From Xanthobacteraceae bacterium (GTDB taxonomy: Bacteria; Pseudomonadota; Alphaproteobacteria; Rhizobiales; Xanthobacteraceae): a stretch of 62,823 nucleotides of DNA. Made by a program: the position numbers and the translations under genes. The stretch lies in assembly GCA_035277225.1 (NCBI GenBank), contig DATEKY010000065.1, forward strand, positions 1 through 62,823, read 5' to 3'. The notes under the pieces were generated by a model. That model was given only the letters and a program-made list of their open reading frames with translations. It was not told where the DNA came from and did no database searches. Below are positions 1-62,823 of the stretch, in pieces; positions within the stretch are counted from its first letter, which is position 1; the number at the start of each line of letters is the position of its first letter.

Positions 1-255
1 CGTGCGTTTGAGCAGGTACTGGTAGACGCGGCAGTGCTCATCGAGCAGTCGAAGCGCCGCCTCAAAGCGATGCACGAGCGCTTGTCGCTGCGGATGCGAC
101 AGGCCTTCGTAGTCGACGCCGCGAAGGCGATAGACGACGCCAACGTGACCGGCCTTCGTCAGGAACGTTGAGTCGTCGACGAACCCCCACAGCGCCAAGA
201 GGTTATTAACGCTTCCTGCGTCTCGGTAGTCGCGGAGGATGCGCCCGACGTTCAC
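1..255 (-). CDS. trbE: TrbE/VirB4 conjugal transfer ATPase, N-terminal fragment (runs off window)
   Basis: Reverse translation from the GTG at 253-255 reads VNVGRILRDYRDAGSVNNLLALWGFVDDSTFLTKAGHVGVVYRLRGVDYEGLSHPQRQ..., a typical TrbE/VirB4 N-terminus. The start overlaps the trbD stop. Confidence 0.85.
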   Translation of the reverse strand, partial: MNVGRILRDYRDAGSVNNLLALWGFVDDSTFLTKAGHVGVVYRLRGVDYEGLSHPQRQALVHRFEAALRLLDEHCRVYQYLLKRT

Positions 256-548
256 CACGGCGTCACCTCCACGTCCACACGATCGTGCTTTCCGGGGTCG
301 TATCGTCTCCGCGCCTTCGACGAAGCGAGTAGAATCCGGAGCATCTCCGGGTCGCGAGCCGTCGCCCACAGGGCAAACCCGTACAACCCGCCGGCCATCA
401 GCAGGCCGGCGAGGAACGAGTAGAACAGGTTGAACGTCGCCGCCCCGAGCAGCAGTGACAGGAAGAACAGACGCCTGTCCACGCCCCAGATCGTCAGGGG
501 ACGATGCAGCGCCTTGTACACGGGCCGGTACGTCGGGCGATCAGGCAT
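252..548 (-). CDS. trbD: TrbD/VirB3-like conjugal transfer protein
   Basis: 98-aa ORF with the motif LHRPLTIWGVDRRLFF followed by a hydrophobic hairpin. It sits between the pilin gene and trbE. Confidence 0.8.
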   Translation of the reverse strand: MPDRPTYRPVYKALHRPLTIWGVDRRLFFLSLLLGAATFNLFYSFLAGLLMAGGLYGFALWATARDPEMLRILLASSKARRRYDPGKHDRVDVEVTPW

Positions 549-578
549 GCCCGCACCTCCGCAAACCTTACGGACGTT

Positions 579-845
579 TCAGAACAACCAGACGAGGAAC
601 TGCGCCGCGAAGAGCGCGAGTCCGCCGCCGAACACGATGCCGGAGATCTGGCGTTTCGCGCCGCCCTCTCCGAACATGAACATCAGTCCACCGATGACGA
701 TGGCCACGAGCGCAAGCGAGCGCGCCAACGGGCCTGTGAACGTGCGTTCGAGATTGCTCGCGGCGCGCTCCCAAGGAGACTGGGCAAATGCCAGTGTGGG
801 CAGGAGAAGGAGAGCCGTGAACACCATCGTACTCACGCGTCGCAT
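579..845 (-). CDS. trbC: TrbC/VirB2-like T4SS pilin precursor
   Basis: Signal-like N-terminus MRRVSTMVFTALLLLPTLAFAQ, then two hydrophobic segments (LALVAIVIGGLMFMFGEGG...). ATG at 843-845; an alternative upstream start lies at 872. Confidence 0.7.
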   Translation of the reverse strand: MRRVSTMVFTALLLLPTLAFAQSPWERAASNLERTFTGPLARSLALVAIVIGGLMFMFGEGGAKRQISGIVFGGGLALFAAQFLVWLF

Positions 846-933
846 CACTCTGACTACGTGGTCGCAGGGCATCGAAAACCTCCCGCGCTGGTGTCGTCGG
901 AACTAGAATTGATCTAGCAGTACGAGCTTACGC

Positions 934-1272
934 ATGTCAACAGCAAAAGCGAGCCCCCCAGCAAGCGGACATGTTTCGGCGGAATTGGCGACGTGTCTCG
1001 GCGTCAGACGAACGATGACGCTGCGGCGCATCATGCGACAGACAGGACTTCCGCCGGAGGTCCTTCTCGATCTCGCGTTGGAGATGCTCGACATCGCGAG
1101 CCGAAAACTCTCTCCATCGCCCATAAAAAGGCAGGCCGTTGGCCTTGGTGCTGCGCGCTGGCGCAACATCGGTCCCGAGGAGCGGAGCGAGGCGTTGCGG
1201 AAGGCCGCGCAGGCACGGTGGGCCAAGCCGCGTCGCAACAATCGCGACGAGGGCAACCAAGGGAAGAAGTAG
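934..1272 (+). CDS. Hypothetical small basic protein
   Basis: 112-aa ORF divergent from trbC. It has no recognisable motif, has a basic C-terminus, and is followed directly by a perfect palindrome. Confidence 0.4.
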   Translation: MSTAKASPPASGHVSAELATCLGVRRTMTLRRIMRQTGLPPEVLLDLALEMLDIASRKLSPSPIKRQAVGLGAARWRNIGPEERSEALRKAAQARWAKPRRNNRDEGNQGKK

Positions 1273-1293
1273 TACGCAGAATCTGCGTACTAC
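1269..1293 (+). terminator. Perfect 11-bp inverted repeat (GTAGTACGCAG-aat-CTGCGTACTAC) overlapping the stop codon of the 934-1272 ORF
   Basis: Read directly from the sequence. There is no downstream T-tract, so it could be a terminator hairpin or a protein-binding palindrome. Confidence 0.3.
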
Positions 1294-1600
1294 CAGTACA
1301 GGACAGCGCAGTACAGAAGCATGCAAGCTAACGCATGGCTGTTGGGCTACGAAGACGGACCGATAGCCGGTTGAGCGCTAGCTGAAGAGAAAGAAATGGC
1401 GGGCAAGACCGGTGCAGATCACATGCCGGAGAGTTGAAACGGCAGAGGCGCCCGGAACTCGGGCAGTTTCAGTCGCTTGCGAGCATGGCTGTCGACACGG
1501 AAGAGGCGGGCGGTCGTTGGTACCAGGAAAGTTCTACCTGCCTGCGTGAACAGTTGGCCATGAACATTACACGCCCTTCTGCGCGAGCTGCGCCGGAAAC

Positions 1601-2008
1601 TCACGCGTCACCGACGCGAAGCCTGAGCCGTTTGAGCATGCAGGCGAGGTCGTTCGGGTGCCAGCTGTGGCGCAATATTAAGGCGACGGCGATCGCCTGT
1701 GCGTACTGACCGGGCCGAAGGTCGCCCGTCGCCCTTCCCAGTAACTCTTCGAAGTGGTCGTCGACGTACAGTTCTTCGAGGACAGCCTCGATGAGCTGCC
1801 GGTTCCATCGGAGAGATCTCGTTGCGGAGACCGCTGCACGAACCAACGACGGGCGCGTATCGCGGCGCCAGCGCCGAGTGACGCGGTCAACGGCACGAGA
1901 GCTTCGCCTCTTCCGGCCCAAGGGACGCGATGAGGATTGAGGGCGACTGGCAGCTGGCTTTCCGCGCGGTGACATGGGGCGCTCCTGGAGCTCGTGAGAG
2001 GCCGGCAT
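1601..2008 (-). CDS. Hypothetical protein
   Basis: 135-aa ORF. The C-terminal half looks protein-like (LIEAVLEELYVDDHFEELLGRATG...). The N-terminal half is Arg/Ser/Pro-rich and may not be translated. Confidence 0.3.
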   Translation of the reverse strand: MPASHELQERPMSPRGKPAASRPQSSSRPLGRKRRSSRAVDRVTRRWRRDTRPSLVRAAVSATRSLRWNRQLIEAVLEELYVDDHFEELLGRATGDLRPGQYAQAIAVALILRHSWHPNDLACMLKRLRLRVGDA

Positions 2009-2310
2009 CCCTGGACAGGTTCATGCCAGGTGCCACTGTTAGGGGCTGTGTTTTCAGCACCTTACAGGCAATGGACGGCGACCGGCATCGACGACTTTCG
2101 GTTGTTCGATGTCACGAATGTGATCGCGAGTTGACCAGCCGCGGGATGGGAGGCGCAGACTGGTAGCGCCGTCGAGCTTTCCCAGGATTTTCCTGCACGG
2201 CGTAAGCGATTGACCACACACCATTTGCGGGGGTGCGGCCCCAAACAGAGGCGAAAAAAGTACGAAAACAATTGACGGCTCGGAGCCGCAGCCTTATTCT
2301 GGCCGCTTGC

Positions 2311-3609
2311 ATGCCCGCCGCCGACTTGTTGATAAAGCCGCAAAAGCCAACTTTCATTGACCTTTTTGCCGGCTGTGGCGGGTTCTCTCTCGGGTTCTGC
2401 CAGGCTGGATGGCAGGGCGTTTTCGCCATAGAGCGCGATGCATCTGCCTTCAAGACGTTTTCCAGTAACTTCCTCGATTCGAACTCCGAATACCCTTTCC
2501 TTTGGCCAGAGTGGCTGGAGAAAAAGAACGTCGACATACGACGGGCTCTCCGCGATCACCGCTCCGAACTGAGGAAGTTGCGTGGATCGATTGACGCGAT
2601 CATCGGAGGGCCACCGTGTCAAGGATTCTCGTTCGCTGGCCACCGCCGTCGCACGGATACGCGAAACCAGTTGTTCCGGGCTTACATCGACTTCGTCAAG
2701 GTCGTCCGTCCGCGCTTTGTTCTGATCGAGAACGTGCGGGGCATCTGCATCGAGCACGGGAAGAAGCAGCGACTTATTCGAAAGAATGGTCGGCCTGCGA
2801 TCCCATTCGCCCAGCGCATCGTTGATGCCTTGAAGGAGTTGGGCTATTGCACACGGGATCCCGAGTTAGTTCAGGCATCCGACTTCGGCGTACCGCAACG
2901 GCGCCCGCGCGTATTCTTTTTCGCGTATCGCAAGGACGCCGTGTCCGGCGTTGCGGAGCTGTTCAAGACTCTCTACGAATCGCGTCGGGGGTTTCTTCAG
3001 CAAAGGTCACTGCCGGTGAAGCGGCCCGTCCATGTCGAGGAGGCGATTTCCGACTTGATTCGCAAGCATGGGACCGTGAAGTGCGAAGACAAGTCATCGC
3101 CGAAAGGGTTTAGGCAGGGACTCTACGGTGCAAGGGAGTCCAAGTACCAGAGCCTCTTGAGAAACGGACACAGGCCGGGAATTCCCGCGCAGAGTCATCG
3201 TTTCGCCAATCACGAGGACGAAACCGAAAAGCGATTCAGGAAGATCCAGAAGGAATACCGCAAGGGCGTTCAACTTCACCAGCGCGATCGCGCGGAGTTG
3301 GATATCTCAAAGCACGTCGTCGTGCCTTTACGCGGCGACCAAATCGGCCACACGCTTACCACGCTACCGGACGATTACATTCATTACTGCGAGCCGAGAA
3401 TATTAACCGTGCGTGAGTATGCTCGCCTCCAAAGCTTCCCGGACGAATTCGTTTTCGACGGGCCATTCACAAGCGGAGGCGATCGTCGAAAGAAGACGTG
3501 TCCTCGTTATACCCAGATCGGCAATGCGGTTCCGCCTCTATTGGGCGAAGCGTTGGCCCTCGCCCTTCTCAAGATTCACGCTGCCGAAGATGCCGTACAA
3601 GCAGAATGA
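2311..3609 (+). CDS. DNA (cytosine-5)-methyltransferase
   Basis: C5-MTase motifs I, IV, VI, VIII, IX and X are all readable: FIDLFAGCGGFSLGF (I), GGPPCQGFS (IV), ENV (VI), QRRPRVFF (VIII), TVREYARLQSFPD (IX), GNAVPPLL (X). ATG at 2311; an alternative upstream start lies at 2233. Confidence 0.93.
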   Translation: MPAADLLIKPQKPTFIDLFAGCGGFSLGFCQAGWQGVFAIERDASAFKTFSSNFLDSNSEYPFLWPEWLEKKNVDIRRALRDHRSELRKLRGSIDAIIGGPPCQGFSFAGHRRRTDTRNQLFRAYIDFVKVVRPRFVLIENVRGICIEHGKKQRLIRKNGRPAIPFAQRIVDALKELGYCTRDPELVQASDFGVPQRRPRVFFFAYRKDAVSGVAELFKTLYESRRGFLQQRSLPVKRPVHVEEAISDLIRKHGTVKCEDKSSPKGFRQGLYGARESKYQSLLRNGHRPGIPAQSHRFANHEDETEKRFRKIQKEYRKGVQLHQRDRAELDISKHVVVPLRGDQIGHTLTTLPDDYIHYCEPRILTVREYARLQSFPDEFVFDGPFTSGGDRRKKTCPRYTQIGNAVPPLLGEALALALLKIHAAEDAVQAE

Positions 3610-5794
3610 GACTGTCGATCGCCTCCTGCTCCAGGCGTACGGTCAGAAGGCCGCGGTCGCCCTGCCCATTCCTCGCGCGGATGGTGCCGCAGTCGTTGGG
3701 AGGTTTCCTGCTGGCGTTAATAACACTCTCGACCATCTTGTAGATGCGTTCGTGGGCTGGCGCGAACGGCGAGAGGTCCATTGGTGCTTCCTGATCGGTG
3801 GACCAGGAAACGGTAAGTCGGAGGCATTGCGCATCCTCGCCGGCGCCCTCAACGTCACGCTGCCTGGCCGCGGAACCGGAGACCCCGCACCACGGACGGT
3901 ACCAAGTGAATGGCCCACATCGGCGCTCCCAGTGCACGATGGGCTCGAGATAGCTTTCATCAACGACGCGTCCATTCCTAGGCCGGATTGCCTGGGTCGC
4001 AACCTGCCCACATCGCTTTACAAGGATCTCGTGGACGGCCTCCAAAGGCTGGATCAGACGAACCCTGTCGTCTTGTTCGGCAACGTCAATCGCGGAATCT
4101 TGATCGAAGAGGTTGCAGCGAGTGAATCAGGGGTGAATGAGAATGATTCGTCGACTGGCGCCCTCGCTGTGCAAATCCTGGCTTGGCTGTCTCGCCCGGA
4201 CCAGCAACTCGATGCGGCTTCCGGACTCGCGGTGCCCTTCAAACCGACACGGTCGACAAAGTACTACTCACAAGCTGTCTTTAATGGCCAAACGAACAAG
4301 CTGGTCGTTCACGCCCTGTTTCTCGACACGCTCTCCCTTCTGGAGCCGTCCCCCGGCGGAACTAAAAGTATAGATTTCAGCAAGTCTCCTCCCGCCGTCG
4401 CGCCATACCACCCCATTGGAAGCGTCGATCCGACACAGGGCTCCAGGGAAGTGACTGTTGCCGGAGAGCGCACAGCGTTTTGGACGAGAGCCTCGTTGTG
4501 GAACGACGGCGGTTGCACGATCAACGGTCAGCAGTGCGCCGCCTACTCGGTATGTCCGTTTGCGGCTAACGCTCAGTGGCTACGCGCGCCGATACTGCGG
4601 GAACATTTCCTGTCCCTCATGCGCGGTGTCGAGGTCGCTGCTGGGAGACGCCTCTCCTACAGAGATCTTTTGGCCTACCTCTCTCTGGCCATCGTAGGGC
4701 CTCCCGAGGAAGCATGGCTGAACGGCCTCCATCCTTGTCGCTGGGTTGAGGATCGGCATCGCTTGGGTGACAGTCAGGCTCTCGCCGAATTGACGCACCG
4801 CCGCGTGTACGTGAACCTGTTTCCTAACCCGTCCTCGGATAGCTGGAAAAAGATCTCCCGGGGAGCGAAAACGGCACGAACCGTATATGGCTCGGTGCAG
4901 CGACGGTTCGTCGACGCCATCGAGCCAACGCTCAGTCCCTTTCATCGGAGCCTCGCGCGTCTCGATCCCGCAAGGGATGCAGATTCCTGGAACGAGCTCA
5001 GAACCAAGATTCTCGACATCTGTGACGCCGCCGACATTGAGCTGCCCGCCGTGCAGCTGCGAAACCTACCGGACCTGCCAGCCGCCGCGCATTCCGACGG
5101 TGAACAGGCCTTGGACCAGCTGGTGTCAGCGGAAATCGCAGGGGATCTAGCGAGTGGGAGCCGAATCGGGTCTGACCGGGTTCGCATCTTGCGCAAGTGG
5201 CGAGGCGTCCTATTGCTGCGCCAGGCGGGTCTCGCTACAGGGAACTTCACCTTTCGCAACACGATCAACGCGTGGCTCAGGGAGCACAGCGCGGCCTTGA
5301 GCGAGCTGCCTGGCGGAAGCCAGCTCCAAGTGGGCCTCACGAACCTGATACTCCCGCGCGTGGAATTAGGCGCCGCGCAACACTACATTCTTGTGCTGCC
5401 GCTTCGTCCACGGACGTATGCCCTAAGCGCATTGCCAGATCCATTCTCAGCATTCGTCGCGATCCCGCATGGCAACCTTCGCGTCCGCATGGTGGCTGAA
5501 AGCGACAGGCTGATCGCCGAAATCAGTGTCGTGGGTGCCACCGACGTGAAACGCATCGCAGATGTCGTTGTCGACTTCGCCATCGCGCGTGAAGGTCTCA
5601 TCCAGGCAACGGGTGACTTCACTGGATTCACCGAGATCGGGTACGGCGCCTTCGCACGGATCGAACGAGCCCGGGCCGCACTGGTCGGCAGGAAGCAGAC
5701 CGAGGATTTGTTGCTACACGTGGTCGGTTCAAGCGGTGATCACTTCCGCCTCGAACCCAATCCAACCGGAACTCCCGCGCTTCGAGCGATGTAG
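3590..5794 (+). CDS. P-loop NTPase of unknown family (DptF-like position and architecture)
   Basis: 734 aa from the ATG at 3590, which overlaps the methyltransferase 3' end by 20 nt. Walker A is FLIGGPGNGKSEAL (nt 3797-3820). A possible Walker B-like motif is LEIAFINDAS. The rest has no motif I recognise. Confidence 0.8.
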   Translation: MPYKQNETVDRLLLQAYGQKAAVALPIPRADGAAVVGRFPAGVNNTLDHLVDAFVGWRERREVHWCFLIGGPGNGKSEALRILAGALNVTLPGRGTGDPAPRTVPSEWPTSALPVHDGLEIAFINDASIPRPDCLGRNLPTSLYKDLVDGLQRLDQTNPVVLFGNVNRGILIEEVAASESGVNENDSSTGALAVQILAWLSRPDQQLDAASGLAVPFKPTRSTKYYSQAVFNGQTNKLVVHALFLDTLSLLEPSPGGTKSIDFSKSPPAVAPYHPIGSVDPTQGSREVTVAGERTAFWTRASLWNDGGCTINGQQCAAYSVCPFAANAQWLRAPILREHFLSLMRGVEVAAGRRLSYRDLLAYLSLAIVGPPEEAWLNGLHPCRWVEDRHRLGDSQALAELTHRRVYVNLFPNPSSDSWKKISRGAKTARTVYGSVQRRFVDAIEPTLSPFHRSLARLDPARDADSWNELRTKILDICDAADIELPAVQLRNLPDLPAAAHSDGEQALDQLVSAEIAGDLASGSRIGSDRVRILRKWRGVLLLRQAGLATGNFTFRNTINAWLREHSAALSELPGGSQLQVGLTNLILPRVELGAAQHYILVLPLRPRTYALSALPDPFSAFVAIPHGNLRVRMVAESDRLIAEISVVGATDVKRIADVVVDFAIAREGLIQATGDFTGFTEIGYGAFARIERARAALVGRKQTEDLLLHVVGSSGDHFRLEPNPTGTPALRAM

Positions 5795-5825
5795 GTAGCC
5801 CTTCATCGTCCGCACGAGCATTGAT

Positions 5826-7343
5826 ATGGCTGACAGTTGGTTAGAGGCGGCACTGCCGCTGGATAGGCCGGAGTACTCAAAGCAGACCGAAGCCCTGCTT
5901 ACGGACCTCCTATGGCGTTCAGAGGGTTCGACGCTCAGCGAAGTCGCGACGCAGCTCGCTGGTCTCGAGACAACCACAAAACAGAAGCTGGAAAGGGTCG
6001 TTTTCGAGAAGATCGGTAAGGCATCACCTGCAGTTCTGGAATCGATTCCTTTTGCTCGGGAAGCGGATATCAGTTCGATTGTTGCCGGACCGAGGGCCAA
6101 GGAGTGCCTGGCAGCCCTGCTCTTCGGCTTGAGAGCGCCTCGTTCAAGAGCGTACAAGTCCCTATCCGCAGTTCCTGTTCACCCGGAACTAGTGGCATTA
6201 CAGACGTTGCACGGGATCGTCAACAAAGAGAACCCAGCAAACCTCGCGAAGATCATTGAACGTTTCGGTCTGTTGGGCGGTTCGGATGGGGTTGGCGCTG
6301 TGGCTCGCCAGTTCCTTGCTGGCTTTGAAGCGCAACCAACGGCTCAACGCGGTCTGGCTGGTGCAGCCGGTGCCATCTACACGTCAATCTCCAGCGCGGT
6401 TTGGGAACAGCTGAGAACGCTAGCGGCAGCTTCCGGGAAGCCGTTGCCCGAGTGGCCAACCGTACGACCGAGACAGCACGAAGCCGCCGTTACTTTTCCC
6501 CACGTAGCCGCGCTGCCGCGCACGCCATTCAAGTGGTTCTGGGCCAAGTGGGTCATCCTCTGTGATCGCGAACGCGGCTGGCTGGATCACTTACCGGAAA
6601 GACGCTGGGTTGACTGGAGCCTTGCGCTGCTACGTGGTGCCTTGGCGTTTGGATATCTCTGGGAGGCGGAATGGTACGTGCGCATCTACGATCGGCTGGT
6701 TGAGCGACGACGAGGGTTAGAGCAAGGTCCCGAGAGGGAGAAACTCCTCGGCCTGCTCAACGGTCAGTTCACCCTCGCCGTGGTTCATCCTCGGCAGCTC
6801 GCGCCTTCGCAGAAGAGGATGTGGAGTGCACTTGCGGACAACGTTGCCAGGGGTTACGAAGTCAGGCGCCGATTGATCGCGTTCTTCGTGAACAATCCAA
6901 CGAACCAACCGCAGGATGGTGACCCGCGCACGACGGTTCCAGAATGGATCGACGCGCTGTCAATTGAAGATCTCGCGACGCTTGGGGACAGCCTGTCGAT
7001 CACAGCTTCGACAGCCACGAACACGAAGGAGTTCATCAGGTACTTGATGCTGCAACGATCCGCCGATGACGACTCCAGCGACCAAGCGGACCTTTACTAC
7101 TTGGCCCGCTCTCAGCAGTCGCATTTCTGGGTCGAGCTTGGCCCCGAATGGCTCGTCGTGGAGACGGCCCTGCTGGCCGGTCGCCCTGGGAAGAGCTGCA
7201 CCCTCAGGATGCTCATGGACGACTTGTCGTCGCTCGGTATCTTGATAGACCGATCGACGCTGGTCGGTTTGCTTGAGGATACGGGTTTGAGTGCGGATAG
7301 CCCGGATGCCGACGACGCCCTCGTCATCGAGTCCGGATTCTGA
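5826..7343 (+). CDS. Hypothetical protein (DptG-like position; no recognisable motif)
   Basis: 505-aa ORF lying 31 nt after the previous gene and 5 nt before the next. Its composition is protein-like. Confidence 0.8.
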   Translation: MADSWLEAALPLDRPEYSKQTEALLTDLLWRSEGSTLSEVATQLAGLETTTKQKLERVVFEKIGKASPAVLESIPFAREADISSIVAGPRAKECLAALLFGLRAPRSRAYKSLSAVPVHPELVALQTLHGIVNKENPANLAKIIERFGLLGGSDGVGAVARQFLAGFEAQPTAQRGLAGAAGAIYTSISSAVWEQLRTLAAASGKPLPEWPTVRPRQHEAAVTFPHVAALPRTPFKWFWAKWVILCDRERGWLDHLPERRWVDWSLALLRGALAFGYLWEAEWYVRIYDRLVERRRGLEQGPEREKLLGLLNGQFTLAVVHPRQLAPSQKRMWSALADNVARGYEVRRRLIAFFVNNPTNQPQDGDPRTTVPEWIDALSIEDLATLGDSLSITASTATNTKEFIRYLMLQRSADDDSSDQADLYYLARSQQSHFWVELGPEWLVVETALLAGRPGKSCTLRMLMDDLSSLGILIDRSTLVGLLEDTGLSADSPDADDALVIESGF

Positions 7344-7348
7344 CGACT

Positions 7349-10300
7349 ATGGGATTCCTGGGCAGCGCACTGGCGACTTACCTTGCTGAGTTCCGAGGCT
7401 TATATTCGGTCCAGCTCCCGCAAGCGCTGCGACCTGAGTTGGTCCGGCTCGTCGCGGACCTTAACAGCGTGACACCGAGGCGCGGGATCTACGTCAGTGA
7501 TCTCGACCTCCCGGGCGCGCCGCTCACGAGCCGCTGGGCCGAGGCATTGAGGTGGCGGACGGCGGACGATCGGATTTTTGTGTGGGAGCGCGGGGCGGGG
7601 GAGCCGGATTCATCCTTTCAGAGCGCCGTTCGCGATTTCATCGGTCCGCGGTTTCCAGTCGATGGGAGCATCTGTGACCTTGCGACGCTCGCGACGCTCG
7701 TGGTTCGGCACCTCTTTGCGTCGCGCGGCCTGAGCACTTCGGGGCCCTTCTTCGACGGCTTTGCTAACACGGCTGCCTGGGTTGCTGATGCCTATGCCTT
7801 GCTGTTCCGCGAGATCGGTTCGTCGACGGTTTCGCATTGGACCGATGGCTTCTTGGTCGAGTGGTCAGACTTCTGCGATCACCTTCCGCTCGTACTCGAC
7901 CGAGCGGTTGCCGAAGGGCTTCAACCTCGATTCGCCTGGGACATCGTTCGAGTCGCCGGCCTGGTCGTACCCCAGTTGGAAGCCGGAAGTCCGTTCGGGA
8001 ACTCGCCAGTCGACCACCTTCCTCACGAGAAGGCGCTCACGAAATACATCAAGACTTGGCAGCAAGTCGTTGGCAACTTTCTCGGTTCCAGCTCACATCG
8101 CGTCGTCCTTCTAAACGAGTTGGATCGTCGCGTTCAGGGTGCCGGAAGCCGGACGCCGTGGCGCGACCTTCCGTGGAACCAGCTCGATCAAGTCGCCGAC
8201 GGGTCGAGCGCAGCGGCCGTCGGCCGTCGAGTGTTTGCAGCGCCATCGTCGGTGTCCGTTATCGGCCCGCAGCCGCCGGTATATCCGGCTGCGCCTGACG
8301 GAACTTGGTGGGGTGTCACGGAGGAAGATCTGCAGGCGGCGATCGATGAGGTCAAAGAGGAGAGGCCGGTCGAACCGCTGCCATCGAGCCAGACAGTCAT
8401 ACAGCCGTTTCAATCGACGGACAATTACCTGCTTGCGACCCGCACCGGCAGTATCACCTTCCCGAGTACTGCTAAGAAATGGCGCTGCGCGATCCAGTGC
8501 CCCGAAGTTGAACTCCAGTATCGCGGTCGCTGGAAGTCCCTCTTTGTCGAGGAGGATGAGCCTGGAGGCGCCATTGATGGCGATGCTTGGATCCACCCCG
8601 GTGACATCGAGGTGAAGATATCTGGGAAAGGCGTGTCCGCAACGGTCGCGAACGCCGACAGTGTTGGCGGCCTGCTGAGGGTCACCTGCAACATCAAAGT
8701 TGAGTATTCGGGGGCCATTGACGCTACATCACAACGCGTCACGAGTGAGTGGGATCCCCACCGAAGCCTTGCGTTGATTCTGAAGATCTACAATCGTTCG
8801 GCAGACGGCTTCGCTGCTGCGCGGGAGGCACGCTCACAGATGGAACTCGTCGTTCCATCTTGCCTGGCTCCGACCATCGTCCTGAGGGCTGATGGCGACA
8901 CGGTCGTGTCGCCGACCGGAGATGATGAGTTCGTCCGCGAGCCAGGCGCCGAACAGGCCGCACCGTCAAGCACCCCCGAGATCAAACTGGCCGATGAAGA
9001 TGTGTATGACGTGTGCGTCTACGACGGCACCGTACGCGCCGGGATTGGTGCTTTCAACGATCCGAGTCCCGTAAGCGTAGGGGACGCCACGCTCGGCGTA
9101 GACCCCAACGTCATTGGCCTTGGCGTCGGCAGGCCCGCGCTTGCAGACGGAACAACACTTACGCGTCAAGCCAGCGGCCAACAAGACGAGCTGGCGGTCA
9201 TTCGCATCCTGGAAGAACAGCCGGCAGCTGTCTCTTCTGGCATCGTGGCCGTCCTCCAGGGGAAGCCCGCCGCACGGAGGCCGCCGAGCAACGCGGCCAC
9301 CGTCTCGATTCTCGGTCAGCATCAAACGCGTGTCGTTCGCGGAATCTGTTCCCAGCTCGGCGTCCTGCCGTTTGTTTCGTTGTTCCACACAGTTGTGGCA
9401 TCAGGGAGTTCTGTCGCCGTCTGGCCTGACCGACACCCGGCGACCAAGAGCCCCCTTTTCATCGGCCTTTCGCATGGCAGCCTCCCGGGAATCGGGAGTG
9501 GCCCAAGCACCATCTTCGGGACGCCAGAGTGGGCCGCTTTTGGCGACTCGCTCGAAGAAGTGTGCGCAGCCATCGGCCTGACACCGGAATCCCATGCTCT
9601 CTGGTTGTCAGGTTTCGACCCCTCGACCGTTCCGAGCACGGTGGTCCGTCGTTACAATCAGGCCCACGCGGCGCTGATCGATGCGGCGGAAGCGATTTCA
9701 CCAGCCGAGACGTTCTGGACCAGTTACCCGTTCTCCGTCGTTGTCGTAAACGGCCAACCAGGAAAGCACTTCGGCCAGCTTGAGGCAGTCCTGCTATCGC
9801 CGCTTCATCCTGTTCGTTTGACGTGGGCTCATTCGGTGGCAACGTTTGCGCGCCACATCGACGTGCGGGCGCCCGGCAGCCGAGAACTTCTCGGCTTGGC
9901 TGAGGGGTGGAACTTCCCGTTAGTCGGCCATGCGCCGAATGCTACCGGAGGGAAGCTTCAGCTCGTGGCGGTTCCGATCGATCCCGGGCCTGAACGAGAC
10001 TTCATCCAGTGGAGTGCTTTAGCTACCTTGGTACAAGGCCTCGTCGAAGTTCCGTCCGAGGCGACCGGGTTGCCGCTCCCCTGGGCCGGACGTTCCGGCA
10101 TCAACGACAAGGTCGTTCAGAGGTCGCTCGACGACTATCTAGCCGTTTCGCCGTATGTCGGCTCCCTTGTTGTCGATCTCCGCAGCGTTGCCCAAGCCCC
10201 GCGCTCTGCCGAGATCGACAACGCGGTCCTCGAGTTCTTGACCGACGCGTCGAATCCACTGGTTACAGCCCTGCCCGGCGGCGCGAGAGTGTGGGATTCA

Positions 10301-13192
10301 GCGTACAGGGAAGGACCGCCTCCGAGTAGAGACCGGCTCGCGACGTTCCGAGAGAAGAACCCCGATAGTGAAGTCGCGTTCGAGTGGAGATCGTACCAGC
10401 CGCCAGCTGTTCCCTCTCACTCGGATGTGGCGTTCGTCGAGAACGCCAGCGTCAGTCTCGATGTGGTGAATGGGACATCAGCCGGCTTCCTCGGTCCGCT
10501 CCCGCTGCGGCGCTTCTTGCCGGCCGATAACGCCCCCGGGCACATGGATCAGAACTTCAGGCCCAACGCAGATGAGGACGTACTTGGCTTGGCGTCTCTG
10601 CTTCGCAAGCTTGAGACGATCGGCAGCGATCTGGCCCTGCGATCCAGCCCAAGCCTCCAGACCCTTGGTATTGCACAAGGCGGCAAGTGGGAAGTGATCG
10701 GGACCCTCAACTTGTCGCCCCAGCTGCTGGCGTTGACGCTTGCAGGCACCACCAACAGCGCAGCCCGATTGCTTTGGGAGTGGCGGCCTTCTTGGCTGAA
10801 TCCTGAACGCCAGGCGGATGCCGACCTTGCCAGGCGTCCCTACTACGTGGTGGCGCGAATTCCCGCTTCGCTGAGCGTCGGTTTGGCATCGCGCCAAATG
10901 CTCTCCCAGGAGCGGATCAACCTCATGATTTCGGAACTAGGTCGACGTGCCGTCGGCCTGGCTACGTTATACGCCGCAGGCGACGCTCATGAGAATGCCG
11001 CCGCCGGCTTTTACGATGCCCTACAGCTTTTGCTGCCAGCGAATGTCACCACGCCTGCAGCGTGGATTCGACCCGCGCCATGGATCCAAACCATCGTACC
11101 GATTGACCCGCTAGCTGAGCTACTTGGAGCCCTCGGGGGGAAGAAGTTCCAGAGACGCGCGGATCTTTTGGCTGTCGGCTGTGTCCGCGACGGCATCGGC
11201 ACCCACGTCTGCCTGACACCCATCGAGGTCAAGCACCATGGGACACCAGCGAACCCGGCACCGCGGCCTCCCGATTCAGATCCAGAGCTGAAGCGCGCAC
11301 GGGACCAACTGAAACAGACGAACGAAGTCCTCGCATCGATACGTGACGCGTTGCCGGCGACCGAGGGCAACACGATGGTGGCGCTCGGACGCCGAAGCGG
11401 ACTTGCCGTTCTTATGGACTTCGCACTGGACTTCGCCGCGCACCCTGTTCCCGCTGAGCAGCGGGCGAAGATGATCGAAGACGTACTTGCGGGCAGATGC
11501 GCGATTTCCGTGGGTACGCCTTGCCTCTTGTGGCTCGCGCCCGGTTGCATGAGTCACACAGGTACTGCCGTCATTCGCAACCAGTTCGATGTCACGGCTG
11601 ACCTCCGAATCGAAGAGGCGTACGTCGATCCATACGCCGTACCGGGTCTTCTGTGGCCGGGCGAAGTCGCAGGCCCGAACGAACTGTTTGCCAGGACGCG
11701 CCTCGACGATATGATGACCGAGGCGACAAGCACATGCGGGCCAAGCAGCGTGGGCGGCTTCGACTTGCGGCCACCGTTGAAGACGCTCCTCAAGATCGAG
11801 GACGAGGAAGTGAAGCTGGAACCGGTCGTGGAAGGACCGGCGCCGGCTCCCGCCCCGGTGCCCGAGACCCCGCCGGTCATCCAACAAGCGCCACTGCCCC
11901 CGACTCCCGCGACGCCCGTTCAACCGCCCGCTCCGGTGTACTCGTCGACGCCTGTTCCTCCAACTCCGGCGGTGGTCGCATCCGGCGAACAGCCGCAGAT
12001 GGCCGCGCCGCAACTCGTCGTGGGTTCGCGCCAGCCTGGATCTCGCTGGACAGTTCTCGGCAAGCTGGCTACGGGATCACAAGAGCCTGTCGCGCTTGAC
12101 CTCGACCAACCGAAGGTGCTCGGGATCTTCGGCTACATGGGGTCCGGCAAGAGTTACCTTCTAGGAGCCGTAACGGAAGCGGCCGTCCAATCGATCGCGA
12201 ACCTCAACCAGCTCCGGGCACCATTGGCGGTCATCGTATTCAACTACCGCCGCAACGCCTCCGACAGGTTCGAGTTGTCCTCTCTGACGAATCCGAATGC
12301 AGATGCCGGGGATGTCAAGAGACTCGCGGACGAATTGAGCGCATTGCCTGCGGCTGTTCGCGACATGCACGTCTTGGCCTTGAAGGGTGAACTCAGACCA
12401 CACCGGCTGGCCGAGTATGGCACGACCACGGCGCAGGAGCTTCTATTCCGGCCCTCTACGCTTCACGTCGAGGACTGGGAGTTACTGATGGGCGAGCCAG
12501 ACGCCAACCGGCTGTACTCGCAGCTCATGCGCCATGCTTTGATCCAGCTGCGGGAACAGGGAGACGTGTCAGTCACGGGGCTCCGCACTCAGATCACCGC
12601 GTTCCCGAATCCAGGAAGCCGTAACGCAGCGAACCAGCGCCTGACCTTTGCGGAGAGGCATCTCTCTGAGTCGGCCGGGATCAACTTCAGCGAGGTTGTG
12701 CAACCGGGCCGCGTGCTCGTCATCGACCTGAGACAGCCGCTCTTCAGCAGAGATGATGCCCTACGGTTCTTCCTCGTGTGTGCGAATCAAATCAGCAGGG
12801 TCCAGGGGCAGTTCAACAAAATGGTGATTTTCGACGAAGCGCACGAGTACCTTTCCGAAGCATTCGGCGAGAAATTGGACAGCCGGATTCGGCTCAGCAG
12901 GCACGAAGGCACGTCGTACGTCTTTGCCACGCAGGACGTGGGTTCCATTCCGACAGAAATTCAGCGTTTCATTTCGACCAAGTTTGTCTTCGGTCTCGGT
13001 TCGAATCAAAACGCCAAGGACCTGCTCGAGTTCGCGCCCGAGTTCAAGGGGTTCGAACTGGTGGAGCTGCCGACAGGACAGTGCTTCGTGCAGTCAACAT
13101 ACTCGAGCAAGAATTTCTTTTCGCAGCCACGATTGATTCGCGTCCGTCCGCGGGCGTCTGCGCATGGTGGCGCTACCAGGATCTTCGCGTGA
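7349..13192 (+). CDS. Giant 1,947-aa protein with an unassigned N-terminal region, a PD-(D/E)xK-like motif, a Pro-rich linker and a C-terminal HerA/FtsK-like ATPase (DptH-like architecture)
   Basis: Single uninterrupted ORF. Motifs seen: ADLLAVG...VCLTPIEVKH (nt about 11160-11243); Pro/Ala/Thr-rich linker (nt about 11820-11990); Walker A GYMGSGKSYLLG (12131-12154); Walker B MVIFDEAHEYL (12821-12850); then RHEGTSYVFATQDVGSIP, typical of HerA/DUF87-type ATPases. Confidence 0.9.
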   Translation: MGFLGSALATYLAEFRGLYSVQLPQALRPELVRLVADLNSVTPRRGIYVSDLDLPGAPLTSRWAEALRWRTADDRIFVWERGAGEPDSSFQSAVRDFIGPRFPVDGSICDLATLATLVVRHLFASRGLSTSGPFFDGFANTAAWVADAYALLFREIGSSTVSHWTDGFLVEWSDFCDHLPLVLDRAVAEGLQPRFAWDIVRVAGLVVPQLEAGSPFGNSPVDHLPHEKALTKYIKTWQQVVGNFLGSSSHRVVLLNELDRRVQGAGSRTPWRDLPWNQLDQVADGSSAAAVGRRVFAAPSSVSVIGPQPPVYPAAPDGTWWGVTEEDLQAAIDEVKEERPVEPLPSSQTVIQPFQSTDNYLLATRTGSITFPSTAKKWRCAIQCPEVELQYRGRWKSLFVEEDEPGGAIDGDAWIHPGDIEVKISGKGVSATVANADSVGGLLRVTCNIKVEYSGAIDATSQRVTSEWDPHRSLALILKIYNRSADGFAAAREARSQMELVVPSCLAPTIVLRADGDTVVSPTGDDEFVREPGAEQAAPSSTPEIKLADEDVYDVCVYDGTVRAGIGAFNDPSPVSVGDATLGVDPNVIGLGVGRPALADGTTLTRQASGQQDELAVIRILEEQPAAVSSGIVAVLQGKPAARRPPSNAATVSILGQHQTRVVRGICSQLGVLPFVSLFHTVVASGSSVAVWPDRHPATKSPLFIGLSHGSLPGIGSGPSTIFGTPEWAAFGDSLEEVCAAIGLTPESHALWLSGFDPSTVPSTVVRRYNQAHAALIDAAEAISPAETFWTSYPFSVVVVNGQPGKHFGQLEAVLLSPLHPVRLTWAHSVATFARHIDVRAPGSRELLGLAEGWNFPLVGHAPNATGGKLQLVAVPIDPGPERDFIQWSALATLVQGLVEVPSEATGLPLPWAGRSGINDKVVQRSLDDYLAVSPYVGSLVVDLRSVAQAPRSAEIDNAVLEFLTDASNPLVTALPGGARVWDSAYREGPPPSRDRLATFREKNPDSEVAFEWRSYQPPAVPSHSDVAFVENASVSLDVVNGTSAGFLGPLPLRRFLPADNAPGHMDQNFRPNADEDVLGLASLLRKLETIGSDLALRSSPSLQTLGIAQGGKWEVIGTLNLSPQLLALTLAGTTNSAARLLWEWRPSWLNPERQADADLARRPYYVVARIPASLSVGLASRQMLSQERINLMISELGRRAVGLATLYAAGDAHENAAAGFYDALQLLLPANVTTPAAWIRPAPWIQTIVPIDPLAELLGALGGKKFQRRADLLAVGCVRDGIGTHVCLTPIEVKHHGTPANPAPRPPDSDPELKRARDQLKQTNEVLASIRDALPATEGNTMVALGRRSGLAVLMDFALDFAAHPVPAEQRAKMIEDVLAGRCAISVGTPCLLWLAPGCMSHTGTAVIRNQFDVTADLRIEEAYVDPYAVPGLLWPGEVAGPNELFARTRLDDMMTEATSTCGPSSVGGFDLRPPLKTLLKIEDEEVKLEPVVEGPAPAPAPVPETPPVIQQAPLPPTPATPVQPPAPVYSSTPVPPTPAVVASGEQPQMAAPQLVVGSRQPGSRWTVLGKLATGSQEPVALDLDQPKVLGIFGYMGSGKSYLLGAVTEAAVQSIANLNQLRAPLAVIVFNYRRNASDRFELSSLTNPNADAGDVKRLADELSALPAAVRDMHVLALKGELRPHRLAEYGTTTAQELLFRPSTLHVEDWELLMGEPDANRLYSQLMRHALIQLREQGDVSVTGLRTQITAFPNPGSRNAANQRLTFAERHLSESAGINFSEVVQPGRVLVIDLRQPLFSRDDALRFFLVCANQISRVQGQFNKMVIFDEAHEYLSEAFGEKLDSRIRLSRHEGTSYVFATQDVGSIPTEIQRFISTKFVFGLGSNQNAKDLLEFAPEFKGFELVELPTGQCFVQSTYSSKNFFSQPRLIRVRPRASAHGGATRIFA

Positions 13193-13974
13193 CGATCGCT
13201 CGCGTGAGTCGAAGAGTCGGAAACACCAAGGCCGCACACGGTGACCGGCGGCTTCCACGCAGTGAGTCCTGCCACAGCGTGCGACGTCGTTTGCTTGCTT
13301 GGCTTGAGGGTCATGGCCGAAGCTTCGCTTGGCGTCGGCCGTCAGCTTCGTTGTATCGGCTTGTTGTCACCGAGGCGCTGCTCCAACGAACTAGGGCTGA
13401 AACGGTTAACAATTTCTACGCGCCCTTCTTTCGGCGTTTTCCATCTTGGCAGGCTTTGGCACAGGTTTCTGAAGCCGAATTGCAGGATTACCTGCGGCCG
13501 ATCGGATTGTGGAAGCGCCGGTCGGCCAGTTTGCGGAGCCTCGCGATCGAAATGGCCAAGCGACGTGGGCGCTTCCCTTCGGCCAGAGAAGAGATCGAGG
13601 CCTTACCTGGTGTGGGCCAGTACGTCGCGAATGCGGTCCTGCTGTTTGCGCATGGACGCAGTGAGCCGCTGCTTGACGCCAACGTTGCGAGAGTCTTGGA
13701 GCGCCACTTTGGACCGCGACGCCTTGCCGACATCCGCTACGACCCATACCTTCAAAAGTTGGCAAGAATGGTCGTCTCGTCCGAGCGCCCAGCAAAAGTC
13801 AATTGGGCTCTTTTGGATTTGGCGGCGTTGATCTGCCGCATCCGGGCGCCTCTGTGTCAAGAGTGCCCGCTGTCCGCGACCTGCCACGATTACACTCGTC
13901 GGCGGAACAACGCGGACGATGTTACCGAGGCCAAGTGCGGTCGCAGAACCGCTAGCATCACACGAGCAGTCTGA
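13189..13974 (+). CDS. HhH-GPD DNA glycosylase with a 4Fe-4S cluster, MutY/Mig-like
   Basis: Motifs seen: LVVTEALLQRTRAETV; HhH LPGVGQYVANAVLLFA; catalytic-Asp motif LLDANVARVLERHFG; Cys-X6-Cys-X2-Cys-X5-Cys (CRIRAPLCQECPLSATC). The GTG at 13189 overlaps the TGA of the giant gene (GTGA). Confidence 0.85.
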   Translation: MTIARVSRRVGNTKAAHGDRRLPRSESCHSVRRRLLAWLEGHGRSFAWRRPSASLYRLVVTEALLQRTRAETVNNFYAPFFRRFPSWQALAQVSEAELQDYLRPIGLWKRRSASLRSLAIEMAKRRGRFPSAREEIEALPGVGQYVANAVLLFAHGRSEPLLDANVARVLERHFGPRRLADIRYDPYLQKLARMVVSSERPAKVNWALLDLAALICRIRAPLCQECPLSATCHDYTRRRNNADDVTEAKCGRRTASITRAV

Positions 13975-14086
13975 ATGATCCGACGCGCCAATCAACCGGC
14001 GCGGTAGCCAACGTTCACGCGAGCGGTTGTAGCGTCGCCGCAATCTGGTCGGACCCGCAGCTGTTCGTCTCAGCAGGAGGCATCAA

Positions 14087-15883
14087 GTGGCGCGATTGGC
14101 GGGTTTTCCTGAAGACACATTCCTCGCAATGACCCGCATTCGCGACACTTCTCTAGTGCGCTTTGATAGCCTCTTTACGCCCGACCGCCACCTCTGGGCT
14201 GCCCAGAACCTGAAACGCTTTCATGCCTTGTTCGTCGAGCGCTTCGACGAGGGCGAGGGCTCGTTCTTGGAGAAGTTTCGTAAGCAGCTCGATGGAGCCG
14301 ACGACGATGTCTACCAGCTCGCCGCGGAGTTGCTTTACGTTCAGCAGTTCTTCACGAGCTTGACCGGGCCCGATAAGAAGATCGAGAACGTGCAAGCCGT
14401 TCTCGGCTGGTGTACACATCCCGTCCAAGTCCCAGAATGGGCGATCTCTGGCGTCAAGCGCGGCCTCGCTGGAGATCAAAGTTTCAATCAGCACCGTCCC
14501 TTCCATCTGGCGTGGCTGAACGAGTTCCTGATTCACTGGCATGAGACGCCAAGCGAGAAGAGGAGCGACCTCCTTAAGGACCCGTGGCTCTTCGCTCAGC
14601 ATGAACGAGGCGTCGAGTTCTCAGGTGGAGCTTACCAGCCGATGCGCGAGGCTTGGCTCTACATCATCTTCCCAGAGCATTTCGAGAACATCTCCTCCCG
14701 GCGGGACAAGAAGCTCATTCGGGAGGCATTCAAAACACGACTCGAACACGGCGCCACCGACAACATCGACGCGGACCTGCTGGCGATCCGAAAGAGCTTC
14801 AGTCCCCAGGAGGGCGAGGGGTTCCACTTCTATCGCTCGCCGTTTATCGAGCAGTGGCAAACGGAGCGGAAGAAGACAAAGAGCAATGACGGTGGCACGG
14901 TTAGCAAGTTGAAAGGCGAGTTGCCAGTTGTCGAGCGCCCACAGAGCCCTGTGTCTCTGGCGACGACGTCGATCGATCAACTGAGTGCTCTCGGCGCCGA
15001 CCTCTTTCTCGATCCGCCGGCGGTACTCGGTGAGTGGGCCGCTCTTATCCTCGATGCTCGACAGTTGATCTTCCAGGGGCCACCTGGGACCGGAAAAACG
15101 TTCATCGCGCGTAAGCTCGCCGATGCAATCGCCGGTCACCGAGATCGAGTTGAGCTCGTGCAGTTTCACCCGTCGTACGCATACGAGGATTTCGTCGAAG
15201 GGTACCGACCTGTCGGCGCTGGTTCCTTCGCGTTGCAGCCCGGACCGATTAAACGCCTAGCCGCCAGGGCGACAGCCGCGCCCGATCACCGCTTCGTCTT
15301 GGTCATTGACGAGATCAACCGGGGCAACCTGGCGAAGGTCTTTGGCGAGCTGTACTACCTTCTCGAGTATCGCGACGACGCCATCACGCTGCAGTACTCC
15401 CAGGAGCCCTTTCGCCTTCCGCCGAATGTCCACATCGTCGGTACCATGAACACCGCCGACCGTTCGATCGCTTTGCTCGACATGGCCTTGCGACGGCGCT
15501 TCCGGTTTGTCGACCTCCTGCCGGACAGTCCGCCGCTTAAGGGATTGTTGAGAAGGTTTCTCGACCGAAAGGCGCCGGACATGGCGTTCCTCGCGGACAT
15601 GCTCGACGATGTCAATCGACAATTGAACGATCCGCACGCATCAGTAGGGCCAAGTCACTTCTTGCTCAAAGACACTCGGACACTGACGGAAGACAAGGCT
15701 GAACTCATTTGGAACCACTCGATTCTGCCTGCACTTGGTGACCGCTTCTTCGATTCGCCCGAGGAGTTGAAAAGGTTTCAGTACCAGACCGTACGCGGGC
15801 GAACGTCGCTTGGCGATTTGGTGACTCCGTCACCCTCCGAAGAACCCGAGGACGACGAGCGTGCGTCGACTGACGCTAACTGA
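14087..15883 (+). CDS. mcrB: McrB-like AAA+ GTPase subunit of a modification-dependent restriction system
   Basis: Motifs seen: LIFQGPPGTGKTF, VLVIDEINRGNLAKVFGELYYLLEYR, IVGTMNTADRSIALLDMALRRRFRF. GTG start is preceded by AGGAGG (14074-14079). The roughly 320-aa N-terminal domain is not recognisable. Confidence 0.9.
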   Translation: MARLAGFPEDTFLAMTRIRDTSLVRFDSLFTPDRHLWAAQNLKRFHALFVERFDEGEGSFLEKFRKQLDGADDDVYQLAAELLYVQQFFTSLTGPDKKIENVQAVLGWCTHPVQVPEWAISGVKRGLAGDQSFNQHRPFHLAWLNEFLIHWHETPSEKRSDLLKDPWLFAQHERGVEFSGGAYQPMREAWLYIIFPEHFENISSRRDKKLIREAFKTRLEHGATDNIDADLLAIRKSFSPQEGEGFHFYRSPFIEQWQTERKKTKSNDGGTVSKLKGELPVVERPQSPVSLATTSIDQLSALGADLFLDPPAVLGEWAALILDARQLIFQGPPGTGKTFIARKLADAIAGHRDRVELVQFHPSYAYEDFVEGYRPVGAGSFALQPGPIKRLAARATAAPDHRFVLVIDEINRGNLAKVFGELYYLLEYRDDAITLQYSQEPFRLPPNVHIVGTMNTADRSIALLDMALRRRFRFVDLLPDSPPLKGLLRRFLDRKAPDMAFLADMLDDVNRQLNDPHASVGPSHFLLKDTRTLTEDKAELIWNHSILPALGDRFFDSPEELKRFQYQTVRGRTSLGDLVTPSPSEEPEDDERASTDAN

Positions 15884-17090
15884 GTTCAGAACGGAGCCGG
15901 CAGTTCCCTTGTCTGTTGAGGAGAGGGATGGTATTCGGCGGCTCCATCCAGGCATTCGCATCGAGCCCACCGTTGGATTCGACGGCCGATACGACCTGAC
16001 GCCCGACCAGCGAATCGGCCTGGTCTGTCTCCCGACAGTGGTGGTTGAGATCCGGCCCAAGGTGCCGATGTCCTCGGTACTGCTTTTGGTTTCCTACGCC
16101 TGCGACGCCGCATCGTGGGTCGACCATCAGCCAGAGTTCTCGCGCGATTTGGACTTGGTGGAGATGATCTCGATCATGCTGGCCAAGATGGTCCAGCATG
16201 CGACACGGCGGGGACTTCTCAACGGCTATCAGTGCGAAGACGAGCCGCTGCAGGCGCCGCGTGGCCGGATCCTGTTCGACGAACAGATTCGGCGAAGGCT
16301 GGGACACGCACCACCGATTGAGGTTCGCCATGACATCTTCACGGCGGACATTCTTGAGAATCGGCTGCTACAAGCCGCGCTTGCGACGGTGAGCCGGATT
16401 CCTCTTCGATCGGTGGTGACACGCCGTGAATTGGCTCGCGCTCAAAGGCTTTTCGGCTCAGTCAAACGCCTCCGCTTCTTGCCGGCCGCTGTCCCCGACG
16501 TTGTCTTTACGCGACTAAATCGTCACTATCAGCCGGCGATTGCGCTGGCGACCTTCGTGCTTCGGTCTGCGTCTCTTGAACTCGGCGCTGGTGGTACGCA
16601 AGGGTCGGCGTTTCTGATTGACATGAATGCCGTTTTCGAGCGTTTCCTCCGAACCGCGCTTCGAGAGGCACTGGATGTCGACCCGAGTTCATTCCCCGAG
16701 CGTCCTCCACGGACCAGCCTCGACGTCGCCGGCGTGGTGCCGCTCAAGCCGGATCTCTGTCTGCTGGATCGGCGTGCAATCGTCTGGGTCGGCGATGCCA
16801 AGTACAAACGTCTTCCAATGGGCGGATACCGCAACGCGGATCTGTATCAACTCCTGGCCTACAGCATTGCCCTAAACCTTCCCGGAGGAACACTTGTCTA
16901 TGCCGCGGACGAAGGCGTGACGGCAGCTGAACACACCGTCGTCGAAAGCGGCAAGCAGCTGAGAGTCGTTGCCCTCGATCTGACCGCGCCCAGATCGAAC
17001 ATCCTCCTGCAGATCCGCTCCCTAGCTGCGTCTATTCGTCCTCGACGCGCTGAACCCGAAGTGATCGGCCAGCGGCGTGGAGTGGCGTAG
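15861..17090 (+). CDS. mcrC: McrC-like nuclease subunit
   Basis: 409 aa, overlapping mcrB by 23 nt. C-terminal PD-(D/E)xK-type motif PDLCLLD...IVWVGDAKYKR. Confidence 0.85.
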   Translation: MRRLTLTEFRTEPAVPLSVEERDGIRRLHPGIRIEPTVGFDGRYDLTPDQRIGLVCLPTVVVEIRPKVPMSSVLLLVSYACDAASWVDHQPEFSRDLDLVEMISIMLAKMVQHATRRGLLNGYQCEDEPLQAPRGRILFDEQIRRRLGHAPPIEVRHDIFTADILENRLLQAALATVSRIPLRSVVTRRELARAQRLFGSVKRLRFLPAAVPDVVFTRLNRHYQPAIALATFVLRSASLELGAGGTQGSAFLIDMNAVFERFLRTALREALDVDPSSFPERPPRTSLDVAGVVPLKPDLCLLDRRAIVWVGDAKYKRLPMGGYRNADLYQLLAYSIALNLPGGTLVYAADEGVTAAEHTVVESGKQLRVVALDLTAPRSNILLQIRSLAASIRPRRAEPEVIGQRRGVA

Positions 17091-17116
17091 CGTTCAAGTC
17101 GTACGCGACCACAGCT

Positions 17117-18018
17117 ATGCGACTGAACTTGGCCTACTTCGACACGTCAGCATGGAACGACCTCGTTGACCATGTCGAGAGCGAAGCGATCGTCGCCGCG
17201 CTGGGATCCAGGGCCGTCATCGTCTTCGCGAGCGTGATTTCGGCGGGCGAGATCCTCAAGACGCCTTCTGCCGATCGCCGCGAGCGCCTTTGCTCCATCA
17301 TGCTGAAGCTCCACGGAGACGTGGCGCTGCTTGAGAGACCGATGACACTTGCGGCCGAGGCCGCCAGGGCCTTCTTTCGTGAGGAGCGGGACTTCTCTCT
17401 GCCGCGCACTGGGCCGGGCCGGTCTCTGCTTGAGTTTCTCAATTGCCCTAATACGGCCGATACGTCATCCATTGCCGCTTGGCTTCAGAACCTTGACCGA
17501 AACCATGAGAGGTTTCTCAAGGAGATCCGCCCTGAACTGCCGGATCCAAATACTCGCTACTACTCTGCGGAACTTCTCCACACAGAGCCCTTCCTGAAGT
17601 TGCTCTCAACCGTCCCCGCCGCACAGGAACTCAGCCTGTCGGTCCGCAGATCGCGGACCTCACCGTCGGAGTCGATGTCTGGCGGGCTGTTGCAGGCACG
17701 ATGGGGTACATCATCACGCAATCGACATCCCATTCGGCGAAGACGAGGCAGGGGCGAAGCCGGCCAGGCGGTCCGGACATGTGGCAGGTTGTCTACCTCG
17801 GCGTCGCCGAAGCATTCGTCAGCAGTGACGAACGGCTGCTTGAAGCAGCGCGGGAAGTTTCCAAGACGTTCCGCTACCCGAGGTGCGTGATTTCGACACG
17901 CGATTTTCTGGACGGGATCACCGTCTCGAACCTGAGCCACCGGTGCCCCGTGTGCGGCTCATCGACGCTGATTGGACTTCATGCGCTTGATCCAGGGATT
18001 GCGACTCCGTCGTCATGA
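17117..18018 (+). pseudogene. Frameshifted gene for a roughly 300-aa protein, possibly PIN-like
   Basis: Frame 1 (17117-) reads protein-like until about 17640 and then becomes Arg-rich. Another frame reads ...VGPQIADLTVGVDVWRAVAGTMGYIITQS...DMWQVVYLGVAEAFVSSDERLLEAAREV to 18018. The N-terminal YFDTSAWNDL and C-terminal FVSSDERLL resemble PIN acidic motifs. Confidence 0.5.
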
Positions 18019-19004
18019 CGACGCGGACTTAGGCCGTACTTGCAGTCCAATGCACGTATAAGCCACTGCAGATCGTCGTGACGGTCCATCGCCGCGAGAC
18101 TCGCCTGCCAAGAACAGCGGCGAAGCATGGTGACGTCACGCAATTGTGATCGGAGTTCCTCGAACGGACCGCTTTCGCGCGGCTGAAACGCTTGATTCCT
18201 ATCGTCGTACACGAGCAGAGCGTGGCCGCGACCACGTCTGACGTTGCCTTCGGCGACAACCGCTGCCAGGATGTTGCGGACGAGCTGGTACGGTTTCGCC
18301 AATGGGCAAGGGGTGCGGTCGCGGTCGACTTCCCAATTCAGGACACCAGGAATGTGTTCCCAGTAGCTCATTCCGCGTTCGGCGAGTGCACATCGATGTG
18401 ACCGACCGCCTTGCCGTACGAAGGAACCATCGCAATACTCGGGATGTCTCTTCTTCAGACGAGGTCGCGAGCAGCACCCCACTTCCTGTTCCGAGAGCTT
18501 GCACTCGACACAGACGAACGTTCCGCCCGACACGAGCACGTCGACGCTGGTTGCCCTGACCTCGTTCAATGAACGGACGTCGTGCTCGAGTTCAAGATCC
18601 GACGACCCAATCGGTCCCGGTCCAAACGCCGGCATAGCATCATCGTCAGCGACGACCTCTGAAAGGCATCCGGTTTTGTTCGCCATCCTCAGGTTGCCGA
18701 AGATGCTCAAAGCCAGCGCTTGGGAGCTCTTCATGCTGCGGAACCACTTGTGCCGCTTTTCACGCGGCACCAGCTCCAGGACCGCCTTCGCCAAGTGGGG
18801 GTCGTCGGGGACGATAATGTTTCGGTCTGATGCTGCTCTGATGAAGACCGGCGGATTCGGCAATCGGCTGAGCCGCGTGTCGAAGATTGCCTCCTCATTC
18901 GCGAACGTCGCTGCTCGGTAGGACCAGAGGTGCTGGGTGAGCATTTCGCTGTAGGTCAAGGCGTGCCCCCAGAGATTCAAGCGCGACAGCACCACGATTG
19001 GCAA
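17979..19004 (-). CDS. PD-(D/E)xK nuclease-like protein with a Cys cluster
   Basis: 341 aa. Motif SVDVLVSGGTFVCVECKLSE (D...E-x-K), followed by CC...C...C (GCCSRPRLKKRHPEYCDGSFVRQGGRSHRC). The 3' end overlaps the convergent gene by 40 nt. Confidence 0.6.
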   Translation of the reverse strand: MPIVVLSRLNLWGHALTYSEMLTQHLWSYRAATFANEEAIFDTRLSRLPNPPVFIRAASDRNIIVPDDPHLAKAVLELVPREKRHKWFRSMKSSQALALSIFGNLRMANKTGCLSEVVADDDAMPAFGPGPIGSSDLELEHDVRSLNEVRATSVDVLVSGGTFVCVECKLSEQEVGCCSRPRLKKRHPEYCDGSFVRQGGRSHRCALAERGMSYWEHIPGVLNWEVDRDRTPCPLAKPYQLVRNILAAVVAEGNVRRGRGHALLVYDDRNQAFQPRESGPFEELRSQLRDVTMLRRCSWQASLAAMDRHDDLQWLIRALDCKYGLSPRRHDDGVAIPGSSA

Positions 19005-19094
19005 GTTCAGAAGGGATGCGAAGCGGGACGATCGTTGCGCCGGTCTCCTGAACCGGTAGCTCTCGCGTTCAGTACGCGTAGCTTCGGACGACTC

Positions 19095-19823
19095 TCACTG
19101 GTCAGAGCCGCGCGGCAGAAGCGCCACGCCAATGCCGAGCACCAGAAGCGATGCCACATGCGCCACTGTTAGAGGACCGACCACACGATCGTTCACGCGC
19201 ACGAATTCGATCACGAACCGAATCGCGCCCGCGAGGGCCAAGTAGCTGCCCAAGACGAACGCATCGGGCCGGCGTTGACGCCTCCATCGAAACAAGAAAA
19301 GCGCGAGTGGCACTAAAGCAGCCGCTTCATAGAGCTGTGTCGGGTGCACTGGAACCGTCGTCGGAGGCAGTCCTTGCGGGAACGCAATCGCCCACGGCAG
19401 GTTGGAGGGACGCCCGTAGTCGTCGCCAACTAGAAAGCAACCGATTCTGCCGATGCCATGTCCCACTGCCAGGGCGGGCGTCGCAGCCGCTAACACGGCC
19501 ATCTTGGGCAGCCGCTTCCACTGCATGACGGCGAGGCCGGCGAGCCCGCCGCCCGCGAAGCCGCCGAACCAGCTCATTCCGCCACGACTCAGGAGAAGGT
19601 CGAGAAGCGGCTCCTCACCGAAGTGCTCCGCGACCCACAACAACTTCGCACCTGCGAGGCCACCGACGACTCCGGCGATCGCGGCGTCAAGCGCGTCCGC
19701 TGGCAAGCCGGATCGAGCGAGCTCTCGACTCAGAATCCACAGACCAACCAAGGCACCGATTGCCACGAGGACGCCGAAGCTGGTGACCTCGAACTCGCCG
19801 ATGCGGAAGAGCACGGGATACAT
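19095..19823 (-). CDS. lgt: Prolipoprotein diacylglyceryl transferase
   Basis: MYPVLFRIGEFEVTSFGVLVAIG..., GRIGCFLVGDDYGRPSNLPWAIAFP, and multiple TM segments, all typical of Lgt. Confidence 0.9.
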   Translation of the reverse strand: MYPVLFRIGEFEVTSFGVLVAIGALVGLWILSRELARSGLPADALDAAIAGVVGGLAGAKLLWVAEHFGEEPLLDLLLSRGGMSWFGGFAGGGLAGLAVMQWKRLPKMAVLAAATPALAVGHGIGRIGCFLVGDDYGRPSNLPWAIAFPQGLPPTTVPVHPTQLYEAAALVPLALFLFRWRRQRRPDAFVLGSYLALAGAIRFVIEFVRVNDRVVGPLTVAHVASLLVLGIGVALLPRGSDQ

Positions 19824-19846
19824 GTCACGACCACCGCGTCGAACGC

Positions 19847-20302
19847 CTATCGAGAGCGAGTCTCATCGAGCATCGCGCGCATTTGATCGATCTCTGCCTG
19901 TTGGCCGGCAATGATTGTCTTGCACAGGTCCTTGATCCGCCGGTCATCGAGCGACGCCCCCTCACACATCAAGATCGCTCCAGAGTGATGTGGAATCATC
20001 GACCGCAAGAACTGTTGATCCGAAATCGCGACCTGCTGCCGGATGAACGTAAAGAACACCACGCCCGCCAGAACACTCACCGCCATGACGACCGCATTCA
20101 GTCTCTTGTTCTGATACATGCCAGACATCAGCAGCATCTCGATGACGACCATCGGCGCCGTCATGAGCCCGGCCATGTAGAGCTGGTTCAAGCTGTTGTA
20201 GACGTCGCGTCCAGTGTTCGTCATCGAATACATGAGGACGTACATCGAGACGAGCGAGACGGCTGTCATGAGGGCAAGCCGCGCATAGTGGTTGTGTTTC
20301 AT
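19847..20302 (-). CDS. DUF305-family protein (copper-resistance associated)
   Basis: MIPHHSGAILMCE and IIAGQQAEIDQMRAML motifs, with N-terminal TM segments. Confidence 0.8.
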   Translation of the reverse strand: MKHNHYARLALMTAVSLVSMYVLMYSMTNTGRDVYNSLNQLYMAGLMTAPMVVIEMLLMSGMYQNKRLNAVVMAVSVLAGVVFFTFIRQQVAISDQQFLRSMIPHHSGAILMCEGASLDDRRIKDLCKTIIAGQQAEIDQMRAMLDETRSR

Positions 20303-20369
20303 CGTTCCCTCGCTGCGGCCGGCGGAGCGCCTCCAGCCTGCGCAACTGCTGATGTAACAGCCCTCCGAC

Positions 20370-21236
20370 TTACGCCTGCGGCCGGCGCGGTCGGCTCGAC
20401 GTGTGTGAATGCCGGATCTTCCAGTTGCCGGCGCCGTCCCTCACCAGCACCAGCGTTTCGAGCCCACCCGAATCGAGTTGGCGCTCACCCACCTTGGCCT
20501 TGATCGAGTACTCGGAGGTGGCGTACGCGGACTGGCCGCCCTGCAAAACCGTGACCTTGGTGTTGGAGTGGCCGAACTCCAGCTTCTCGAACGATTTCAG
20601 CTCGGGTCCGAGGTGACGATCTCGATAGTCGATCCACCCGTTGTTGACGCCACCACCTTCGAAAATGGTGACCTCCGGATGGTAGAAGCTCGCGAGCTTC
20701 TCGAGATCCTTGGCATTGAACGCGGCGTCGTAGGCCCGTAGCCATGACTCGACGCCGGCGGCTTCCGCGACCTGCTCGCCCCCACCGGGGGCAGCAGCTG
20801 CGCTCAGCTTCGTCACGGAGGCTGGCCGTCTGTCCCCGGCCGGCCCAATCCAGTCAGCGACTGAACCATCCGAGAAATGCTGATGCGCCTTCCAGGCGAT
20901 TCCCGTCGTTTTCGGGTTTCGGGCGCGGAACGCGAATTCCGCAGCCGCTTTTGGGGCAATCTCCTTCCTCCAGGTGATTGCGCTGATGCGCGAACCCTGC
21001 TTCGCGACATCAAACGTTGTCCCTTCAGCAGGCACAACCTCCAACACGACCACGTCCGACGGAATCTCGAGCACCACGTGCGTCGTCGGGACGTCGCCTT
21101 CGGTAGGCACGCGCACGGTGTAGCGCTCTTCAGCGCCCGGCTTCGATTCGCGAGGCCGGACGCTGACATGCGCACTGGCAAACGACGGCACGAGAAGGAC
21201 GACGAGCACGAACAGCAGGTTCTTCTTCATCGACAT
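20370..21236 (-). CDS. Secreted YcnI/DUF1775-like copper-binding domain fused to an NTF2/SnoaL-like domain
   Basis: Signal peptide ends in ASAHVSVRP...YTVRVPTEGD (DUF1775 signature). The C-terminal 130 aa (WLRAYDAAFNAKDLEKLASFYHPEVTIFEGG...WKIRHSHTS) is SnoaL/DUF4440-like. Confidence 0.7.
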   Translation of the reverse strand: MSMKKNLLFVLVVLLVPSFASAHVSVRPRESKPGAEERYTVRVPTEGDVPTTHVVLEIPSDVVVLEVVPAEGTTFDVAKQGSRISAITWRKEIAPKAAAEFAFRARNPKTTGIAWKAHQHFSDGSVADWIGPAGDRRPASVTKLSAAAAPGGGEQVAEAAGVESWLRAYDAAFNAKDLEKLASFYHPEVTIFEGGGVNNGWIDYRDRHLGPELKSFEKLEFGHSNTKVTVLQGGQSAYATSEYSIKAKVGERQLDSGGLETLVLVRDGAGNWKIRHSHTSSRPRRPQA

Positions 21237-21257
21237 CTCCTCTGCGTCGCTGAACCA

Positions 21258-21587
21258 TTACTTGGCTGCGGCCGGCGCCGCGCCGACTTCGATCGTCTTC
21301 GCGGTCATACTCTTGTCTTTCTCCTCGACGGCCGACACGACGATGCGCGTACCCGGCTTGATCTCCTGGACCTTCAGCGCTGGCTTGGCCTTGACCTTGG
21401 TGTCGGCCGTCACTTTCACCATTACATCCTTGCCGTCCTTGTCCTTGAGCATCACGTGATCGGCGGCGGCCATCGTCACCGTCCCCATCACTTTATGCTC
21501 GTGGCCCTCATGCGCGAGGAGCCGAGCGCCGACGCCGAGAGTCAACACTGCAATTGCAAGAGCCGCCACAAAGAAACGTTTCATCAT
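21258..21587 (-). CDS. Small secreted protein with an HEGHEH motif (putative periplasmic metal-binding beta-protein)
   Basis: 109 aa. Signal peptide, then AHEGHEHKVMGTV and a beta-strand-like K/V-rich body. Confidence 0.65.
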   Translation of the reverse strand: MMKRFFVAALAIAVLTLGVGARLLAHEGHEHKVMGTVTMAAADHVMLKDKDGKDVMVKVTADTKVKAKPALKVQEIKPGTRIVVSAVEEKDKSMTAKTIEVGAAPAAAK

Positions 21588-21609
21588 CGTGTCCTCCAGT
21601 TACGAACAT

Positions 21610-22476
21610 CTAGAACCACAGCCGCAGGCCGGTTACGAATCGAGCGCCGCCCGTGTCTTCGCCGGCGGTATCGGCGAAGTCGGCGGTCTTGCCCCACTTG
21701 TTCCTCCATGTCACGCCGATGTACGGCGCGATCTCGCGTCTGAACTCATAGCGCAGCCGGAACCCGAGATCGGTCGTGCTGAGGCCGGCTCCGATCCCTC
21801 GATCAGGGTCGGATTTCCCAAAGACTTCTGCTTCGAAGAGCGGTTGCAATACGAGCCGATTGGTGAAGAGCAACTCGTACTCGACCTCGAAGCGGGCGTG
21901 GGTCCTGCCCGAAGCGCCCACGTATCCCGTTGCCTCGATGTCGAACCAGTACGGCGCGAGTCCTTGAACGCCGAACGCGGCCCATGTCTGCGGCGAGCCT
22001 GGCCGGAGGTCCTGCCGTATACCGGCGACCACATCCCACCATCGCGCGAACTGACGTCCGTACAGAACATGTGCTTGCGCTTCGCCGACACGACCACTCT
22101 CGCCATCGCCCTCGGCACGAAACCACAGTCGATCGCGGTCACGACCGACCCATCCGCGGGTATCGACGTTGATCCCGTTCGCGCCATCGCCGGCCTGCCA
22201 CTCGAGCTGATCGAACAAAACGTAGTAGTTCACTGCGCCGTCGTGTACGGCGTGCCCCTGCACGTCTGGGAACGCTGCCTTGCGGTCCTCGTCGGTCAGT
22301 GGCGGAATGAACGAGGGCAGTTCCGCCTGTGCCTGATGCTGATCTTCGGGTGCTGGCATCTGTTGTGCGGCGGGCTTCGCCTGCTGGTGTCCGGCGTGCG
22401 CATCCTGAGCTGACGTCGCCACGGGCAAGGCCAGCGACAGGACTCCGACCGCAAGGAGGAATGAGGGGTGTCTCAT
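21610..22476 (-). CDS. pcoB: Copper resistance protein B (PcoB/CopB outer-membrane protein)
   Basis: Signal peptide MRHPSFLLAVGVLSLALPVATSAQ, a His/Met-rich N-terminal region, a beta-barrel-like body with the DQLEWQ motif, and a C-terminal F. Its ATG overlaps the upstream stop (ATGA). Confidence 0.85.
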   Translation of the reverse strand: MRHPSFLLAVGVLSLALPVATSAQDAHAGHQQAKPAAQQMPAPEDQHQAQAELPSFIPPLTDEDRKAAFPDVQGHAVHDGAVNYYVLFDQLEWQAGDGANGINVDTRGWVGRDRDRLWFRAEGDGESGRVGEAQAHVLYGRQFARWWDVVAGIRQDLRPGSPQTWAAFGVQGLAPYWFDIEATGYVGASGRTHARFEVEYELLFTNRLVLQPLFEAEVFGKSDPDRGIGAGLSTTDLGFRLRYEFRREIAPYIGVTWRNKWGKTADFADTAGEDTGGARFVTGLRLWF

Positions 22477-24311
22477 TCGTCCACCCGCACTTCCCGGAAC
22501 ATTCCCGATTCCATGTGGAAGAGGAGATGGCAGTGGTACGCCCATCGTCCTAGAGCATCCGCCGTCACGCGGTACGAACGTTTCGTGCCTGGCGGCATGT
22601 CGACGGTGTGCTTACGGACGTGAAACTTGCCCTCGTCGTCCTCGATGTCGCTCCACATGCCGTGCAGGTGAATGGGGTGGGTCATCATCGTGTCGTTGAC
22701 GAGCACGATGCGGAGCCTTTCGCCGTACGTCAGACGAAGAGGCTCAGCGTCCGAGAACTTGATGCCATCGAACGACCAGGCGAAGCGTGCCATGTGGCCC
22801 GTCAGGTGCAATTCGATCGTGCGGCCTGGCTCGCGACCATCTGGATCGTTGAAGGTGCTTTTGAGGTCCGCATAACGGAGCACACGACGGCCGTTGTCGC
22901 GAAGGCCAATACCGGGGTCATCGAGCCGCGACGTCGGCGACATCGTTTGCATGTCGACAAGCGGATTGCCTCTCTCGCTCGCTGGGTGCTGTTGCATTCC
23001 TGCACTCATCGACGACATGTCGTGCCCCGCGTGCGGGTCCGCAGTTGCCGGCGTCGGCGCGGGCATCTGATGACCGGCATGAGGATCGGGAGCAGTGGTT
23101 GGGGGAGGCGCCGCGTGACCGGCATGCGGTTCCTGAGCCGGCGACGCGGTAGATCCGGTCGCCTTTGCCCCGGACATCGTGCTCATGTCGTGGCCCATGC
23201 CGCCGTGTCCCATGTCTGCCATGGTGATCTGTGGTCTCGGATCGAGGTCGGGCATGTCGGCGCGCAGGCCCTCACGAACGGCTAGCGTGCCCGCCGCGAA
23301 GCCCGTGCGATCCAACGACTGCGCGAAAATGGTGTATGCCTCTTGGCCCTTCGGCTCGACGATGACGTCGTAAGTTTCAGCCGTGGCGATCCTGAATTCG
23401 TCGACGGTCACCGGATGGACGTACTGACCATCCGCGGCGACGACCGTCATCTGCAGTCCGGGGATGCGTACGTCGAAGTACGACATCGCGGATCCGTTGA
23501 TGAAGCGCAGGCGCACGCGCTCACCCGGCTTGAAGAGGCCCGTCCAGTTGCCTGCCGGGGCGATGCCGTTCAGCAGATATGTGTAGGTGTAGCCGGAGAC
23601 GTCGGCGAGGTCCGTCGGATTCATCCGCATCTCGCCCCACATCTTTCGATCGGCCAGTGCGCTCTTCAGGCCATCCTTGCCAACATCCCGAAAGAAATCC
23701 CCGACCGTTCTCTGCTGAAAGTTGTAGTAATCCGAACGCTTCTTCAACTTCGCGAACACGCGCTCGGCACTCTCGTCGGTCCAGTCCGTGAGCATCACGA
23801 CGTGTTCACGGTCGTACGTGAACGGCTCGGGCTCGCGCGGATGAATGACCAGCGGTCCGTACAGCCCTTGCTGTTCCTGGAACCCGGAGTGGCTGTGGTA
23901 CCAGTACGTTCCTCCCTGGCGGACCTTGAACCGATACACGTACGTTTCACCTGGACGTATGCCGTGAAAACTCAGTCCGGGCACACCGTCCATGTTCGCG
24001 GGCAGCAGAATGCCGTGCCAGTGAATCGACGCGTCTTCGCCCAATGTGTTGGCGACGCGGAGCGTGACCGTGTCTCCCTCTTTCCAGTGCAGCGTTGGAG
24101 CTGGAACCGAGCCGTTCACAGTAATGGCGGTCCTTGGCTGCCCCGTGAAATTCATCGGCGTCTCGCCGATTCGCAGATCGAAATCGGTGCCGGAGAGATC
24201 ACTCCAGCGCGCCGGGGTATTGCCTTGTGCAAACGCTGTTGTGCGCCACAGGCCAAGACCTGCGACGGCGCCGCCGACGGCGAGACCTTTGACGAACGTT
24301 CGTCGAGACAT
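22473..24311 (-). CDS. pcoA: Multicopper oxidase CopA/PcoA with a Tat signal and a Met/His-rich loop
   Basis: MSRRTFVKGLAVGG twin-arginine leader. Cu-site motifs HWHG, HSH, HPIHLHG and HCHLLFHMESGM. Met/His-rich insert (DMGHGGMGHDMSTMS...PHAGH repeats). Confidence 0.9.
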   Translation of the reverse strand: MSRRTFVKGLAVGGAVAGLGLWRTTAFAQGNTPARWSDLSGTDFDLRIGETPMNFTGQPRTAITVNGSVPAPTLHWKEGDTVTLRVANTLGEDASIHWHGILLPANMDGVPGLSFHGIRPGETYVYRFKVRQGGTYWYHSHSGFQEQQGLYGPLVIHPREPEPFTYDREHVVMLTDWTDESAERVFAKLKKRSDYYNFQQRTVGDFFRDVGKDGLKSALADRKMWGEMRMNPTDLADVSGYTYTYLLNGIAPAGNWTGLFKPGERVRLRFINGSAMSYFDVRIPGLQMTVVAADGQYVHPVTVDEFRIATAETYDVIVEPKGQEAYTIFAQSLDRTGFAAGTLAVREGLRADMPDLDPRPQITMADMGHGGMGHDMSTMSGAKATGSTASPAQEPHAGHAAPPPTTAPDPHAGHQMPAPTPATADPHAGHDMSSMSAGMQQHPASERGNPLVDMQTMSPTSRLDDPGIGLRDNGRRVLRYADLKSTFNDPDGREPGRTIELHLTGHMARFAWSFDGIKFSDAEPLRLTYGERLRIVLVNDTMMTHPIHLHGMWSDIEDDEGKFHVRKHTVDMPPGTKRSYRVTADALGRWAYHCHLLFHMESGMFREVRVDE

Positions 24312-24364
24312 GCCTTCATGTGATCGGCGACGATTTGAAAACGAATGCGACCTCATTAAATCCC

Positions 24365-25060
24365 TCAGTGCCTGCGGTCCTTTGGAGACGCGTCGGCCGG
24401 TTTCACTGTGGCTCCCTCCAAAAATCGGCGAGCCTCTTCCTCTTCCTTGAACTGTGCCGGCGATTTCGGGTTGAGCGCTTCCATGCGCTCGATGTCCTCC
24501 TCCGTCAGCTTCGAGAGGCGACGTACGAAGTGGACGAGGCCCCAGCTCTCGCGCTCTCCTTCTGGTGTCCCGGTGCCCCAACCAGGCATGCCGGTCAGTC
24601 GAATGCCGTGTTCGATAATCGAGAACAGTTCACCGTCGGACAGCGACTGCGTCTTCTCGATGCGCATGTCAGGGACTCGCGGATACAGCGAGCGCCCAAT
24701 CGTCGTCTCGCCGCTGCCGTTGTTGGCGTGGCAGGTAGCGCAGTGATCGGCGTAGTGCGCCGTGGCCTGCTCGAGTACCGCTTCGGTGGGTTCCACAGGA
24801 TTGCTGCGGCTCCGGACCGATTCGGGCGTCGCCCAACGGCGCATCGCTCCCGCGAGCATCGCCTCAACGCGGCTCGGTTCGTCGTGCGCACTCAGCCCAC
24901 GACTGACGACCGAGTAGGCGGCGATGCCTCCAAGCGCCGCGACGAGCACGACGAGCACGACAAAGGCGCGGACCGTCGCTCGCCAGTCAACGCCTTTGGC
25001 GGTACTTGCGGCATTTCTGAACGGCATCCCGCGACCGGGACGACGCCGGTGTTCCTTCAT
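24365..25060 (-). CDS. Membrane-anchored c-type cytochrome
   Basis: N-terminal TM segment and a CATCH haem-binding motif (CxxCH). Confidence 0.8.
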   Translation of the reverse strand: MKEHRRRPGRGMPFRNAASTAKGVDWRATVRAFVVLVVLVAALGGIAAYSVVSRGLSAHDEPSRVEAMLAGAMRRWATPESVRSRSNPVEPTEAVLEQATAHYADHCATCHANNGSGETTIGRSLYPRVPDMRIEKTQSLSDGELFSIIEHGIRLTGMPGWGTGTPEGERESWGLVHFVRRLSKLTEEDIERMEALNPKSPAQFKEEEEARRFLEGATVKPADASPKDRRH

Positions 25061-25169
25061 GCAATCCCTTCCCACACGCACACACAGATGTGCGACGACA
25101 CGGCAACACAACGGCGTGACACCGTTGCACCGCGATGAATCGGGGCGCTATGCGCCTATGGGTGAGGGA

Positions 25170-25654
25170 TCAGACGCGCAGAACGAGTGGCGTCGTGGTT
25201 GGGGGAGCGGTCCGCGGTGGAGAACTGTAGTCGAAGAAGATCTGGGAGTCGCGGAGGACGACGGACTCGATCGCAACGGCGCTTAGGATCAACGGCGCTG
25301 ACTTTGCGGTCACGTCCGCACGTTCTGCAGCGGTCGTCGATGCCTGCCGGATCGCGCCGTCGTGCGTGCTGCAGTCGTGCTCAGGGTAGCCACTGATCTG
25401 CGGTCCACTCGATGGAGGTGTGGGATCTTCGCACTTCGGACCCGAGCCGTGGTGTGTGGCCGCTGCATTCGAGGCGGATTCACACGACATCGCACACACC
25501 GTCCCTGCGACGGGCAGGCCGGCCAGAACGGTCAAGAGCACGACGGCGATACGATGTCGCCACTGCACGGATCGAGTATACCGCGGCTGGGAAGCCGAGC
25601 GAGATTGTGCCCATTTGGGCGGCCCGGACTGCTCAGCGGGACCATGCGTGGCGC

Positions 25655-25658
<4 letters not shown>
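25170..25658 (-). CDS. Small TM-anchored Cys/His-rich protein (paralogue family, see 46647 and 59712)
   Basis: 162 aa. TM segment, then CAMSC...THHGSGPKC...HDCSTHD, ending [16 protein letters not shown]. Its ATG overlaps the stop of the upstream ATPase (ATGA). Confidence 0.6.
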
Positions 25659-28093
<2,435 letters not shown>

Positions 28094-28195
28094 TCCGTGG
28101 CCTCCGGCTCGATAACGCAGGCCCTCGGAATCCATTACAGTCCGCAACCTCCACGGCGTCCCTGGTTTCTCTGCCAGGAACGCCGCACGAGGTGT

Positions 28196-28339
28196 CTACT
28201 TGGCGTACTGGGCCGGGTTGGCGTCGAACTTCGTTTTGCAGCTCTTGGAGCAGAAGTAGTAGGTCTTCCCGTTGTACTTGCTCGAACCAGCGGCTTTGGC
28301 CGGATCGACCTGCATGCCGCAGACCACGTCCTTTTCCAT
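28196..28339 (-). CDS. 47-aa YHS/TRASH-domain metal-binding protein (below the ORF-track size cut-off)
   Basis: My own reverse translation gives MEKDVVCGMQVDPAKAAGSSKYNGKTYYFCSKSCKTKFDANPAQYAK*. A GGAGGA Shine-Dalgarno lies 7 nt upstream of the ATG. Confidence 0.7.
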   Translation of the reverse strand: MEKDVVCGMQVDPAKAAGSSKYNGKTYYFCSKSCKTKFDANPAQYAK

Positions 28340-28420
28340 TTCTCGATTCCTCCTTGGGGTCGCTTTCGAACTAAAAACGCACGGCCTGCGGTGGCATTAC
28401 ACCCGGGGGTGCCGCCTCTG

Positions 28421-30508
28421 CTAGAGTCGCGCACGCCTCAGAAGCTGCGCATTGATCGCGACGATGACCGTGCTCGCCGACATGAGCACTGCGGCAACTG
28501 CCGGTGGCAACAACAACCCCTGCTGGGCCAGAACCCCGGCAGCGAGCGGGATCGCGAAGATGTTGTAGCCGGCTGCCCACCACAGGTTCTGGACCATCTT
28601 TCGATAACTCGCCCGGCTGAGCGCGATGATTCGCGGCACGTCTCTGGGATCGCTACGCACAAGCACGACATCCCCTGCCTCAACTGCGACATCGGTGCCA
28701 GCGCCTATGGCGACCGCGACGTCAGCAGTCACAAGTGCCGGCGCATCGTTGACACCATCGCCGACCATCGCCACACGCTTGCCCTGGCTCTTCAGTGACT
28801 TGATCTTGTCCACCTTGTCGCCGGGCAGAACCTCGGCGAATACGGTGTCGATGCCCAAGTCCTGTGCGACGGCGTTCGCGACCGCTTTCGCATCGCCCGT
28901 GAGCATGACCACTTCAATGTGCTGATCGTGAAGGCGCTGAATGGCTTCCCGCGACTCCGGCCGTACCGCGTCTGCAACGGCGAAAGCCGCGATCGCACTC
29001 GTAGCAGTCAGCAAGTAAACCGATGCCTGGCCTCGCGAGGCTGCCCGTTCTGCGGCCTCGTGGACGGCTTCGGCGGGACTCACGTTGAGCCGCCGCAGCA
29101 TCGCCGGACCACCCATGAAGAACTCTCGACCTTCAACGACGGCGCGAACACCGTGGCCCGGAATGGCTTCGAACTGTTCCGCCTTTGAAACAGGCAGTTT
29201 CCGCTCCTCGGCGCTCTTGACAATGCCCTGGGCGATCGTGTGCTCGGAGTCTCGTTCAATCGCAGCCGCGATCCGAAGCGCCTCCGTCGCATCGACGCTT
29301 CCGTCGGTGGCGATGTCGATGACGCGAAACTCCCCACGTGTGAGCGTCCCGGTCTTGTCGAAGACCACCGTCGTCAGTTGTCTGGCTTCCTCGAGACCAC
29401 GGCGATCCCGGACCAGCAGACCGGATCTCGCACCAAGTGTCGTCGAGATGGCAATCACCAGGGGTACGGCAAGACCCAGTGCATGCGGGCAGGCGACGAC
29501 GAGGACGGAGACGACGCGCTCCACGGCGAATGCGCCGGGTGCGCCGAGCGCCGTCCACACCACAAACGTCAGCACGCCTGCTCCAATCGCGATAAGCGTC
29601 AGCAGGAACGCGGCCCGGTCGGCGAGCGCCTGAGCCCGCGAGCGGGATGTCTGCGCCTGTTCGACCAGCCGCATGATGTTCGCCAGTGCGGTGCGCTCTC
29701 CGGTCCCTGTGACTTCCACTCGAAGCGAGCCTGCGCCGTTGACGGTGCCTGCAATGACCTTCGATCCTTCCGTCTTCTGTACGGGTGCAGACTCGCCCGT
29801 AATCATCGATTCGTTGACGTCGCTTTTTCCGCTGCGGACGAGTCCGTCGGCCGGGACGCTCGCCCCAGGTCTGACGAGTACGAGGTCACTTTCTCTGAGC
29901 GCCGATATCGGTACATCCTCAATGCGTTCGTCAACGATGCGCGCCGCCGTACTCGGTAGGAGCTTCGCGAGTTCCTTCAGAGCCCCGCTCGCCTGGAAAA
30001 TCGAACGCATCTCGATCCAGTGGCCGAGGAGCATGATGGTCACCAGCGTGGCCAGCTCCCACCACAGTGCGTCTCCCGGATAGCCGAGTGTGACCGCGAG
30101 GCTGAAGAAGAACGCAACGCTGATTGCCAGAGAGATCAGCGTCATCATGCCGGGCAGACGATCGCGTAGTTCGCGAATTCCTCCTGCCAGAAATACCCAG
30201 CCTCCGTACAGGTAGACCGCTGTGCCGAAGAGAGCCGGGATGTATTGAGATCCAGAAAACGAAGGCGCCTGGAACCCGAACCAGTGCTGGATCATCTCGC
30301 TCCAGACCAGGGTGGGGATCGTCAGCGTGAGCGTGAGCCAGAACCTATCCCGAAACATCTCGACGCTGTGGCCGGCATGACGATCGTGTCCGCCGTGCTC
30401 GTCGTGTGAGTCCTGTGACTTCGAGTGTGGAGGAGAGGCTGTATGGGATGGCGCTGGAGAAGCGGAATGATCGTGATGATGCTCGTGTCCAGCAGGGTAA
30501 GAAGTCAT
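28421..30508 (-). CDS. copB: P1B-3 (CopB-type) copper ATPase with a His-rich N-terminus
   Basis: N-terminus GHEHHHDHS...HDEHGGHDRHAGH; TM6 CPH (VVACPHALGLAVP); DKTGT; [10 protein letters not shown]. Confidence 0.9.
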   Translation of the reverse strand: MTSYPAGHEHHHDHSASPAPSHTASPPHSKSQDSHDEHGGHDRHAGHSVEMFRDRFWLTLTLTIPTLVWSEMIQHWFGFQAPSFSGSQYIPALFGTAVYLYGGWVFLAGGIRELRDRLPGMMTLISLAISVAFFFSLAVTLGYPGDALWWELATLVTIMLLGHWIEMRSIFQASGALKELAKLLPSTAARIVDERIEDVPISALRESDLVLVRPGASVPADGLVRSGKSDVNESMITGESAPVQKTEGSKVIAGTVNGAGSLRVEVTGTGERTALANIMRLVEQAQTSRSRAQALADRAAFLLTLIAIGAGVLTFVVWTALGAPGAFAVERVVSVLVVACPHALGLAVPLVIAISTTLGARSGLLVRDRRGLEEARQLTTVVFDKTGTLTRGEFRVIDIATDGSVDATEALRIAAAIERDSEHTIAQGIVKSAEERKLPVSKAEQFEAIPGHGVRAVVEGREFFMGGPAMLRRLNVSPAEAVHEAAERAASRGQASVYLLTATSAIAAFAVADAVRPESREAIQRLHDQHIEVVMLTGDAKAVANAVAQDLGIDTVFAEVLPGDKVDKIKSLKSQGKRVAMVGDGVNDAPALVTADVAVAIGAGTDVAVEAGDVVLVRSDPRDVPRIIALSRASYRKMVQNLWWAAGYNIFAIPLAAGVLAQQGLLLPPAVAAVLMSASTVIVAINAQLLRRARL

Positions 30509-30545
30509 GATGGCTCCGGCGCGGCTTCGTTAATGCCGACTTGCC

Positions 30546-31586
30546 TTAGATGAGAGATGGTCCGATACCCAGCGCCGCATTTGTCCGCGCGATCGATTCT
30601 TTGCCGTCCTCCACACTCCGAGTCAGCGCTCGGATGGCATCGATCGTCTCCGGAATGACAATAGCCTGGTTATCGACCATGTAGGCGTAGAACAGCTCGT
30701 CTCCCTGCACGCGCAACATGTCGGCCCACAGTGCGACCTCATAGAGGTTGTCGTGTGGGCGTCCGCGATCCGCCATCAGCTCCTTGACAGAGTTGAGCGC
30801 AACCAAGCCGTCGCCAATCTGAATGAGGGCGATTCGCGACGAACCGCGAAAGGCGTCGAGTACTTCATCCTTCGTCGCCTGGCGTGTCAGCTGCACCGAC
30901 CAGTAATGCAAATGTGCCAGCGTCTCCGGGACCTTGACGGCCATAGTGACGACATCAAGCTCCGGATCGACCGTCTGCGCGTCCGGTCCCTGGTGACTCG
31001 GGATCTCCGGCTCCGGCACGAGCGTGTTCATGATACCGGTGTCATGGCTTTCCCACGGATCGGTAGCCCGGCGCAACAAGGTTCCCCTTGCACGCGTGAG
31101 CAGTCCCGCGCGCTTGAGCGCCGTCAACGTCCTCACCACCGAGGTGGTGTTGCACGAAACGACGCGTGTCGCATCGCGTCCGAGTGCGCTCGCATAGTTA
31201 CACTCGGCAACGAACGAGTGACCCGTCACGACGTGCTTCTCGCCTCCCTGCAGGATGAACTTCAAGCCGCGCCGACGGTAATAATCGACGTTCTTCGCCG
31301 CGATGCGCTTGGGCGTGCAGTCCACAATGACATCGACTTGACCGAGCAGATCGTCCAGCGTTCCAGCAACATCGAGATTTGCTTTGCGCATTGCATCGGC
31401 AGCGTCAGGTGTCGCTCCGAATAGACGGAAACCATTCCGAAGCGCGGTGTGCGCTCGCCAATCCGTCACCACGTCAGACACGCCCGCCAATGACATGTCG
31501 TCCTGCAGAGCCACGGCCGAGGCCACTCGCTTGCCGATCACGCCATAGCCGTTGATGCCAATCCTGAGGCGATGTGAGTCAGCCAC
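30546..31586 (-). CDS. gap: Type II (archaeal-type) glyceraldehyde-3-phosphate dehydrogenase
   Basis: Motifs seen: IGINGYGVIGKRVA, VSCNTTS (catalytic Cys), IPSHQGPDAQTV, MVDNQAIVIPETIDAIRAL. These are characteristic of archaeal-type GAPDH. Confidence 0.88.
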   Translation of the reverse strand: MADSHRLRIGINGYGVIGKRVASAVALQDDMSLAGVSDVVTDWRAHTALRNGFRLFGATPDAADAMRKANLDVAGTLDDLLGQVDVIVDCTPKRIAAKNVDYYRRRGLKFILQGGEKHVVTGHSFVAECNYASALGRDATRVVSCNTTSVVRTLTALKRAGLLTRARGTLLRRATDPWESHDTGIMNTLVPEPEIPSHQGPDAQTVDPELDVVTMAVKVPETLAHLHYWSVQLTRQATKDEVLDAFRGSSRIALIQIGDGLVALNSVKELMADRGRPHDNLYEVALWADMLRVQGDELFYAYMVDNQAIVIPETIDAIRALTRSVEDGKESIARTNAALGIGPSLI

Positions 31587-31607
31587 GTGCGGTCTCCTCT
31601 CTGTTCG

Positions 31608-32249
31608 TCAGCTCGATTGTCGCGCACGAAGTGCTGGCACTACGTGGCGCTTGCAGCAGTCCGGCATCTCACCGCGCAGAATATCGAGCGTCTCCGCCGC
31701 CTTGTCGAGAAACTCCGATGTCGACTCGACGATGAAGCGCCTGGGGTGCGACTGCCAAGCTTGTAGAATGCGCCGATCGACTGCGGCCGCAACTGCAGCG
31801 GACTCGGTTCTGAGCGGATTCTGCTTGTTGTAGCCGCGGTCCTCTGGTGGTGTCCGCAGATGGATCACGGCGTCGTATCGGGCCAGTTGCTTGTCGAGTG
31901 TCGTCTGGACAGACGACATGAACTCATCGACTGAGCCGGGCCAATACGCGAGACCATCAAGCGTTCCGCGGTCGCACAGCACGATCGTCGGGTTGTGACT
32001 GTCCCCGGCGTTCTCGAGCTCCCGCTGGACGAAGAAGATCGCCCGCTGTGCCGCTCGTTTGCACTCAGGATCGTCCTCACGGGGAAAGCCGCCGCCAAAG
32101 ATGACTCCGGCGGCCTCGGAAAGGACCTTGACGTGCTCGCAGAAGGACTGCCGGATCAGCTCGAGGACGGCAGTCTTTCCTGCGCCCGGACCACCTGTGA
32201 GCACAACTCGGCGTCGCTTATGCGTCGTGGCGCATTGGCATTCAACCAT
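31608..32249 (-). CDS. AAA-family ATPase (NadR/AAA_28-like small P-loop protein)
   Basis: VVLTGGPGAGKTAVLE Walker A and VLCDRG Walker B-like motif. 213 aa. Confidence 0.75.
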   Translation of the reverse strand: MVECQCATTHKRRRVVLTGGPGAGKTAVLELIRQSFCEHVKVLSEAAGVIFGGGFPREDDPECKRAAQRAIFFVQRELENAGDSHNPTIVLCDRGTLDGLAYWPGSVDEFMSSVQTTLDKQLARYDAVIHLRTPPEDRGYNKQNPLRTESAAVAAAVDRRILQAWQSHPRRFIVESTSEFLDKAAETLDILRGEMPDCCKRHVVPALRARQSS

Positions 32250-32901
32250 GGCGTCTCCCTTTCACGCGCGCCGCCTCGATCAGTTCGACTTGTCCGTGTG
32301 CTCTCCACTTCTCGATCAGTGCGAGCATGCCAAAGGCCGTATCTCTTATCTGCGTGTGCCGCAGTACGTCCCAGTGTTCTCGCAGATATTGCTGGAGGAA
32401 CTCGACAACATGCCGCATGGAGACTGTCATCCAGGCGGCAGTGTGTCCATCGTCAGTTACATCTCCGAACGCAACCATCCGAACGGAGTGCCCGCCGGGC
32501 GCAACCGCGTGTCCCTGCGACAAGAGCTGCTGCACCACGCCCTTCACGTGCTCGGGAGGGCAGCAGCCAAACCGCGCCAGCGCAACTGCAAGAACGGCTG
32601 GATCGCGCATGGCTGCATTGAATCGTGCGGCGCCCTCCTTGACTTCACCCACGATCATGTCAGGACGCTCTGACGGGCAGCGCAACAGCGGGTCCGTCGC
32701 AGCCACTGTGTTGTCACTTCGCACCCTTTTACTGCGGATGACTTCGTGGCCGGCACCAGCGAACCGGAACGCAAGGATGTCGAGGTCGGTCACTGTCCGG
32801 GCGTGCTCGCCGCCATAGGTCTCGAGAACCGGGTACTCCGCCACCGTGAAGTAGCCGTTCACGTGAAGGTAGGCTTGAACGAGCGCGACAGACGTGTCCA
32901 T
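32242..32901 (-). CDS. Hypothetical protein with a PD-(D/E)xK-like motif
   Basis: 219 aa. TDLDILAFRF ... PDMIVGEVKEG fits a D...E-x-K arrangement. The stop overlaps the start of the AAA gene by 8 nt. Confidence 0.6.
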   Translation of the reverse strand: MDTSVALVQAYLHVNGYFTVAEYPVLETYGGEHARTVTDLDILAFRFAGAGHEVIRSKRVRSDNTVAATDPLLRCPSERPDMIVGEVKEGAARFNAAMRDPAVLAVALARFGCCPPEHVKGVVQQLLSQGHAVAPGGHSVRMVAFGDVTDDGHTAAWMTVSMRHVVEFLQQYLREHWDVLRHTQIRDTAFGMLALIEKWRAHGQVELIEAARVKGRRHG

Positions 32902-32911
32902 AGCGACTCCG

Positions 32912-33577
32912 TTAAGTTCGGCGTTCCGCGTGTTCGCGCATCGTTCCGCCGAACCTCGGGATGAAGGCTGGCGTATGACTCGCGTAGGCGTCCCACGTCG
33001 TTCCGAACTGCGCCTGCACGTCTCGCTCTTCGCGCCGTGCCAGTCGTCCGTAGGTGACCACCAGAATCGGGAACATCACCAACGTCACCAGGGTCGGCCA
33101 CTGCAGCAGGAAGCCGAACATGATGACGATGAACGCGACGTACTGCGGGTGTCGCACGTACGTGTATGGCCCCGTCGTAGCCAGAGTTCCCTCCTGCTGC
33201 GCCTTGAACAGCACCGGCCATGCCGAAGAGAGCAAGATGAAGCCGGCGAAGATCGCGACGTTGCTCAGGATGTGGATCGGATTCAGGTGCGGGTCTCCGT
33301 GGAAGCCGAACAGCGAGTACCACAGGTGCCCGAAGTCATGGCTGAAGGGATCGACACCGGGGAATCTCCGGCTCAGCCATCCTGAGAGCAGATAGATGGT
33401 CAAGGGGAACCCGTACATCTCCACGAACAGCGCCACGATGAATGCCGAGAAAGTGCCGAATGTCCGCCAGTCGCGTGAGGTCTTCGGCTTGAAGAAGCTG
33501 AACGCGAACAGGATGAAGACGGCAGCGTTGATGACAACGAGTGCCCAGAGCCCGTATGCCGGTGTGTCGTGATTCAT
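32912..33577 (-). CDS. Isoprenylcysteine carboxyl methyltransferase (ICMT)/phospholipid methyltransferase family membrane protein
   Basis: Multi-TM protein with the C-terminal TTGPYTYVRHPQYVAFIVIMFG motif. ATG at 33575-33577 overlaps the upstream stop. Confidence 0.8.
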   Translation of the reverse strand: MNHDTPAYGLWALVVINAAVFILFAFSFFKPKTSRDWRTFGTFSAFIVALFVEMYGFPLTIYLLSGWLSRRFPGVDPFSHDFGHLWYSLFGFHGDPHLNPIHILSNVAIFAGFILLSSAWPVLFKAQQEGTLATTGPYTYVRHPQYVAFIVIMFGFLLQWPTLVTLVMFPILVVTYGRLARREERDVQAQFGTTWDAYASHTPAFIPRFGGTMREHAERRT

Positions 33578-33831
33578 GGCGTCCTCCGCTCGTCGACTCC
33601 AGTCCGCGCCGGTGCATGGCCATGATGGCCCCCGTGCCCACCGTGCCCGCGATGCATGAACAGGTGGACGATTGGGCACAGCAGGAGCAACACGTACGGC
33701 AGTGCACCCAGAAGATGAGCGCGGTGCTCTTCCCACAGGAAGAAGGCTGCCACGCCGAGGAACACGCAGGCGCCCACCCAATACGGGAAGCGCCAGTGTT
33801 GCTGAAGGTTGTCATCGAGATGCGTGGTCAT
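33574..33831 (-). CDS. DUF2933-like small membrane protein with a His-rich tail
   Basis: 85 aa, two TM segments, and MHRGHGGHGGHHGH. ATGA overlaps at both ends. Confidence 0.7.
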   Translation of the reverse strand: MTTHLDDNLQQHWRFPYWVGACVFLGVAAFFLWEEHRAHLLGALPYVLLLLCPIVHLFMHRGHGGHGGHHGHAPARTGVDERRTP

Positions 33832-36167
33832 ACGTTCCTCCTCGCGCCGCTGTCTTGATCACTCGAAGGTCGCCGCGCAGCGGTCCGCTTTCTTCCGAAC
33901 GCAATCGTCTGTGGCTCACCGGCACAGCACGGTCCGCCGCCCGCGCATCCTGGATGCTCACAGCGGAAACTGAATTCCAGGCGCTGGGCTGACGCCGGAA
34001 ACGGCCCGACCGTGATCTGAAAGCGTCGTGCTCCGGCCATCACGCCGCCGACCGCAGTGAGAGCCCGGGTCTCCGTGGGCATCTGGTCAACGCAGTACGT
34101 CAAGCGGCCCGGGCAGTTGGTACGAATAGTGAGCTGGTCTGTGCGCCGAATTGCTTCCAGCGGATGCGTAAATGTCCAGACGACGGGATGTGCCACGATG
34201 AAATCGTCGAGCGCATCGGGTGCATCCAGCTCGAGCGCCGCATAGACTGCTTTCAAGTGCGTGCGGAACAACTCGTCGAACGCGGCGTCGTTGTGCGACT
34301 CCTGATCGTTGCCGAACCACCAGAACCAGTCGGACCCTTCCGCCGCGAACATCGATTCCCGGGCACGTTCGGCCGCTAACGTCGGCGGGTGGGCCTTCGC
34401 GAATGCGGCTCGGGTTGCACCGAGCAAGTTCCAGGCAGCGTTCTCCTCCGGCTCTCCGATCCAGGTACCGAGGTCCACTCCCGGCGCTGAGCCTGGCTCA
34501 TCGATCCACGAACCGGTCGCGAGCTCATAGACGCGCGCGAGCTCCGATGCCGGATGGGCATCGACGCCGCGTTCGGCATTTCCGCGGAGGTACTCTGAAA
34601 AGGTCACCGTCCTGAGACGCCCGTCTGTCGCGAGGCGGTGGTAGAGCGCTTTCAGGAACGGCCGTCCGTCGTCCGGATATCCGCCCCACGCGTTCTCGCC
34701 GTCCAGGACGATCGTGAGCACGCGGTCTGTATCGCTGCCTACACTGTCGAGGAACCTTGCCTCGAGGGTTCGCATGAACTCGTCCACGGCGGCATCTGAG
34801 TCTGCGTGTCGCCCGTAGCGGAAACCGATTCCGTCGGAAAGGTCTGTCTCCCTGAAGAAGATCGCGATCGGCTCCGATTCGTCCGACGCGCGATAGGGCT
34901 GGCAGAGCACGTCAGGTTCGGCGGTGCGATAGCCCCAACGCCCCGAACGGGCGAGGACACCTGCATCGCTCGCGATCCACCTGATACCCCGCCTGGCGAT
35001 GGTATCAACGGCCAGTACGGACACGGCTCCTTCCGCTGGCCACATGCCAGCAGGCCTTTTGCCGAATCGACTGGCGTAGTCGGCACACGCAAGCTCGACG
35101 TGCGACGCCGCGTCGTCCGGATGTGTGAACCGCTGCGGGAGTGACGTGCCGGGTCGGTCGACGTAGGCACCATCCGTGTCGATGAGCAGTGGAAGAATCG
35201 GGTGAAATGCCGGCGTCGTGCTGACCTCGATTCGGCCGGCTGCCTGCAGTTCGCGGTGAATGGGAACGATCGCGCGAAGGATCTTGTACTGGTCATCCAG
35301 CATCGCCAGCACGTCGCCGTGAGAGAAGCCATGCTGTTGCTCGACGAATCGGTGCGCGTGGACCACCTCGCCGGTGATCAATGTGACGGCATCCGAGCGG
35401 AACTCGTGGCCGAACCACGCCAGGTTGGACCACATCTGAAGATCGCGGACCTCCTGCCGCGAGAACCTCGTCCCACGCGTTCGCTGCTCGAACAGTTCGC
35501 GGTACCGCGGGTGGATGTAGATCTGGTGGTGCCAGTCGGCGTCGAAGAAGGTGGATAGGACTTCTTCGACTTCAGCGCTCGTCAGCTTCTCAGCGGGCTT
35601 CCGACTCAGCTCAAGCGACCGGTCGGTCGCGATGTTTGACGCGTAGTCATCGATCTGGCGCAACAGCACCGGCGTGAGGTTGATCGTGAGGTGGACGTCG
35701 TGCCCACGAACAAGCTCCGCCATCGAGTAGTAGTCGCGGATAGCGTGCAGCCGTACCCATGGATAGCGAAGGCGTCCTTCGAGCGTGCCCGCTGTTGGAA
35801 TTTTGTAAAGCGGTTGGTGCTGATGCCATAGCCACGCCAGATAGAGCGTGGGTTTCACCGTTGTCGCAAATGAGCCAGCACGGACTGTCTCTGTGCCGCG
35901 CGAGCCGAGAACCGTGTAGGTCACCCGGTCGCCATCCGCGAACGGCCCGAGAGAAGCAGACCAGAAGCTATTCCCGTCTTCGTTACGCTGCCACGTTGCA
36001 GTCGAGGTGCCGTGAGACGAGCCGCTTCGCCCGGCGACTGCCCAGTCGACCCACACTTCCTGGCCAGGTTCGATCGGCCACGTGCCAATCACAAGTGGGA
36101 TGACCCGTCCTGGCGGAGTCCGCTGCGGCGGGCCTGGAGCATCTGCCGTTCCGTGCCAGATGGTCAT
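33828..36167 (-). CDS. Glycoside hydrolase family 57 protein with an extra N-terminal beta-domain and a Cys-rich C-terminus
   Basis: Motifs seen: LAWLWHQHQPLY, GMWPAEGAVS (nucleophile Glu region), LDGENAWGGY. ATG at 36165-36167. Confidence 0.8.
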   Translation of the reverse strand: MTIWHGTADAPGPPQRTPPGRVIPLVIGTWPIEPGQEVWVDWAVAGRSGSSHGTSTATWQRNEDGNSFWSASLGPFADGDRVTYTVLGSRGTETVRAGSFATTVKPTLYLAWLWHQHQPLYKIPTAGTLEGRLRYPWVRLHAIRDYYSMAELVRGHDVHLTINLTPVLLRQIDDYASNIATDRSLELSRKPAEKLTSAEVEEVLSTFFDADWHHQIYIHPRYRELFEQRTRGTRFSRQEVRDLQMWSNLAWFGHEFRSDAVTLITGEVVHAHRFVEQQHGFSHGDVLAMLDDQYKILRAIVPIHRELQAAGRIEVSTTPAFHPILPLLIDTDGAYVDRPGTSLPQRFTHPDDAASHVELACADYASRFGKRPAGMWPAEGAVSVLAVDTIARRGIRWIASDAGVLARSGRWGYRTAEPDVLCQPYRASDESEPIAIFFRETDLSDGIGFRYGRHADSDAAVDEFMRTLEARFLDSVGSDTDRVLTIVLDGENAWGGYPDDGRPFLKALYHRLATDGRLRTVTFSEYLRGNAERGVDAHPASELARVYELATGSWIDEPGSAPGVDLGTWIGEPEENAAWNLLGATRAAFAKAHPPTLAAERARESMFAAEGSDWFWWFGNDQESHNDAAFDELFRTHLKAVYAALELDAPDALDDFIVAHPVVWTFTHPLEAIRRTDQLTIRTNCPGRLTYCVDQMPTETRALTAVGGVMAGARRFQITVGPFPASAQRLEFSFRCEHPGCAGGGPCCAGEPQTIAFGRKRTAARRPSSDQDSGARRNV

Positions 36168-36172
36168 GAGCC

Positions 36173-36397
36173 TCACTCCTTGCTGCCTGCGGCTCCATTT
36201 ACTAATCGGCCATCGCGCGACCAATGCAGGGCGCCGCGCGCGACGAGGATTTCGATCGCCACGCGGCACGTCATTCCGTCACACCCCCAGAGCCTACGTG
36301 CTTGCTCGGGTGTCAGCGCCAGTCCTGGCATCTCTCGGTATTCACCGAGGATGCGGTCGACAAGTGCCCGGTCCACCAGGTTGTCAGTGGCCGTCAT
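36173..36397 (-). CDS. 74-aa protein, possibly a winged-helix DNA-binding protein
   Basis: MTATDNLVDRALVDRILGEYREMPGLALTPEQARRLWGCDGMTCRVAIEILVARGALHWSRDGRLV. It is wedged between the P2-ATPase stop (8 nt) and the GH57 start (5 nt). Confidence 0.5.
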   Translation of the reverse strand: MTATDNLVDRALVDRILGEYREMPGLALTPEQARRLWGCDGMTCRVAIEILVARGALHWSRDGRLVNGAAGSKE

Positions 36398-36405
36398 GAC
36401 GCACC

Positions 36406-38904
36406 TCACACTCCTCGTCTTGACACGGTCCATCGCCGCGCAAGCTTTGACAGCTCGATGACTGTCACCGGCGCGAGCGCGACCAGTAGCGTCAACGCGC
36501 AATCGGCCGCCGACAGAGCGCCGATTTCGAAAAGTTCCTGCGCCACCGGGATGTGATGAATTCCAAGTTGCAGCAGCACCGAGACGACGACAACGCCGAG
36601 CAGCCGCAGGTTTGTGAACGCCCCGACCTCCCAGAACAGACGCGTCGTGCTGCGTGCGGCAAACGCCCGGAACAATTCGCCGAAGACCAACACCGAGAAA
36701 GCCAGGTTGCGCGCTTCGACGAGATCGCGCGCCTCGAGCGCCCACACGAACACTCCAAGCGTGGTCGCCGCCTGAAGGAGCCCAGTGGACACGATGAACT
36801 GCCACTCCCTGCGGCCCAGCATGGGTTCGTCTGGATGGCGCGGCGGCCGCTGGAGCACATCTTCTTCAGGCGGGTCTACAACCAGCGCCAGCGCCGGCAG
36901 CCCGTCCGTGACTACGTTGATCCAGAGCAGGTGGAGAGGAAGCAGCGGCAAGGGCCAGCCCGCCAACGCCGCTACAAGCATGACGGCCAGTTCGCCGGTA
37001 TTGCCCGACAGGAGGTACACGAGGGTCTTCCGGATGTTGTCGAAGATGCCTCGGCCTTCCCGAACCGCCGCGATGATGCTGGCAAAGTTGTCGTCCGCGA
37101 GCACCATGTCCGACGCCTCACGCGTGACTTCTGTGCCCGTGCGCCCCATCGCAATGCCGATGTGAGCTTCGCGGAGTGCGGGTGCATCATTCACTCCGTC
37201 GCCGGTCATCGCGACGATGGCGTTCCGTGCCTTCCAGACTCGGACGACCGCGATCTTGTCTTCTGGTGTGGCTCGGGCGCGAACGAGATCGGTCTCGTTC
37301 AACTCCGACAGAATCCCCAGCTCGCGCGCGATCGCGTGCGCCGTCACCGGGTGGTCGCCGGTGATCATCACGGTCGTGATACCGGCCGCGCGGGCCGCGG
37401 ATACCGCCTCGATCGCTTCCGTGCGCGGCGGATCGGCGATTCCAATCAGACCGAGGAGTGTTGCTGACTCTTCTCTTGATGTATCCGCTGATGAATCCGC
37501 GACTGCAACTGCCAGCACACGGAGTCCGCGCGCCGCCATTTGAGCGTTCGCCTCGATCGCGCCGTCAATCCCCTCTTCGCAGAGCGGCAGAACGCTTTCG
37601 ACGGCTCCCTTGATGTAGACCCGGCCATCGGCTCGTTCGATCGACATTCGCTTCTGGATTGAGTCGAAGGGCAGTTCCGAGACGCGAGGCGCCGCCCGTT
37701 CGATGTCACCGCGGCGGATATCGCGTTCAGCAGCCGCCGCCAGAATGGCTACCTCCGTCGGATCGCCGATGCCTCCACGATCATCGTCGGCGAGCTCCGC
37801 ATCGCAGCACGCAGCGCCGGCGTAGAGCAAGCTCGTATGATCGCGTCCCCAGAGCTCGCGTACGGCCATCACGCCAGTCGTGAGAGTGCCGGTTTTGTCG
37901 GTGCAGATCACCGTGGCGCATCCGAGCGTCTCGACAGCCGGCAGCCGGCGGACCAGGACGTGCCGTGCTGCCATTCGCTGCACGCCAACCGCGAGAGCGA
38001 TCGTCACGACCGCCGGGAGTCCTTCGGGCACCGCGGCCACGGCAAGAGATACTGCAGCCATGAACACCTGAAGCCATGGCCAGCCTCGCAATAGTCCGGC
38101 GACTGCGACGAGAACGACGATGGCGGCGCAGATATAGAGGAGTGTCTGGCTCACTCGTGCCAGGCGCCGTTGGAGCGGTGTGGTGGTGTCTTCGGCCGTC
38201 GCCAGCAAGTGGGCGATCCGCCCAAGCTCCGTCCGCATCCCGCTGGCGACCACCTCTCCGAGGCCGGTCCCCGTTGCGATCGATGTGCCCATGAACACGA
38301 AATCCCGACGCTCCGCCAGGGGTGTGCCCGGCGCGGTTGGTTCAGGACTCTTCTCGACCGGCGTGCTTTCGCCGGTCAGGGCGGCTTCATTTGTGCTCAG
38401 CGCATGCGCGGTCTGAACGCGTGCATCGGCGGCGACAACATCTCCCGCTTCCAGAACCAGCACATCGCCGGGAACGATGTCGCTTGCCGCAACGATGACG
38501 CTCTGGCCGTCTCGTACCACGCGCGCTCGGGGCGCGGTCATCGAGCGGAGCGCCATCACCGCACGCTCGGCGCGATGCTCCTGGAGGAAGCCAATCGCGG
38601 CATTGACGATGACGATGACGCCGATGGCGACGGCATCCAGCAGTTCGCCAAGCGCCAGCGACACGAGCGTTGCGCCGAGGAGCAGCCAAATCACCGGACT
38701 AGCGAACTGGCGCGCGATCAGGACGAGGGGGCTCGTTGCTTCCTCGCGTCGGATCTCGTTCGGGCCGCACTCAGTCAGCCGTCGCCCTGCTTCGGACGAA
38801 GACAGGCCGGGCGGCATGGCCTGCGAGGCTCGCGCGCTCACCCGATTGATCGGCTCCGCGGAAGGCGGTGCCGCCGTCACCTCAACGAGGTTCGATCGAG
38901 TCAT
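36406..38904 (-). CDS. P2-type cation-transporting ATPase (Ca2+/Mg2+-ATPase-like)
   Basis: Motifs seen: [43 protein letters not shown]. Ten-TM layout and no CPx motif. Its ATG overlaps the cusA stop (ATGA at 38901-38904). Confidence 0.88.
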
Positions 38905-41900
38905 GCGGCACCTTCCGTTGGAGCGGCGACGTCCTGAGGGATGGACACGGCGAGTGTTGCCCGCACTTGATGACGTCGCCACATGGTGTACGCGGCTGGG
39001 AGCACCAACAGCGTCAGGAACATGCAGGACCACAAACCCCCGACGACGGGAGCGGCGGTTCGTGCGGACACGTCGGCTCCCACGCCTGCCTCCCACAGGA
39101 GTGGCAGCAGGCCGAGTACCGTCGTCGCCACCGTCATGAGCAGGGGCCGGACGCGAGCGCTCGCGCCTTCAACGACCGCCGCATCGACGTCTTCGGGCTT
39201 GTGAATGCGGCCCTCGCGCATATATCGCTCGAAGGCCTCGTCGAGATAGACCACCATGACGATGCCGGTCTCCGCGGCGACGCCCGCGACGGCGATCAGT
39301 CCGACCCATACGGCCGTCGACAGGTTGTAGTGCATGAAGGCCAGCAACCAGATGCTGCCGGCGACGGCGAAAGGCAGGCTCGAGAGCACGAGCAGTGTCT
39401 GTGGCCACCCGCGCATCGACATGTACAGCAGTGCGATCACGAGGACGAGCGTGAGCGGGATGATGTAGCGAAGCCGCTCTTCCATTTGGGCGAGGAACTC
39501 GTACTGGCCGGTCCACTGCAGCCGGTAGCCGGTCGGTAGCTTTAATTGCGCCGCGACGAGCGCCTTCGCATCGTCGACCCATCCACCCAAGTCGCGCTGT
39601 GTCGGATCGATGTCAGCGAATACATAGCCGACCAAAACACCGTTCTCGTCCTTGATCATGGGGGGACCAGTGACGACCCGGACGTCCGCCAACTCCCCAA
39701 GCGGCACCGCTGCACCCGGCTGTCGGTACTGCTCAAGCAGATCAAGAGACCCCGATGCGGCACCCATCGGCAGGGCCTGTTGTGTAGACATGGCGCCGCT
39801 CGATGCCATCGGCGCGCTGGAACTGCCCCCGCCCATCCCGCCCATTCCGCCAGCTGCCGCGGCCGAAGAAGAGGTCACCATCCCGCCGCTCCGCGGTGAC
39901 GCGCCACCGCCGGCATTCGCACCTCCGAAATCTGATACGCCACCGGTGGACTGAACCGGCACGAGGATGCGGCGCAACGCTTGCGGATCCGAGCGTCGAT
40001 CCGCGGCGTACCGCAGGTTGATTGAGAAACGGGCGCGGCCAGCGATGGCGGTGGACACCGGCATTCCACCGACGGCAGCTTCAATGACGTCCTGCACGTC
40101 TCTGACCGTGAGGCCATACCTCGCAATGGCATCGCGATTTGGCACGATATCGACGTACTCGCGGCCCGTCTGGCGTTCCGCGAATGTGCTGCGTGTGCCC
40201 GGTACCTGACGGAGCATGCCTTCGAGCGCGATGCTGATCCTTTCGATCTCGCCGAGTTCGGAACCGAACACCTTGATGCCGACCGGAGTCCGAACACCGG
40301 TCGTCAGCATGTCGATGCGTGTGCGGATCGGCGGTGCGATCGCCATCTGGTACCCCGGCATCCGAAGCGCCGCATCCAGATCGCGCGACAGCTCAGCGAG
40401 CGTCCGGGTACGTTCTTCCGGCCAGACTGTGGCTACGGCGGGCTTCAGCCAGTCAGGGGCGTAGTCGCTGTACCAACGGTGCGTGTGGCGAGTCGGCCAC
40501 TCCTCACGCGGTCGCAGCGTGATCACGGTTTCGATCATGTCGAGCTGCGCCGGATCGGTGGCCGTCTCTGCACGCCCGGCCTTGCCATGCACGGACGCGA
40601 CTTCGGCAAAGCCCTTGATCGTCTGGTTCTGCCGCTGCAGTGCCCGGCGCGCTTCTTCGATCGCGATGCCAGGGAACGTGGTTGGCATCACCAGCAGCGT
40701 GCCCTCATCGAGCGGCGGCATGAACTCCGAACCGAGACGCTGAAAGATCGGCACAGTGCCGATCATCAAGACAGTCGCGAGTGCGACCACGACCACGCGA
40801 TAGCGGACGACGACTCTCGCAATCGGTCGATAGACGGCGACCAACACGCGGCTGACCGGATTCGTGGCCTCCGTCCGGAATCGTCCCTTCAGGAGCAGCA
40901 CCATCAACGGAGGTGCGAGCGTGATCGAGAGAATCGCTGCGGCGAACATCGCGAACGTCTTCGTATACGCGAGCGGCGTGAATAGACGACCGGCTTGGCC
41001 CGCGAGCGTGAAGATTGGCAGGAAGCTGACAGTGATGAGAAGCAGCGAGAAGAAGATTGGCCGCCCGACTTCTTTGCACGCATCGACGATGATCTGCTTC
41101 CGATCCGCGCCAGGCTCCGCAGCCGCCAGCCGCACATGCGCGTTTTCAATCAGCACGATGGCGGCATCGGCCAACTCACCGACCGCGATTGCGATGCCGC
41201 CGAGCGACATGATGTTCGACGAGAGGCCCAGGAACCGGATTGCGATGAACGAGAAGAGGACGGAGAGCGGCAGCACAAACATCACGACCAGCGCCGACCG
41301 CGCATGGAAGAGAAACACCAGGCAGATGATCGTGACGATGACCGCCTGCTGGATGAGCGTGTCCTTCAGCGTCGCAATCGAGCCGAGAATCAAGTCCGAC
41401 CGGTCGTACGTCGGAATCAGCTGCACGCCGTTGGGAAGTTGCAGCGTCGCGATCTGCTGCTTGACCGCATCGATGACCTGTAGGGCGTTCGAGCCGATCC
41501 GCATGACGACAATGCCGCCTACCGCCTCGCCCGTGCCGTTGAAGTCCGCGGCGCCTCGCCGGATGTCCGGTCCGAATCTGACGGTCGCGATGTCACCCAG
41601 ACGGACGGGCGTGCCTCCTGGACCAACCGCGACGACACTTCGCTCGAGGTCAGCAAGGTCCTTCACATAGCCACGTCCGCGCAGGACATATTCGCGGCCT
41701 GCAAGCTCCAACACGCGAGCGCCGACTTCCGCATTCGCATCGCGGACTGATCGGGTGATGTCGGTCAGCGTCAAGCCGAAGCCCACGAGCCTGTCAGGAT
41801 CCACGACGATCTGGTACTGGCGTTCGAAACCACCAAGGGAGGCGACTTCGGCGACGCCGAGCACAGCCTGCAACGCAGGACGGACCGTGAAGTCCTGCAG

Positions 41901-42374
41901 AGTGCGCAGTTCCGCGAGGTCGAGTCTGCCGGTCGTGTCCTTGAGGACGTACTGATAGACCCAGCCGATGCCGCTTGCATCGGGGCCGAGCGTCGGCGAC
42001 ACGCCAGGTGGGAGGAGCTGCTGGACACGCCCGAGTTGCTCGAGCACGCGAGTCCGCGCCCAGTAGATGTCCGTGCCGTCACCAAACAGGGCGTAGGTGA
42101 AGCTCATGCCGAACATCGAGTAGCCGCGGACCGTGCGGACGCCCGGAGTGCTCTGGAGCGCCCGCACGAGCGGGTACGTGATCTGGTCCTCCACGAGATC
42201 CGGGCTCCGACCCATCCACTCGGTGTAGACGATGACCTGCGGGTCCGAGAGGTCGGGAAGGGCATCAAGTGGCGTCTTGCGAACGGAATCCACGGCGAAC
42301 AATGCGAGCGCCAGGACGGCCCCGAAGACGGCCCACTTGTACCGAACGGAGAGTTCAATAATGCGTTCGACCAT
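38901..42374 (-). CDS. cusA: CusA-type (monovalent Cu/Ag) HME-RND efflux pump with a Gly/Ser/Ala/Met-rich insertion
   Basis: 1,157 aa. The TM4 region GGIAIAVGELADAAIVLIENAH is CusA-like rather than the CzcA DFG..VDG type. A low-complexity insert is encoded at about 39745-39950. Confidence 0.92.
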   Translation of the reverse strand: MVERIIELSVRYKWAVFGAVLALALFAVDSVRKTPLDALPDLSDPQVIVYTEWMGRSPDLVEDQITYPLVRALQSTPGVRTVRGYSMFGMSFTYALFGDGTDIYWARTRVLEQLGRVQQLLPPGVSPTLGPDASGIGWVYQYVLKDTTGRLDLAELRTLQDFTVRPALQAVLGVAEVASLGGFERQYQIVVDPDRLVGFGLTLTDITRSVRDANAEVGARVLELAGREYVLRGRGYVKDLADLERSVVAVGPGGTPVRLGDIATVRFGPDIRRGAADFNGTGEAVGGIVVMRIGSNALQVIDAVKQQIATLQLPNGVQLIPTYDRSDLILGSIATLKDTLIQQAVIVTIICLVFLFHARSALVVMFVLPLSVLFSFIAIRFLGLSSNIMSLGGIAIAVGELADAAIVLIENAHVRLAAAEPGADRKQIIVDACKEVGRPIFFSLLLITVSFLPIFTLAGQAGRLFTPLAYTKTFAMFAAAILSITLAPPLMVLLLKGRFRTEATNPVSRVLVAVYRPIARVVVRYRVVVVALATVLMIGTVPIFQRLGSEFMPPLDEGTLLVMPTTFPGIAIEEARRALQRQNQTIKGFAEVASVHGKAGRAETATDPAQLDMIETVITLRPREEWPTRHTHRWYSDYAPDWLKPAVATVWPEERTRTLAELSRDLDAALRMPGYQMAIAPPIRTRIDMLTTGVRTPVGIKVFGSELGEIERISIALEGMLRQVPGTRSTFAERQTGREYVDIVPNRDAIARYGLTVRDVQDVIEAAVGGMPVSTAIAGRARFSINLRYAADRRSDPQALRRILVPVQSTGGVSDFGGANAGGGASPRSGGMVTSSSAAAAGGMGGMGGGSSSAPMASSGAMSTQQALPMGAASGSLDLLEQYRQPGAAVPLGELADVRVVTGPPMIKDENGVLVGYVFADIDPTQRDLGGWVDDAKALVAAQLKLPTGYRLQWTGQYEFLAQMEERLRYIIPLTLVLVIALLYMSMRGWPQTLLVLSSLPFAVAGSIWLLAFMHYNLSTAVWVGLIAVAGVAAETGIVMVVYLDEAFERYMREGRIHKPEDVDAAVVEGASARVRPLLMTVATTVLGLLPLLWEAGVGADVSARTAAPVVGGLWSCMFLTLLVLPAAYTMWRRHQVRATLAVSIPQDVAAPTEGAA

Positions 42375-42379
42375 GGCCG

Positions 42380-43699
42380 TTACTCCTGGTGACCCGCATG
42401 GGGCTTTGCCGACGACTCAATCGCGTCATGCCCGGTGTGAGACCCGCTCGACTCCACCGACGACTGCTTGTGGCCGGCGTGGGGGTCTGAGTTCGGCGCT
42501 GTTGGTGATTCCTGCTTTCCGGCCGGCGCACCGTGGTTGTGGCCGCCAGTTCCACCGGTCGCTCTGAGACGGCTCTCCGAGTCGAGGAGGAACACGCCAG
42601 CGGCGACGATCTGTTCGCCTTGTCTCAAGCCTTCGCGGATCTCTACGCGATCGGCGAGTTGGGCACCGACCACAACAGGGCGAGGCTCGAACTGATCGCC
42701 GGCCGCTACGAAGACGTGCTGCTGTAGTCCCGTATCGACGACCGCATCACGCGGCACCGTGATGACGTTCTGTCCTGCGGACTCGAAGGACGCCGTCCCG
42801 TACAGCCCTGGCCGCAGGGCACCGCCAGAGTTGCCCGCCGACAGACGGACCCGCAACGTTCGTGTGCGTTCGGTCAGCGTGGGATAGATGAAATCGACTC
42901 GCGCGGCGAATGGCGATCGGCCGGACGCGGAAAAGTCCAGCTGCGCCAAGCTGCCAACACGCACGGCCGGGATGCTGGCCTCGGGTACTTCGGCCAGCAC
43001 CCACACGCGCGACAGGTCGGCAATCGTCAGCAGTGTCGTCGAGGGATCGACAGAGGTGCCAACCGTCACGCCGCGATTCACGACCACGCCGCTCCGTGGG
43101 GCGACCACGGTCACGAGCCGCTTCGGTTCGTCCGTTACCTCGATCGCGGCGATTTCATCGGCGGTCATGCCCAACACGCCAAGGCGCGTCCTGCCGCTCG
43201 CGACGACGCTGCTCGTGATCCCCGACGCCGTGGTATTTCTTCGTGCTGCCAGGTACTCCGTCTGAGAGGACAGCAGTTCTTGCGAGAAGATGTGCGCGAG
43301 CGGCTGACCCTCCCGAACGTCCTCACCGGTGGTGTTGACGTCCAGATGCTCGATCCAGCCCGCCACGCGGGTATGCACGTGCGAGATCCGCGACTCGTCT
43401 GGCACGATCGTCGCGACCGCTCGCACGGTCTGCGTCAGCGACTCCCGCCCGACGGTCTCCAGTCGAATGTCCAGCGACCGCGCGGCGGCAACATCGACTG
43501 GAACCCGGTTGTGGGTGTTCGCACCGGTCGTCGGTTCCATGCCGGCCATGCTTTCGACCTTCGGTGTGTCAACGGGCCGGTCGAAGGGCCATCCCGATCG
43601 CGCGTGCTGAATCCACAACCCGATCGTGAAGACGAGCGCCGTGGCGATCGCCGATGCGAGAGGCGCGCCGATGCGTTGGAGCGTGGTGAAGGATTTCAT
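42380..43699 (-). CDS. cusB: CusB-type periplasmic adaptor (MFP) with a His-rich C-terminal tail
   Basis: Motifs seen: SQELLSSQTEYLAA, VWVLAEVPE, VFLLDSESRLRA. The tail contains GGHNHG...PHAGHK...HTGH...PHAGHQE. Confidence 0.88.
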   Translation of the reverse strand: MKSFTTLQRIGAPLASAIATALVFTIGLWIQHARSGWPFDRPVDTPKVESMAGMEPTTGANTHNRVPVDVAAARSLDIRLETVGRESLTQTVRAVATIVPDESRISHVHTRVAGWIEHLDVNTTGEDVREGQPLAHIFSQELLSSQTEYLAARRNTTASGITSSVVASGRTRLGVLGMTADEIAAIEVTDEPKRLVTVVAPRSGVVVNRGVTVGTSVDPSTTLLTIADLSRVWVLAEVPEASIPAVRVGSLAQLDFSASGRSPFAARVDFIYPTLTERTRTLRVRLSAGNSGGALRPGLYGTASFESAGQNVITVPRDAVVDTGLQQHVFVAAGDQFEPRPVVVGAQLADRVEIREGLRQGEQIVAAGVFLLDSESRLRATGGTGGHNHGAPAGKQESPTAPNSDPHAGHKQSSVESSGSHTGHDAIESSAKPHAGHQE

Positions 43700-44952
43700 T
43701 TGACGATCGCCTCGTACGATCCAATGGCACGACCGAGTCGCGCCCAGGCAAGACCGAGTTGCGTATCCGCGACGATGAGATCGGACTGAACGCCCCAGAG
43801 CGCTTGAATCGCTTCGATGACGCTGACTAACGGAAGCTGGCCCGCGCCGTAGCTCGCAACCGCGGGTTCAATCGCCATCCGCGCACGCGGTAGCACGTCA
43901 TTCGTCAGAGCGGTCTGACGGTCGCGCGCCGCCTGCAACTGGCTGATCGCGCCAGCCGCATCGCCTTCGATCATGCGCGTCATCGCGCGAAGGTCGGCTT
44001 CCGACATGGCGCGCATGGCTTCCGCCTCCGCCACACCCGCCTTCAACTTCCCGCGCCAAATCGGCAGACTGATCCCGACCATCGCCATCCAACCGCGCCC
44101 TTCGGCCATCGTGTAAGAGGGCCCGGTGCGGATCGTCGCCATCGGCGAGTACATGTCCTTCATGACCTCCACGTCCGCTACGGCGCGCGCGATCTCGGCT
44201 CGACCAACTGCAAGCTCGGGCCGGGATGTCAATGCCGATCGAATTGACGACCATGCGGGTATGGGCTGCGCGAGCGTCAGTGGCGACAACGGCGGAACGG
44301 CAGTGTCGGCATCGAGCGCGAGACTGGTGTTGAGCATCGCCTCGGCTCCTCGCACTTCGGCTACCAGGGCACGCGCCGTCGCTTCGAGCCGTGCGACTTC
44401 GACCTCGGCGCGCAACACATCGGATTGCGGGGCGGTCCCGCTGGCGTATCGCGCATTCGCCGCGCTCACCACGCTGCGAGCAAAGGTTAGCTGCTCGTCC
44501 AGCAGCGCGGCGGTGCGTCGGCGTTCCTGGAGCATCAGGTAGGCGTTCGCGGCTTCGATCCCCACATCCAGCGTCGTCCGATTGGCCTCCGCTCGCAGGC
44601 GATCTACATCAGCCAATGAAGACGCCTTGCGATGCCCGCGAATGCCCGAGAGCGGAATCTGCTGCTCGAACGCGACGCTGAAGTCGGCGCCGTTGAGCAT
44701 GAACGGCAAGTGGTCAAGAGACGGCGAGAGCATGGGATCCGAGAGTGCCGACACGATCGCCGGCCGAGCCTCACCTGCCCGCGTACGCGCGCGCGCCGCT
44801 TGAATCTCGTCCCGCCGCTCGCCGGCAATTCGAATGACATCGCCGATCGCGAGCGGAGACGGGAGCGGCTTCGCGTCCTGCGCCGCCGCAACGGCGGGCG
44901 AAGCCATCGCCGTCAGCACCATTAGCACGATCGAGGAGGAGAAGCGGGTCAT
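43696..44952 (-). CDS. cusC: TolC-family outer-membrane factor (CusC-like)
   Basis: Signal peptide and two repeated coiled-coil/beta halves typical of OMFs. ATGA overlap with cusB. Confidence 0.85.
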   Translation of the reverse strand: MTRFSSSIVLMVLTAMASPAVAAAQDAKPLPSPLAIGDVIRIAGERRDEIQAARARTRAGEARPAIVSALSDPMLSPSLDHLPFMLNGADFSVAFEQQIPLSGIRGHRKASSLADVDRLRAEANRTTLDVGIEAANAYLMLQERRRTAALLDEQLTFARSVVSAANARYASGTAPQSDVLRAEVEVARLEATARALVAEVRGAEAMLNTSLALDADTAVPPLSPLTLAQPIPAWSSIRSALTSRPELAVGRAEIARAVADVEVMKDMYSPMATIRTGPSYTMAEGRGWMAMVGISLPIWRGKLKAGVAEAEAMRAMSEADLRAMTRMIEGDAAGAISQLQAARDRQTALTNDVLPRARMAIEPAVASYGAGQLPLVSVIEAIQALWGVQSDLIVADTQLGLAWARLGRAIGSYEAIVK

Positions 44953-45016
44953 GTCAGTCACCAGTTGAATTCCTGCGGCACGGACCGGCTCCAACCGGTC
45001 CGTGTCTCCGGCCGCA

Positions 45017-45706
45017 TCACCGGCCGGTCGTTGCGAGCTGCTTGTGCATCTCCGCAGCCGCCGTGGCTTCTTTCGCTTCGTCTCGCGACAGGCTCACGAG
45101 CCGATCGCAGTGGACCGCTGCTTGCGCGATCCGCGTACCTCGATAGGCCTGCGCCATCGAGGTGTGTTCGTTCACAGCTTCGCGATAGCGCTTGGCTGCC
45201 GTCTGGAAGTACTCCTCCAGTGCGTGGTGATCCGCCGGTGTGCTGGCACGTCCGGCGAGCGCCGCGAGTTCGTCATCCGCCGGCTCCGGAGCACCGCCGC
45301 CGGCATGGAATCGAGCCGCCCCTTTGGGCACCTCAGCGACGGCGCCCGCCGCCCGCTTCTCGTGGTACGCCGCCAGCTCGCGCAAGGTGTTCGCGGCCTG
45401 CGTGTTGAGTCCCGCCAGGCGCTTGCAGTGATCCGCAGCGGTATTGGCGGGCGTTCGTCGTGTCGGCGACGCAATGAACGCTTGCGCCATTGCGTCGTGA
45501 CGTGCGGCTTCGCGCGCGTATCGCTCGGACAGGGCAGCGAAGTGAGCGCTCAGACGCGCGTTGTCCGCCGGGTCGGCGCTCGCCACCAGTTTCTGAACTT
45601 CAAGTGTGTTCAGGATTGGCGAGGTTGTTTGTGCGTTCGCACTATTCGCAAGGGTCGCCAGCACCAGCGCGGCACCGGCTGCTACCCGAATCAAGATCGT
45701 TCTCAT
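45017..45706 (-). CDS. Secreted 229-aa helical protein with an internal duplication and conserved His/Cys (paralogue 1)
   Basis: Signal peptide. Two repeats of the pattern HF..L..RY..EA..H..MAQ......HC..L..L. It aligns along its full length with the ORF at 45811-46500. Confidence 0.75.
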   Translation of the reverse strand: MRTILIRVAAGAALVLATLANSANAQTTSPILNTLEVQKLVASADPADNARLSAHFAALSERYAREAARHDAMAQAFIASPTRRTPANTAADHCKRLAGLNTQAANTLRELAAYHEKRAAGAVAEVPKGAARFHAGGGAPEPADDELAALAGRASTPADHHALEEYFQTAAKRYREAVNEHTSMAQAYRGTRIAQAAVHCDRLVSLSRDEAKEATAAAEMHKQLATTGR

Positions 45707-45723
45707 GGCCGTCCAACCGTTCC

Positions 45724-45737
45724 TGTGACGTCGGTCA
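45724..45737. promoter_or_regulatory. GTGAC-N4-GTCAC palindrome 17 nt upstream of the start codon of paralogue 1
   Basis: GTGACGTCGGTCAC read directly. The same half-sites occur upstream of paralogue 2. Confidence 0.3.
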
Positions 45738-45810
45738 CGATACGAGTTGCCTTTTGGGCCCAGCCGAGGGGCGGGATCGAATCACCCGCCCACTCCGTCG
45801 GGTCCACCTC

Positions 45811-46500
45811 TCAGCGAGCCACGTTGGCCAGCTGCTTGTGCATCTCCGCTGCGGCAGTGGCTTCCTTGGCGGCGTCCCTGGACAATCTGACCAAGTTGTC
45901 GCAGTGCACAGCTGCTTGGGCGATCTTTGTGCCGCGGTAAGCACTCGCCGTCGTGGCGTGCGCGGTGGCGTCAGCTGTGTACCGCTTCGCCAACGTCAGG
46001 AAGTACTCCTCGAGAGCACGGTGATCGGCAGGAGTGCTCGCCTTGGCCGCCATCGCATTGAGTTCCTGTTCAGTCGGCGCTGGCGCACCCGCGCCTCCCT
46101 CGAAGCGTGCGCCCCCAGCCGGCGGCGTCGCCGTAGCACCCGAGGCCAGTGTCTGGTGGTAAGTTGCGAGCTCACGGAGCTCGGTCGCCGACTTCGTATT
46201 GAGATCCGCGAGCTGCTTGCAGTGCGCGCTCATGCCTGTCCCGAGGTTGCGACTTGGATTGCCGACGAAGCTCTGCGCCATCGACGTGTGGCGCTTGGCT
46301 TCGGCTGCGTAGCGATCCGCGAGCGCCGTGAAGTGCGCAGCGAGGCGCGCGTTGTCGCCCGGCTCTGCCCGCTTCACGAGCTGCTGCACTTCAAGTGAGT
46401 TCAGCAGTCCCGATGATTTCTCTTGGGCGGCCACGCTCGCTGCGAACGTCAAGATGGCAATCGCAGCGATCGACAGTGAACGGAAATGGACGGTTCTCAT
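45811..46500 (-). CDS. Secreted 229-aa helical protein with an internal duplication and conserved His/Cys (paralogue 2)
   Basis: Same length and pattern as 45017-45706, for example shared ...AKEATAAAEMHKQLA... and ASTPADH.ALEEYF. Confidence 0.75.
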   Translation of the reverse strand: MRTVHFRSLSIAAIAILTFAASVAAQEKSSGLLNSLEVQQLVKRAEPGDNARLAAHFTALADRYAAEAKRHTSMAQSFVGNPSRNLGTGMSAHCKQLADLNTKSATELRELATYHQTLASGATATPPAGGARFEGGAGAPAPTEQELNAMAAKASTPADHRALEEYFLTLAKRYTADATAHATTASAYRGTKIAQAAVHCDNLVRLSRDAAKEATAAAEMHKQLANVAR

Positions 46501-46518
46501 GACGGACCAACCTCTCTG

Positions 46519-46532
46519 GTGACCGAAGTCAC
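46519..46532. promoter_or_regulatory. GTGAC-N4-GTCAC palindrome 18 nt upstream of the start codon of paralogue 2
   Basis: GTGACCGAAGTCAC read directly. Its position matches that of the element at 45724-45737. Confidence 0.3.
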
Positions 46533-46554
46533 GCCGAATCTGTGCTTGTCTTCA

Positions 46555-46577
46555 CCTGCGCGTGTCGCACGCGCAGG
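46555..46577 (-). terminator. GC-rich hairpin (10-bp stem CCTGCGCGTG / CACGCGCAGG, 3-nt loop) downstream of the 46647-47024 gene
   Basis: Perfect inverted repeat read from the sequence. There is no U-tract, so its function is uncertain. Confidence 0.3.
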
Positions 46578-46646
46578 ACATCCCTTGTGTGGTTTGGGAG
46601 CGACGCCGCGAGCAATCGGCCTAGTAGCCGGCAGCGGCGCAGGGAC

Positions 46647-47024
46647 TTAGATTCGGAGGGTGAGGACGAGAGGTCGTAACTCGAGCAGCTGGCGATTGCT
46701 CGGCTCGTGGGCCGAGAGGATGCCGGCAGCGGGCGGCGTGAAGGCGAACCGTGGGACAAACGCTGCGCCTACATCAGTAGGCGCCGAGGTGCTGCGACGC
46801 GCGTCTTCGCGCACGAAGACGATGACGCTGCCGTTGACTTTGCAGTCGTTGGCAGCCACAGCGGGCGACGTCGTCGAATCTTGTTGTTCACACGCGCCGG
46901 CCATCCCTTCGCCGGAGTGACACCAAATCCCGCAAAAGAGCGCGGCGGCGTTCTGCCCGGCCGCCAGTGTCAACACGATCGAAAGAAGGGCTGCTCGAAA
47001 CACGTTGCTGCTCGCGGTACCCAT
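46647..47024 (-). CDS. Small TM-anchored Cys/His-rich protein (paralogue family)
   Basis: 125 aa from the ATG at 47022-47024. TM segment, then CGIWCHSGEGMAGAC...NDC..., ending ELRPLVLTLRI like the 25170 and 59712 proteins. Confidence 0.55.
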   Translation of the reverse strand: MGTASSNVFRAALLSIVLTLAAGQNAAALFCGIWCHSGEGMAGACEQQDSTTSPAVAANDCKVNGSVIVFVREDARRSTSAPTDVGAAFVPRFAFTPPAAGILSAHEPSNRQLLELRPLVLTLRI

Positions 47025-47264
47025 GGGCAAATCCTGCGCCAGTTCTCGCGGCGGGCGACCGCTCCAAAGGACAGGCCTTTTCCGAAGGCACGACGGATGT
47101 GGGGCGCCGGCCCTTGCGGAATTTCGCCGAGGGGTGCCGAAAATTCCCCGGCGCGATTCAGGTCGATGCCGACAGAGACGCTCAGTCTCTGGCGCACCAA
47201 CTGGCACAGAAGCTGCCACGATCTGAGGAAGACGAGCCTTGCCGGCAGCGGCGGGAGTGGCGCC

Positions 47265-47729
47265 ATGCGTATCTGGAGGGTCATCAGCTTCACTGCGGCG
47301 TTGACGACCGCCGCGTGCGGGGGTACGGGGCCGTCGATGACGGGTCCGAGCCCAACGCCCACAATGACAGGTGCTTGGGTCGGAGCTACGTCGGATTCGA
47401 CGGGTTCCATGATGGGGGCAGGACTGACTGCCTCCATGATGGACAACACGACTTGGACCGTCACTCAAAGCGGCAGCACCTTCACGGGAACGATGCGGTT
47501 CGCCGGCTACATGGGCAGTGCCATCACTGTCTCCGGAGTGATGAACGGGCACTCCGGAACGTTCACGATGACGATGCCATCTGGTTCGATGATGTCTGGT
47601 TCGTGCGCCGCGACGGCCACGGGCACGTTCGACATGGATGACATGATGACGCAGTTCCGCGGCACCTACGGCGGTGTGAACAGCTGCACCGGCGCTTTCG
47701 ATCGGGGGCAGGTGCTCATGCATCGATAA
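47265..47729 (+). CDS. Met-rich lipoprotein (putative periplasmic Cu(I)-binding protein)
   Basis: Lipobox-like AALTTAAC. About 18 Met in 154 aa, arranged as MM, MxM and MDDMM clusters. Thr/Gly-rich, beta-like sequence. Confidence 0.65.
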   Translation: MRIWRVISFTAALTTAACGGTGPSMTGPSPTPTMTGAWVGATSDSTGSMMGAGLTASMMDNTTWTVTQSGSTFTGTMRFAGYMGSAITVSGVMNGHSGTFTMTMPSGSMMSGSCAATATGTFDMDDMMTQFRGTYGGVNSCTGAFDRGQVLMHR

Positions 47730-47799
47730 GGCTGTTACGGACTTGGCGGCTGATAGCGGCGGGTGGCGGCGAATTCGTGGTAACAAGACCGGAGGGTTC

Positions 47800-48300
47800 A
47801 TGACACCACGCCACATTGAGAGCACCGCTTTCATCGACGCCTCCCCGGGAGATGTGTTCGCCTTCATCGATGACCACGCGCGCTTCTCTTCGCACATGAG
47901 CGAGTCGTCCTGGATGATGGGCGGTGGCCGTATGGTCGTGGAACTCGACGAGGCGAAGGGCCAGGAAGTGGGGTCGCACATTCGCCTCGGCGGCCGAGTA
48001 TTTGGAGTCTCCCTTTACCTCGACGAAGTCGTGACACGACGGGAACCGCCAACCAACAAGGTATGGGAGACGGTCGGCGCGCCGAGGTTGCTCGTCGTCG
48101 GCGCGTACTCGATGGCTGTCCAGATCACTCCTGAACAATCGGGCAGCCGCCTGCGGGTGTTCATCGACTACCAGCTACCGGACGGGCCCGTAACCTATTG
48201 GCTGGGCCGGCTCTTTGGTGGTCTCTATGCCCGATGGTGCGTCGATCAGATGCTCACCGGAGTCGTGAAGCAGGTCGTCCCGCACGCGGCTGCCGCTTAG
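47800..48300 (+). CDS. SRPBCC (START/polyketide-cyclase-like) family protein
   Basis: IESTAFIDASPGDVFAFIDDHARFSSHM... has the typical SRPBCC N-terminus. A GGAGGG Shine-Dalgarno precedes the ATG at 47800. Confidence 0.75.
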   Translation: MTPRHIESTAFIDASPGDVFAFIDDHARFSSHMSESSWMMGGGRMVVELDEAKGQEVGSHIRLGGRVFGVSLYLDEVVTRREPPTNKVWETVGAPRLLVVGAYSMAVQITPEQSGSRLRVFIDYQLPDGPVTYWLGRLFGGLYARWCVDQMLTGVVKQVVPHAAAA

Positions 48301-48344
48301 GAACGCTCGGTGTAATGGAGCGCCCATGCCTGCGTTATCGAGGC

Positions 48345-48713
48345 ATGAAGCAACCAACACCTGGTACTGCCGCTGCCGTTCAGATCACAACGCTCGAGAT
48401 CGTTGGAATGTCGTGCGATGGGTGCGCCCGGAAGGTCACGGCGGCACTCAACGCGCTTGGAGGAGTCGTCCACGTGAACGTTGATCTTCAGAAGGATCGG
48501 GCGATCGTCGAGCATCTTCCGGTGTACTCGGACGCACCTGCCCTGGTGACGGCGGTGCGCAACGCTGGCTACTCGGCTCGCGTCGCCGACACTGTTGACG
48601 ACACCGAGTCCGCGCCGTCGCAGCTTGTGGCGACCGGCGGTTGCGGTTGCGGGTGCGGCCCGTCGGTCCGGTCGCAGGGTTCGTTCGACCTTGGCACCAG
48701 TACAATCGGATGA
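48345..48713 (+). CDS. Heavy-metal-associated (HMA) domain protein with a C-terminal GGCGCGCG Cys repeat
   Basis: LEIVGMSCDGCARKVTAALNALGG (GMxCxxC ferredoxin-like fold), then a tail ATGGCGCGCGPS. Confidence 0.85.
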   Translation: MKQPTPGTAAAVQITTLEIVGMSCDGCARKVTAALNALGGVVHVNVDLQKDRAIVEHLPVYSDAPALVTAVRNAGYSARVADTVDDTESAPSQLVATGGCGCGCGPSVRSQGSFDLGTSTIG

Positions 48714-49264
48714 TGGACTCAGCGGAGGATGCAGCACCGATTTCGACACTGCTCGAGAACCACCGCGCGTTCCTGAACTACCTGGAGCGGCGCGTCGGTG
48801 ACCGGGCACTCGCGGAAGACATCCTCCAGGATGCATTTGCCAAAGTCGTCGCACGGCCTGAGCAGGCGCCAAGCGACGAAGCCATCGTGCCGTGGTTCTA
48901 CCGCACGTTGCGGAACGCTGCCGTGGACCAGTTCCGCCGCCGTGGTGCGGCCGACCGTGCGCACCAGGCGTTTGCGCGCGAGCTCGAGACGCACGAGCAG
49001 CCGACACGCGAGATGGAAGGCGAAATCTGCGCCTGCGTCTCCCGCCTCGCCTCGACGTTGAAGCCCGAGTACGCCGAGGCGCTTCAGGCAATCGAAGTGT
49101 CGGGAACACCCGTCAAGGCGTTTGCAGAGAGGAAGGGATTGTCGTCCAGCAACGCGGCAGTGCGCGTGTTTCGCGCGCGCGAGGCGCTCAAGAAACGGGT
49201 CTGGGAGTCGTGCGGCACCTGTGCAGAGCACGGATGCATGAACTGCACGTGCAAGGCCGGGTGA
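48710..49264 (+). CDS. ECF sigma factor with a C-terminal Cys-rich extension (CorE-like)
   Basis: Sigma-2 (DILQDAFAKV...WFYRTLRNAAVD) and sigma-4 (LKPEYAEALQAIEVSG...NAAVRVFRAREALKK) regions. A CAC lies in the linker and the tail is CGTCAEHGCMNCTC. The ATG overlaps the HMA stop (ATGA). Confidence 0.85.
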   Translation: MMDSAEDAAPISTLLENHRAFLNYLERRVGDRALAEDILQDAFAKVVARPEQAPSDEAIVPWFYRTLRNAAVDQFRRRGAADRAHQAFARELETHEQPTREMEGEICACVSRLASTLKPEYAEALQAIEVSGTPVKAFAERKGLSSSNAAVRVFRAREALKKRVWESCGTCAEHGCMNCTCKAG

Positions 49265-49267
49265 GTC

Positions 49268-49447
49268 TTAGCGCCGCAGCTTCCACCAAGCGTACTTCAG
49301 ACCCGCAATACCGACCACGACACCAACAAGTACCACTGAGTAGTGAAGCTTGCTTGCCACGCCAAGAAGCACCGCGTGCGCGGCGACGAGCAGGACAATC
49401 GCCAGTGCGAGAGCGCACCCGCGTCCGCGAATGTGGTGTCCTTTCAC
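49268..49447 (-). CDS. Possible 59-aa two-TM membrane protein (below the ORF-track cut-off)
   Basis: My reverse translation from the GTG at 49445-49447 gives VKGHHIRGRGCALALAIVLLVAAHAVLLGVASKLHYSVVLVGVVVGIAGLKYAWWKLRR*. It starts 3 nt after the methyltransferase stop. Confidence 0.3.
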   Translation of the reverse strand: MKGHHIRGRGCALALAIVLLVAAHAVLLGVASKLHYSVVLVGVVVGIAGLKYAWWKLRR

Positions 49448-49450
49448 CAG

Positions 49451-50089
49451 CTACACCGATGGCTTGGCCAGTACGTACTGAAGACTGCTTATGCCAACCG
49501 CACCCTGATCGATTGCGTGGAAGCCGGCCTCACCGAGTAGAGACACGATTTGGCACGGGTCCACATGGCCATGACGGTGGAAATGCGCCAGGAAGCCCGA
49601 TTTGTTTTGCGGCGTTCCGAAATCAACAACGAGGACGCGGCCTTCGGGCTTCAGGACTCGTCGAATTTCGCCGAGACACTGCTGACGAACTTGTCGCGGA
49701 AGGTGATGGAGCATCAGCGTGCTCAACACCACATCGACCGTTGCGTCGCCAAACGGCAATGCCTCCGCGACGGCTGTTTTGAAAAACACGTTGATTCCCG
49801 CCTTCGCGGCCTTCGAGCTTGCCCGCGCGATCATCTCTGGTGATGCGTCGATACCAGAAACCTGTCCTTGGTTGCCGACGTGACGCTTCGCCTCAATCGT
49901 GAGGCTTCCAGTTCCACACCCCACGTCGAGGACAGATTCTCCGGGCCCGAGTCGAGCCAGATCCACCATCCTGGTTCGAAACGCTCGAGTCCGTCCGTGC
50001 GTCAACAGCCAGACCAGCAGGTCGTAGCCGACAGCCCGATGCAGCACGAGCCCCTTCGTCGCCGGCGCAGTCTCATGAATCGTGGTCAT
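49451..50089 (-). CDS. Class I SAM-dependent methyltransferase
   Basis: VLDVGCGTGSLTIEA motif I, and VDVVLSTLMLHHL and LKPEGRVLVVDF motifs. Confidence 0.8.
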   Translation of the reverse strand: MTTIHETAPATKGLVLHRAVGYDLLVWLLTHGRTRAFRTRMVDLARLGPGESVLDVGCGTGSLTIEAKRHVGNQGQVSGIDASPEMIARASSKAAKAGINVFFKTAVAEALPFGDATVDVVLSTLMLHHLPRQVRQQCLGEIRRVLKPEGRVLVVDFGTPQNKSGFLAHFHRHGHVDPCQIVSLLGEAGFHAIDQGAVGISSLQYVLAKPSV

Positions 50090-50124
50090 CGTTGCCTGCC
50101 AGCGTAGACTTGAACCGAGGGACT

Positions 50125-50754
50125 GTGAAGAACACACGATCACGTGGAGTCCGAAACCGGACATCTGAGCCGAAACGTCCCGAAACGCCGGACCGCCGCG
50201 TGCGACGAACGAAATCCTCGCTGCACGGCGCGTTGATCGGGCTCGCTCGCGAGAAGCCGTATTCCGCTATCGCAGTGAAGGAGATCCTCAATCGCGCGAA
50301 CGTCGGTAGATCGACGTTCTATACACACTTTCGAGACAAGGACGACCTGCTCGAGAGCGGCATCCACGAAGTCCTTCAGTCAGCACGCGACGGGGCGCGG
50401 TCTCTGTCCGCAGTCGAGCGTCTACTCTCGTTCAGCCTGCCACTCTTGACGCACATCGACGAACATCGGCACGCAGCCGGTCCACAGATGAAGCGAGAAG
50501 GTCGGTTGGTTATGCACGCCCGCCTCGGAGACGCTCTCAGACAACTGATCGCGGACGATCTCGCTGGACTGGTCCCTAAGTCGACGCAACAGACCGCGGT
50601 CGACCTTGTCGCTCAGCACGTTGCATCCACGTTCGTGCTGGTCTTGAACTGGTGGGTCGACAGCTCGCCCATGTTGACGCCGGACGCCGTAGACGAACAA
50701 TTTCGAGGATTGATCGCGCCGTCGCTCGGCGGCCTCGTGACTCAGAGCCCGTGA
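50125..50754 (+). CDS. TetR-family transcriptional regulator
   Basis: N-terminal HTH: SLHGALIGLAREKPYSAIAVKEILNRANVGRSTFYTHFRDKDDLL. The start is uncertain: GTG at 50125 or TTG at 50092. Confidence 0.8.
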   Translation: MKNTRSRGVRNRTSEPKRPETPDRRVRRTKSSLHGALIGLAREKPYSAIAVKEILNRANVGRSTFYTHFRDKDDLLESGIHEVLQSARDGARSLSAVERLLSFSLPLLTHIDEHRHAAGPQMKREGRLVMHARLGDALRQLIADDLAGLVPKSTQQTAVDLVAQHVASTFVLVLNWWVDSSPMLTPDAVDEQFRGLIAPSLGGLVTQSP

Positions 50755-50812
50755 TGATTGCCGCTGCGACTATTGGCGGTATCTGGTCAGCCACCGTTCC
50801 AGCCGGTGGCCA

Positions 50813-53161
50813 TTACTTATAGGCCAACAGTCGCAAAGAGTTCGCGACAACGACCATCGTGCTGCCCTCGTGCAACAGAACGGCGGTACCGATGCCGGCA
50901 CGCCCCGCCAGCGTTGCGATTGCCAACAAGGCGATTACGGCCATCGACAGGATCAGGTTCTGCTTGATGATCTGTGCGGCCCGCCGCGAGAGACCGACCG
51001 CGAATGGCAGTGTCGCAAGATCGTCCGCCATGAGCGCCACGTCGGCCGTCTCGAGGGCGACCGCGGTCCCGGCGCCTCCCATCGCGATTCCGACCGTGGC
51101 CTGAGCAAGCGCCGGCGCATCGTTCACACCGTCTCCGACCATTGCCAATCGGCCGTGAGACTGGAGGAGTTCACGAATTGCTTTGACCTTGTCCTCGGGC
51201 AGCAAGTCCGCGCGAACATCATCGATACCAATAGCCTTGGCCGTCGCATCGGCGACGCCCCGGTTGTCGCCTGTGAGCATGACCAACGGCCGAAGCTTGA
51301 GCGTGCGCAATTGATCCAACACCGTTCGAATACCAGGTCGAGGCTGGTCCGCCAAGCCTAGAACTCCCAGCCATTGCGATCCTTGTTTGACGATCATCAC
51401 GCTACGACCAGCTTTCTGAAGGCGATCGATGCTCACCTCGATGGCCATTGGAATCGCCGTACCGCGATCGGTCCAGAGTCGAGTGCTACCGATCTCGACA
51501 AGCTCTCCGTTGACGCTGGCGCGAACGCCCCGCGCGGTGACGCTCTCGAGGGGGCCAGCTTCGACGAGATCGAGGGCCCGGCCTTCAGCCGCACGGACGA
51601 CTGCTTGAGCCAACGGATGTTGCGACTGGCGCTCCACTGACGCGGCCACCTGAATCAACGTGTCGTCGGTGTCCGCATCCAGCGGAACGGCATCGGTCAC
51701 TTCAGGTCGCCCCGTCGTCAACGTCCCAGTCTTGTCGAATGCCACCGCTCTAAGTGTGCCGAGGTTCTCTAGATGTGCACCGCCTTTGATGAGCACGCCT
51801 CGACGTGCGGCCTGAGCGATGCCGGCCAGCACCGCGGAAGGTGTTCCGAGCGCCAGCGCGCACGGCGACGCGGCAACCAACAGTGCCAAACCGCGGTAAA
51901 CCGCCGACGACCACGTTGACCAACCCACGAGAGGCGGCACCGTCATCACCAATGCAGCTGCGGCCAGCACCAGCGGCACGAAGGTTCGTTCGAACCGATC
52001 GGTGAAGAGTTGGGTCGGCGCCTTCGCCGTCTGAGCATCTTCGACAAGCTTGATGACGCGATCGAGAGTTCGATCGCCTGCGGCTTTCGTGCTGCGAACC
52101 TCGAGCGCGCCTTCGCCATTCACCGTTCCCGCAAACACTTCATCTCCGCGCGCTTTGTCTACTGGCACCGACTCGCCCGTCATAGGGGCCTGATTCACGG
52201 CGGACGTTCCGGAAGCAACCATACCGTCCACCGGAATGCGGTCGCCCGGACGGACGAGCACGGTCTCCCCAATCTGCACCTGTTCGACTGGCACTTCGAC
52301 GTCCGAGCCGTTTCGTCGGACGCGTGCTCTGGCGGGCGCCAGTTCGCTCAGCGCGCGAATCGCTCCGCGTGCGCGGCCCATGGCGTAGTGCTCCAGCGCG
52401 TGCGCGAAAGCAAAAAGCGTCAGGAGGAAGGCGCCCTCGGCCCACTCGCCCAAAGCCGCCGCGCCCAGCGCCGCAACGAGCATCAGGAGGTCGATGTCGA
52501 ACGTGAACACACCGCGCCGCACTCGCGCGGCCGTGTGTTGTAGAAGATCCCACGCGCCGAACACGTACGCCGCCACATACAGTGGCATCGACGCCGCCGG
52601 TGGCCAGCCTTGGAACCGCTCGCCAGACCACGCGAGGGCCAGGAGCATCGCAGCACAGAGACTCCAGACAAGCTCGCGATTTCGGCGGTACGATTCCACC
52701 CACGGCGCCAGTCCGGTCGGCGCACGTGGGCTGACTCGGTAGCCAGCTTCCTGGATTATCCGGCCGACCGCGTCGGCATCAATGACGCGCCGGTCGAATT
52801 CCACCCGCACCCGGCGCGCACTGACGCTCGCGGACACGTCGATCACTCCGGCCTGCTGCCGCAGGAGATCCTCGATGCCTCGTCCCGCATCCTCTTCGAT
52901 CGCGCCCTCGAGAGGAATCGACACGTGACCGTACTGGCGCGCGAGGTCGGCCCCGGCGGCCTTCACGAGTCGTTCGACTTCGCTCAACGTGATCCGTCCA
53001 GGATCGAAGTGAATGCAGATCGATCGACCATCCGTCGTCGCATGAGCCAGTGACACGCCATCCTGAGCGGCCACCAACCCCCGGAGGCGGCTGACGCACG
53101 CATCTTGCGCATCCGGCAGGTCGGGCAACAGCAGATCGAGTGAGAACTGCGCATCAGCCAT
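50813..53161 (-). CDS. P1B-4-type heavy-metal ATPase (SPC motif; Co/Zn/Cd-like)
   Basis: TM6 SPC (VAASPCALALGTP), [17 protein letters not shown]. The N-terminal ferredoxin-like domain lacks CxxC. Confidence 0.88.
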   Translation of the reverse strand: MADAQFSLDLLLPDLPDAQDACVSRLRGLVAAQDGVSLAHATTDGRSICIHFDPGRITLSEVERLVKAAGADLARQYGHVSIPLEGAIEEDAGRGIEDLLRQQAGVIDVSASVSARRVRVEFDRRVIDADAVGRIIQEAGYRVSPRAPTGLAPWVESYRRNRELVWSLCAAMLLALAWSGERFQGWPPAASMPLYVAAYVFGAWDLLQHTAARVRRGVFTFDIDLLMLVAALGAAALGEWAEGAFLLTLFAFAHALEHYAMGRARGAIRALSELAPARARVRRNGSDVEVPVEQVQIGETVLVRPGDRIPVDGMVASGTSAVNQAPMTGESVPVDKARGDEVFAGTVNGEGALEVRSTKAAGDRTLDRVIKLVEDAQTAKAPTQLFTDRFERTFVPLVLAAAALVMTVPPLVGWSTWSSAVYRGLALLVAASPCALALGTPSAVLAGIAQAARRGVLIKGGAHLENLGTLRAVAFDKTGTLTTGRPEVTDAVPLDADTDDTLIQVAASVERQSQHPLAQAVVRAAEGRALDLVEAGPLESVTARGVRASVNGELVEIGSTRLWTDRGTAIPMAIEVSIDRLQKAGRSVMIVKQGSQWLGVLGLADQPRPGIRTVLDQLRTLKLRPLVMLTGDNRGVADATAKAIGIDDVRADLLPEDKVKAIRELLQSHGRLAMVGDGVNDAPALAQATVGIAMGGAGTAVALETADVALMADDLATLPFAVGLSRRAAQIIKQNLILSMAVIALLAIATLAGRAGIGTAVLLHEGSTMVVVANSLRLLAYK

Positions 53162-53179
53162 AGGTCGTAGCCTCTGCAC

Positions 53180-53512
53180 TTAGAGCGCGTCCGCGCCGCG
53201 TGTTCCGGAGCGAATCTTGATAGCCTCATCGACTCGGCTGATGAAGACTTTGCCATCGCCTGGCCGACCGGTCGCTGCGAGCTCCTGAACCGTCTCGACG
53301 ACTCGTTGAAGCAGCGTCTTCGGAACGACGGTTTCCAATTTCGCCATCTCGGTCTCTCCGTATTCAATGCCGCTGGCTGGAGATGTCGATGCGCGCCTTC
53401 CGAAGCCACGCACGACGGAGACGGTGACTCCCGGAACGTCAGGGATGTCGTGAAGCGCGTGCACGACGGCCGCGACGCGTTCGGGTCGAATAATCGATTT
53501 GACTTCGTACAT
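53180..53512 (-). CDS. P-II-like small signal-transduction protein associated with the RND pump
   Basis: MYEVKSIIRPERVAAVVHALHDIPDVPGVTVSVVRGFG...GDGKVFISRVDEAIKIRSG has the P-II fold pattern. The start overlaps the czcA stop. Confidence 0.75.
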   Translation of the reverse strand: MYEVKSIIRPERVAAVVHALHDIPDVPGVTVSVVRGFGRRASTSPASGIEYGETEMAKLETVVPKTLLQRVVETVQELAATGRPGDGKVFISRVDEAIKIRSGTRGADAL

Positions 53513-56500
53513 CACAGTTCCACCTCGGGTCGTTCTCGCTCGAACCAGCGATACAAGGCAGGCAGGACGAGCAACGTCAATGTGGTCGACGTCATCAGGC
53601 CGCCGATAACAACAGTCGCCAACGGTTGCTGTACCTCGGCGCCTGCGCTCGTCGACAGGGCCATAGGAATGAATCCGAGACCGGCGACCAGCGCCGTCAT
53701 TAGGACGGGGCGGAGGCGAAGTTCCGCGCCCTGACGCACCGTGTCGTCGATCGACAGACCCTGCTCCCGCAATTCCCGGAAGTAGGACACCATCACCACG
53801 CCATTGAGCACGGCGACGCCGAACAGCGCGATGAATCCGACGCCCGCAGAGATGCTGAACGGCATGCCGCGGAGAAACAGCGCCACAAGTCCACCGGTAG
53901 CGGCGATGGGGATGTTGAAGTAGATGAGGATAGCCGGCTTAATCGCGTTGAACGTCGTATAGAGCAACACGAAGATCAAGAACAACGCGAGCGGGACCAC
54001 CAGCGCCAGTCGCTGCGACGCCCGCTGTAGGTTCTCGAACTGTCCTCCATACTCGACGTAGTACCCCTCGGGCATGCGAACGCGCTGTCCGACGGTCTGC
54101 TGGACCGCCGCAATGAAACTCCCCAAGTCGCGTCCGCGGACATTGGCCTCGATACTGATCTTCCGGTGGATATTCTCTCGGCTGATCTGGGCGGGACCGT
54201 CCTCCAGGATGATGTCCGCCAGTTGCGAGAGGGGAATCATGCGTCCGCGCGAATCAGCGACCTTGATGTTGCCGATCGCTTCAACATTCGATCGGTGCTC
54301 GCTGGTAAAGCGCACCTGCATCAGAAAGCGCCGTTGACCCTCCAGCACCTCGCCGACGGGTCGCCCTCCCATCGTGCGCACGGCATCCAGGACTTGTGAC
54401 GCGTTGATACCGTAGCGAGCGATCTCGTCCCGACGGATGCGCATGCGGAGGTACGGCAAGCCTGCCGTCTGTTCGAGTTTGACGTCAGCCGCGCCGGGAA
54501 TCTGGTTGACGACGCTGACGATCTCAGTGCCCACACGCCGCAATTGGTCGAGGTCTTCACCAAAGACCGTGATCGCGACATCCGAGCGGACACCGGCGAT
54601 CAACTCCTGCACACGCAGTTCAATCGGCTGTGAATAGCTGAAGACGTTCCCAGGCACTTGCTCCTCCAGGGCCTCGTTGAACTTGTCGATCAGCCCTTCC
54701 CGTGTGCGAGCCGTCGTCCATTCACTGTGGTCTTTGAGAATCACGTAAATATCGCTGGTCTCCACGCCCATGGGATCGGTAGGGATCTCCGCGACACCCG
54801 TGCGCGACACGACCGTGACGACTTCTGGAAATGTCCGCAGCGTCTTCTCGATCATGGTCGTGCTCTTGACCGATTCCGTCAGCGCGACGCTCGGAAGACG
54901 CCACGCTTGGACCGCAATCGCACCTTCGTCCAAACGAGGAATGAATTCCGACCCCATGAACGGGATGAGCCCCAACGACAGTACGAACACCCCCGCCGCC
55001 ACGCCGCCGGTGAGACGTGGGTGTCCCAAAGTCCAGCCAAGTAGCGGGCGATACTGTGCTTTGAGCCAATGCACGAGACGGGGCTCGCGTTCCTCTGTGT
55101 GTTTCCGGAACGCGAGCGTGGCGAGGACCGGCATCAGCGTGAGCGCAAGGATCAGTGACCCAATGAGCGCGAACACGACAGTCAGCGCCATCGGCCGGAA
55201 CATCTTGCCCTCGACGCCCTGCAAGGTGAGGATCGGCAAGTACACGATGATGATGATCAACACCGCGAAGAAGATCGGCCGTGCGACTTCCTTGCCGGCT
55301 TCGCGCACGACTTCCTCGCGCGACACCGATCCTTTGGCTTCGCCAAGTCGTCGGACGATGTTCTCGATCATCACCACTGACCCGTCCACGATCAGTCCGA
55401 AGTCGATGGCGCCGAGACTCATCAGGTTGCCGGAGAGCCCCGCCTGGACCATGCCCGTGAAGGCGAACAACATCGACAGAGGAATGGCCGACGCCACGAC
55501 GAGCCCGCCGCGCACGTTGCCGAGCAGCAAGAGCAGCACGGCGACGACCAGAACGCCACCTTCGATCAAGTTCTTGCGAACCGTCGCGATCGTCTTTTGA
55601 ACGAGCTGGGTGCGGTCGTAGTACGTCTCGATCGTGACGCCTTCAGGCAGGCTCGGTTTGATGGCGTCAAGCGCGTCACGCACGCGCGCGGCGACCACGC
55701 GGGAGTTTTCACCCATCAACATCATCACGACGCCGGTGACAGTCTCTCCGTCGCCGTCTCGAGTGACGGCGCCCTGCCGCACCTGCGGTGCCAGCACGGT
55801 CTGGCCCAAATTGCGGATGTACACTGGCGTTCCGTCGGCTGCGGCGCTGACGACGATGTTGTCGATGTCGTTCACGCGTTCGACCAGGCCCTCACCGCGG
55901 ATGACGTACTGTTCTTGCGCGCGCTCGATATAGGCGCCGCCGGCGTTCGCGTTGTTGCGCTCAAGCGCTTCGAAGACCGTATCCAAGGGCACCTTGTACG
56001 AAACGAGCTTGTCCGGATCGATCTGGACCTCGTACGTTTTCATTTCGCCGCCGTAGGAGTTGACCTCGACGACACCTGGGACTGACCGCAGTCGGAAGGC
56101 GATGTCCCATTCGAGAACGCTTCGCAGGTCCATCAACGACTTGCCCTTGCCCCGTACCTCGAACTGAAAGATCTCGCCCAGCCCAGTGCTGATCGGCCCC
56201 ATCGTCGGGGTGCCGAGGCCGGCGGGTATGGCCTCGCGGGCTTCCGGCAGGCGCTCCATCACGAGGCGCCTGACGAAATACAGGTCCATGCCTTCTTCGA
56301 AGTAGATGTAGACCGACGACAAACCGAACCGGGAAATGGATCGAATGTCAGTAATGCCCGGCAGGCCGCTCATCGCGGTTTCGACCGGGAACGTGATGAA
56401 TCGTTCGACTTCGACCGGGCCCAGCCCTGGTGCCTGGGTGAGCACCAGGACCTGATTCGGTGTCACGTCGGGCACTGCGTCGATCGGCAGACGAAGCATC

Positions 56501-56586
56501 GAGTAGATCCCCACGCCGACCATCACGGCCGTGAGGATCAAGACGAGAAATTTGTTGCGCAGCGAGAGATCGATGAGCCTGTGCAT
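53512..56586 (-). CDS. czcA: CzcA-type (divalent-cation) HME-RND efflux pump
   Basis: 1,024 aa. TM4 LGAIDFGLIVDGSVVMIEN is the CzcA D-D-E signature. Confidence 0.92.
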   Translation of the reverse strand: MHRLIDLSLRNKFLVLILTAVMVGVGIYSMLRLPIDAVPDVTPNQVLVLTQAPGLGPVEVERFITFPVETAMSGLPGITDIRSISRFGLSSVYIYFEEGMDLYFVRRLVMERLPEAREAIPAGLGTPTMGPISTGLGEIFQFEVRGKGKSLMDLRSVLEWDIAFRLRSVPGVVEVNSYGGEMKTYEVQIDPDKLVSYKVPLDTVFEALERNNANAGGAYIERAQEQYVIRGEGLVERVNDIDNIVVSAAADGTPVYIRNLGQTVLAPQVRQGAVTRDGDGETVTGVVMMLMGENSRVVAARVRDALDAIKPSLPEGVTIETYYDRTQLVQKTIATVRKNLIEGGVLVVAVLLLLLGNVRGGLVVASAIPLSMLFAFTGMVQAGLSGNLMSLGAIDFGLIVDGSVVMIENIVRRLGEAKGSVSREEVVREAGKEVARPIFFAVLIIIIVYLPILTLQGVEGKMFRPMALTVVFALIGSLILALTLMPVLATLAFRKHTEEREPRLVHWLKAQYRPLLGWTLGHPRLTGGVAAGVFVLSLGLIPFMGSEFIPRLDEGAIAVQAWRLPSVALTESVKSTTMIEKTLRTFPEVVTVVSRTGVAEIPTDPMGVETSDIYVILKDHSEWTTARTREGLIDKFNEALEEQVPGNVFSYSQPIELRVQELIAGVRSDVAITVFGEDLDQLRRVGTEIVSVVNQIPGAADVKLEQTAGLPYLRMRIRRDEIARYGINASQVLDAVRTMGGRPVGEVLEGQRRFLMQVRFTSEHRSNVEAIGNIKVADSRGRMIPLSQLADIILEDGPAQISRENIHRKISIEANVRGRDLGSFIAAVQQTVGQRVRMPEGYYVEYGGQFENLQRASQRLALVVPLALFLIFVLLYTTFNAIKPAILIYFNIPIAATGGLVALFLRGMPFSISAGVGFIALFGVAVLNGVVMVSYFRELREQGLSIDDTVRQGAELRLRPVLMTALVAGLGFIPMALSTSAGAEVQQPLATVVIGGLMTSTTLTLLVLPALYRWFERERPEVEL

Positions 56587-56594
56587 GGTGGTCC

Positions 56595-57872
56595 TCAGTG
56601 CTCGTCGCCAATGCGCTCGCGCAAGAGCGCGGTCTTGAGATAGAAGCTGCCTTTGCCGACCACCGTCTGTCCGTCGGTGAGGCCGCTCAACACCTCCACG
56701 ACATCACCGGACCGCCGGCCTAGTTGAACGATCCGGCGCTCGAATCTCGTGGGACTCTGTCGCACGAACACGATCGATTGGCCATCGACCTGCTGAACCG
56801 CGTCCACGGGGACGGCGATAGCGTCGCGCTCCTCGCCTGCTGCCAGCGTCACCTTGGCGAACATGTCCAGCTTGAGGGCTCCATCGCGGTTCTCGACGAC
56901 GCATCGCACCTTGGCGGAGCGAGTGGTCGGGTCGATCACGTCACTGACGTGAGTGATCTGGCCTCTAAACACTCGATCGGGGTAGGCGTCGACCTTGATC
57001 GAGACGGCACCTTGGCGCGCGATTTTCGTGAGATCTTTTTCGTACACGTCCGCCAGCACCCAGACGGTGGACATGTCGGCGACGGTGAAGAGCTCTTTGT
57101 CAGGCTCCACGACTTCACCGGACGCCACATCGAACTTCGTAATCACTCCGGCGAACGGGGCGCGGAGCGTGCTGTGGGAGGCGTCCCGGTGAGGCGCCTC
57201 GCTGGCGTCTGGCCTCAGCGCACGCAGATCGGCATCCGTCAGACCAAAACGGTGCAACTGTTCTTCGACTCGCGCTGACCGGGCCTGAGCACTGGCGACA
57301 GACGCTTCAGCGTTGCGGAACTCCGCCCGACGAAGGTCGAGTTCCCGTTGCGCGATCGCCTCGATCTTAATCAGGGCTTCGGCTCGGTCGAGCGACGTGC
57401 GTTTGACCTCACGGTCGGTCTGCGCCTGACGAAGGCCCGCCTGCTCCGACAGATACTCTCCAACGAGCTGCCCTAACTCGATGTTGTCGTAGGTGAGGAG
57501 AGCCTGGCCGGAACCAACGCGACTCCCAAGACTCACGGCCACCCGCTCAACGACGCCACGCGCAAGGGGCCGGATGTGCGCGACGCGCGATTCGTCTGGC
57601 GTCACGATCCCCGTCACCTCGAGCGTTCCCGGTACTCGCGTCGTCGAAACCGGTGCGCTCTCGACACTCGCATTCTTCTGAGCCGCCTCTGGAACTTCGA
57701 CGGTCCCGGCCGGCAGCTCGCGAGCGTGTTCTGCAGTGGCAGGCGCTTGCGGCGCCCGGCTGCTCATCAGCCATACCGCGCCTCCGCCAACGGCAATCCC
57801 CACCGCTAGGACGAACAGTAGGGTTGGGAGGGAGCGCCCCGTTCGATTGGTCTCTGCGTTCAATTCATTCAT
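56595..57872 (-). CDS. czcB: CzcB-type periplasmic adaptor (MFP)
   Basis: TM anchor, coiled-coil hairpin, and VWVLADVYEKD and FYLKTALL motifs. Confidence 0.85.
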   Translation of the reverse strand: MNELNAETNRTGRSLPTLLFVLAVGIAVGGGAVWLMSSRAPQAPATAEHARELPAGTVEVPEAAQKNASVESAPVSTTRVPGTLEVTGIVTPDESRVAHIRPLARGVVERVAVSLGSRVGSGQALLTYDNIELGQLVGEYLSEQAGLRQAQTDREVKRTSLDRAEALIKIEAIAQRELDLRRAEFRNAEASVASAQARSARVEEQLHRFGLTDADLRALRPDASEAPHRDASHSTLRAPFAGVITKFDVASGEVVEPDKELFTVADMSTVWVLADVYEKDLTKIARQGAVSIKVDAYPDRVFRGQITHVSDVIDPTTRSAKVRCVVENRDGALKLDMFAKVTLAAGEERDAIAVPVDAVQQVDGQSIVFVRQSPTRFERRIVQLGRRSGDVVEVLSGLTDGQTVVGKGSFYLKTALLRERIGDEH

Positions 57873-57876
57873 GACG

Positions 57877-59154
57877 TCACCTGGAGGAGCCGGCCACGCC
57901 AGTTGCAGCCGAAAGCTGAAAAAGGCTGACGCGCTGGTCATAAAGCGCGCGGTTGTATGTCCGAGCGGTATCGCGGAAGGCCCGCTGAGCGTCGAGGAAA
58001 TCGATCAAGTCAGCCGTCCCGAGCCGGTAGGCCGCCAGGACGATGTCGCGCGACTCGCGTGCCGGTGTCAGGTACTCGCCCTCGATGTACTGGACACGTG
58101 CTCGTGAGACATCGACGGCGTTGATCGCCTGCTGTACATCGAGCGAGACGCTGACAGCCGTAGCCGCAGCCACGTTGGCTGCTTGCCGTCGTTCGGCCTC
58201 GGCGCGCGCTAGCCCACCCTGATTGCGGTTCGAGAAGGGCAAGGGCACGGTGACGCCGAATACCACGCCGTCGGAACCGAAATCGCGACGATAGCCGCCG
58301 CCGACGGTGATGTTGGGTGTTCGGAGGGCTCGTTGGAGCGATGTTTCGGTGTCCGCGCGTTGAACGGTCCGCTGGGCGGCCAGTAGATCCGGCCTCGACG
58401 ACAGCGCCTGCGCTCGTAACGAAGCCGGATCCAAGGGCGCTGGTCCGGCGCCGGCTGCCGGCGCCGGAATGCTCAACGGTTCGGTGACGTCGAACTCTGC
58501 ATTTAGATTCGGCGCGTTGAACAACGCGAGCAGCGCGCTCCTCGCATTCTTCAGCGCCAACTGCGCCGCGAAGACGTCATCGACGAACTTCAGCCGCTCG
58601 ACCTGCACGCGGCGCAATTCGCCACCAGAGATTTCGCCTTGCTCATACCGCGCCCGATTCAACCCGATTACGCGATTGATCTCCTCGAGCGCGGCTTGAG
58701 ACACATCGATATCCGCCTTGGCGAGCACCACCGTGAAGTACGCGCGCCGGACTTCGAAGTCCACACGGCGCCGCTGATCATCGAAGCTTGCTTCCGCCGC
58801 CGACACTCCGGTCTCCGCCGCCTGAGTGCGCAACCGTCGTCGTCCCGCCAGCTCGATCTCCTGATCGAGCCGCAGCGTCATCTCCTGGTTGCCGATGAAC
58901 GATGGACGCGGCGACTCGAACAGCGGGTAACTTCCCGACTCGAAGGTAAACGCCGGGTTCGGACGCAGCCCGGCGTCGATCCGCCCAGCCGTGGCAATTT
59001 CGACGCTATTGCGGGCGGCGGCAAGATTCGGATTGCGTTCGGTGGCCAAACGCAGCGCGTCTTCCAGGCTCAGTCGAGCCGGGATCACCAGGTCCTGCCC
59101 GTAGACGGCGGTAGCCGTCAGGCATAGGACACACGACAGCAGTACACGCGACAT
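57877..59154 (-). CDS. czcC: CzcC-type TolC-family outer-membrane factor
   Basis: Signal peptide MSRVLLSCVLCLTATAVYGQD and an OMF repeat structure. Confidence 0.85.
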   Translation of the reverse strand: MSRVLLSCVLCLTATAVYGQDLVIPARLSLEDALRLATERNPNLAAARNSVEIATAGRIDAGLRPNPAFTFESGSYPLFESPRPSFIGNQEMTLRLDQEIELAGRRRLRTQAAETGVSAAEASFDDQRRRVDFEVRRAYFTVVLAKADIDVSQAALEEINRVIGLNRARYEQGEISGGELRRVQVERLKFVDDVFAAQLALKNARSALLALFNAPNLNAEFDVTEPLSIPAPAAGAGPAPLDPASLRAQALSSRPDLLAAQRTVQRADTETSLQRALRTPNITVGGGYRRDFGSDGVVFGVTVPLPFSNRNQGGLARAEAERRQAANVAAATAVSVSLDVQQAINAVDVSRARVQYIEGEYLTPARESRDIVLAAYRLGTADLIDFLDAQRAFRDTARTYNRALYDQRVSLFQLSAATGVAGSSR

Positions 59155-59258
59155 GGAACACTCCAGCACTGAACGGCGATCGGCGACGACTCGCGACCGC
59201 GTACACGAGTTGACAGCCGCAGGCAAACGCCTACGCGGCTATATGTGTCGGGCTGGAG

Positions 59259-59630
59259 CTAGGCGAGCGGAGGGTGGTAGAGCGGGAAACCGAAGCCGTC
59301 AGGAACAGCGATATCGCGCAGCGGAACTCGTCGGACAATCGGTTGGGCAATCACACCGGGGACAAGCACCTGCACATCTACACAGTGTGAACAGCAGAAG
59401 CAGTCGTCAATGTGAGGACCGGGTTGGGAAGGCGCGCGATCAGAAGTACCGCTGCTAAGCGTGCTTGAGAGATCTGCGGCGTAGGCGGAACCGAGCTCAT
59501 CGCTATCGAGCGCACACAGACTCGCGTTGGTCAGGTCAGCAGCCGTCCAAATCAGGATGACCGTTGCGACCATACGGGCGAGCAAGCTGTGGCGCCACCA
59601 CCGCATCCTTGAGAGGATAGCACGGCCCAT
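59259..59630 (-). CDS. Small TM-anchored Cys-rich protein at the head of the czc operon (DUF2946/CzcI-like position)
   Basis: 123 aa from the ATG at 59628-59630, with a GGAGGA Shine-Dalgarno. TM segment, then PHIDDCFCCSHC. Confidence 0.5.
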   Translation of the reverse strand: MGRAILSRMRWWRHSLLARMVATVILIWTAADLTNASLCALDSDELGSAYAADLSSTLSSGTSDRAPSQPGPHIDDCFCCSHCVDVQVLVPGVIAQPIVRRVPLRDIAVPDGFGFPLYHPPLA

Positions 59631-59676
59631 CGCGTCTCCTCCGCACGTAACTGCACGACCGTCTTCCGGGCCTGAG

Positions 59677-59705
59677 TTGACACCGGCCATGTTGTCTAGC
59701 ATTCT
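59677..59705 (+). promoter_or_regulatory. Candidate sigma-70-like promoter (TTGACA-N17-CATTCT) in the divergent intergenic region
   Basis: The -35 hexamer is perfect and the -10 is weak. It lies immediately upstream of the 59712 ORF. Confidence 0.25.
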
Positions 59706-59711
59706 AAAGAC

Positions 59712-60119
59712 GTGGTGACCGCCACTGGGCGTCTCGTTGCCGTGATGCTGGCCGTGCTCGTGTCGGCAGGCAATGCCGCGATCTGCGCGGGCTGGTTGCC
59801 GACTCCGGAAGCCCGCATGGAGTGCTGCTCTGGTGAGGGGCCGTGCCCCATGCACAAGGGCGAATCAGGCAACGAACCGTCGCAGCACTCGGTCAGCCAG
59901 GCGCAGGCCGACAGTTGCTGCGCCTCGTCCGAGCGCGACAGCTCCAATCAATCCAGCCCGACGAACGTCGCTTCGATTTCGAGTGCAGTGCTGGGAACCG
60001 GGACAGTTCTTCCCGCACTTGTTCCCGCGCTGGTGCTCAGTGACGGCTGGCGGACGGTCGCACCAATTCCTTCACCTCCCGTTCCCAGGCATCTGCTCCT
60101 CTCGGTCTTCCTCGTCTAG
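59712..60119 (+). CDS. Small TM-anchored Cys/His-rich protein (paralogue family), first gene of the third efflux operon
   Basis: TM segment, then CAGW...MECCSGEGPCPMH...DSCC..., ending PSPPVPRHLLLSVFLV. GTG start at 59712, or ATG about 30 nt downstream. Confidence 0.55.
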   Translation: MVTATGRLVAVMLAVLVSAGNAAICAGWLPTPEARMECCSGEGPCPMHKGESGNEPSQHSVSQAQADSCCASSERDSSNQSSPTNVASISSAVLGTGTVLPALVPALVLSDGWRTVAPIPSPPVPRHLLLSVFLV

Positions 60120-60230
60120 TCACTGACAGTCGTCGTGTGTCTGCCCGCATGTGTTCGCGGGCAATGCAGGTGCGCGTGCGCGCGCCATGACGAGTGTTGG
60201 TGGCTCATGCTTCACACAGCAGCAGGTCGG

Positions 60231-61595
60231 ATGCGTAGCCCTTTCGGGCTGCCCGGGTTCATTTCTCTCGCAGTTGCCGCTGCCTTCTCAGCAGCGCCTG
60301 GCCGTGCGTGGGCTCAAGCTCCGCCAGGGCAGATCCCGCAACTGCCTTCGATCACGCACGCCGAGGCGCAGCCAACTGGGCCACCGGTCTCGTTGTCCGA
60401 TCTGCTGCGCGACGCTGTTGAGAGGAATCCGGAGCTGATTGCCCTTCGTCAGCAGGTGGAGGTAGTCCGCCAGCGCCCAATCCAGGAGCGGTCCCTCACG
60501 CCACCCATGGCTGAAGCGCAGGTGTGGCAGTGGCCGTTCAACTCGATCAATCCCGCGGACACGAACATGTACATGTTCATGGTCACGCAGGATTTGCCGG
60601 GGCGCGGCAAGCGCGACCTGCGCGCCGCTGTCTCACAAAAGGACGTTTCGCTGGCCGAGAGCGACATCGCGATTCGCGCGCGCGATGTCGTCAACCAGAT
60701 CAAGCAGTACTACGCCTCGCTGTACATCGCGCGTAAGGCCATTCAGGTCCACCTCGAGAGTGTGGAATTGCTTCGACAGATCGCCGACATTTCGCAAGCA
60801 AAGTACACGACCGGCCGAATCTCTCAACAGGACGTGCTGAAACCAGTCCTCGAGCTGTCCAGGCTTCACAACGACATCATCTCGTTCGACGAGCAGGCAC
60901 AACTGGCCAGCGCGCGGTTGAATGTGCTGCTCAATCGCGCGCCGGATACACCGATTGGACCGCTGATCGAGCCGCGGGAAGAGATGGTGCTCCCGACGAC
61001 CGCGGACCTGCAGCGGCTGGCACTCGACGGTCAGCCCGAGCTGCAGAGAACGAAGCTCGAAGTGGAGCGGGCCGAGGCAGAACTCGCATTGGTGCAGGCG
61101 GACTACAAGCCGGACTTTTCAGTGCAAGGCGGCTACATGCTGGTGCCCCGGATGAGCGATGCCTGGACCGCCCGTCTTGCGATCACATGGCCGAAGGCGC
61201 CGTGGTCGCGCGGAAAGATCGACGCGCGAGTGGCTGAACAGACGGCGAGCATTCACGCAGCGAAGGCTCGCTCCCAAGCCATGGAAAACATGGTCCGCCT
61301 CTCCGTGCAGGAAGCCTATATCCGGGCGAGGTCCGCGCAAGACCGCGCCGCCCTCTTACGCACGACGATCAGACCACAGTCGCAGCAGACGCTCGAGGTG
61401 TCGCGCGTCGCGTATCAGACCGATCGGGTGGACTTCCAGGCATTGATAGACAACGAGCGTGTCCTGCTCGACGTGAACTTGGACTACTTCCGCGCGCTCA
61501 GCGACTTCACTCAGGCGCTCGCGGACCTCGAGCGCGCAGTCGGAGCCGACCTGCCCCCAGGGACGACGACCATGGTCGCTAAGGGAGGACAGTGA
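60231..61595 (+). CDS. TolC-family outer-membrane factor
   Basis: Signal peptide MRSPFGLPGFISLAVAAAFSAAPGRAWAQ and the typical OMF two-repeat sequence. Confidence 0.85.
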   Translation: MRSPFGLPGFISLAVAAAFSAAPGRAWAQAPPGQIPQLPSITHAEAQPTGPPVSLSDLLRDAVERNPELIALRQQVEVVRQRPIQERSLTPPMAEAQVWQWPFNSINPADTNMYMFMVTQDLPGRGKRDLRAAVSQKDVSLAESDIAIRARDVVNQIKQYYASLYIARKAIQVHLESVELLRQIADISQAKYTTGRISQQDVLKPVLELSRLHNDIISFDEQAQLASARLNVLLNRAPDTPIGPLIEPREEMVLPTTADLQRLALDGQPELQRTKLEVERAEAELALVQADYKPDFSVQGGYMLVPRMSDAWTARLAITWPKAPWSRGKIDARVAEQTASIHAAKARSQAMENMVRLSVQEAYIRARSAQDRAALLRTTIRPQSQQTLEVSRVAYQTDRVDFQALIDNERVLLDVNLDYFRALSDFTQALADLERAVGADLPPGTTTMVAKGGQ

Positions 61596-61596
61596 C

Positions 61597-62823
61597 ATGA
61601 GACGCGTGCTGCAACTATCCGCCGCGATCGTTGCCGTCCTGGTGGTGCTCGCTGTCGGCGTGTATGCGATCCGTGCCCGCGGCGGTCAGAAACCCGCCGC
61701 ACAAGGTGACGCTCCGGGACAGCCACCCATGGCGGACATGCCAGCCAGCGGAACACCGCCGAAAGCTGGTGAGCCGGTTGCGCCTGCACGAGGCGACGTC
61801 TCGATCGATCCACGCCGCCAGCAGTTGATCGGCGTCAGAACGGCGCCCGTCACGCGCGAACCGATGCGACACACGCTCCGCACGGTCGGCGTCGTCCGGT
61901 ACGACGAGACGAGCCTCGCCGACGTCAATCTGAGGCTCGAAGGCTGGATTCGCGATCTGTACGTCGACTACACCGGTCAGCCGATTCAAAGAGGACAGCC
62001 ACTCTTCACCCTCTACAGTCCGGACCTGCTCGCGACGCAGCACGAGTATCTGCTGGCGTTGAAAACCCGCGATCAGATGCAGAGCTCGGTGATTCCCGAG
62101 GCACGCGAGCGCGCAGAACAGCTCGTCGCGTCGGCACGGCAGCGTCTTGCGCTCTGGAATCTCCCCGAGGAAGAGATCCGCGCACTCGAGGAGAAGCGTC
62201 AGGCGCCGGAGGTGGTCGTATTTCGGTCGCCCGCCTCCGGATTCGTCATCGAAAAGCAAGCGTTGCAGGGCATGCACGTGATGCCCGGGCAGATGCTCTA
62301 CAAGGTCGCGAACCTGTCGGTCGTCTGGGTGGAAGCGGACGTGTACGAGCAGGAGATGGCGCTGGCGCGCGTGGGACAGCGAGCCAAGGTGACACTCGAT
62401 GCGTATCCCGGCGAATCGTTCGACGGTCGCGCTATCTACATTTACCCATTTGTCGAAGAGAACACGCGAACCGTCAAAGTGCGATTTCAGTTTGCGAACC
62501 CGCGGGGGCGGTTGAAGCCAGGGATGTACTCGAACGTGGAGATCCAAGGCACGGAGGCCATGGGTCTCACGGTTCCGTCGAATGCGCTCCTGGATTCCGG
62601 GTCCGACAAGGTGGTGTTCGTCGCTCAGGGCGACGGCTACTTCACGCCGCGGCCAGTGAAGGTCGGGAGGAACCTCGGAGACCGCATCGAGATCCTCGAA
62701 GGCGTGAAGGAAGGCGAGCAAGTGGCGACCGGTGCCACGTTCTTCCTGGATTCGGAAAGCCAGCTGCGCGCGGGGCTGCAGAACTACGAGGCGCCGAAGG
62801 GGGCCCAAGGCGGGCCCCCCACC
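61597..62823 (+). CDS. CusB-like periplasmic adaptor (MFP), open at the right edge (absent from the ORF track)
   Basis: My own translation from the ATG at 61597 gives MRRVLQLSAAIVAVLVVLAV...LYSPDLLATQHEYLLAL...VVWVEADVYEQ...IYIYPFVEENTRTVKVRFQFANPRGRLKPGMYSNVEI...FFLDSESQLRA. There is no stop before the window end. Confidence 0.88.
   Translation, partial: MRRVLQLSAAIVAVLVVLAVGVYAIRARGGQKPAAQGDAPGQPPMADMPASGTPPKAGEPVAPARGDVSIDPRRQQLIGVRTAPVTREPMRHTLRTVGVVRYDETSLADVNLRLEGWIRDLYVDYTGQPIQRGQPLFTLYSPDLLATQHEYLLALKTRDQMQSSVIPEARERAEQLVASARQRLALWNLPEEEIRALEEKRQAPEVVVFRSPASGFVIEKQALQGMHVMPGQMLYKVANLSVVWVEADVYEQEMALARVGQRAKVTLDAYPGESFDGRAIYIYPFVEENTRTVKVRFQFANPRGRLKPGMYSNVEIQGTEAMGLTVPSNALLDSGSDKVVFVAQGDGYFTPRPVKVGRNLGDRIEILEGVKEGEQVATGATFFLDSESQLRAGLQNYEAPKGAQGGPPT

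What the first reader, a model, noticed from the sequence alone, without database searches (positions are those of the whole stretch)
2311..13974. Five-gene operon pairing a 5mC methyltransferase with a DptFGH-like triad (P-loop NTPase, unknown protein, 1,947-aa nuclease/ATPase giant) and a mismatch glycosylase: candidate new modification-coupled defence system
Seen in the sequence:
- Five plus-strand ORFs are packed like one transcription unit. The methyltransferase stop at 3609 lies 20 nt after the next ATG at 3590. Gaps of 31 nt and 5 nt follow, then a GTGA start/stop overlap at 13189-13192.
- Gene 1 carries the C5-MTase motifs I, IV, VI, VIII, IX and X.
- Gene 2 (734 aa) has an N-proximal Walker A (FLIGGPGNGKSEAL).
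- Gene 3 (505 aa) has no motif I can place.
- Gene 4 (1,947 aa) ends in a HerA/FtsK-type ATPase.
- Gene 5 is an HhH-GPD glycosylase.

Established knowledge: a P-loop protein, an unknown protein and a roughly 1,700-aa protein with a C-terminal ATPase is the layout of the DptFGH (DndFGH) and SspFGH restriction modules. Those modules are normally partnered with phosphorothioate-modification genes (dndABCDE or sspABCD).

Inference: no cysteine desulfurase, DndC-like PAPS reductase or DndD/SspC-like gene is in the window. Self-marking here may therefore use 5-methylcytosine instead of phosphorothioate. That would make this either a modification-swapped relative of Dpt/Ssp restriction or an unrelated new system. 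No conventional type II endonuclease is adjacent to the methyltransferase. My spot GC counts in the methyltransferase gene (about 52-57%) are lower than in the metal genes (about 65%), which fits horizontally acquired cargo next to the T4SS genes.
Basis: partly seen in the sequence, partly recalled or inferred. Interest (0 to 1): 0.9.

Follow-up and report, generated by a model that had tools for sequence, protein, structure and literature searches.

The report
5-methylcytosine-coupled Ssp/Dnd-type restriction operon
A five-gene operon joins a cytosine-5 DNA methyltransferase and a T:G-mismatch repair enzyme to three large proteins built like the restriction half of phosphorothioate defence systems, so it is probably an undescribed, widespread methylation-based anti-phage/anti-plasmid system.

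Summary
The five ORFs exist as described and are packed as one unit. No library names genes 2-4: Pfam, NCBIfam (which should hold the DptF/G/H models), PADLOC 2.0 and PHROGs match only the methyltransferase, the glycosylase and the C-terminal ATPase of the giant (PADLOC mad8, 5e-19).

The linkage is strongly conserved. Of 25 non-redundant related loci with enough flank, 22 carry a C5 methyltransferase. Twenty carry a T:G repair gene, either a Mig-type HhH-GPD glycosylase (14) or the unrelated Vsr endonuclease (6), never both. This holds down to 23-30% identity and across several phyla.

- **Gene 2:** its AlphaFold model (pLDDT 92.6) matches the published DndF anatomy point by point. Thirty-five of 58 distant relatives hit PADLOC SspF models.
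- **Gene 4:** it has beta-sandwiches, a Rossmann-like domain without a methyltransferase catalytic motif, an invariant PD-(D/E)xK core and a HerA/FtsK-class ATPase. That ATPase is replaced by true FtsK in one relative and by a DndH-type ATPase in another.

Best reading: a Dnd/Ssp-type F/G/H restriction module whose self-mark is 5-methylcytosine instead of phosphorothioate, with built-in deamination repair. This is a new variant of a known kind. No function has been tested experimentally.

The parts
2272..2300 (+). Promoter-like site (TTGACG, 17 nt, TATTCT) 10 nt upstream of the methyltransferase ATG. Weak evidence only.
   Evidence: 9 of 12 consensus matches, but the number of such sites in the region is not above the shuffled expectation.
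2311..3609 (+). Gene 1: C5 cytosine DNA methyltransferase (432 aa), the presumed self-marking enzyme.
   Evidence: PF00145 1.4e-57, TIGR00675 2.7e-49, PADLOC MTase_II 3.6e-83. 46% identical to the methyltransferase of the distant Sinorhizobium locus. GC 56.5%.
3590..5794 (+). Gene 2: F-like P-loop protein (734 aa). [quoted passage not shown]
   Evidence: AlphaFold pLDDT 92.6, pTM 0.92. Invariant residues. No PDB fold match better than E 0.3. 668 cluster representatives at E<=1e-3. 35 of 58 distant relatives hit SspF PDLC02793. The window protein itself has no library hit.
5826..7343 (+). Gene 3: G-like protein (505 aa) of unknown fold with a strongly conserved acidic C-terminal tail (GLSADSPDADDALVIESGF).
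   Evidence: No Pfam, NCBIfam, PADLOC, PHROG or PDB match. Always follows the F-like gene. hhalign to the Sinorhizobium 503-aa protein gives 89% probability, E 2e-6, and the tail motif is shared.
7349..13192 (+). Gene 4: H-like giant (1,947 aa), a multidomain putative effector.
   Evidence: Alignment of 11 homologues. 22% identity over 936 aa to the Sinorhizobium giant, E 6e-11.
8363..9208 (+). Gene 4 residues about 339-620: all-beta region, probably two beta-sandwich domains.
   Evidence: AlphaFold secondary structure, model residues 59-340, pLDDT about 80-90. The top Foldseek matches are Ig-like beta-sandwich proteins, with weak E-values.
9206..11068 (+). Gene 4 residues about 620-1240: most conserved central alpha/beta region (SPLHPxRLxWA, GWNxP, LPWxGxxGIN, FEWRxY, LWEWRPSW). 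It includes a Rossmann-like fold without a methyltransferase catalytic motif.
   Evidence: Invariant columns. Foldseek matches SAM-methyltransferase folds (2eg5 probability 1.00, E 0.03; 8wwq probability 0.90). No [DNS]PP[YFW] motif.
11066..11758 (+). Gene 4 residues about 1240-1470: PD-(D/E)xK restriction-endonuclease-like core with candidate catalytic residues D1253, D1272, E1293, K1295 and Q1320.
   Evidence: The motif R-x-D-[LIMV][LIV]...P-x-E-[VIL]-K is present in all 36 giants that reach this region. The residues are invariant in 22 sequences of 15-42% identity. The model shows a beta-alpha-beta-beta-alpha pattern at pLDDT 76-90.
11786..12013 (+). Gene 4 residues about 1480-1555: proline-rich, poorly conserved linker.
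12026..13189 (+). [quoted passage not shown]
   Evidence: PADLOC mad8 5.2e-19, AAA_10 2e-4, PDB TdpA 8wet E 0.008 and FtsK 2ius E 0.31. The same position holds FtsK-alpha plus FtsK/SpoIIIE (2e-34) in L012 and a DndH-type ATPase (7e-69) in L016.
13189..13974 (+). Gene 5: Mig/MutY-core HhH-GPD glycosylase with an iron-sulphur cluster (261 aa, no MutY C-terminal domain), the presumed T:G mismatch repair enzyme.
   Evidence: HhH-GPD 2.3e-15. PADLOC REase_II 'Type II nicking endonuclease' 1.9e-31 over 16-217 of 221. PDB MutY catalytic domain 1e-31 and 1kea ('Possible G-T mismatches repair enzyme') 1.5e-29 over 19-217 of 221. Vsr takes its place in sister clades.

Best explanation
The operon is a restriction-modification-like defence system.

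**Inferred roles of the five genes**
- Gene 1 methylates cytosine C5 at a specific motif on host DNA and so marks it as self.
- Genes 2-4 form a Dnd/Ssp-type F/G/H restriction machine. F is a derived P-loop nucleotide-binding sensor or regulator. G is a small partner of unknown fold. H combines DNA-contacting domains, an inactive methyltransferase-like module, a PD-(D/E)xK nuclease and a HerA/FtsK-class DNA translocase.
- By analogy with DndFGH and SspFGH, which damage DNA that lacks their phosphorothioate mark, this machine is inferred to translocate on DNA lacking the 5mC mark and to nick or cleave it.
- Gene 5 removes T from the T:G mismatches that arise when 5mC deaminates. It pays the mutational cost of the mark, as Vsr does for Dcm and Mig.MthI does for M.MthTI.

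**Shown here**
- The gene content.
- The conserved linkage.
- The domain features.
- The remote homology to SspF.
- Swapping of the ATPase.
- Vsr and Mig as alternatives.

**Inferred**
- That 5mC is the self-mark.
- That unmethylated DNA is the target.
- That F, G and H act as a complex.
- That the glycosylase is specific for T:G.
For: **1. Operon structure.** Start/stop overlaps and tiny gaps join the five genes.

**2. Conserved linkage.**
- All close homologue loci with enough flank repeat methyltransferase, F, G, H and glycosylase. Examples come from Planctomycetota, Rokuibacteriota, Roseomonas, Chloroflexota and Alphaproteobacteria.
- Across 86 non-redundant loci, G follows F in 56 of 61 loci with enough downstream sequence. 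H follows in 48 of 50.
- Of 25 loci with full flanks, 22 have a C5 methyltransferase and 20 have Mig (14) or Vsr (6).
- The methyltransferase can sit upstream on the same strand or downstream on the opposite strand and still stay linked (L005, L012, L024, L059).

**3. Analogous replacement.** In the complete Sinorhizobium fredii plasmid pSfreGR64a the operon is cytosine methyltransferase, 677 aa, 503 aa, 1,820 aa, then Vsr. All three middle proteins are homologous to genes 2-4. Two unrelated T:G repair enzymes in the same slot point to deamination repair, which implies that the host DNA really is methylated.

**4. F-like anatomy.** The model has pLDDT 92.6. The end of strand 2 carries N125-D126 and the Walker B strand carries Asn. 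A Zn-type Cys cluster lies between the first two lid helices. The lid is long and helical. The C-terminus is an alpha+beta domain made of helical hairpin plus beta-hairpin, a 3-strand meander, then helical hairpin plus beta-hairpin. This matches the DndF description in PMC10853773. D126 and N167 are invariant in 59 sequences of about 20% identity.

**5. Sequence bridge to SspF.** The gene 2 profile finds proteins at E<=1e-41. Thirty-five of 58 of these hit SspF PDLC02793, with a best E of 1.8e-9.

**6. H-like anatomy.** The order is beta-sandwiches, a methyltransferase-like fold without a catalytic motif, an invariant PD-(D/E)xK core, then a HerA/FtsK ATPase with Q sensor and upstream Arg. The ATPase is exchanged between mad8-type, FtsK-type and DndH-type in relatives. 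This is the 'HerA/FtsK capture' reported as typical of DndH.

**7. Established behaviour of the known systems.** SspFGH and DndFGH damage unmodified DNA and are toxic without their modification genes (PMC8092258; PMC12707154).

**8. Setting.** The operon lies in a defence island next to McrBC and an REase-ARP nuclease. Its GC content is lower than the rest of the window.
Against: - No experiment exists for any member.
- The window's genes 2-4 match no Dpt, Dnd or Ssp profile in NCBIfam or PADLOC, even at E<=10. The link rests on intermediates and on agreement with a published verbal description.
- Foldseek found no solved structure like gene 2 (best E 0.3, weak AAA+ matches). 'P-loop kinase' is therefore not confirmed.
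- The gene 4 model has only moderate confidence (pLDDT 73), and every Foldseek match is weaker than E 1e-3.
- Gene 3 could not be shown to have winged-helix domains.
- Rakesh et al. argue that DndFGH is largely a standalone system not coupled to modification. If that holds here, the methyltransferase would be a passenger.
- The T:G specificity of gene 5 is inferred. By sequence it scores slightly better against MutY than against Mig.
Confidence: 0.7

Rival explanations
1. Genes 2-4 are a standalone counter-invader system that finds foreign DNA by cues other than the host mark, as proposed for DndFGH. The methyltransferase plus Vsr/Mig pair is a co-travelling orphan Dcm-Vsr-type module or an unrelated epigenetic cassette.
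For: Rakesh et al. find DndFGH commonly decoupled from the modification genes and propose standalone action. L060 has an F/G/H locus without a C5 methyltransferase. The methyltransferase is much better conserved (46% identity) than F, G and H (22-26%) between clades, so it could be exchanged independently.
Against: Twenty-two of 25 fully flanked loci keep a C5 methyltransferase next to F/G/H through clades of 23-96% identity and through rearrangements of gene order and strand. The overlap of the methyltransferase stop with the gene 2 start suggests co-expression. Three of the four loci without a methyltransferase or repair gene show IS damage (L012, L023, L026). L060 carries a different candidate modification module in the same position.
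Confidence: 0.15
2. The HhH-GPD protein is the restriction effector: a base-excision 'restriction glycosylase' that attacks unmethylated sites. Genes 2-4 would then be accessory motors or sensors.
For: PADLOC files the closest model under REase_II nicking endonuclease. Base-excision restriction enzymes are an established concept (PMC10273834). The gene overlaps the end of the giant gene.
Against: Sister clades have Vsr, a T:G mismatch endonuclease of unrelated fold, in the same place, and never both enzymes. The protein aligns over its full length with the solved G-T mismatch repair enzyme 1kea and with MutY catalytic cores. The known restriction glycosylases reviewed in PMC10273834 are not described there as HhH-GPD proteins (no occurrence of the term). 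The giant carries its own invariant nuclease core.
Confidence: 0.05
3. The cluster is a divergent MADS-type or BREX-related methylation system rather than a Dnd/Ssp-type one.
For: The only defence-library hit of the window's giant is mad8 (5.2e-19). MADS also uses methylation for self/non-self discrimination.
Against: Only the ATPase domain matches. No other mad model hits any of the five proteins. MADS uses an N6-adenine methyltransferase and eight genes. The ATPase is the interchangeable part of the giant, so it says little about which system this is.
Confidence: 0.05
4. The locus is not a defence system. It could instead be a DNA segregation, conjugation or repair module of the mobile element that happens to include a methyltransferase.
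For: HerA/FtsK ATPases pump DNA in conjugation and segregation. The Sinorhizobium copy lies on a conjugative plasmid. The window carries mobile-element cargo such as metal-resistance genes.
Against: The giant carries an invariant restriction-endonuclease core. The module is homologous to SspF-type proteins. It sits in a defence island with McrBC and REase-ARP. Its distribution across phyla is patchy, it has the methyltransferase plus T:G repair pairing typical of R-M systems, and IS decay is frequent.
Confidence: 0.05

Closest known systems
SspFGH, the restriction module of the SspABCD-SspFGH phosphorothioate system (Vibrio anguillarum FF-93; PMC8092258)
   Same: Three genes in the same order: a Walker A protein, a mid-sized protein with no recognised motif, and a giant whose C-terminus resembles FtsK/SpoIIIE. 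Distant relatives of gene 2 hit PADLOC SspF models (35 of 58, best E 1.8e-9). By analogy, the module is expected to damage DNA that lacks the host mark.
   Different: The partner is a C5 cytosine methyltransferase, not SspBCD/IscS. A T:G repair gene is an integral fifth component. The window's own proteins reach no SspF, SspG or SspH profile.
DndFGH / DptFGH, the restriction module of Dnd phosphorothioate systems (dissected in PMC10853773)
   Same: Gene 2 shows the published DndF peculiarities: an ND motif after strand 2, Asn in Walker B, an expanded helical lid with a Zn insert, and a C-terminal alpha+beta domain. Gene 4 shows the DndH order of beta-sandwiches, a methyltransferase-like inactive module, REase and HerA/FtsK, and shows exchange of the ATPase between clades. 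The ATPase of the Sinorhizobium relative hits DndH models at 7e-69.
   Different: The window proteins have no hit to the NCBIfam or PADLOC Dpt/Dnd models. Gene 2 is about 730 aa. The partner modification is 5mC. The N-terminal SNF2-like and HTH domains of DndH and the three winged helices of DndG were not tested.
Dcm-Vsr and M.MthTI-Mig.MthI pairs: a C5 methyltransferase with a dedicated T:G mismatch repair enzyme (established knowledge; structure 1kea)
   Same: A C5 methyltransferase is genetically tied to either Vsr or a Mig-type HhH-GPD glycosylase.
   Different: Here the pair is embedded in an operon with three large restriction-type genes, not with a type II endonuclease and not as an orphan.
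MADS (methylation-associated defence system, Pseudomonas aeruginosa; bioRxiv 10.1101/2023.03.30.534895)
   Same: A methylation-based multi-gene system. The window's ATPase domain is closest to mad8.
   Different: MADS has eight genes with an N6-adenine methyltransferase. No other mad component is present.
Druantia type II and DISARM class 1 (multi-gene defence systems with a C5 methyltransferase)
   Same: A C5 methyltransferase is coupled to very large ATPase or nuclease proteins. The methyltransferase hits DruM and DrmMII models.
   Different: Genes 2-4 hit no DruE/F/G or Drm model. The effector is of the HerA/FtsK plus PD-(D/E)xK type, not a helicase with DUF1998.

Membership tests
DptFGH / DndFGH | Proteins match the curated DptF, DptG and DptH profiles (NCBIfam TIGR03236-03238; PADLOC DndF/G/H) | tested here: not met
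   No NCBIfam hit for genes 2-4 even at E<=10. No PADLOC Dnd hit for the window proteins. 58 distant gene 2 relatives have no NCBIfam Dpt hit. Only the ATPase of the Sinorhizobium giant hits DndH (7e-69).
DptFGH / DndFGH | DndF anatomy: intact Walker A, ND at the end of strand 2, Asn replacing the Walker B Asp, an expanded helical lid (some with a Zn insert) and a C-terminal alpha+beta domain | tested here: met
   AlphaFold model at pLDDT 92.6. Strand 119-124 ends in N125-D126. Strand 160-166 reads LFGNVN. Helices span 290-590, with C309/C316/C322/C383 between the first two. The alpha+beta domain covers 556-734. D126 and N167 are invariant. The comparison is with the published description, not with a DndF structure.
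DptFGH / DndFGH | DndG: 450-500 aa with three winged-helix domains | not testable with these tools
   Gene 3 is 505 aa, so the size fits. A profile search of the PDB found nothing.
DptFGH / DndFGH | DndH C-terminal half: REase with catalytic residues followed by a HerA/FtsK ATPase (Q sensor-1, upstream Arg finger), with the ATPase drawn from different clades | tested here: met
   D1253, D1272, E1293, K1295 and Q1320 are invariant. Walker A and B, R1848/R1851 and Q1862 are present. mad8-type, FtsK-type and DndH-type ATPases occupy the same position.
DptFGH / DndFGH | DndH N-terminal half: inactive SNF2 C-domain, HTH, two beta-sandwiches, target-recognition domain, inactive DAM methyltransferase with a nested target-recognition domain | tested here: inconclusive
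   A beta-rich region and a Rossmann-like fold best matched by SAM methyltransferases were seen, and no [DNS]PP[YFW] motif is present. However, all Foldseek E-values are weaker than 1e-3, and residues 1-280 were not modelled.
DptFGH / DndFGH and SspFGH | Genomic partnership with phosphorothioate modification genes (dndABCDE or sspABCD) | tested here: not met
   The partner is a C5 methyltransferase in the window and in 22 of 25 fully flanked related loci. No PT-type domain appeared among the window ORFs scanned. The window was not scanned exhaustively.
SspFGH | The F protein matches SspF profiles | tested here: inconclusive
   The window's gene 2 has no hit. Of 58 proteins found by its profile at E<=1e-41, 35 hit SspF PDLC02793 (best E 1.8e-9) and others hit four further SspF models. 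This is a transitive, weak-score link.
SspFGH | The H protein has an FtsK/SpoIIIE-like C-terminus, and all three genes sit in the order F-G-H | tested here: met
   The order is F-G-H in all loci. The ATPase is of the HerA/FtsK class. L012 carries true FtsK-alpha plus FtsK.
MADS | The mad6, mad7 and mad8 core together with an N6-adenine methyltransferase | tested here: not met
   Only a domain-level mad8 match was found. The methyltransferase here is C5.
Mig / MutY-core T:G mismatch glycosylase | HhH-GPD fold with catalytic Asp, an iron-sulphur cluster loop, no MutY C-terminal 8-oxoG domain, and linkage to a C5 methyltransferase | tested here: met
   (1kea aligned over 19-217 of 221; protein length 261 aa). 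Linkage is shown. Substrate specificity itself cannot be tested here.

The most novel reading that the evidence does not exclude
F/G/H-type restriction machines can read a base modification (5mC) as well as a backbone modification. On this reading the 5mC-linked operons form a large, phylum-spanning and so far unnamed class of restriction-modification system with integral T:G repair. The gene 2 superfamily has 668 cluster representatives at 50% identity. Every one of the 80 closest metagenomic loci that can be judged points to a C5 methyltransferase, not to PT genes. Many methyltransferase plus Vsr/Mig pairs now counted as orphans would then have a hidden restriction partner. The inactive methyltransferase-like module of the giant would be the 5mC reader.
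Probability: 0.55. Interest if true: 0.8.

Novelty: new variant of a known kind. Interest (0 to 1): 0.72.

Why it matters
- **A modular reader.** If confirmed, the Dnd/Ssp restriction architecture would not be tied to phosphorothioate. It would be a modular reader-translocase-nuclease machine that can be re-coupled to ordinary 5-methylcytosine.
- **An easier model.** How DndFGH and SspFGH tell self from non-self is unresolved. 5mC can be written in vitro and mapped genome-wide, unlike partial phosphorothioation, so this system would be easier to study.
- **Hidden restriction partners.** Some apparently orphan C5 methyltransferase plus Vsr/Mig pairs in genomes and plasmids may have a restriction partner that current tools (PADLOC 2.0, NCBIfam, Pfam) do not name.
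- **A clean natural example.** Two unrelated T:G repair enzymes alternate in the same operon slot. This shows that the mutational cost of a 5mC self-mark is paid inside the defence operon.

Tried and rejected
- **Library scans of genes 2-4.** Pfam, NCBIfam (also at E<=10), PADLOC and PHROGs gave nothing beyond the ATPase.
- **PDB sequence and profile searches.** I searched with gene 2, gene 3, the whole giant and the nuclease region. The only results were TdpA at E 0.008 and FtsK at E 0.31, both on the ATPase.
- **Foldseek of the gene 2 model.** No match was better than E 0.3, so neither 'AAA+' nor 'kinase' could be confirmed.
- **Foldseek of the giant fragment.** Only weak Ig-like and methyltransferase-fold matches appeared. 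The Argonaute rows have probability <=0.05 and were ignored.
- **Megablast of the operon against plasmids.** No match.
- **Searches with the full giant or its core in the 5.8-billion-protein index.** These returned only 7 and 10 clusters. The word-index candidate cap is the likely cause, so these counts are not used as a measure of rarity.
- **Obtaining true DptF/G/H or SspF/G/H sequences for profile-profile comparison.** The supplement of PMC10853773 holds no sequences, so that decisive comparison was not made.
- **MANTIS (Gao_RL), read as a possible identity.** It has an adenine methyltransferase and a different gene set.
- **MADS, rejected as an identity.** Only the ATPase domain matches.
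- **Restriction-glycosylase reading of gene 5.** Rejected because Vsr replaces it in sister clades.
- **Promoter and terminator scan.** It gave nothing above chance.
- **Literature searches for a 5mC-linked F/G/H system.** None found. The library misses most subscription journals.

Full report
**1. What is in the sequence**

- The five plus-strand ORFs are present at the stated coordinates.
- The methyltransferase stop (3609) lies 20 nt past the ATG of gene 2 (3590). Gaps of 31 nt and 5 nt separate genes 2/3 and 3/4. Gene 5 starts with the GTG of a GTGA overlap with the stop of gene 4.
- Homologue alignments begin at the same start codons for genes 2, 3 and 4. The 4-nt overlap of giant and glycosylase recurs in L001 and L007.
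- GC is 56.5% in the methyltransferase gene and 59-62% in genes 2-5, against 63.2% in the remaining 43 kb.
- A promoter-like hexamer pair ends 10 nt before the methyltransferase ATG, but such matches are not above chance.

**2. What the libraries say**

- Gene 1 is a complete C5 cytosine methyltransferase: PF00145 1.4e-57, TIGR00675 2.7e-49, PADLOC MTase_II 3.6e-83.
- Gene 5 is an HhH-GPD glycosylase with an iron-sulphur cluster motif.
  - It aligns over its full length with MutY catalytic cores (1e-31) and with 1kea, the 221-aa 'possible G-T mismatches repair enzyme' (1.5e-29).
  - At 261 aa it has no room for the MutY C-terminal domain.
  - PADLOC files it under a 221-position 'Type II nicking endonuclease' model (1.9e-31).
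- Genes 2 and 3 match nothing in Pfam, NCBIfam (also at E<=10), PADLOC 2.0 or PHROGs.
- Only the last 380 residues of gene 4 match anything: PADLOC mad8 5.2e-19, AAA_10 2e-4, PDB TdpA E 0.008 and FtsK E 0.31.
- No existing tool available here assigns the cluster to a named system.

**3. Conserved linkage**

*Close homologues*
- Homologues of the giant at 42-71% identity sit in the same five-gene arrangement in every contig with enough flank.
- A profile of gene 2 found 107 clusters, all 'hypothetical'. Sources include Rokuibacteriota, Chloroflexota, Bradyrhizobium, Mesorhizobium and Gemmataceae.
- Seven genome loci show all five genes by tblastn: a Planctomycetota MAG, a Rokuibacteriota MAG, Roseomonas ponticola, Candidatus Chloroploca and Alphaproteobacteria MAGs. 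The exceptions are where the contig ends or an IS has intruded.

*Distant relatives*
- Relatives of gene 2 at 21-27% identity also follow a C5 methyltransferase and precede a protein of about 510 aa.
- An exhaustive HMMER search found 668 cluster representatives at E<=1e-3, and 299 at E<=1e-30. All listed ones that I inspected share GG[PA]GNGK[ST] and a downstream NRG.

*Metagenome census*
- A scan seeded with this broad alignment returned 80 more loci, giving 86 non-redundant loci in total.
- A G-like gene follows F in 56 of 61 loci with at least 1.8 kb downstream.
- An H-like giant follows in 48 of 50 loci with at least 4.5 kb downstream.
- Of the 25 loci with at least 1.5 kb upstream and 9.5 kb downstream, 22 have a C5 methyltransferase.
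- Twenty of those 25 have a T:G repair gene: Mig-type glycosylase in 14, Vsr in 6, never both.
- The methyltransferase may be upstream on the same strand or downstream on the opposite strand.

*Exceptions*
- In L023 and L026 the giant is cut by an IS integrase.
- In L012 an IS fragment abuts the methyltransferase.
- L060 has instead a SAM-methyltransferase-like gene and a 2OG-Fe(II) oxygenase directly upstream of F.

**4. The Sinorhizobium plasmid**

- tblastn against plasmids found one record, the conjugative plasmid pSfreGR64a of Sinorhizobium fredii GR64.
- RefSeq annotates there, in one direction: DNA cytosine methyltransferase, hypothetical 677 aa, hypothetical 503 aa, 'ATP-binding protein' 1,820 aa, and the DNA mismatch endonuclease Vsr.
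- The 677-aa protein is 26% identical to gene 2.
- The giant aligns with gene 4 over 936 residues (22%, E 6e-11). The alignment includes SPLHPxRLxW, the nuclease motif and Walker A.
- The 503-aa protein matches the gene 3 profile (hhalign 89%, E 2e-6) and shares the C-terminal GLxxDSPDA tail.
- The methyltransferases are 46% identical.
- Vsr and Mig are unrelated folds that both start repair of T:G mismatches from 5mC deamination (established knowledge: Dcm-Vsr in E. coli; M.MthTI-Mig.MthI on pFV1). Their alternation in one operon slot is the strongest evidence here for two conclusions. Gene 5 is a repair accessory and not the effector, and the host DNA is in fact methylated by gene 1.

**5. 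Gene 2 is built like DndF and is related to SspF**

- With a 97-sequence alignment AlphaFold gave pLDDT 92.6 and pTM 0.92.
- The description of DndF by Rakesh, Aravind and Krishnan (PMC10853773) lists these features:
  - a canonical Walker A;
  - Asn in place of the Walker B Asp;
  - a lid expanded to about 200 residues of helices, sometimes with a Zn insert between lid helices 1 and 2;
  - a C-terminal alpha+beta domain made of two units (helical hairpin plus beta-hairpin) separated by a three-stranded meander.
- The gene 2 model has each of them:
  - Walker A at 70-77;
  - strand 119-124 ending in N125-D126;
  - strand 160-166 reading LFGNVN;
  - helices from 290 to 590, with C309/C316/C322/C383 between helices 290-298 and 323-332;
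  - then helices 556-587, hairpin 598-626, meander 630-660, helices 663-697 and hairpin 709-723.
- D126 and N167 are invariant in 59 sequences of about 20% identity.
- Foldseek found no solved structure like it (best E 0.3, weak AAA+ rows).
- None of 58 distant relatives hits an NCBIfam Dpt model.
- In PADLOC, 35 of the 58 hit SspF model PDLC02793 (best E 1.8e-9) and others hit four further SspF models. Four hit the candidate PDC-S36.
- Gene 2 therefore belongs to a superfamily that includes or abuts SspF. The scores are too weak to call these proteins SspF themselves.

**6. Gene 4 is built like DndH/SspH**

*Domain order*
- The alignment of 11 giants and the AlphaFold model of residues 281-1480 (pLDDT 73.4, pTM 0.62) give this order:
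  - an unmodelled N-terminal domain (1-330);
  - an all-beta region (339-620);
  - a highly conserved alpha/beta region (620-1240);
  - a beta-alpha-beta-beta-alpha unit (1246-1334, pLDDT 76-90);
  - a proline-rich linker;
  - the ATPase.
- Foldseek matches are weak, none below E 1e-3. They are of two kinds: Ig-like beta-sandwiches and SAM-methyltransferase Rossmann folds (2eg5 probability 1.00).
- Gene 4 and 42 of 45 giants have no [DNS]PP[YFW] catalytic motif.

*Nuclease core*
- The motif R-x-D-[LIMV][LIV]...P-x-E-[VIL]-K occurs in all 36 giants that reach that region.
- In 22 sequences of 15-42% identity, P1251, D1253, R1270, D1272, E1293, K1295 and Q1320 are invariant.
- This is a classical PD-(D/E)xK core and is probably active.

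*ATPase*
- It has Walker A, Walker B DE, conserved R1848/R1851 and Q1862 at the end of the following strand. These are the HerA/FtsK hallmarks named.
- The domain is interchangeable. The Chloroploca giant carries FtsK-alpha plus FtsK/SpoIIIE (1.4e-13, 2.1e-34). The Sinorhizobium giant carries a DndH-type ATPase (PADLOC DndH 7.3e-69, ATPase part only). The window has a mad8-type one.
- Repeated 'capture' of HerA/FtsK domains, including cellular FtsK with FtsK-alpha, is what PMC10853773 reports for DndH.
- SspH was likewise noted to end in an FtsK/SpoIIIE-like region.

**7. How it most likely works**

*Shown*
- The operon structure.
- The conserved five-part linkage.
- A probably active C5 methyltransferase.
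- A nuclease core with invariant catalytic residues.
- A translocase-class ATPase.
- A T:G-repair slot.

*Established for the relatives*
- SspFGH and DndFGH damage DNA that lacks the phosphorothioate mark and are toxic when the modification genes are removed.

*Inferred*
- Gene 1 marks host DNA with 5mC.
- The F/G/H proteins assemble on DNA and use the ATPase to translocate.
- They nick or cut DNA that lacks the mark.
- Gene 5 (or Vsr) corrects T:G mismatches at methylated sites.

I put this at about 0.7.

**8. Rivals**

| Rival | Confidence | Main reason it is disfavoured |
|---|---|---|
| Standalone F/G/H with a passenger methyltransferase | 0.15 | Linkage survives rearrangement and deep divergence; most exceptions are IS-damaged. 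|
| Restriction glycosylase as the effector | 0.05 | Vsr replaces the glycosylase in sister clades. |
| MADS- or BREX-type identity | 0.05 | Rests only on the swappable ATPase. |
| Non-defence function | 0.05 | Does not explain the invariant nuclease core, the SspF relationship and the defence-island setting. |

**9. Known or new**

- The literature I could search describes cytosine methylases replacing PT enzymes next to the DndD/CxC-DndE modification core. It treats DndFGH as largely standalone.
- I found no description of F/G/H-type genes coupled to a C5 methyltransferase and Vsr/Mig.
- RefSeq calls the Sinorhizobium genes hypothetical.
- I file this as a new variant of a known kind. It works like, and is remotely related to, Ssp/Dnd F/G/H restriction, but it fails the profile-based membership tests and has a different modification partner.

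**10. Limits**

- There are no experiments.
- No true Dpt or Ssp sequences were available for profile-profile comparison.
- Gene 3 and residues 1-280 of gene 4 remain structurally uncharacterised.
- The census detects genes by tblastn with three query sets. It therefore undercounts divergent G proteins, and it cannot see unrelated modification genes except where I scanned them (L060).
- The paper library misses most subscription journals.

Noticed in passing
window 14087-17090 (+): A McrB-like AAA_5 GTPase (7.4e-22) and McrC (PF10117, 1.3e-54) lie 113 nt downstream of the operon. This is a type IV system that cuts 5mC-containing DNA, sitting next to a 5mC methyltransferase. The host motif must therefore escape this McrBC. 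The pair is not conserved next to the operon in other loci.
   Followed up: partly
window 17979-19004 (-): An REase-ARP / PD-(D/E)xK nuclease gene (7e-22). Together with McrBC it makes the first 19 kb of the window a defence island.
   Followed up: no
window 20000-62823: A dense heavy-metal resistance region: a multicopper oxidase, four P-type ATPases (one with HMBD and YHS domains), two RND AcrB/CzcA-type pumps and an outer-membrane efflux protein.
   Followed up: partly
L012 13854-19721 (Candidatus Chloroploca sp. Khr17, NZ_RYFF01000047.1): In this giant the C-terminal ATPase is replaced by bona fide FtsK-alpha plus FtsK/SpoIIIE domains. The neighbouring methyltransferase ORF runs into an IS4/5 DUF4096 fragment, and no glycosylase is present.
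   Followed up: yes
L060 4935-8305: An F/G/H locus without a C5 methyltransferase or T:G repair gene. Directly upstream of F lie two unknown ORFs, a class I SAM-methyltransferase-like protein (weak, 1.7e-5) and a 2OG-Fe(II) oxygenase (5.8e-20). This may be a third kind of modification module.
   Followed up: partly
A8 members (distant gene 2 relatives): Four of the 58 distant relatives match the PADLOC candidate model PDC-S36 at 1.5e-33, so part of this superfamily is already flagged as a defence candidate under that label. Three others carry an HNH match. Several have N-terminal extensions of 100-230 residues.
   Followed up: no
L001/L002 1-664 and 19153-19821: The soil-metagenome copy of the operon is flanked by a TAGT (PF20691) gene, an SRAP (abasic-site sensor) gene and a NOV_C gene. 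This suggests another DNA-modification or defence island.
   Followed up: no
L003 16886-17320 (-): A dCMP/cytidine deaminase-family gene (MafB19-deam / Bd3614-deam hits) lies directly after the glycosylase gene in this copy.
   Followed up: no
window 7340-7343 region and gene 3 C-terminus (residues 487-505): Gene 3 ends in an almost invariant acidic tail, GLSADSPDADDALVIESGF. The core GLxxDSPDA is kept even in the 20%-identical Sinorhizobium protein, which suggests a docking peptide for a partner subunit.
   Followed up: partly

What the first reader, a model, noticed from the sequence alone, without database searches (positions are those of the whole stretch)
7349..13192. Domain architecture of the 1,947-aa giant: PD-(D/E)xK-like core, proline-rich tether and a HerA/FtsK-like motor
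Seen in the sequence:
- About 1,250 aa of unassigned N-terminal sequence.
- A nuclease-like D...E-x-K arrangement (RRADLLAVGCVRDGIGTHVCLTPIEVKHHG, nt about 11160-11243).
- A roughly 55-aa Pro/Ala/Thr/Val linker (EGPAPAPAPVPETPPVIQQAPLPPTPATPVQPPAPVYSSTPVPPTP, nt about 11820-11990).
- An ATPase with Walker A GYMGSGKS, Walker B VIFDEAHEY and the HerA/DUF87-type RHEGTSYVFATQD motif.

Inference: this could be a translocase tethered flexibly to a nuclease, that is, a motor-driven DNA-degrading effector. The long disordered tether between nuclease and motor is unusual.
Basis: partly seen in the sequence, partly recalled or inferred. Interest (0 to 1): 0.7.

Follow-up and report, generated by a model that had tools for sequence, protein, structure and literature searches.

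The report
DndH-like restriction giant tied to cytosine methylation
The 1,947-residue protein really does join a nuclease-type active site to a DNA-pumping ATPase through a floppy linker, and it looks like the large subunit of an apparently undescribed anti-phage restriction system, distantly related to DndFGH, that marks its own DNA by cytosine methylation instead of sulfur.

Summary
ORF 7349-13192 encodes 1,947 aa carrying every quoted motif.

- **Nuclease signature:** across 133 homologues, D1253, D1272, E1293 and Q1320 are invariant and K1295 is 94% conserved. The other seven [DE]xK sites are not conserved.
- **ATPase:** the C-terminal domain is a HerA/FtsK ATPase. Its best solved match, by fold and by sequence, is the DndH/DptH C-domain (7ES4). 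TdpA and HerA follow, ahead of VirB4 and TrwB.
- **Linker:** it is real (77 aa, 29% Pro) but not unusual. Every relative has a variable low-complexity linker there, and so does genuine DptH.
- **Operon:** the giant is gene 4 of a conserved five-gene operon: C5 DNA methyltransferase, a 734-aa P-loop protein, a 505-aa protein, the giant, and a Mig/MutY-core glycosylase. Rhizobial plasmids carry Vsr in place of the glycosylase.
- **Relationship to DptF/G/H:** gene order, sizes and weak collinear profile matches parallel DptF/DptG/DptH. Curated Dnd models miss everything except the ATPase.

Best reading: a divergent DndFGH-like, ATP-driven restriction module that tells self from non-self by 5-methylcytosine, with built-in T:G repair. 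I rate it a new variant of a known kind. The nuclease fold and the first 1,200 aa remain structurally unconfirmed.

The parts
2311..3609 (+). C5 cytosine DNA methyltransferase (432 aa), the modification gene of the cassette
   Evidence: Pfam DNA_methylase 1.8e-57 and TIGR00675 dcm 3.4e-49. Motifs I (FAGCGG), IV (GGPPCQGFS), VI (ENV) and X (GNAVPP) are all present. Its stop overlaps the start of the next gene. It is linked to the giant in every complete homologous locus.
3590..5794 (+). Protein A (734 aa): P-loop protein, DndF/DptF-like by position, size class and motifs
   Evidence: Walker A GGPGNGKS at residues 70-77. hhalign against DptF gives P=1.3e-3 over the P-loop. GxGKSE, DA[ST] and [VI]NxG[IM]L motifs occur in the same order in both. 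No Pfam, PADLOC or NCBIfam hit.
5826..7343 (+). Protein B (505 aa): DndG/DptG-like by position and size
   Evidence: Conserved in all loci. Residues 430-501 align with the C-terminal region of DptG (368-441), which the literature describes as a wHTH, with P=0.048. This is weak. No library hit.
7349..13192 (+). The giant (1,947 aa): DndH/DptH-like restriction subunit
7349..8248 (+). Giant residues 1-300: N-terminal alpha/beta plus helical domain, function unassigned; R70 is 98% conserved
   Evidence: AF2 pLDDT mostly 65-89 with a beta-alpha-beta pattern. R70 conservation. No significant Foldseek hit.
8411..9208 (+). Giant residues about 355-620: all-beta, fast-evolving region (probable beta-sandwich domains)
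   Evidence: DSSP on the AF2 model is all strands and pLDDT is up to about 80. This is the least conserved stretch upstream of the linker in the family alignment. Only low-probability Ig-like Foldseek hits.
9581..10768 (+). Giant residues about 745-1140: most conserved core, including LSPLHPxRLxW (H820, P821, R823, W826 at 99-100%)
   Evidence: The motif aligns with DptH YSPYHPLVLSY (P=1.4e-3) on the same diagonal as the nuclease motif. The AF2 model here is poor.
10907..11788 (+). Giant residues about 1187-1480: PD-(D/E)xK-type (REase-like) domain. D1253 = nt 11105-11107, D1272 = nt 11162-11164, E1293-x-K1295 = nt 11225-11233, Q1320 = nt 11306-11308
   Evidence: Invariance in 133 homologues. 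The AF2 element order is helix, strand, helix, strand (D1272 immediately before it), strand (contains ExK), helix (contains Q1320), with pLDDT about 62-90. It aligns with the invariant D1100/E1117/K1119/Q1132 of DptH.
11792..12022 (+). Giant residues 1482-1558: Pro/Val/Ala-rich low-complexity linker
   Evidence: 29% Pro. Variable in length and sequence among homologues. AF2 pLDDT 23-46 with no secondary structure.
12023..13189 (+). Giant residues 1559-1947: HerA/FtsK-class ATPase. Walker A K1601, Walker B D1829/E1830, Arg finger R1851, sensor-1 Q1862
   Evidence: PADLOC mad8 5.2e-19. hhalign against the DptH ATPase gives 99.9% probability, E 3.7e-37. Foldseek top hit is 7ES4, the DndH C-domain, E 7.1e-5. 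The profile against PDB sequences also ranks 7es4 first. Residue conservation is 96-99%.
13189..13974 (+). HhH-GPD glycosylase (261 aa) of the MutY/Mig catalytic-core type; inferred T:G mismatch repair for 5mC deamination
   Evidence: Pfam HhH-GPD 2.3e-15. PDB hits: MutY catalytic domain 1e-31 and 1KEA 'possible G-T mismatches repair enzyme' 1.5e-29; at 261 aa it is too short to hold the extra C-terminal part of the 350-369-aa MutY chains. A Cx6Cx2Cx5C Fe-S loop and LDANVARV are present. The GTG start overlaps the giant's TGA stop. Vsr takes its place in the rhizobial cassettes.

Best explanation
The giant is the large, DndH/DptH-equivalent subunit of a three-protein, ATP-dependent restriction module: A is a P-loop protein, B a putative DNA-binding protein, and the giant the third. 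The module is hard-wired to a C5 cytosine methyltransferase rather than to phosphorothioation.

**Proposed mechanism.**
1. The cassette's methyltransferase marks host sites with 5-methylcytosine.
2. The A/B/giant complex surveys DNA through the giant's long N-terminal recognition region and through B.
3. On unmethylated DNA, the C-terminal HerA/FtsK ATPase drives translocation. It probably works as a ring-forming oligomer, held to the rest of the protein by a flexible linker of about 77 aa.
4. The adjacent PD-(D/E)xK site (D1253, D1272, E1293, K1295, Q1320) nicks or cleaves the DNA.
5. The fifth gene is a Mig/MutY-core glycosylase here and Vsr in other clades. It repairs the T:G mismatches produced when the system's own 5mC deaminates.

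**Shown here.** Domain order, motif invariance, the class of the ATPase, cassette conservation across phyla, and the Mig/Vsr replacement.

**Inferred.** Complex formation, methylation-sensitive licensing, translocation, and nicking. These rest on analogy with the published ATPase, translocase and nickase activities of DndFGH.
For: **Architecture.**
- The invariant D/D/ExK/Q signature lies directly upstream of the ATPase.
- The ATPase has Walker A, Walker B, an Arg finger and a sensor-1 Gln, as described for the DndH HerA/FtsK domain in PMC10853773.
- The best solved match is 7ES4, the DndH C-domain, by fold and by sequence profile. hhalign against 120 DptH sequences gives 99.9% probability.

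**Collinear weak matches to DptH outside the ATPase, both with offset 172.**
- SPLHP motif, P=1.4e-3.
- ADLL...PIEVK motif against the invariant DptH D1100/E1117/K1119, P=5.4e-4.

**Operon parallel.** A-B-giant (734/505/1,947 aa) has the same order as dptF-dptG-dptH (532/445/1,729 aa in Aliivibrio). A shares three ordered P-loop motifs with DptF, and the C-terminus of B aligns with the C-terminus of DptG.

**Cassette conservation.**
- Methyltransferase + A + B + giant are found in the window, in metagenomic homologues, and in 7 of 7 complete loci from Chloroflexota, Alphaproteobacteria, Pirellulales, Rokubacteria and Roseomonas.
- They are also found on Rhizobium, Sinorhizobium and Pseudoalteromonas plasmids.
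- The methyltransferase changes position and strand in L006, L018 and L017 but stays linked.

**Modification is real.** The repair gene differs between clades, Mig-like here and Vsr in rhizobia. This argues that the methyltransferase is active in vivo.

**Linker.** A linker at this position is shared with the whole family and with DptH.

**Published activity.** DndFGH is reported as a nickase and translocase (abstract of PMC11662687; PMC10853773).
Against: - No curated DndF/G/H or DptF/G/H model (PADLOC, NCBIfam) hits A, B or the first 1,550 aa of the giant. In more distant relatives the DndH models hit only the ATPase.
- The non-ATPase similarities to DptF/G/H are short motif-level matches with hhalign probabilities of 1-30%.
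- The ATPase subtype here is closest to MADS mad8, not to DndH-type ATPases. Other clades of the same family carry DndH-type ATPases.
- No Foldseek or PDB-profile hit confirms a REase fold. The only hints are non-significant herpesvirus UL24 hits; UL24 has been proposed to be a PD-(D/E)xK protein (my own knowledge).
- The N-terminal 1,100 aa gave no significant structural match, and the AF2 models are of low overall confidence (pLDDT 52-56).
- No experiment exists on any member.
Confidence: 0.68

Rival explanations
1. The giant is a self-contained, motor-driven DNA-degrading effector. The nuclease and translocase act on their own and the neighbouring genes are incidental.
For: Both catalytic modules sit in one polypeptide with intact motifs. 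PMC10853773 argues that DndFGH itself can act without a dedicated modification module.
Against: A, B and the C5 methyltransferase accompany the giant in every complete locus examined, across several phyla and on plasmids. Start and stop codons overlap or lie 5-31 nt apart. A T:G repair gene co-travels.
Confidence: 0.1
2. It is a member or fusion variant of the MADS methylation-associated defence system, with the C-terminus equivalent to mad8.
For: The best PADLOC hit for the window giant is mad8 (5.2e-19, residues 1568-1943). MADS is also methylation-linked.
Against: The hit covers only the ATPase. MAD6, MAD7 and MAD8 are all mandatory for MADS, and no mad6 or mad7 model hits any window protein. 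[quoted passage not shown] Here there is a single C5 methyltransferase and no kinase or specificity-subunit hit.
Confidence: 0.06
3. The C-terminal ATPase is a conjugative or secretion DNA pump (VirD4/TrwB, VirB4, FtsK-like), and the protein serves DNA transfer of a mobile element rather than defence.
For: Weak NCBIfam hits to VirB4/CagE, TrbE, EccC and CedD. Foldseek lists VirB4 and TrwB at E 0.02-0.1. The window also carries a metal-resistance island typical of mobile DNA.
Against: DndH-C, TdpA and HerA rank above the coupling proteins by fold and by sequence. The ORFs examined showed no T4SS or relaxase genes. The operon partners are a methyltransferase and a mismatch-repair enzyme, and McrBC lies next door.
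Confidence: 0.03
4. The D...ExK region is a non-catalytic or DNA-binding relic. Defence would then work without cleavage, for example by translocase-driven blockage of replication, as is discussed for BREX-like systems.
For: No structural or library confirmation of a REase fold. The restriction mechanism of several methylation-based multi-gene systems is unknown (PMC12904381).
Against: Five putative catalytic positions are 94-100% conserved over 133 sequences whose surrounding identity is about 30%. The equivalent residues are invariant in 120 DptH sequences. Relics normally lose such residues.
Confidence: 0.1

Closest known systems
DndH/DptH of the DndFGH (DptFGH) restriction module
   Same: - A protein of about 1,700-1,950 aa with a REase-type D...ExK...Q site, then a low-complexity linker, then a C-terminal HerA/FtsK ATPase with an Arg finger and sensor-1 Gln.
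- It is the third gene after a P-loop protein and a protein of about 450-500 aa.
- The nearest solved structure to the ATPase is the DndH C-domain, 7ES4.
- Different HerA/FtsK subtypes sit on the same core in different clades, which is the 'HerA/FtsK capture' described in PMC10853773.
   Different: - Curated Dnd/Dpt models do not detect it outside the ATPase.
- Similarity in the core is limited to two short collinear motifs.
- It is linked to a C5 methyltransferase and a T:G repair gene instead of, or without, dndBCDE.
- A is about 200 aa longer than DptF, and the giant is about 200-250 aa longer than DptH.
MADS mad8 ATPase
   Same: It is the best PADLOC match for the window giant's ATPase domain (5.2e-19). 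Both belong to methylation-associated multi-gene defence loci.
   Different: Only the ATPase matches. [quoted passage not shown]
HerA-nuclease pairs (HerA-NurA; TdpAB)
   Same: A HerA/FtsK-class motor is coupled to a nuclease. TdpA and Sulfolobus HerA are the next-best structural matches after DndH-C.
   Different: In those systems the motor and the nuclease are separate polypeptides that assemble. Here they are one chain joined by a flexible linker, with about 1,200 aa of extra N-terminal domains.
Type II C5-methyltransferase R-M systems with Vsr or Mig (for example Dcm-Vsr; M.MthTI with Mig.MthI)
   Same: A Dcm-type methyltransferase with all catalytic motifs, plus a dedicated T:G mismatch repair enzyme in the same operon. 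Vsr and a Mig-like glycosylase replace one another between clades.
   Different: The restriction part is not a small type II endonuclease. It is three proteins totalling about 3,200 aa, with two P-loop NTPase domains.

Membership tests
DndH/DptH (DndFGH module) | C-terminal HerA/FtsK-clade ATPase (Walker A/B, Arg finger, sensor-1 Gln) | tested here: met
   K1601, D1829/E1830, R1851 and Q1862 are 96-99% conserved. hhalign against DptH gives 99.9% probability, E 3.7e-37. 7ES4 is the top Foldseek hit and the top PDB-profile hit.
DndH/DptH (DndFGH module) | Active REase domain immediately upstream of the ATPase | tested here: inconclusive
   The motif is present and invariant. It aligns with the invariant D1100/E1117/K1119/Q1132 of DptH at P=5.4e-4, hhalign probability 30%. 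The AF2 element order is compatible. No significant fold match to any REase was found.
DndH/DptH (DndFGH module) | N-terminal inactive SWI2/SNF2 lobe + HTH, two beta-sandwiches, TRD + inactive Dam-like methyltransferase | tested here: inconclusive
   An alpha/beta N-domain with one highly conserved Arg (R70) and an all-beta region at 355-620 are predicted. Foldseek gives nothing significant. hhalign of the N-terminal and beta regions against DptH gives P>0.6. Only the SPxHP motif matches (P=1.4e-3).
DndH/DptH (DndFGH module) | Operon with DndF (P-loop kinase-like) and DndG (triple wHTH, 450-500 aa) upstream, in that order | tested here: inconclusive
   The order and approximate sizes match. 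A against DptF gives P=1.3e-3 with three ordered shared motifs. B against DptG gives P=0.048.
DndH/DptH (DndFGH module) | Recognised by curated DptH/DndH models | tested here: not met
   No NCBIfam or PADLOC Dnd/Dpt hit for the window proteins. In relatives P0091-P0132 the PADLOC DndH models match only the C-terminal ATPase.
DndH/DptH (DndFGH module) | Association with dndBCDE phosphorothioation genes | tested here: not met
   No dnd genes were found in the window ORFs examined or in the homologous loci. A C5 methyltransferase is present instead. PMC10853773 reports that this association is often absent for DndFGH too.
PD-(D/E)xK nuclease superfamily | Core alpha-beta-beta-beta-alpha-beta fold with D at the start of strand 2 and (D/E)xK in strand 3 | tested here: inconclusive
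   In the AF2 model D1272 comes immediately before strand 1273-1280, ExK lies in strand 1285-1296, and Q1320 lies in the following helix. No Pfam hit. No PDB profile hit. Only non-significant UL24 hits.
MADS (mad1-8) | MAD6, MAD7 and MAD8 all present (mandatory) | tested here: not met
   Only mad8 hits, and only on the ATPase. The requirement comes from the MADS preprint.
Conjugative coupling or T4SS ATPases (VirD4/TrwB, VirB4) | Closest relatives are coupling or T4SS ATPases, and T4SS genes lie nearby | tested here: not met
   They rank below DndH-C, TdpA and HerA. NCBIfam scores are far below cut-off (17-27 bits against 346-643). The window ORFs examined contain no T4SS genes.
Mig/MutY-type HhH-GPD glycosylase (neighbour gene) | MutY-like catalytic core with an Fe-S loop but without the MutY C-terminal domain | tested here: met
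   It matches 1KEA along its full length (1.5e-29) and MutY catalytic domains (1e-31). At 261 aa it is too short to hold the extra C-terminal part of the 350-369-aa MutY chains. The Cx6Cx2Cx5C loop is present. Substrate specificity was not tested.

The most novel reading that the evidence does not exclude
The cassette (C5 methyltransferase, A, B, giant, then Mig-like glycosylase or Vsr) is an undescribed, widely dispersed class of multi-subunit restriction system. It would be a sister lineage of DndFGH in which 5-methylcytosine, not phosphorothioate, is the self mark. Its giant subunit has repeatedly swapped its HerA/FtsK motor. Members on cultured rhizobial plasmids would make it directly testable how a DndH-type nuclease-translocase reads a DNA modification.
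Probability: 0.5. Interest if true: 0.75.

Novelty: new variant of a known kind. Interest (0 to 1): 0.62.

Why it matters
How DndFGH tells self from non-self is unresolved. Only 10-15% of consensus sites are phosphorothioated, and one comparative study argues that DndFGH has no modification partner of its own (PMC10853773).

A related three-protein module is described here. It is always linked to an ordinary C5 methyltransferase, and it carries either Vsr or a Mig-type glycosylase to pay the mutational cost of 5mC. That gives a simpler system in which the modification is easy to map and manipulate.

It also adds a family of about 300 representative clusters that current defence finders miss (PADLOC v2, NCBIfam, Pfam). 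Members lie on Rhizobium and Sinorhizobium plasmids, so the system can be studied in cultured organisms.

Tried and rejected
- **Library searches of the whole protein.** Pfam, NCBIfam, PADLOC and PDB-sequence searches found nothing upstream of residue 1,560.
- **First homology search.** Searching with the full protein returned only 7 clusters. Searching by domain showed the family is much larger.
- It was rerun with 6 rows.
- **'Stand-alone' ATPases.** Proteins of 540-590 aa that are 55-58% identical to the C-terminus (P0008, P0013, P0015) first looked like free ATPases on mobile elements, a possible source of 'capture'. I rejected this reading. Their N-termini align with residues about 1350-1480 of the giant, so they are probably truncated giants.
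- **In-frame stop in L019.** It looked like a natural split at the linker, but it is a TAG inside the conserved LLWFAPG motif, so that copy is a nonsense mutant or a sequencing error.
- **Foldseek of the N-terminal model.** No significant hits.
- **Foldseek of the C-terminal model.** Against PDB it is dominated by the ATPase, so the nuclease domain could not be searched alone, and the prediction jobs were exhausted.
- **Nuclease-region profile against PDB.** A 17-sequence profile gave no hit.
- **The search for related loci.** The closer alignment worked.
- **E1215 as a catalytic residue.** Rejected, because it is not conserved in the wider family.
- **Global hhalign of the nuclease domains.** It gave no alignment.
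Full report
**1. The observation**

- ORF 7349..13192 (+) is open for 1,947 codons from an ATG that lies 5 nt after the stop of the preceding gene.
- All quoted strings are present at, or within a few bases of, the stated coordinates:

| Feature | Residues | Nucleotides |
|---|---|---|
| Nuclease-like motif | 1269-1298 | 11153-11242 |
| Quoted Pro-rich string | 1495-1540 | 11831-11968 |
| Walker A GYMGSGKS | 1595-1602 | 12131-12154 |
| Walker B VIFDEAHEY | 1826-1834 | 12824-12850 |
| RHEGTSYVFATQD | 1851-1863 | 12899-12937 |

- Curated libraries see almost nothing. Pfam gives one sub-threshold AAA_10 match, PADLOC gives mad8 (5.2e-19) and a weak HerA hit, and all of these fall on the last 380 residues. 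NCBIfam gives only far-sub-threshold secretion or conjugation ATPase hits, and a PDB sequence search gives none.
- The statement that about 1,250 N-terminal residues are unassigned is therefore fair.

**2. Is the nuclease motif more than chance?**

- As a bare pattern, no. D-x(10-30)-[DE]-x-K occurs 11 times in this protein, against 5.2 +/- 3.3 in shuffles.
- Conservation settles the matter. An exhaustive profile search with residues 290-1485 found 298 representative proteins at E <= 0.001 and 197 at E <= 1e-30. Most are 1,800-2,000 aa long.
- In an alignment of 133 near-full-length members:
  - D1253, D1272, E1293, Q1320 and G1220 are invariant;
  - K1295 is K in 125, R in 5 and T in 3;
  - the other seven [DE]xK sites reach at most 53% and 27% conservation.
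- The AF2 model of residues 1060-1947 has low overall confidence (pLDDT 52) but reaches 62-90 across 1219-1479. It places D1272 immediately before a strand, E1293-x-K1295 inside the next strand and Q1320 in the following helix. This order is what a PD-(D/E)xK core requires.
- No structure or profile search confirmed the fold. The PDB Foldseek list is dominated by ATPase hits (FokI only at E=2.5). A 17-sequence profile of the domain finds nothing in PDB sequences. Several herpesvirus UL24 proteins appear only at non-significant E-values; UL24 is a proposed PD-(D/E)xK family, from my own knowledge.
- My verdict: the catalytic signature is well supported, and the fold is probable but unproven.

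**3. The ATPase**

- Walker A K1601, Walker B D1829/E1830, R1851 and Q1862 are 96-99% conserved.
- Foldseek ranks 7ES4 ('DndH-C-domain', E 7.1e-5) first. Next come TdpA of TdpAB, Sulfolobus HerA, VirB4 and TrwB. A sequence profile of the domain also ranks 7es4 first (E 0.0022), then TdpA.
That criterion is not met.

**4. The linker**

- Residues 1482-1558 are 29% Pro, have AF2 pLDDT 23-46 and no predicted secondary structure.
- Among the seven closest homologues the linker varies freely in sequence and length.
- Across the 133-member family, the segment between the nuclease domain and the ATPase is 24-206 aa long (median 79) and about 75% disorder-promoting residues.
- Aliivibrio DptH has a TETETE-type low-complexity linker at the same place.
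- The tether is real, but it is a shared trait of this architecture and not an oddity.

**5. Genomic context**

- The giant is the fourth gene of an operon with overlapping or closely spaced genes:

| Gene | Coordinates | Notes |
|---|---|---|
| C5 DNA methyltransferase | 2311-3609 | Motifs I, IV, VI and X intact |
| Protein A, 734 aa | 3590-5794 | Walker A GGPGNGKS at residue 70 |
| Protein B, 505 aa | 5826-7343 | No library hit |
| Giant | 7349-13192 | |
| HhH-GPD protein, 261 aa | 13189-13974 | GTG start overlaps the giant's TGA |

- The same five genes accompany every close homologue whose contig is long enough.
- In genomes of named organisms, 7 of 7 complete loci carry methyltransferase, A, B and giant, and 6 of 7 also carry the HhH-GPD gene. 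These come from Candidatus Chloroploca, three alphaproteobacterial MAGs, Roseomonas ponticola, a Pirellulales MAG and a Rokubacteria MAG.
- In L006 and L018 the methyltransferase lies downstream on the other strand but remains linked.
- More distant family members lie on plasmids of cultured bacteria:
  - Rhizobium leguminosarum pRL31b4 and Sinorhizobium fredii pSfreGR64a carry Dcm, A (about 680-700 aa), B (503 aa), giant (about 1,820 aa, annotated 'ATP-binding protein') and Vsr;
  - a Pseudoalteromonas plasmid carries A, B, giant and then Dcm.
- Window A and B are detectably homologous to the rhizobial and Pseudoalteromonas A and B (BLAST E-values from 1.8e-9 to 5.9e-5).

**6. The fifth gene**

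- The 261-aa protein matches MutY catalytic domains (1e-31) and, along its full length, 1KEA, deposited as a possible G-T mismatch repair enzyme (1.5e-29). At 261 aa it is too short to hold the extra C-terminal part of the 350-369-aa MutY chains.
- It has the Fe-S cluster loop.
- In the rhizobial cassettes Vsr, the classical T:G endonuclease that accompanies Dcm-type methyltransferases, holds the same operon position.
- Two unrelated T:G repair enzymes in one slot is best explained if the cassette's methyltransferase really produces 5mC in vivo and the system carries its own remedy for deamination. That is inference, but strong inference.

**7. Relationship to DndFGH**

- PMC10853773 describes the three subunits:
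  - DndH averages about 1,700 aa. It has recognition domains, an inactive Dam-like methyltransferase, an active REase and a C-terminal HerA/FtsK ATPase that different lineages acquired from different sources.
  - DndF is a derived P-loop kinase.
  - DndG is a 450-500-aa triple wHTH protein.
- The gene order, the size classes, and the order REase, linker, HerA/FtsK are the same here.
- I fetched genuine dptFGH loci and 120 DptH sequences and compared profiles:

| Comparison | Result |
|---|---|
| ATPase domains | 99.9% probability, E 3.7e-37 |
| Giant 814-836 (LLSPLHPVRLTW) with DptH 642-664 (YYSPYHPLVLSY) | P=1.4e-3 in a domain-restricted run |
| Giant 1271-1298 (ADLL...PIEVKHH) with DptH 1099-1122 (DDVLLVGF...LPVEVKTG) | P=5.4e-4 |
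| Protein A with DptF, around the P-loop | P=1.3e-3 |
| B residues 430-501 with DptG 368-441 (the published wHTH region) | P=0.048 |

- The two non-ATPase matches to DptH lie on the same diagonal (offset 172).
- In the first, shallower hhalign run (two DptH sequences) the nuclease-motif alignment also extended to pair Q1320 with DptH Q1132. E1068, D1100, E1117, K1119 and Q1132 are invariant in all 120 DptH sequences.
- Protein A shares GxGKSE, DA[ST] and [VI]NxG[IM]L with DptF in the same order.
- Each match is weak on its own (hhalign probabilities 1-30%). Their collinearity, across three proteins in the same gene order, makes distant common ancestry the best explanation.
- The N-terminal and beta-rich regions show no detectable similarity, and curated Dnd/Dpt models do not recognise the family. 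I therefore do not file it as a DndH family member. I call it a DndFGH-like variant.

**8. Motor swapping**

- The window clade's ATPase is 55-58% identical within the clade.
- It shows only Walker-motif similarity to the ATPases of other clades, whose cores are nevertheless 28-33% identical to the window giant at E 1e-61 to 1e-107.
- Those other clades carry DndH-type ATPases (PADLOC DndH, 1e-35 to 1e-61, on the C-terminus only). The window clade's ATPase is mad8-like.
- One core carrying different HerA/FtsK domains reproduces the 'capture' pattern reported for DndH.

**9. Surroundings**

- Downstream lie McrB (14087-15883), McrC (15861-17090), a 257-aa ORF and a REase-ARP nuclease (17979-19004, minus strand). 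Together these form a small defence island.
- The rest of the window encodes copper and heavy-metal resistance: P-type ATPases, RND efflux pumps, a multicopper oxidase and CopB.
- The ORFs examined contained no dnd modification genes and no T4SS genes.

**10. Literature**

Full-text searches found no description of a DndFGH-like module linked to a C5 methyltransferase with Vsr or Mig. PMC10853773 reports cytosine methylases next to the DndD/CxC-DndE modification cores, not next to DndFGH, which it treats as lacking its own modification module. Absence from this library is not proof of novelty.

**11. Verdict**

It is wrong about the tether being unusual, and it misses the system-level context.
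- The most likely function is the large subunit of a methylation-discriminating, ATP-driven restriction complex related to DndFGH (confidence about 0.68).
- Novelty: a new variant of a known kind.

Noticed in passing
window 13189-13974; L014 13136-13591; L027 12139-12579: The gene after the giant is a Mig/MutY-core HhH-GPD glycosylase in the window clade, but Vsr in the rhizobial plasmid cassettes. Two unrelated T:G repair enzymes appear to have replaced each other in the same operon slot.
   Followed up: partly
window 14087-19004: A McrBC pair, a 257-aa ORF with no hits and a REase-ARP nuclease (minus strand) lie directly downstream of a cassette that makes 5-methylcytosine. The host's own methylated motif must escape this McrBC. 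McrBC is not adjacent in the homologous loci.
   Followed up: no
window 19095-62823: The rest of the window is a copper and heavy-metal resistance island: four P-type ATPases, two RND pumps with a membrane-fusion protein and an outer-membrane factor, a multicopper oxidase, CopB and DUF305. This suggests the defence cassette sits on an island or plasmid-like region. No tRNA genes are found in the window.
   Followed up: partly
L019 13313-13318; L025 5229-14996: The alphaproteobacterial MAG copy in L019 has an in-frame TAG inside the conserved LLWFAPG motif of the giant. In L025 the A, B and giant genes are broken into several ORFs. These copies may be decaying, or the breaks may be assembly errors.
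   Followed up: partly
L012 3539-5218 (P0013); also P0008, P0015: ORFs of 540-590 aa correspond to the last 550 or so residues of a giant: the tail of the nuclease domain, the linker and the ATPase. One lies about 660 bp from a phage-type integrase gene, with one small ORF between them. They are probably truncated remnants, although a functional short form is not excluded.
   Followed up: partly
L001 4950-6241 versus L002 4949-6241: In two near-identical contigs from different assemblies, the cassette's methyltransferase is called as two ORFs (129 + 301 aa) in one and as a single 430-aa ORF in the other. This is a frameshift or an assembly difference.
   Followed up: no
window 3413-5794: The mechanical ORF list gives 793 aa from a GTG at 3413. 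Public gene calls use the ATG at 3590 (734 aa), which overlaps the methyltransferase stop by 20 nt, and the homologues are 740-769 aa. The shorter start is more likely.
   Followed up: partly
L003 4532-4753: In one homologous locus a 73-aa HTH_17 protein sits immediately upstream of the methyltransferase and overlaps its start. It may be a controller-type regulator. No equivalent was identified in the window.
   Followed up: no

What the first reader, a model, noticed from the sequence alone, without database searches (positions are those of the whole stretch)
13189..13974. Iron-sulfur MutY/Mig-type glycosylase translationally coupled to the defence operon: a Vsr-like safeguard for 5mC deamination?
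Seen: the glycosylase GTG overlaps the giant gene's TGA (GTGA). The protein has the LQRTRAETV helix, an HhH motif, the D-x-N-V-x-R-V catalytic Asp motif and the C-X6-C-X2-C-X5-C cluster. It lacks the EndoIII-type lysine context, so it looks monofunctional.

Established: 5mC deaminates to T and creates T:G mismatches. E. coli couples dcm with vsr, and the Methanothermobacter plasmid pFV1 couples the M.MthTI cytosine methylase with the Mig.MthI T:G thymine glycosylase of this same superfamily.

Inference: this gene is probably a Mig-like repair partner for the methyltransferase. Alternatively it could be an effector that excises a modified or foreign base. Its position at the 3' end of the effector genes, rather than next to the MTase, is notable.
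Basis: partly seen in the sequence, partly recalled or inferred. Interest (0 to 1): 0.65.

Follow-up and report, generated by a model that had tools for sequence, protein, structure and literature searches.

The report
Mismatch-repair glycosylase riding a cytosine-methylase defence operon
The last gene of this five-gene cytosine-methylation defence operon encodes a small iron-sulfur DNA glycosylase that most likely repairs the T:G mismatches left when methylated cytosines decay; this is a known kind of safeguard, found here in an uncharacterised enzyme clade and an undescribed operon.

Summary
A 261-aa ORF (13189-13974) starts at a GTG that overlaps the TGA of the 1,947-aa gene.

- **What it is.** A catalytic-domain-only member of the MutY/Mig branch of the HhH-GPD [4Fe-4S] glycosylases. 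It is not a canonical MutY: it has no NUDIX domain, it scores below the MutY cut-off, and the genome has its own MutY. It is not EndoIII either, because Tyr replaces the lysine nucleophile.
- **Specificity residues.** At the two positions that set adenine specificity in MutY (Val45, Gln182) it has Ala70 and Trp206. Mig.MthI has Ala and Leu there.
- **Phylogeny.** It falls in a well-supported clade of its own. Whether that clade is closer to Mig.MthI or to MutY is unresolved.
- **Gene context.** Members of the clade sit with a C5 cytosine methylase in 14 of 15 lineages I could judge. They span four unrelated architectures: this methylase/DndFGH-like operon, DISARM, MvaI/BcnI-type type II R-M, and a GHKL-ATPase cassette.
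- **Conservation.** The glycosylase is 50-60% identical across operon subtypes whose other proteins share only 17-20%.

My best reading (about 0.75) is a Mig/Vsr-like T:G repair partner of the methylase. Substrate specificity is inferred, not shown. This is a new member of a known kind, of moderate interest.

The parts
2311..3609 (+). C5 cytosine DNA methyltransferase (432 aa as called on identical metagenome copies). It is the presumed source of the 5mC whose deamination the glycosylase repairs.
   Evidence: Pfam DNA_methylase 1.8e-57 and TIGR00675 dcm 3.4e-49.
3590..5794 (+). Protein A, 734 aa, with the P-loop GGPGNGKS. Its start lies 20 nt inside the methylase gene.
   Evidence: No Pfam, PADLOC or NCBIfam hit. 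The counterpart in operon subtype 2 (L015) hits PADLOC SspF at 1.7e-9 and DndF at 0.005.
5826..7343 (+). Protein B, 505 aa, with no recognisable domain. It holds the conserved middle position of the operon.
   Evidence: Homologues are aligned.
7349..13192 (+). Giant protein, 1,947 aa, with a C-terminal HerA/FtsK-type ATPase. Its TGA overlaps the glycosylase start.
   Evidence: PADLOC mad8 5.2e-19 over residues 1568-1943, and HerA 0.0027. DndH scores only 0.11 here, but the subtype-2 counterpart scores 2e-23.
13178..13181 (+). AGGA, a Shine-Dalgarno-like site 7 nt upstream of the glycosylase GTG. It lies inside the end of the giant gene.
   Evidence: Read directly from the sequence.
13189..13974 (+). 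HhH-GPD [4Fe-4S] DNA glycosylase, 261 aa. It is a catalytic domain only and belongs to the MutY/Mig branch.
13372..13374 (+). Glu62, aligned with MutY Glu37 (E. coli) / Glu43 (G. stearothermophilus) and Mig.MthI Glu42.
   Evidence: Alignment. Invariant in the family.
13396..13398 (+). Ala70, aligned with Mig.MthI Ala50. Canonical MutY has Val45 here.
   Evidence: Alignment. Invariant in the family. The role of this position is taken from PMC2714593.
13570..13647 (+). Helix-hairpin-helix, residues 128-153. It includes Tyr145 (13621-13623) at the position of the EndoIII Lys120 nucleophile.
   Evidence: Pfam HHH 1.9e-6. Alignment.
13675..13677 (+). Asp163, the catalytic aspartate of the HhH-GPD motif (LDANVARV).
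13804..13806 (+). Trp206, aligned with Mig.MthI Leu187. MutY has Gln182 or Glu188 here.
13834..13884 (+). The [4Fe-4S] cluster loop, C216-x6-C223-x2-C226-x5-C232.
14087..17090 (+). McrB-like (14087-15883) and McrC-like (15861-17090) genes. They are a same-strand neighbour, not shown to be part of the operon.
   Evidence: Pfam AAA_5 7.4e-22 and McrBC 1.3e-54. They are absent after the glycosylase in other loci.

Best explanation
The gene encodes a monofunctional, iron-sulfur, helix-hairpin-helix DNA glycosylase. It acts as the repair partner of the operon's C5 cytosine methylase.

Proposed mechanism:
1. The methylase marks host DNA with 5-methylcytosine.
2. Spontaneous deamination of 5mC yields thymine, leaving a T:G mismatch that uracil glycosylase cannot see.
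3. The glycosylase flips out the mismatched T (probably also U) opposite G and cuts the N-glycosidic bond with Asp163, assisted by Glu62.
4. It has Tyr145 where EndoIII has its lysine nucleophile, so it leaves an intact abasic site.
5. Host AP endonuclease, polymerase and ligase restore C:G, and the methylase re-marks the site.

Translational coupling to the preceding gene keeps the repair function expressed with the methylation-based defence system and inherited with it during horizontal transfer.

Shown here: the fold, the catalytic and cluster residues, the lack of a NUDIX domain and of the lysine, the separate clade, and the gene linkage. Inferred: the substrate (T:G or U:G) and the downstream repair steps.
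For: 1. Family. HhH-GPD 2e-15. It is about equally close to the MutY catalytic core (1e-31) and to Mig.MthI 1kea (1.5e-29), and far from EndoIII (1e-13). The best Foldseek match of a pLDDT-90.7 model is 1KEA, the thymine-DNA glycosylase. A PADLOC model named 'Type II nicking endonuclease', 221 positions long, matches end to end at 1.9e-31.

2. Not MutY. TIGR01084 scores 155.8 bits against a cut-off of 286.5. There is no C-terminal domain. There is no GLGYY motif; PIGLWKRR stands in its place. Ala70 and Trp206 occupy the positions where MutY has the adenine-specificity pair Val45/Gln182 and Mig.MthI has Ala50/Leu187 (PMC2714593). The genome has its own MutY with the C-terminal domain.

3. Phylogeny. 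The window protein and 24 relatives form one clade (100/99). It is separate from the MutY clade (100/99) and from Nth (100/100).

4. Context. The common denominator across architectures is a C5 methylase:
- The five-gene operon in the window, L015, L016, L018 and L043-46.
- DISARM, with DrmA and DrmB, in L017.
- Methylase plus MvaI/BcnI endonuclease in L019-22.
- Methylase plus glycosylase beside a GHKL ATPase in L070.
- In L018 the methylase has moved, yet it lies directly next to the glycosylase.
- In a sample anchored on protein B, so independent of the glycosylase, 7 of 8 loci that reach past the giant gene have the glycosylase immediately after it. The exception carries an IS3-type transposase at that spot.

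5. More distant short Mig-type genes lie within about 2.5 kb of a C5 methylase on 7 of 9 plasmids, from Thermus, haloarchaea and Caldicellulosiruptor. None of 5 MutY-clade loci has one.

6. Evolutionary rate. The glycosylase is 50-60% identical and the methylase 43-56% identical across operon subtypes whose A, B and giant proteins share 17-20%. This is the pattern expected of a housekeeping-type enzyme attached to fast-evolving defence proteins.

7. No Vsr homologue in this genome. Twelve relatives of the genome have only Nth plus one weaker second hit, at MutY-like score, so the gene arrived with the island.
Against: - No biochemical data exist for any member of this clade.
- Its placement relative to Mig.MthI is unresolved. 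In the best tree it sits on the MutY side with weak support (76/87), and holding it together with the Mig-type sequences is equally likely (AU p 0.52).
- Trp206 is neither the Leu of Mig nor the Gln of MutY, so the pocket may accept something other than thymine.
- In E. coli MutY the V45A/Q182L swaps did not create T:G activity, so these two residues do not determine specificity on their own.
- The gene's near-obligatory presence at the 3' end of the restriction-type genes would also fit an integral role in defence.
- One relative (L014) shows no methylase within 10 kb upstream. That contig ends 0.56 kb downstream.
- The genome is only 79% complete, so the absence of Vsr is weak evidence.
Confidence: 0.75

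Rival explanations
1. The glycosylase is a working part of the restriction mechanism: an effector or sensor of the DndFGH-like module. For example, it might make abasic sites in unmethylated or foreign DNA for the giant nuclease/ATPase to process, by analogy with restriction glycosylases.
For: It is the near-universal last gene of the operon and is translationally coupled to the giant gene. It sits at the effector end rather than beside the methylase. Restriction by base excision has precedent in R.PabI (PMC4357717, listed).
Against: The same clade also sits beside complete type II R-M pairs that have their own endonuclease, and in DISARM and GHKL cassettes. Only the methylase is shared by all of these. 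The glycosylase evolves about three times more slowly than A, B and the giant, unlike proteins engaged with invaders. An HhH glycosylase acting on normal unmethylated sites would need sequence specificity, for which there is no extra domain.
Confidence: 0.1
2. It repairs a different lesion linked to cytosine methylation rather than T:G. Candidates are U:G only, 5-hydroxymethyluracil, 5-formyluracil, or another oxidised or deaminated 5mC product.
For: Trp206 differs from Mig's Leu187. A family-specific invariant motif (GPRxLADIRYDPYLQ, residues 175-189) has no counterpart in MutY or Mig. The methylase linkage would fit equally well.
Against: T:G is the main and best-documented product of 5mC decay, and it is the substrate of the only characterised methylase-linked enzyme of this superfamily (Mig.MthI; abstract). 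Nothing in the sequence points to an oxidised substrate.
Confidence: 0.1
3. It is a truncated MutY-type adenine glycosylase acting on A:G or A:8-oxoG, and happens by chance to sit in a defence island.
For: The best sequence matches in the PDB are MutY catalytic cores. The strongest NCBIfam hit is mutY. Sources annotate its relatives as 'A/G-specific adenine glycosylase'. In the best tree the clade falls on the MutY side with 76/87 support.
Against: It scores below the mutY cut-off. It lacks the C-terminal domain that reads 8-oxoG. It lacks Val45, Gln182 and the GLGYY motif. The genome already has a canonical MutY. The methylase linkage seen across four architectures is absent from canonical MutY loci.
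Confidence: 0.05

Closest known systems
Mig.MthI, the T/G mismatch thymine-DNA glycosylase (PDB 1KEA) encoded with the m5C methylase M.MthTI on Methanothermobacter plasmid pFV1
   Same: Same superfamily and fold; it is the best Foldseek match (E 7.7e-13, TM 0.83 over the whole of 1KEA). Both are a catalytic domain only, with a [4Fe-4S] loop. Both have Glu, Asp, Tyr at the Lys120 position, and Ala at the A50 position. Both are genetically linked to a C5 cytosine methylase.
   Different: About 30% identity. The window protein belongs to a separate, well-supported clade whose sister relationship to Mig.MthI is neither shown nor rejected. It has Trp206 instead of Leu187, and a family-specific GPRxLADIRYDPYLQ motif. 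It is attached to a DndFGH-like operon rather than a simple type II R-M system. True Mig.MthI orthologues exist elsewhere, for example on a Caldicellulosiruptor plasmid (2e-53 to 1kea).
Dcm-Vsr of Escherichia coli (very-short-patch repair endonuclease overlapping the dcm gene)
   Same: Same logic: a T:G repair activity translationally coupled to a 5mC-writing gene set and inherited with it.
   Different: Vsr is an unrelated endonuclease that nicks 5' of the T. The enzyme here is a base-excision glycosylase. No Vsr homologue was found in this genome. The glycosylase is coupled to the last restriction-type gene, not to the methylase.
MutY (A/G-specific adenine glycosylase)
   Same: The closest catalytic-core sequence matches (1e-31). 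Shared Glu/Asp catalytic pair, HhH motif and Fe-S loop.
   Different: No NUDIX-like C-terminal domain. Below the TIGR01084 cut-off. Ala70/Trp206 instead of Val/Gln. No GLGYY motif. A separate clade. A different gene context.
DndFGH / SspFGH restriction modules (context of the gene)
   Same: Three genes in the same order: a P-loop protein, a middle protein, and a protein of about 1,800-2,000 aa with a C-terminal HerA/FtsK-type ATPase. The subtype-2 giant hits DndH at 2e-23, and its A protein hits SspF at 1.7e-9.
   Different: Paired here with a C5 methylase and a glycosylase instead of phosphorothioation genes. The window's own proteins are too diverged to hit the DndF/G/H models (DndH 0.11). 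I found no glycosylase mentioned with DndFGH in PMC10853773.

Membership tests
HhH-GPD / [4Fe-4S] glycosylase superfamily (Nth/MutY/Mig) | HhH-GPD domain scoring above the curated cut-off | tested here: met
   PF00730 at 57.5 bits against a cut-off of 26.2. PF00633 at 27.8 bits against 24.
HhH-GPD / [4Fe-4S] glycosylase superfamily (Nth/MutY/Mig) | Catalytic Asp after the HhH motif, and a C-x6-C-x2-C-x5-C cluster loop | tested here: met
   D163 and C216/C223/C226/C232, all invariant in 40 sequences.
HhH-GPD / [4Fe-4S] glycosylase superfamily (Nth/MutY/Mig) | The fold | tested here: met
   The AF2 model has pLDDT 90.7. Foldseek hits are 1KEA, MutY and EndoIII at E 1e-8 to 1e-13.
Canonical MutY | Scores above the TIGR01084 equivalog cut-off | tested here: not met
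   155.8 bits against a cut-off of 286.5.
Canonical MutY | C-terminal NUDIX-like 8-oxoG-recognition domain | tested here: not met
   The protein ends 29 residues after the cluster loop. The genome's own MutY (L011) continues for about 140 more residues.
Canonical MutY | The Val45/Gln182 adenine-specificity pair (E. coli numbering) | tested here: not met
   Ala70 and Trp206 occupy these positions. Their role is taken from PMC2714593.
Canonical MutY | Falls inside the MutY clade | tested here: not met
   The two clades are separate, each with 100/99 support. A sister relationship is not excluded (76/87).
Endonuclease III (Nth) | Lys120 Schiff-base nucleophile in the HhH motif | tested here: not met
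   Tyr145 occupies that position. TIGR01083 scores 72 bits against a cut-off of 211.7.
Mig.MthI-type T:G mismatch glycosylase | Catalytic domain only, about 220-260 aa, with Fe-S loop, Glu/Asp pair and Tyr at the Lys120 position | tested here: met
Mig.MthI-type T:G mismatch glycosylase | Ala50/Leu187-type pocket | tested here: inconclusive
   Ala70 matches. Position 206 is Trp, which is hydrophobic like Leu but bulkier. One methylase-linked Thermus Mig-type protein also has Trp there.
Mig.MthI-type T:G mismatch glycosylase | Gene linkage to a C5 cytosine methylase | tested here: met
   14 of 15 judgeable lineages of the clade.
Mig.MthI-type T:G mismatch glycosylase | Monophyly with Mig.MthI | tested here: inconclusive
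   The tree shows a polytomy. The constrained tree is equally likely, AU p 0.52.
Mig.MthI-type T:G mismatch glycosylase | Excision of T (and U) opposite G | not testable with these tools
   This needs an enzyme assay.
Vsr endonuclease | Vsr domain (PF03852) | tested here: not met
   The fold is different. No PF03852 match anywhere in the genome, which is 79% complete. This is a functional analogy only.
R.PabI-type restriction glycosylase | The R.PabI-family fold, which as far as I know is not HhH-GPD | tested here: not met
   The top 50 Foldseek matches shown are HhH-GPD enzymes: 1KEA, MutY, EndoIII. That R.PabI has a different fold is from my own knowledge.

The most novel reading that the evidence does not exclude
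The glycosylase is not merely a repair add-on. It is a functional component of an undescribed m5C-keyed, DndFGH-like immune system. For example, it might convert lesions or unmethylated target sites in incoming DNA into abasic sites that load or license the giant nuclease/ATPase. Alternatively, its Fe-S cluster might sense DNA damage signals for the complex.
Probability: 0.08. Interest if true: 0.8.

Novelty: new member of a known kind. Interest (0 to 1): 0.4.

Why it matters
Pairing a 5mC methylase with a T:G repair activity is an established principle, seen in Dcm-Vsr and M.MthTI-Mig.MthI. The gene's likely role is therefore not surprising.

Three things are worth recording.

- **An uncharacterised clade.** This is a distinct, widespread clade with no member characterised in the library I searched. 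It has 1,276 database hits at E <= 0.001. Members are about 55-60% identical across Acidobacteriota, Planctomycetota and Pseudomonadota. Public sources label its members 'A/G-specific adenine glycosylase', which is probably wrong.
- **A marker for methylation-based defence.** The clade marks methylation-based defence cassettes of several kinds. It is the almost invariable fifth gene of a methylase/DndFGH-like operon that I could not find described.
- **A usable contrast in evolutionary rate.** Across operon subtypes the glycosylase stays 50-60% identical, against 17-20% for its partners. This separates the 'self-maintenance' module (methylase plus glycosylase) from the 'restriction' module.

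An assay of one member would fix the annotation of a large family. A knock-out would show whether the operon needs it for defence.

Tried and rejected
- **Canonical MutY:** rejected on cut-off score, missing C-terminal domain, specificity residues, clade and context.
- **EndoIII-type bifunctional enzyme:** rejected. There is no Lys at the 120 position, and it scores far below the nth cut-off.
- **Assigning the clade to Mig.MthI by phylogeny:** failed. The deep branching among this clade, MutY and the Mig-type sequences is a polytomy, and the AU test does not discriminate.
- **Looking for replacement of the glycosylase by Vsr in the same operon:** not found. The only operon without the glycosylase (L048) has an IS3-type transposase in its place. 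L069, which looked like a methylase-less remnant from the gene calls, turned out to be a frameshifted full operon whose methylase is cut by a Mu-like transposase.
- **Metagenome scan with a nine-sequence alignment of protein B:** A four-sequence subtype alignment worked, so the B-anchored census covers subtype 2 only.
- **PADLOC at a loose threshold on the window's own A, B and giant proteins:** no DndF/G/H assignment (DndH 0.11). Only the subtype-2 relatives hit DndH and SspF.
- **Phage collection:** no close relative; the best match is 38% identity, in an Aeropyrum virus.
- **Literature searches for this clade or the five-gene operon:** nothing specific found. The library lacks most subscription journals.
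- **Promoter and terminator scans:** no more sites than in shuffled sequence.

Full report
**The observation**

The ORF at 13189-13974 on the plus strand is real. Its GTG (13189-13191) overlaps the TGA (13190-13192) of the 1,947-aa ORF 7349-13192. An AGGA at 13178-13181 lies 7 nt upstream of the GTG. Homologues conserve sequence from about residue 20 onwards, so only this GTG or the one at 13204 can be the start. Gene calls on six identical metagenome copies use 13189.

The product contains the following features:
- LLQRTRAETV at residues 64-73, with Glu62.
- A helix-hairpin-helix at 128-153.
- LPGVGQY, with Tyr145.
- L-D163-ANVARV.
- C216-x6-C223-x2-C226-x5-C232.

The supporting scores are these:
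- Pfam HhH-GPD, 2e-15.
- PDB, MutY cores 1e-31, Mig.MthI (1kea) 1.5e-29 and EndoIII 1e-13.
- An AlphaFold2 model built on a 40-sequence alignment has mean pLDDT 90.7. Its best Foldseek match is 1KEA, the thermostable thymine-DNA glycosylase (E 7.7e-13, TM 0.83 over all of 1KEA), followed by MutY catalytic domains.

**What it is not**

It is not a canonical MutY.
- The mutY equivalog model gives 155.8 bits against a cut-off of 286.5.
- The protein stops 29 residues after the cluster loop, so it lacks the NUDIX-like domain.
- The MutY GLGYY motif is replaced by PIGLWKRR.
- The two positions described as key determinants of adenine specificity are Val45 and Gln182 in E. coli MutY, and Ala50 and Leu187 in Mig.MthI (PMC2714593). 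Here they are Ala70 and Trp206.
- The same genome has a separate MutY with the C-terminal domain, on another contig (L011).

It is not EndoIII. Tyr145 stands where the Lys120 nucleophile would be, and the nth model scores 72 bits against 211.7.

**Phylogeny**

I built a maximum-likelihood tree of 46 sequences:
- the window protein and 24 relatives;
- Mig.MthI and seven short methylase-linked plasmid proteins;
- six MutY sequences, including the genome's own;
- five Nth sequences;
- two others.

The window protein and all 24 relatives form one clade (100/99). That clade is distinct from the MutY clade (100/99) and from Nth (100/100). The order of branching among this clade, MutY and the Mig-type sequences is unresolved. 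In the best tree the clade is on the MutY side at 76/87. Forcing it together with the Mig-type sequences costs nothing (AU p 0.52).

So the protein belongs to the MutY/Mig branch, in a clade of its own. I do not file it as an orthologue of Mig.MthI. True orthologues exist elsewhere, for example the Caldicellulosiruptor plasmid protein at 2e-53 to 1kea.

**Gene context**

This is the main evidence for function. The window operon runs as follows:

| Gene | Coordinates | Notes |
|---|---|---|
| C5 methylase | 2311-3609 | |
| Protein A | 3590-5794 | P-loop |
| Protein B | 5826-7343 | |
| Giant protein | 7349-13192 | HerA/FtsK-type ATPase tail |
| Glycosylase | 13189-13974 | |

Relatives of the glycosylase at 50-72% identity occur in these settings:
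- **The same five-gene order.** L015 (Arenicellales), L016 (Phycisphaeraceae), and L043-L046.
- **Contigs cut inside the operon.** L007, L008, L010 and L071 all show the giant gene before the glycosylase.
- **Rearranged copy.** In L018 (Phycisphaerales) the methylase has moved, yet it lies convergent and directly next to the glycosylase.
- **Three unrelated architectures.**
  - DISARM in Methylohalomonas: methylase, NERD helicase, DrmA at 9.5e-190, DrmB at 2.2e-87, then the glycosylase (L017).
  - A type II pair of C5 methylase and MvaI/BcnI-family endonuclease followed by the glycosylase, in four Rhodobacterales (L019-L022).
  - A methylase-glycosylase pair beside a GHKL ATPase (L070).

Counting lineages whose context can be judged, 14 of 15 have a C5 methylase in the cluster. 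The exception, L014, has none within 10 kb upstream, and its contig ends 0.56 kb downstream.

A sample anchored on protein B does not select for the glycosylase. It gave eight loci that extend past the giant gene. Seven have the glycosylase immediately after it. The eighth has an IS3-type transposase there.

More distant short Mig-type genes lie within about 2.5 kb of a C5 methylase on 7 of 9 plasmids examined, from Thermus, haloarchaea and Caldicellulosiruptor. The Rhodobacterales plasmid L022 is counted with the clade above. Five loci of the MutY clade have no methylase nearby: E. coli, B. thuringiensis, Legionella, Azospirillum, and a 307-aa Thermomicrobium protein. The only partner shared by all of these settings is the C5 methylase.

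**Evolutionary rates**

The operon exists in at least three subtypes. Identities across them compare as follows:

| Protein | Identity across subtypes |
|---|---|
| A, B and giant proteins | 17-20% |
| Glycosylase | 50-60% |
| Methylase | 43-56% |

This fits a conserved 'modification plus repair' pair attached to a fast-evolving restriction-type trio.

The trio is DndFGH/SspFGH-like in subtype 2: the giant hits DndH at 2e-23, and A hits SspF at 1.7e-9 and DndF at 0.005. The window's own proteins do not reach those models; the giant hits mad8 at 5.2e-19 and DndH only at 0.11.

**Genome background**

- No Vsr domain is found in the genome, which is 79% complete.
- Twelve related genomes have only Nth plus one weaker second hit, at MutY-like score, and no third such glycosylase.
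- The island has slightly lower G+C than its flanks.
- It borders VirB3/TrbC conjugation genes.

The gene therefore arrived with a mobile defence island.

**Interpretation**

This is a Mig/Vsr-like safeguard that removes T, and probably U, from the T:G mismatches made by deamination of the operon's own 5mC marks. It would leave an abasic site for host base-excision repair.

Rivals:
- An integral role in restriction (about 0.1). This is weakened by the gene's presence beside complete R-M pairs and by its slow evolution.
- Repair of a different 5mC-derived lesion (about 0.1). Trp206 and the family-specific GPRxLADIRYDPYLQ motif leave room for this.
- A MutY-type adenine glycosylase (about 0.05).

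Substrate specificity is inferred throughout. PMC2714593 also shows that the two pocket residues alone do not confer T:G activity on MutY.

**Novelty**

The principle is known, so I rate this a new member of a known kind.

Worth noting are the uncharacterised and probably mis-annotated clade (sources call members 'A/G-specific adenine glycosylase') and its fixed place in a methylase/DndFGH-like operon. I did not find that operon described in the searchable literature.

Earlier notes of this scan on other genomes describe the same operon and reach the same reading. They are leads from similar agents, not independent evidence. I reached the reading before consulting them.

Noticed in passing
window 14087-17090 (+); L010 9187-10041; L071 925-1755: A McrB/McrC pair follows the glycosylase after 112 nt on the same strand, with no terminator-like site between them. 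In L010 and L071 an SRA plus HNH nuclease (SRA being a 5mC-reading domain) sits between the giant gene and the glycosylase. Nucleases that depend on modified cytosine thus repeatedly ride with an operon that writes 5mC. How self-restriction is avoided is unexplained.
   Followed up: partly
window 3590-13192 against L010, L015, L016, L018, L043-L046: The A, B and giant proteins fall into at least three subtypes with only 17-20% identity between them. The flanking methylase (43-56%) and glycosylase (50-60%) stay conserved. Only subtype 2 reaches the PADLOC DndH and SspF/DndF models.
   Followed up: partly
window 13711-13755 (residues 175-189): A family-specific motif, GPRxLADIRYDPYLQ, has invariant R177, D181, R183, D185, L188 and Q189. 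It has no counterpart in MutY, Mig.MthI or Nth. Model confidence dips here (pLDDT 81-89). Its role is unknown.
   Followed up: no
L048 12363-12629; L069 1-10747: Two decayed copies of the operon. In L048 an IS3-type transposase ORF replaces the glycosylase. In L069 the operon is frameshifted throughout, and the methylase is cut next to a Mu-like transposase; this could also be long-read assembly error.
   Followed up: partly
window 252-872 (-): VirB3/TrbD-like and TrbC-pilin genes lie at the left edge of the window, so the defence island borders conjugative-transfer genes. The island's G+C is 58-60%, against 62-64% in the flanks.
   Followed up: partly
L023 about 3990-4640 (Thermus thermophilus plasmid pTthSNM7-6d): An unannotated Mig-type glycosylase reading frame begins at the end of the annotated cytosine methylase gene and is followed by an IS1634 transposase. 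On Thermus sp. PS18 plasmid (L032) the equivalent gene overlaps the methylase gene by 29 nt.
   Followed up: no
L070 5287-10690: A methylase-glycosylase pair sits next to a divergent 797-aa GHKL (HATPase_c_3, MORC-like) ATPase. This is a fourth type of methylation-linked cassette carrying this glycosylase clade.
   Followed up: no
window 17117-19004: A 257-aa ORF with no family match, and a convergent REase-ARP / PD-(D/E)xK nuclease gene (17979-19004, minus strand), close the island before lgt and the copper-resistance genes.
   Followed up: no
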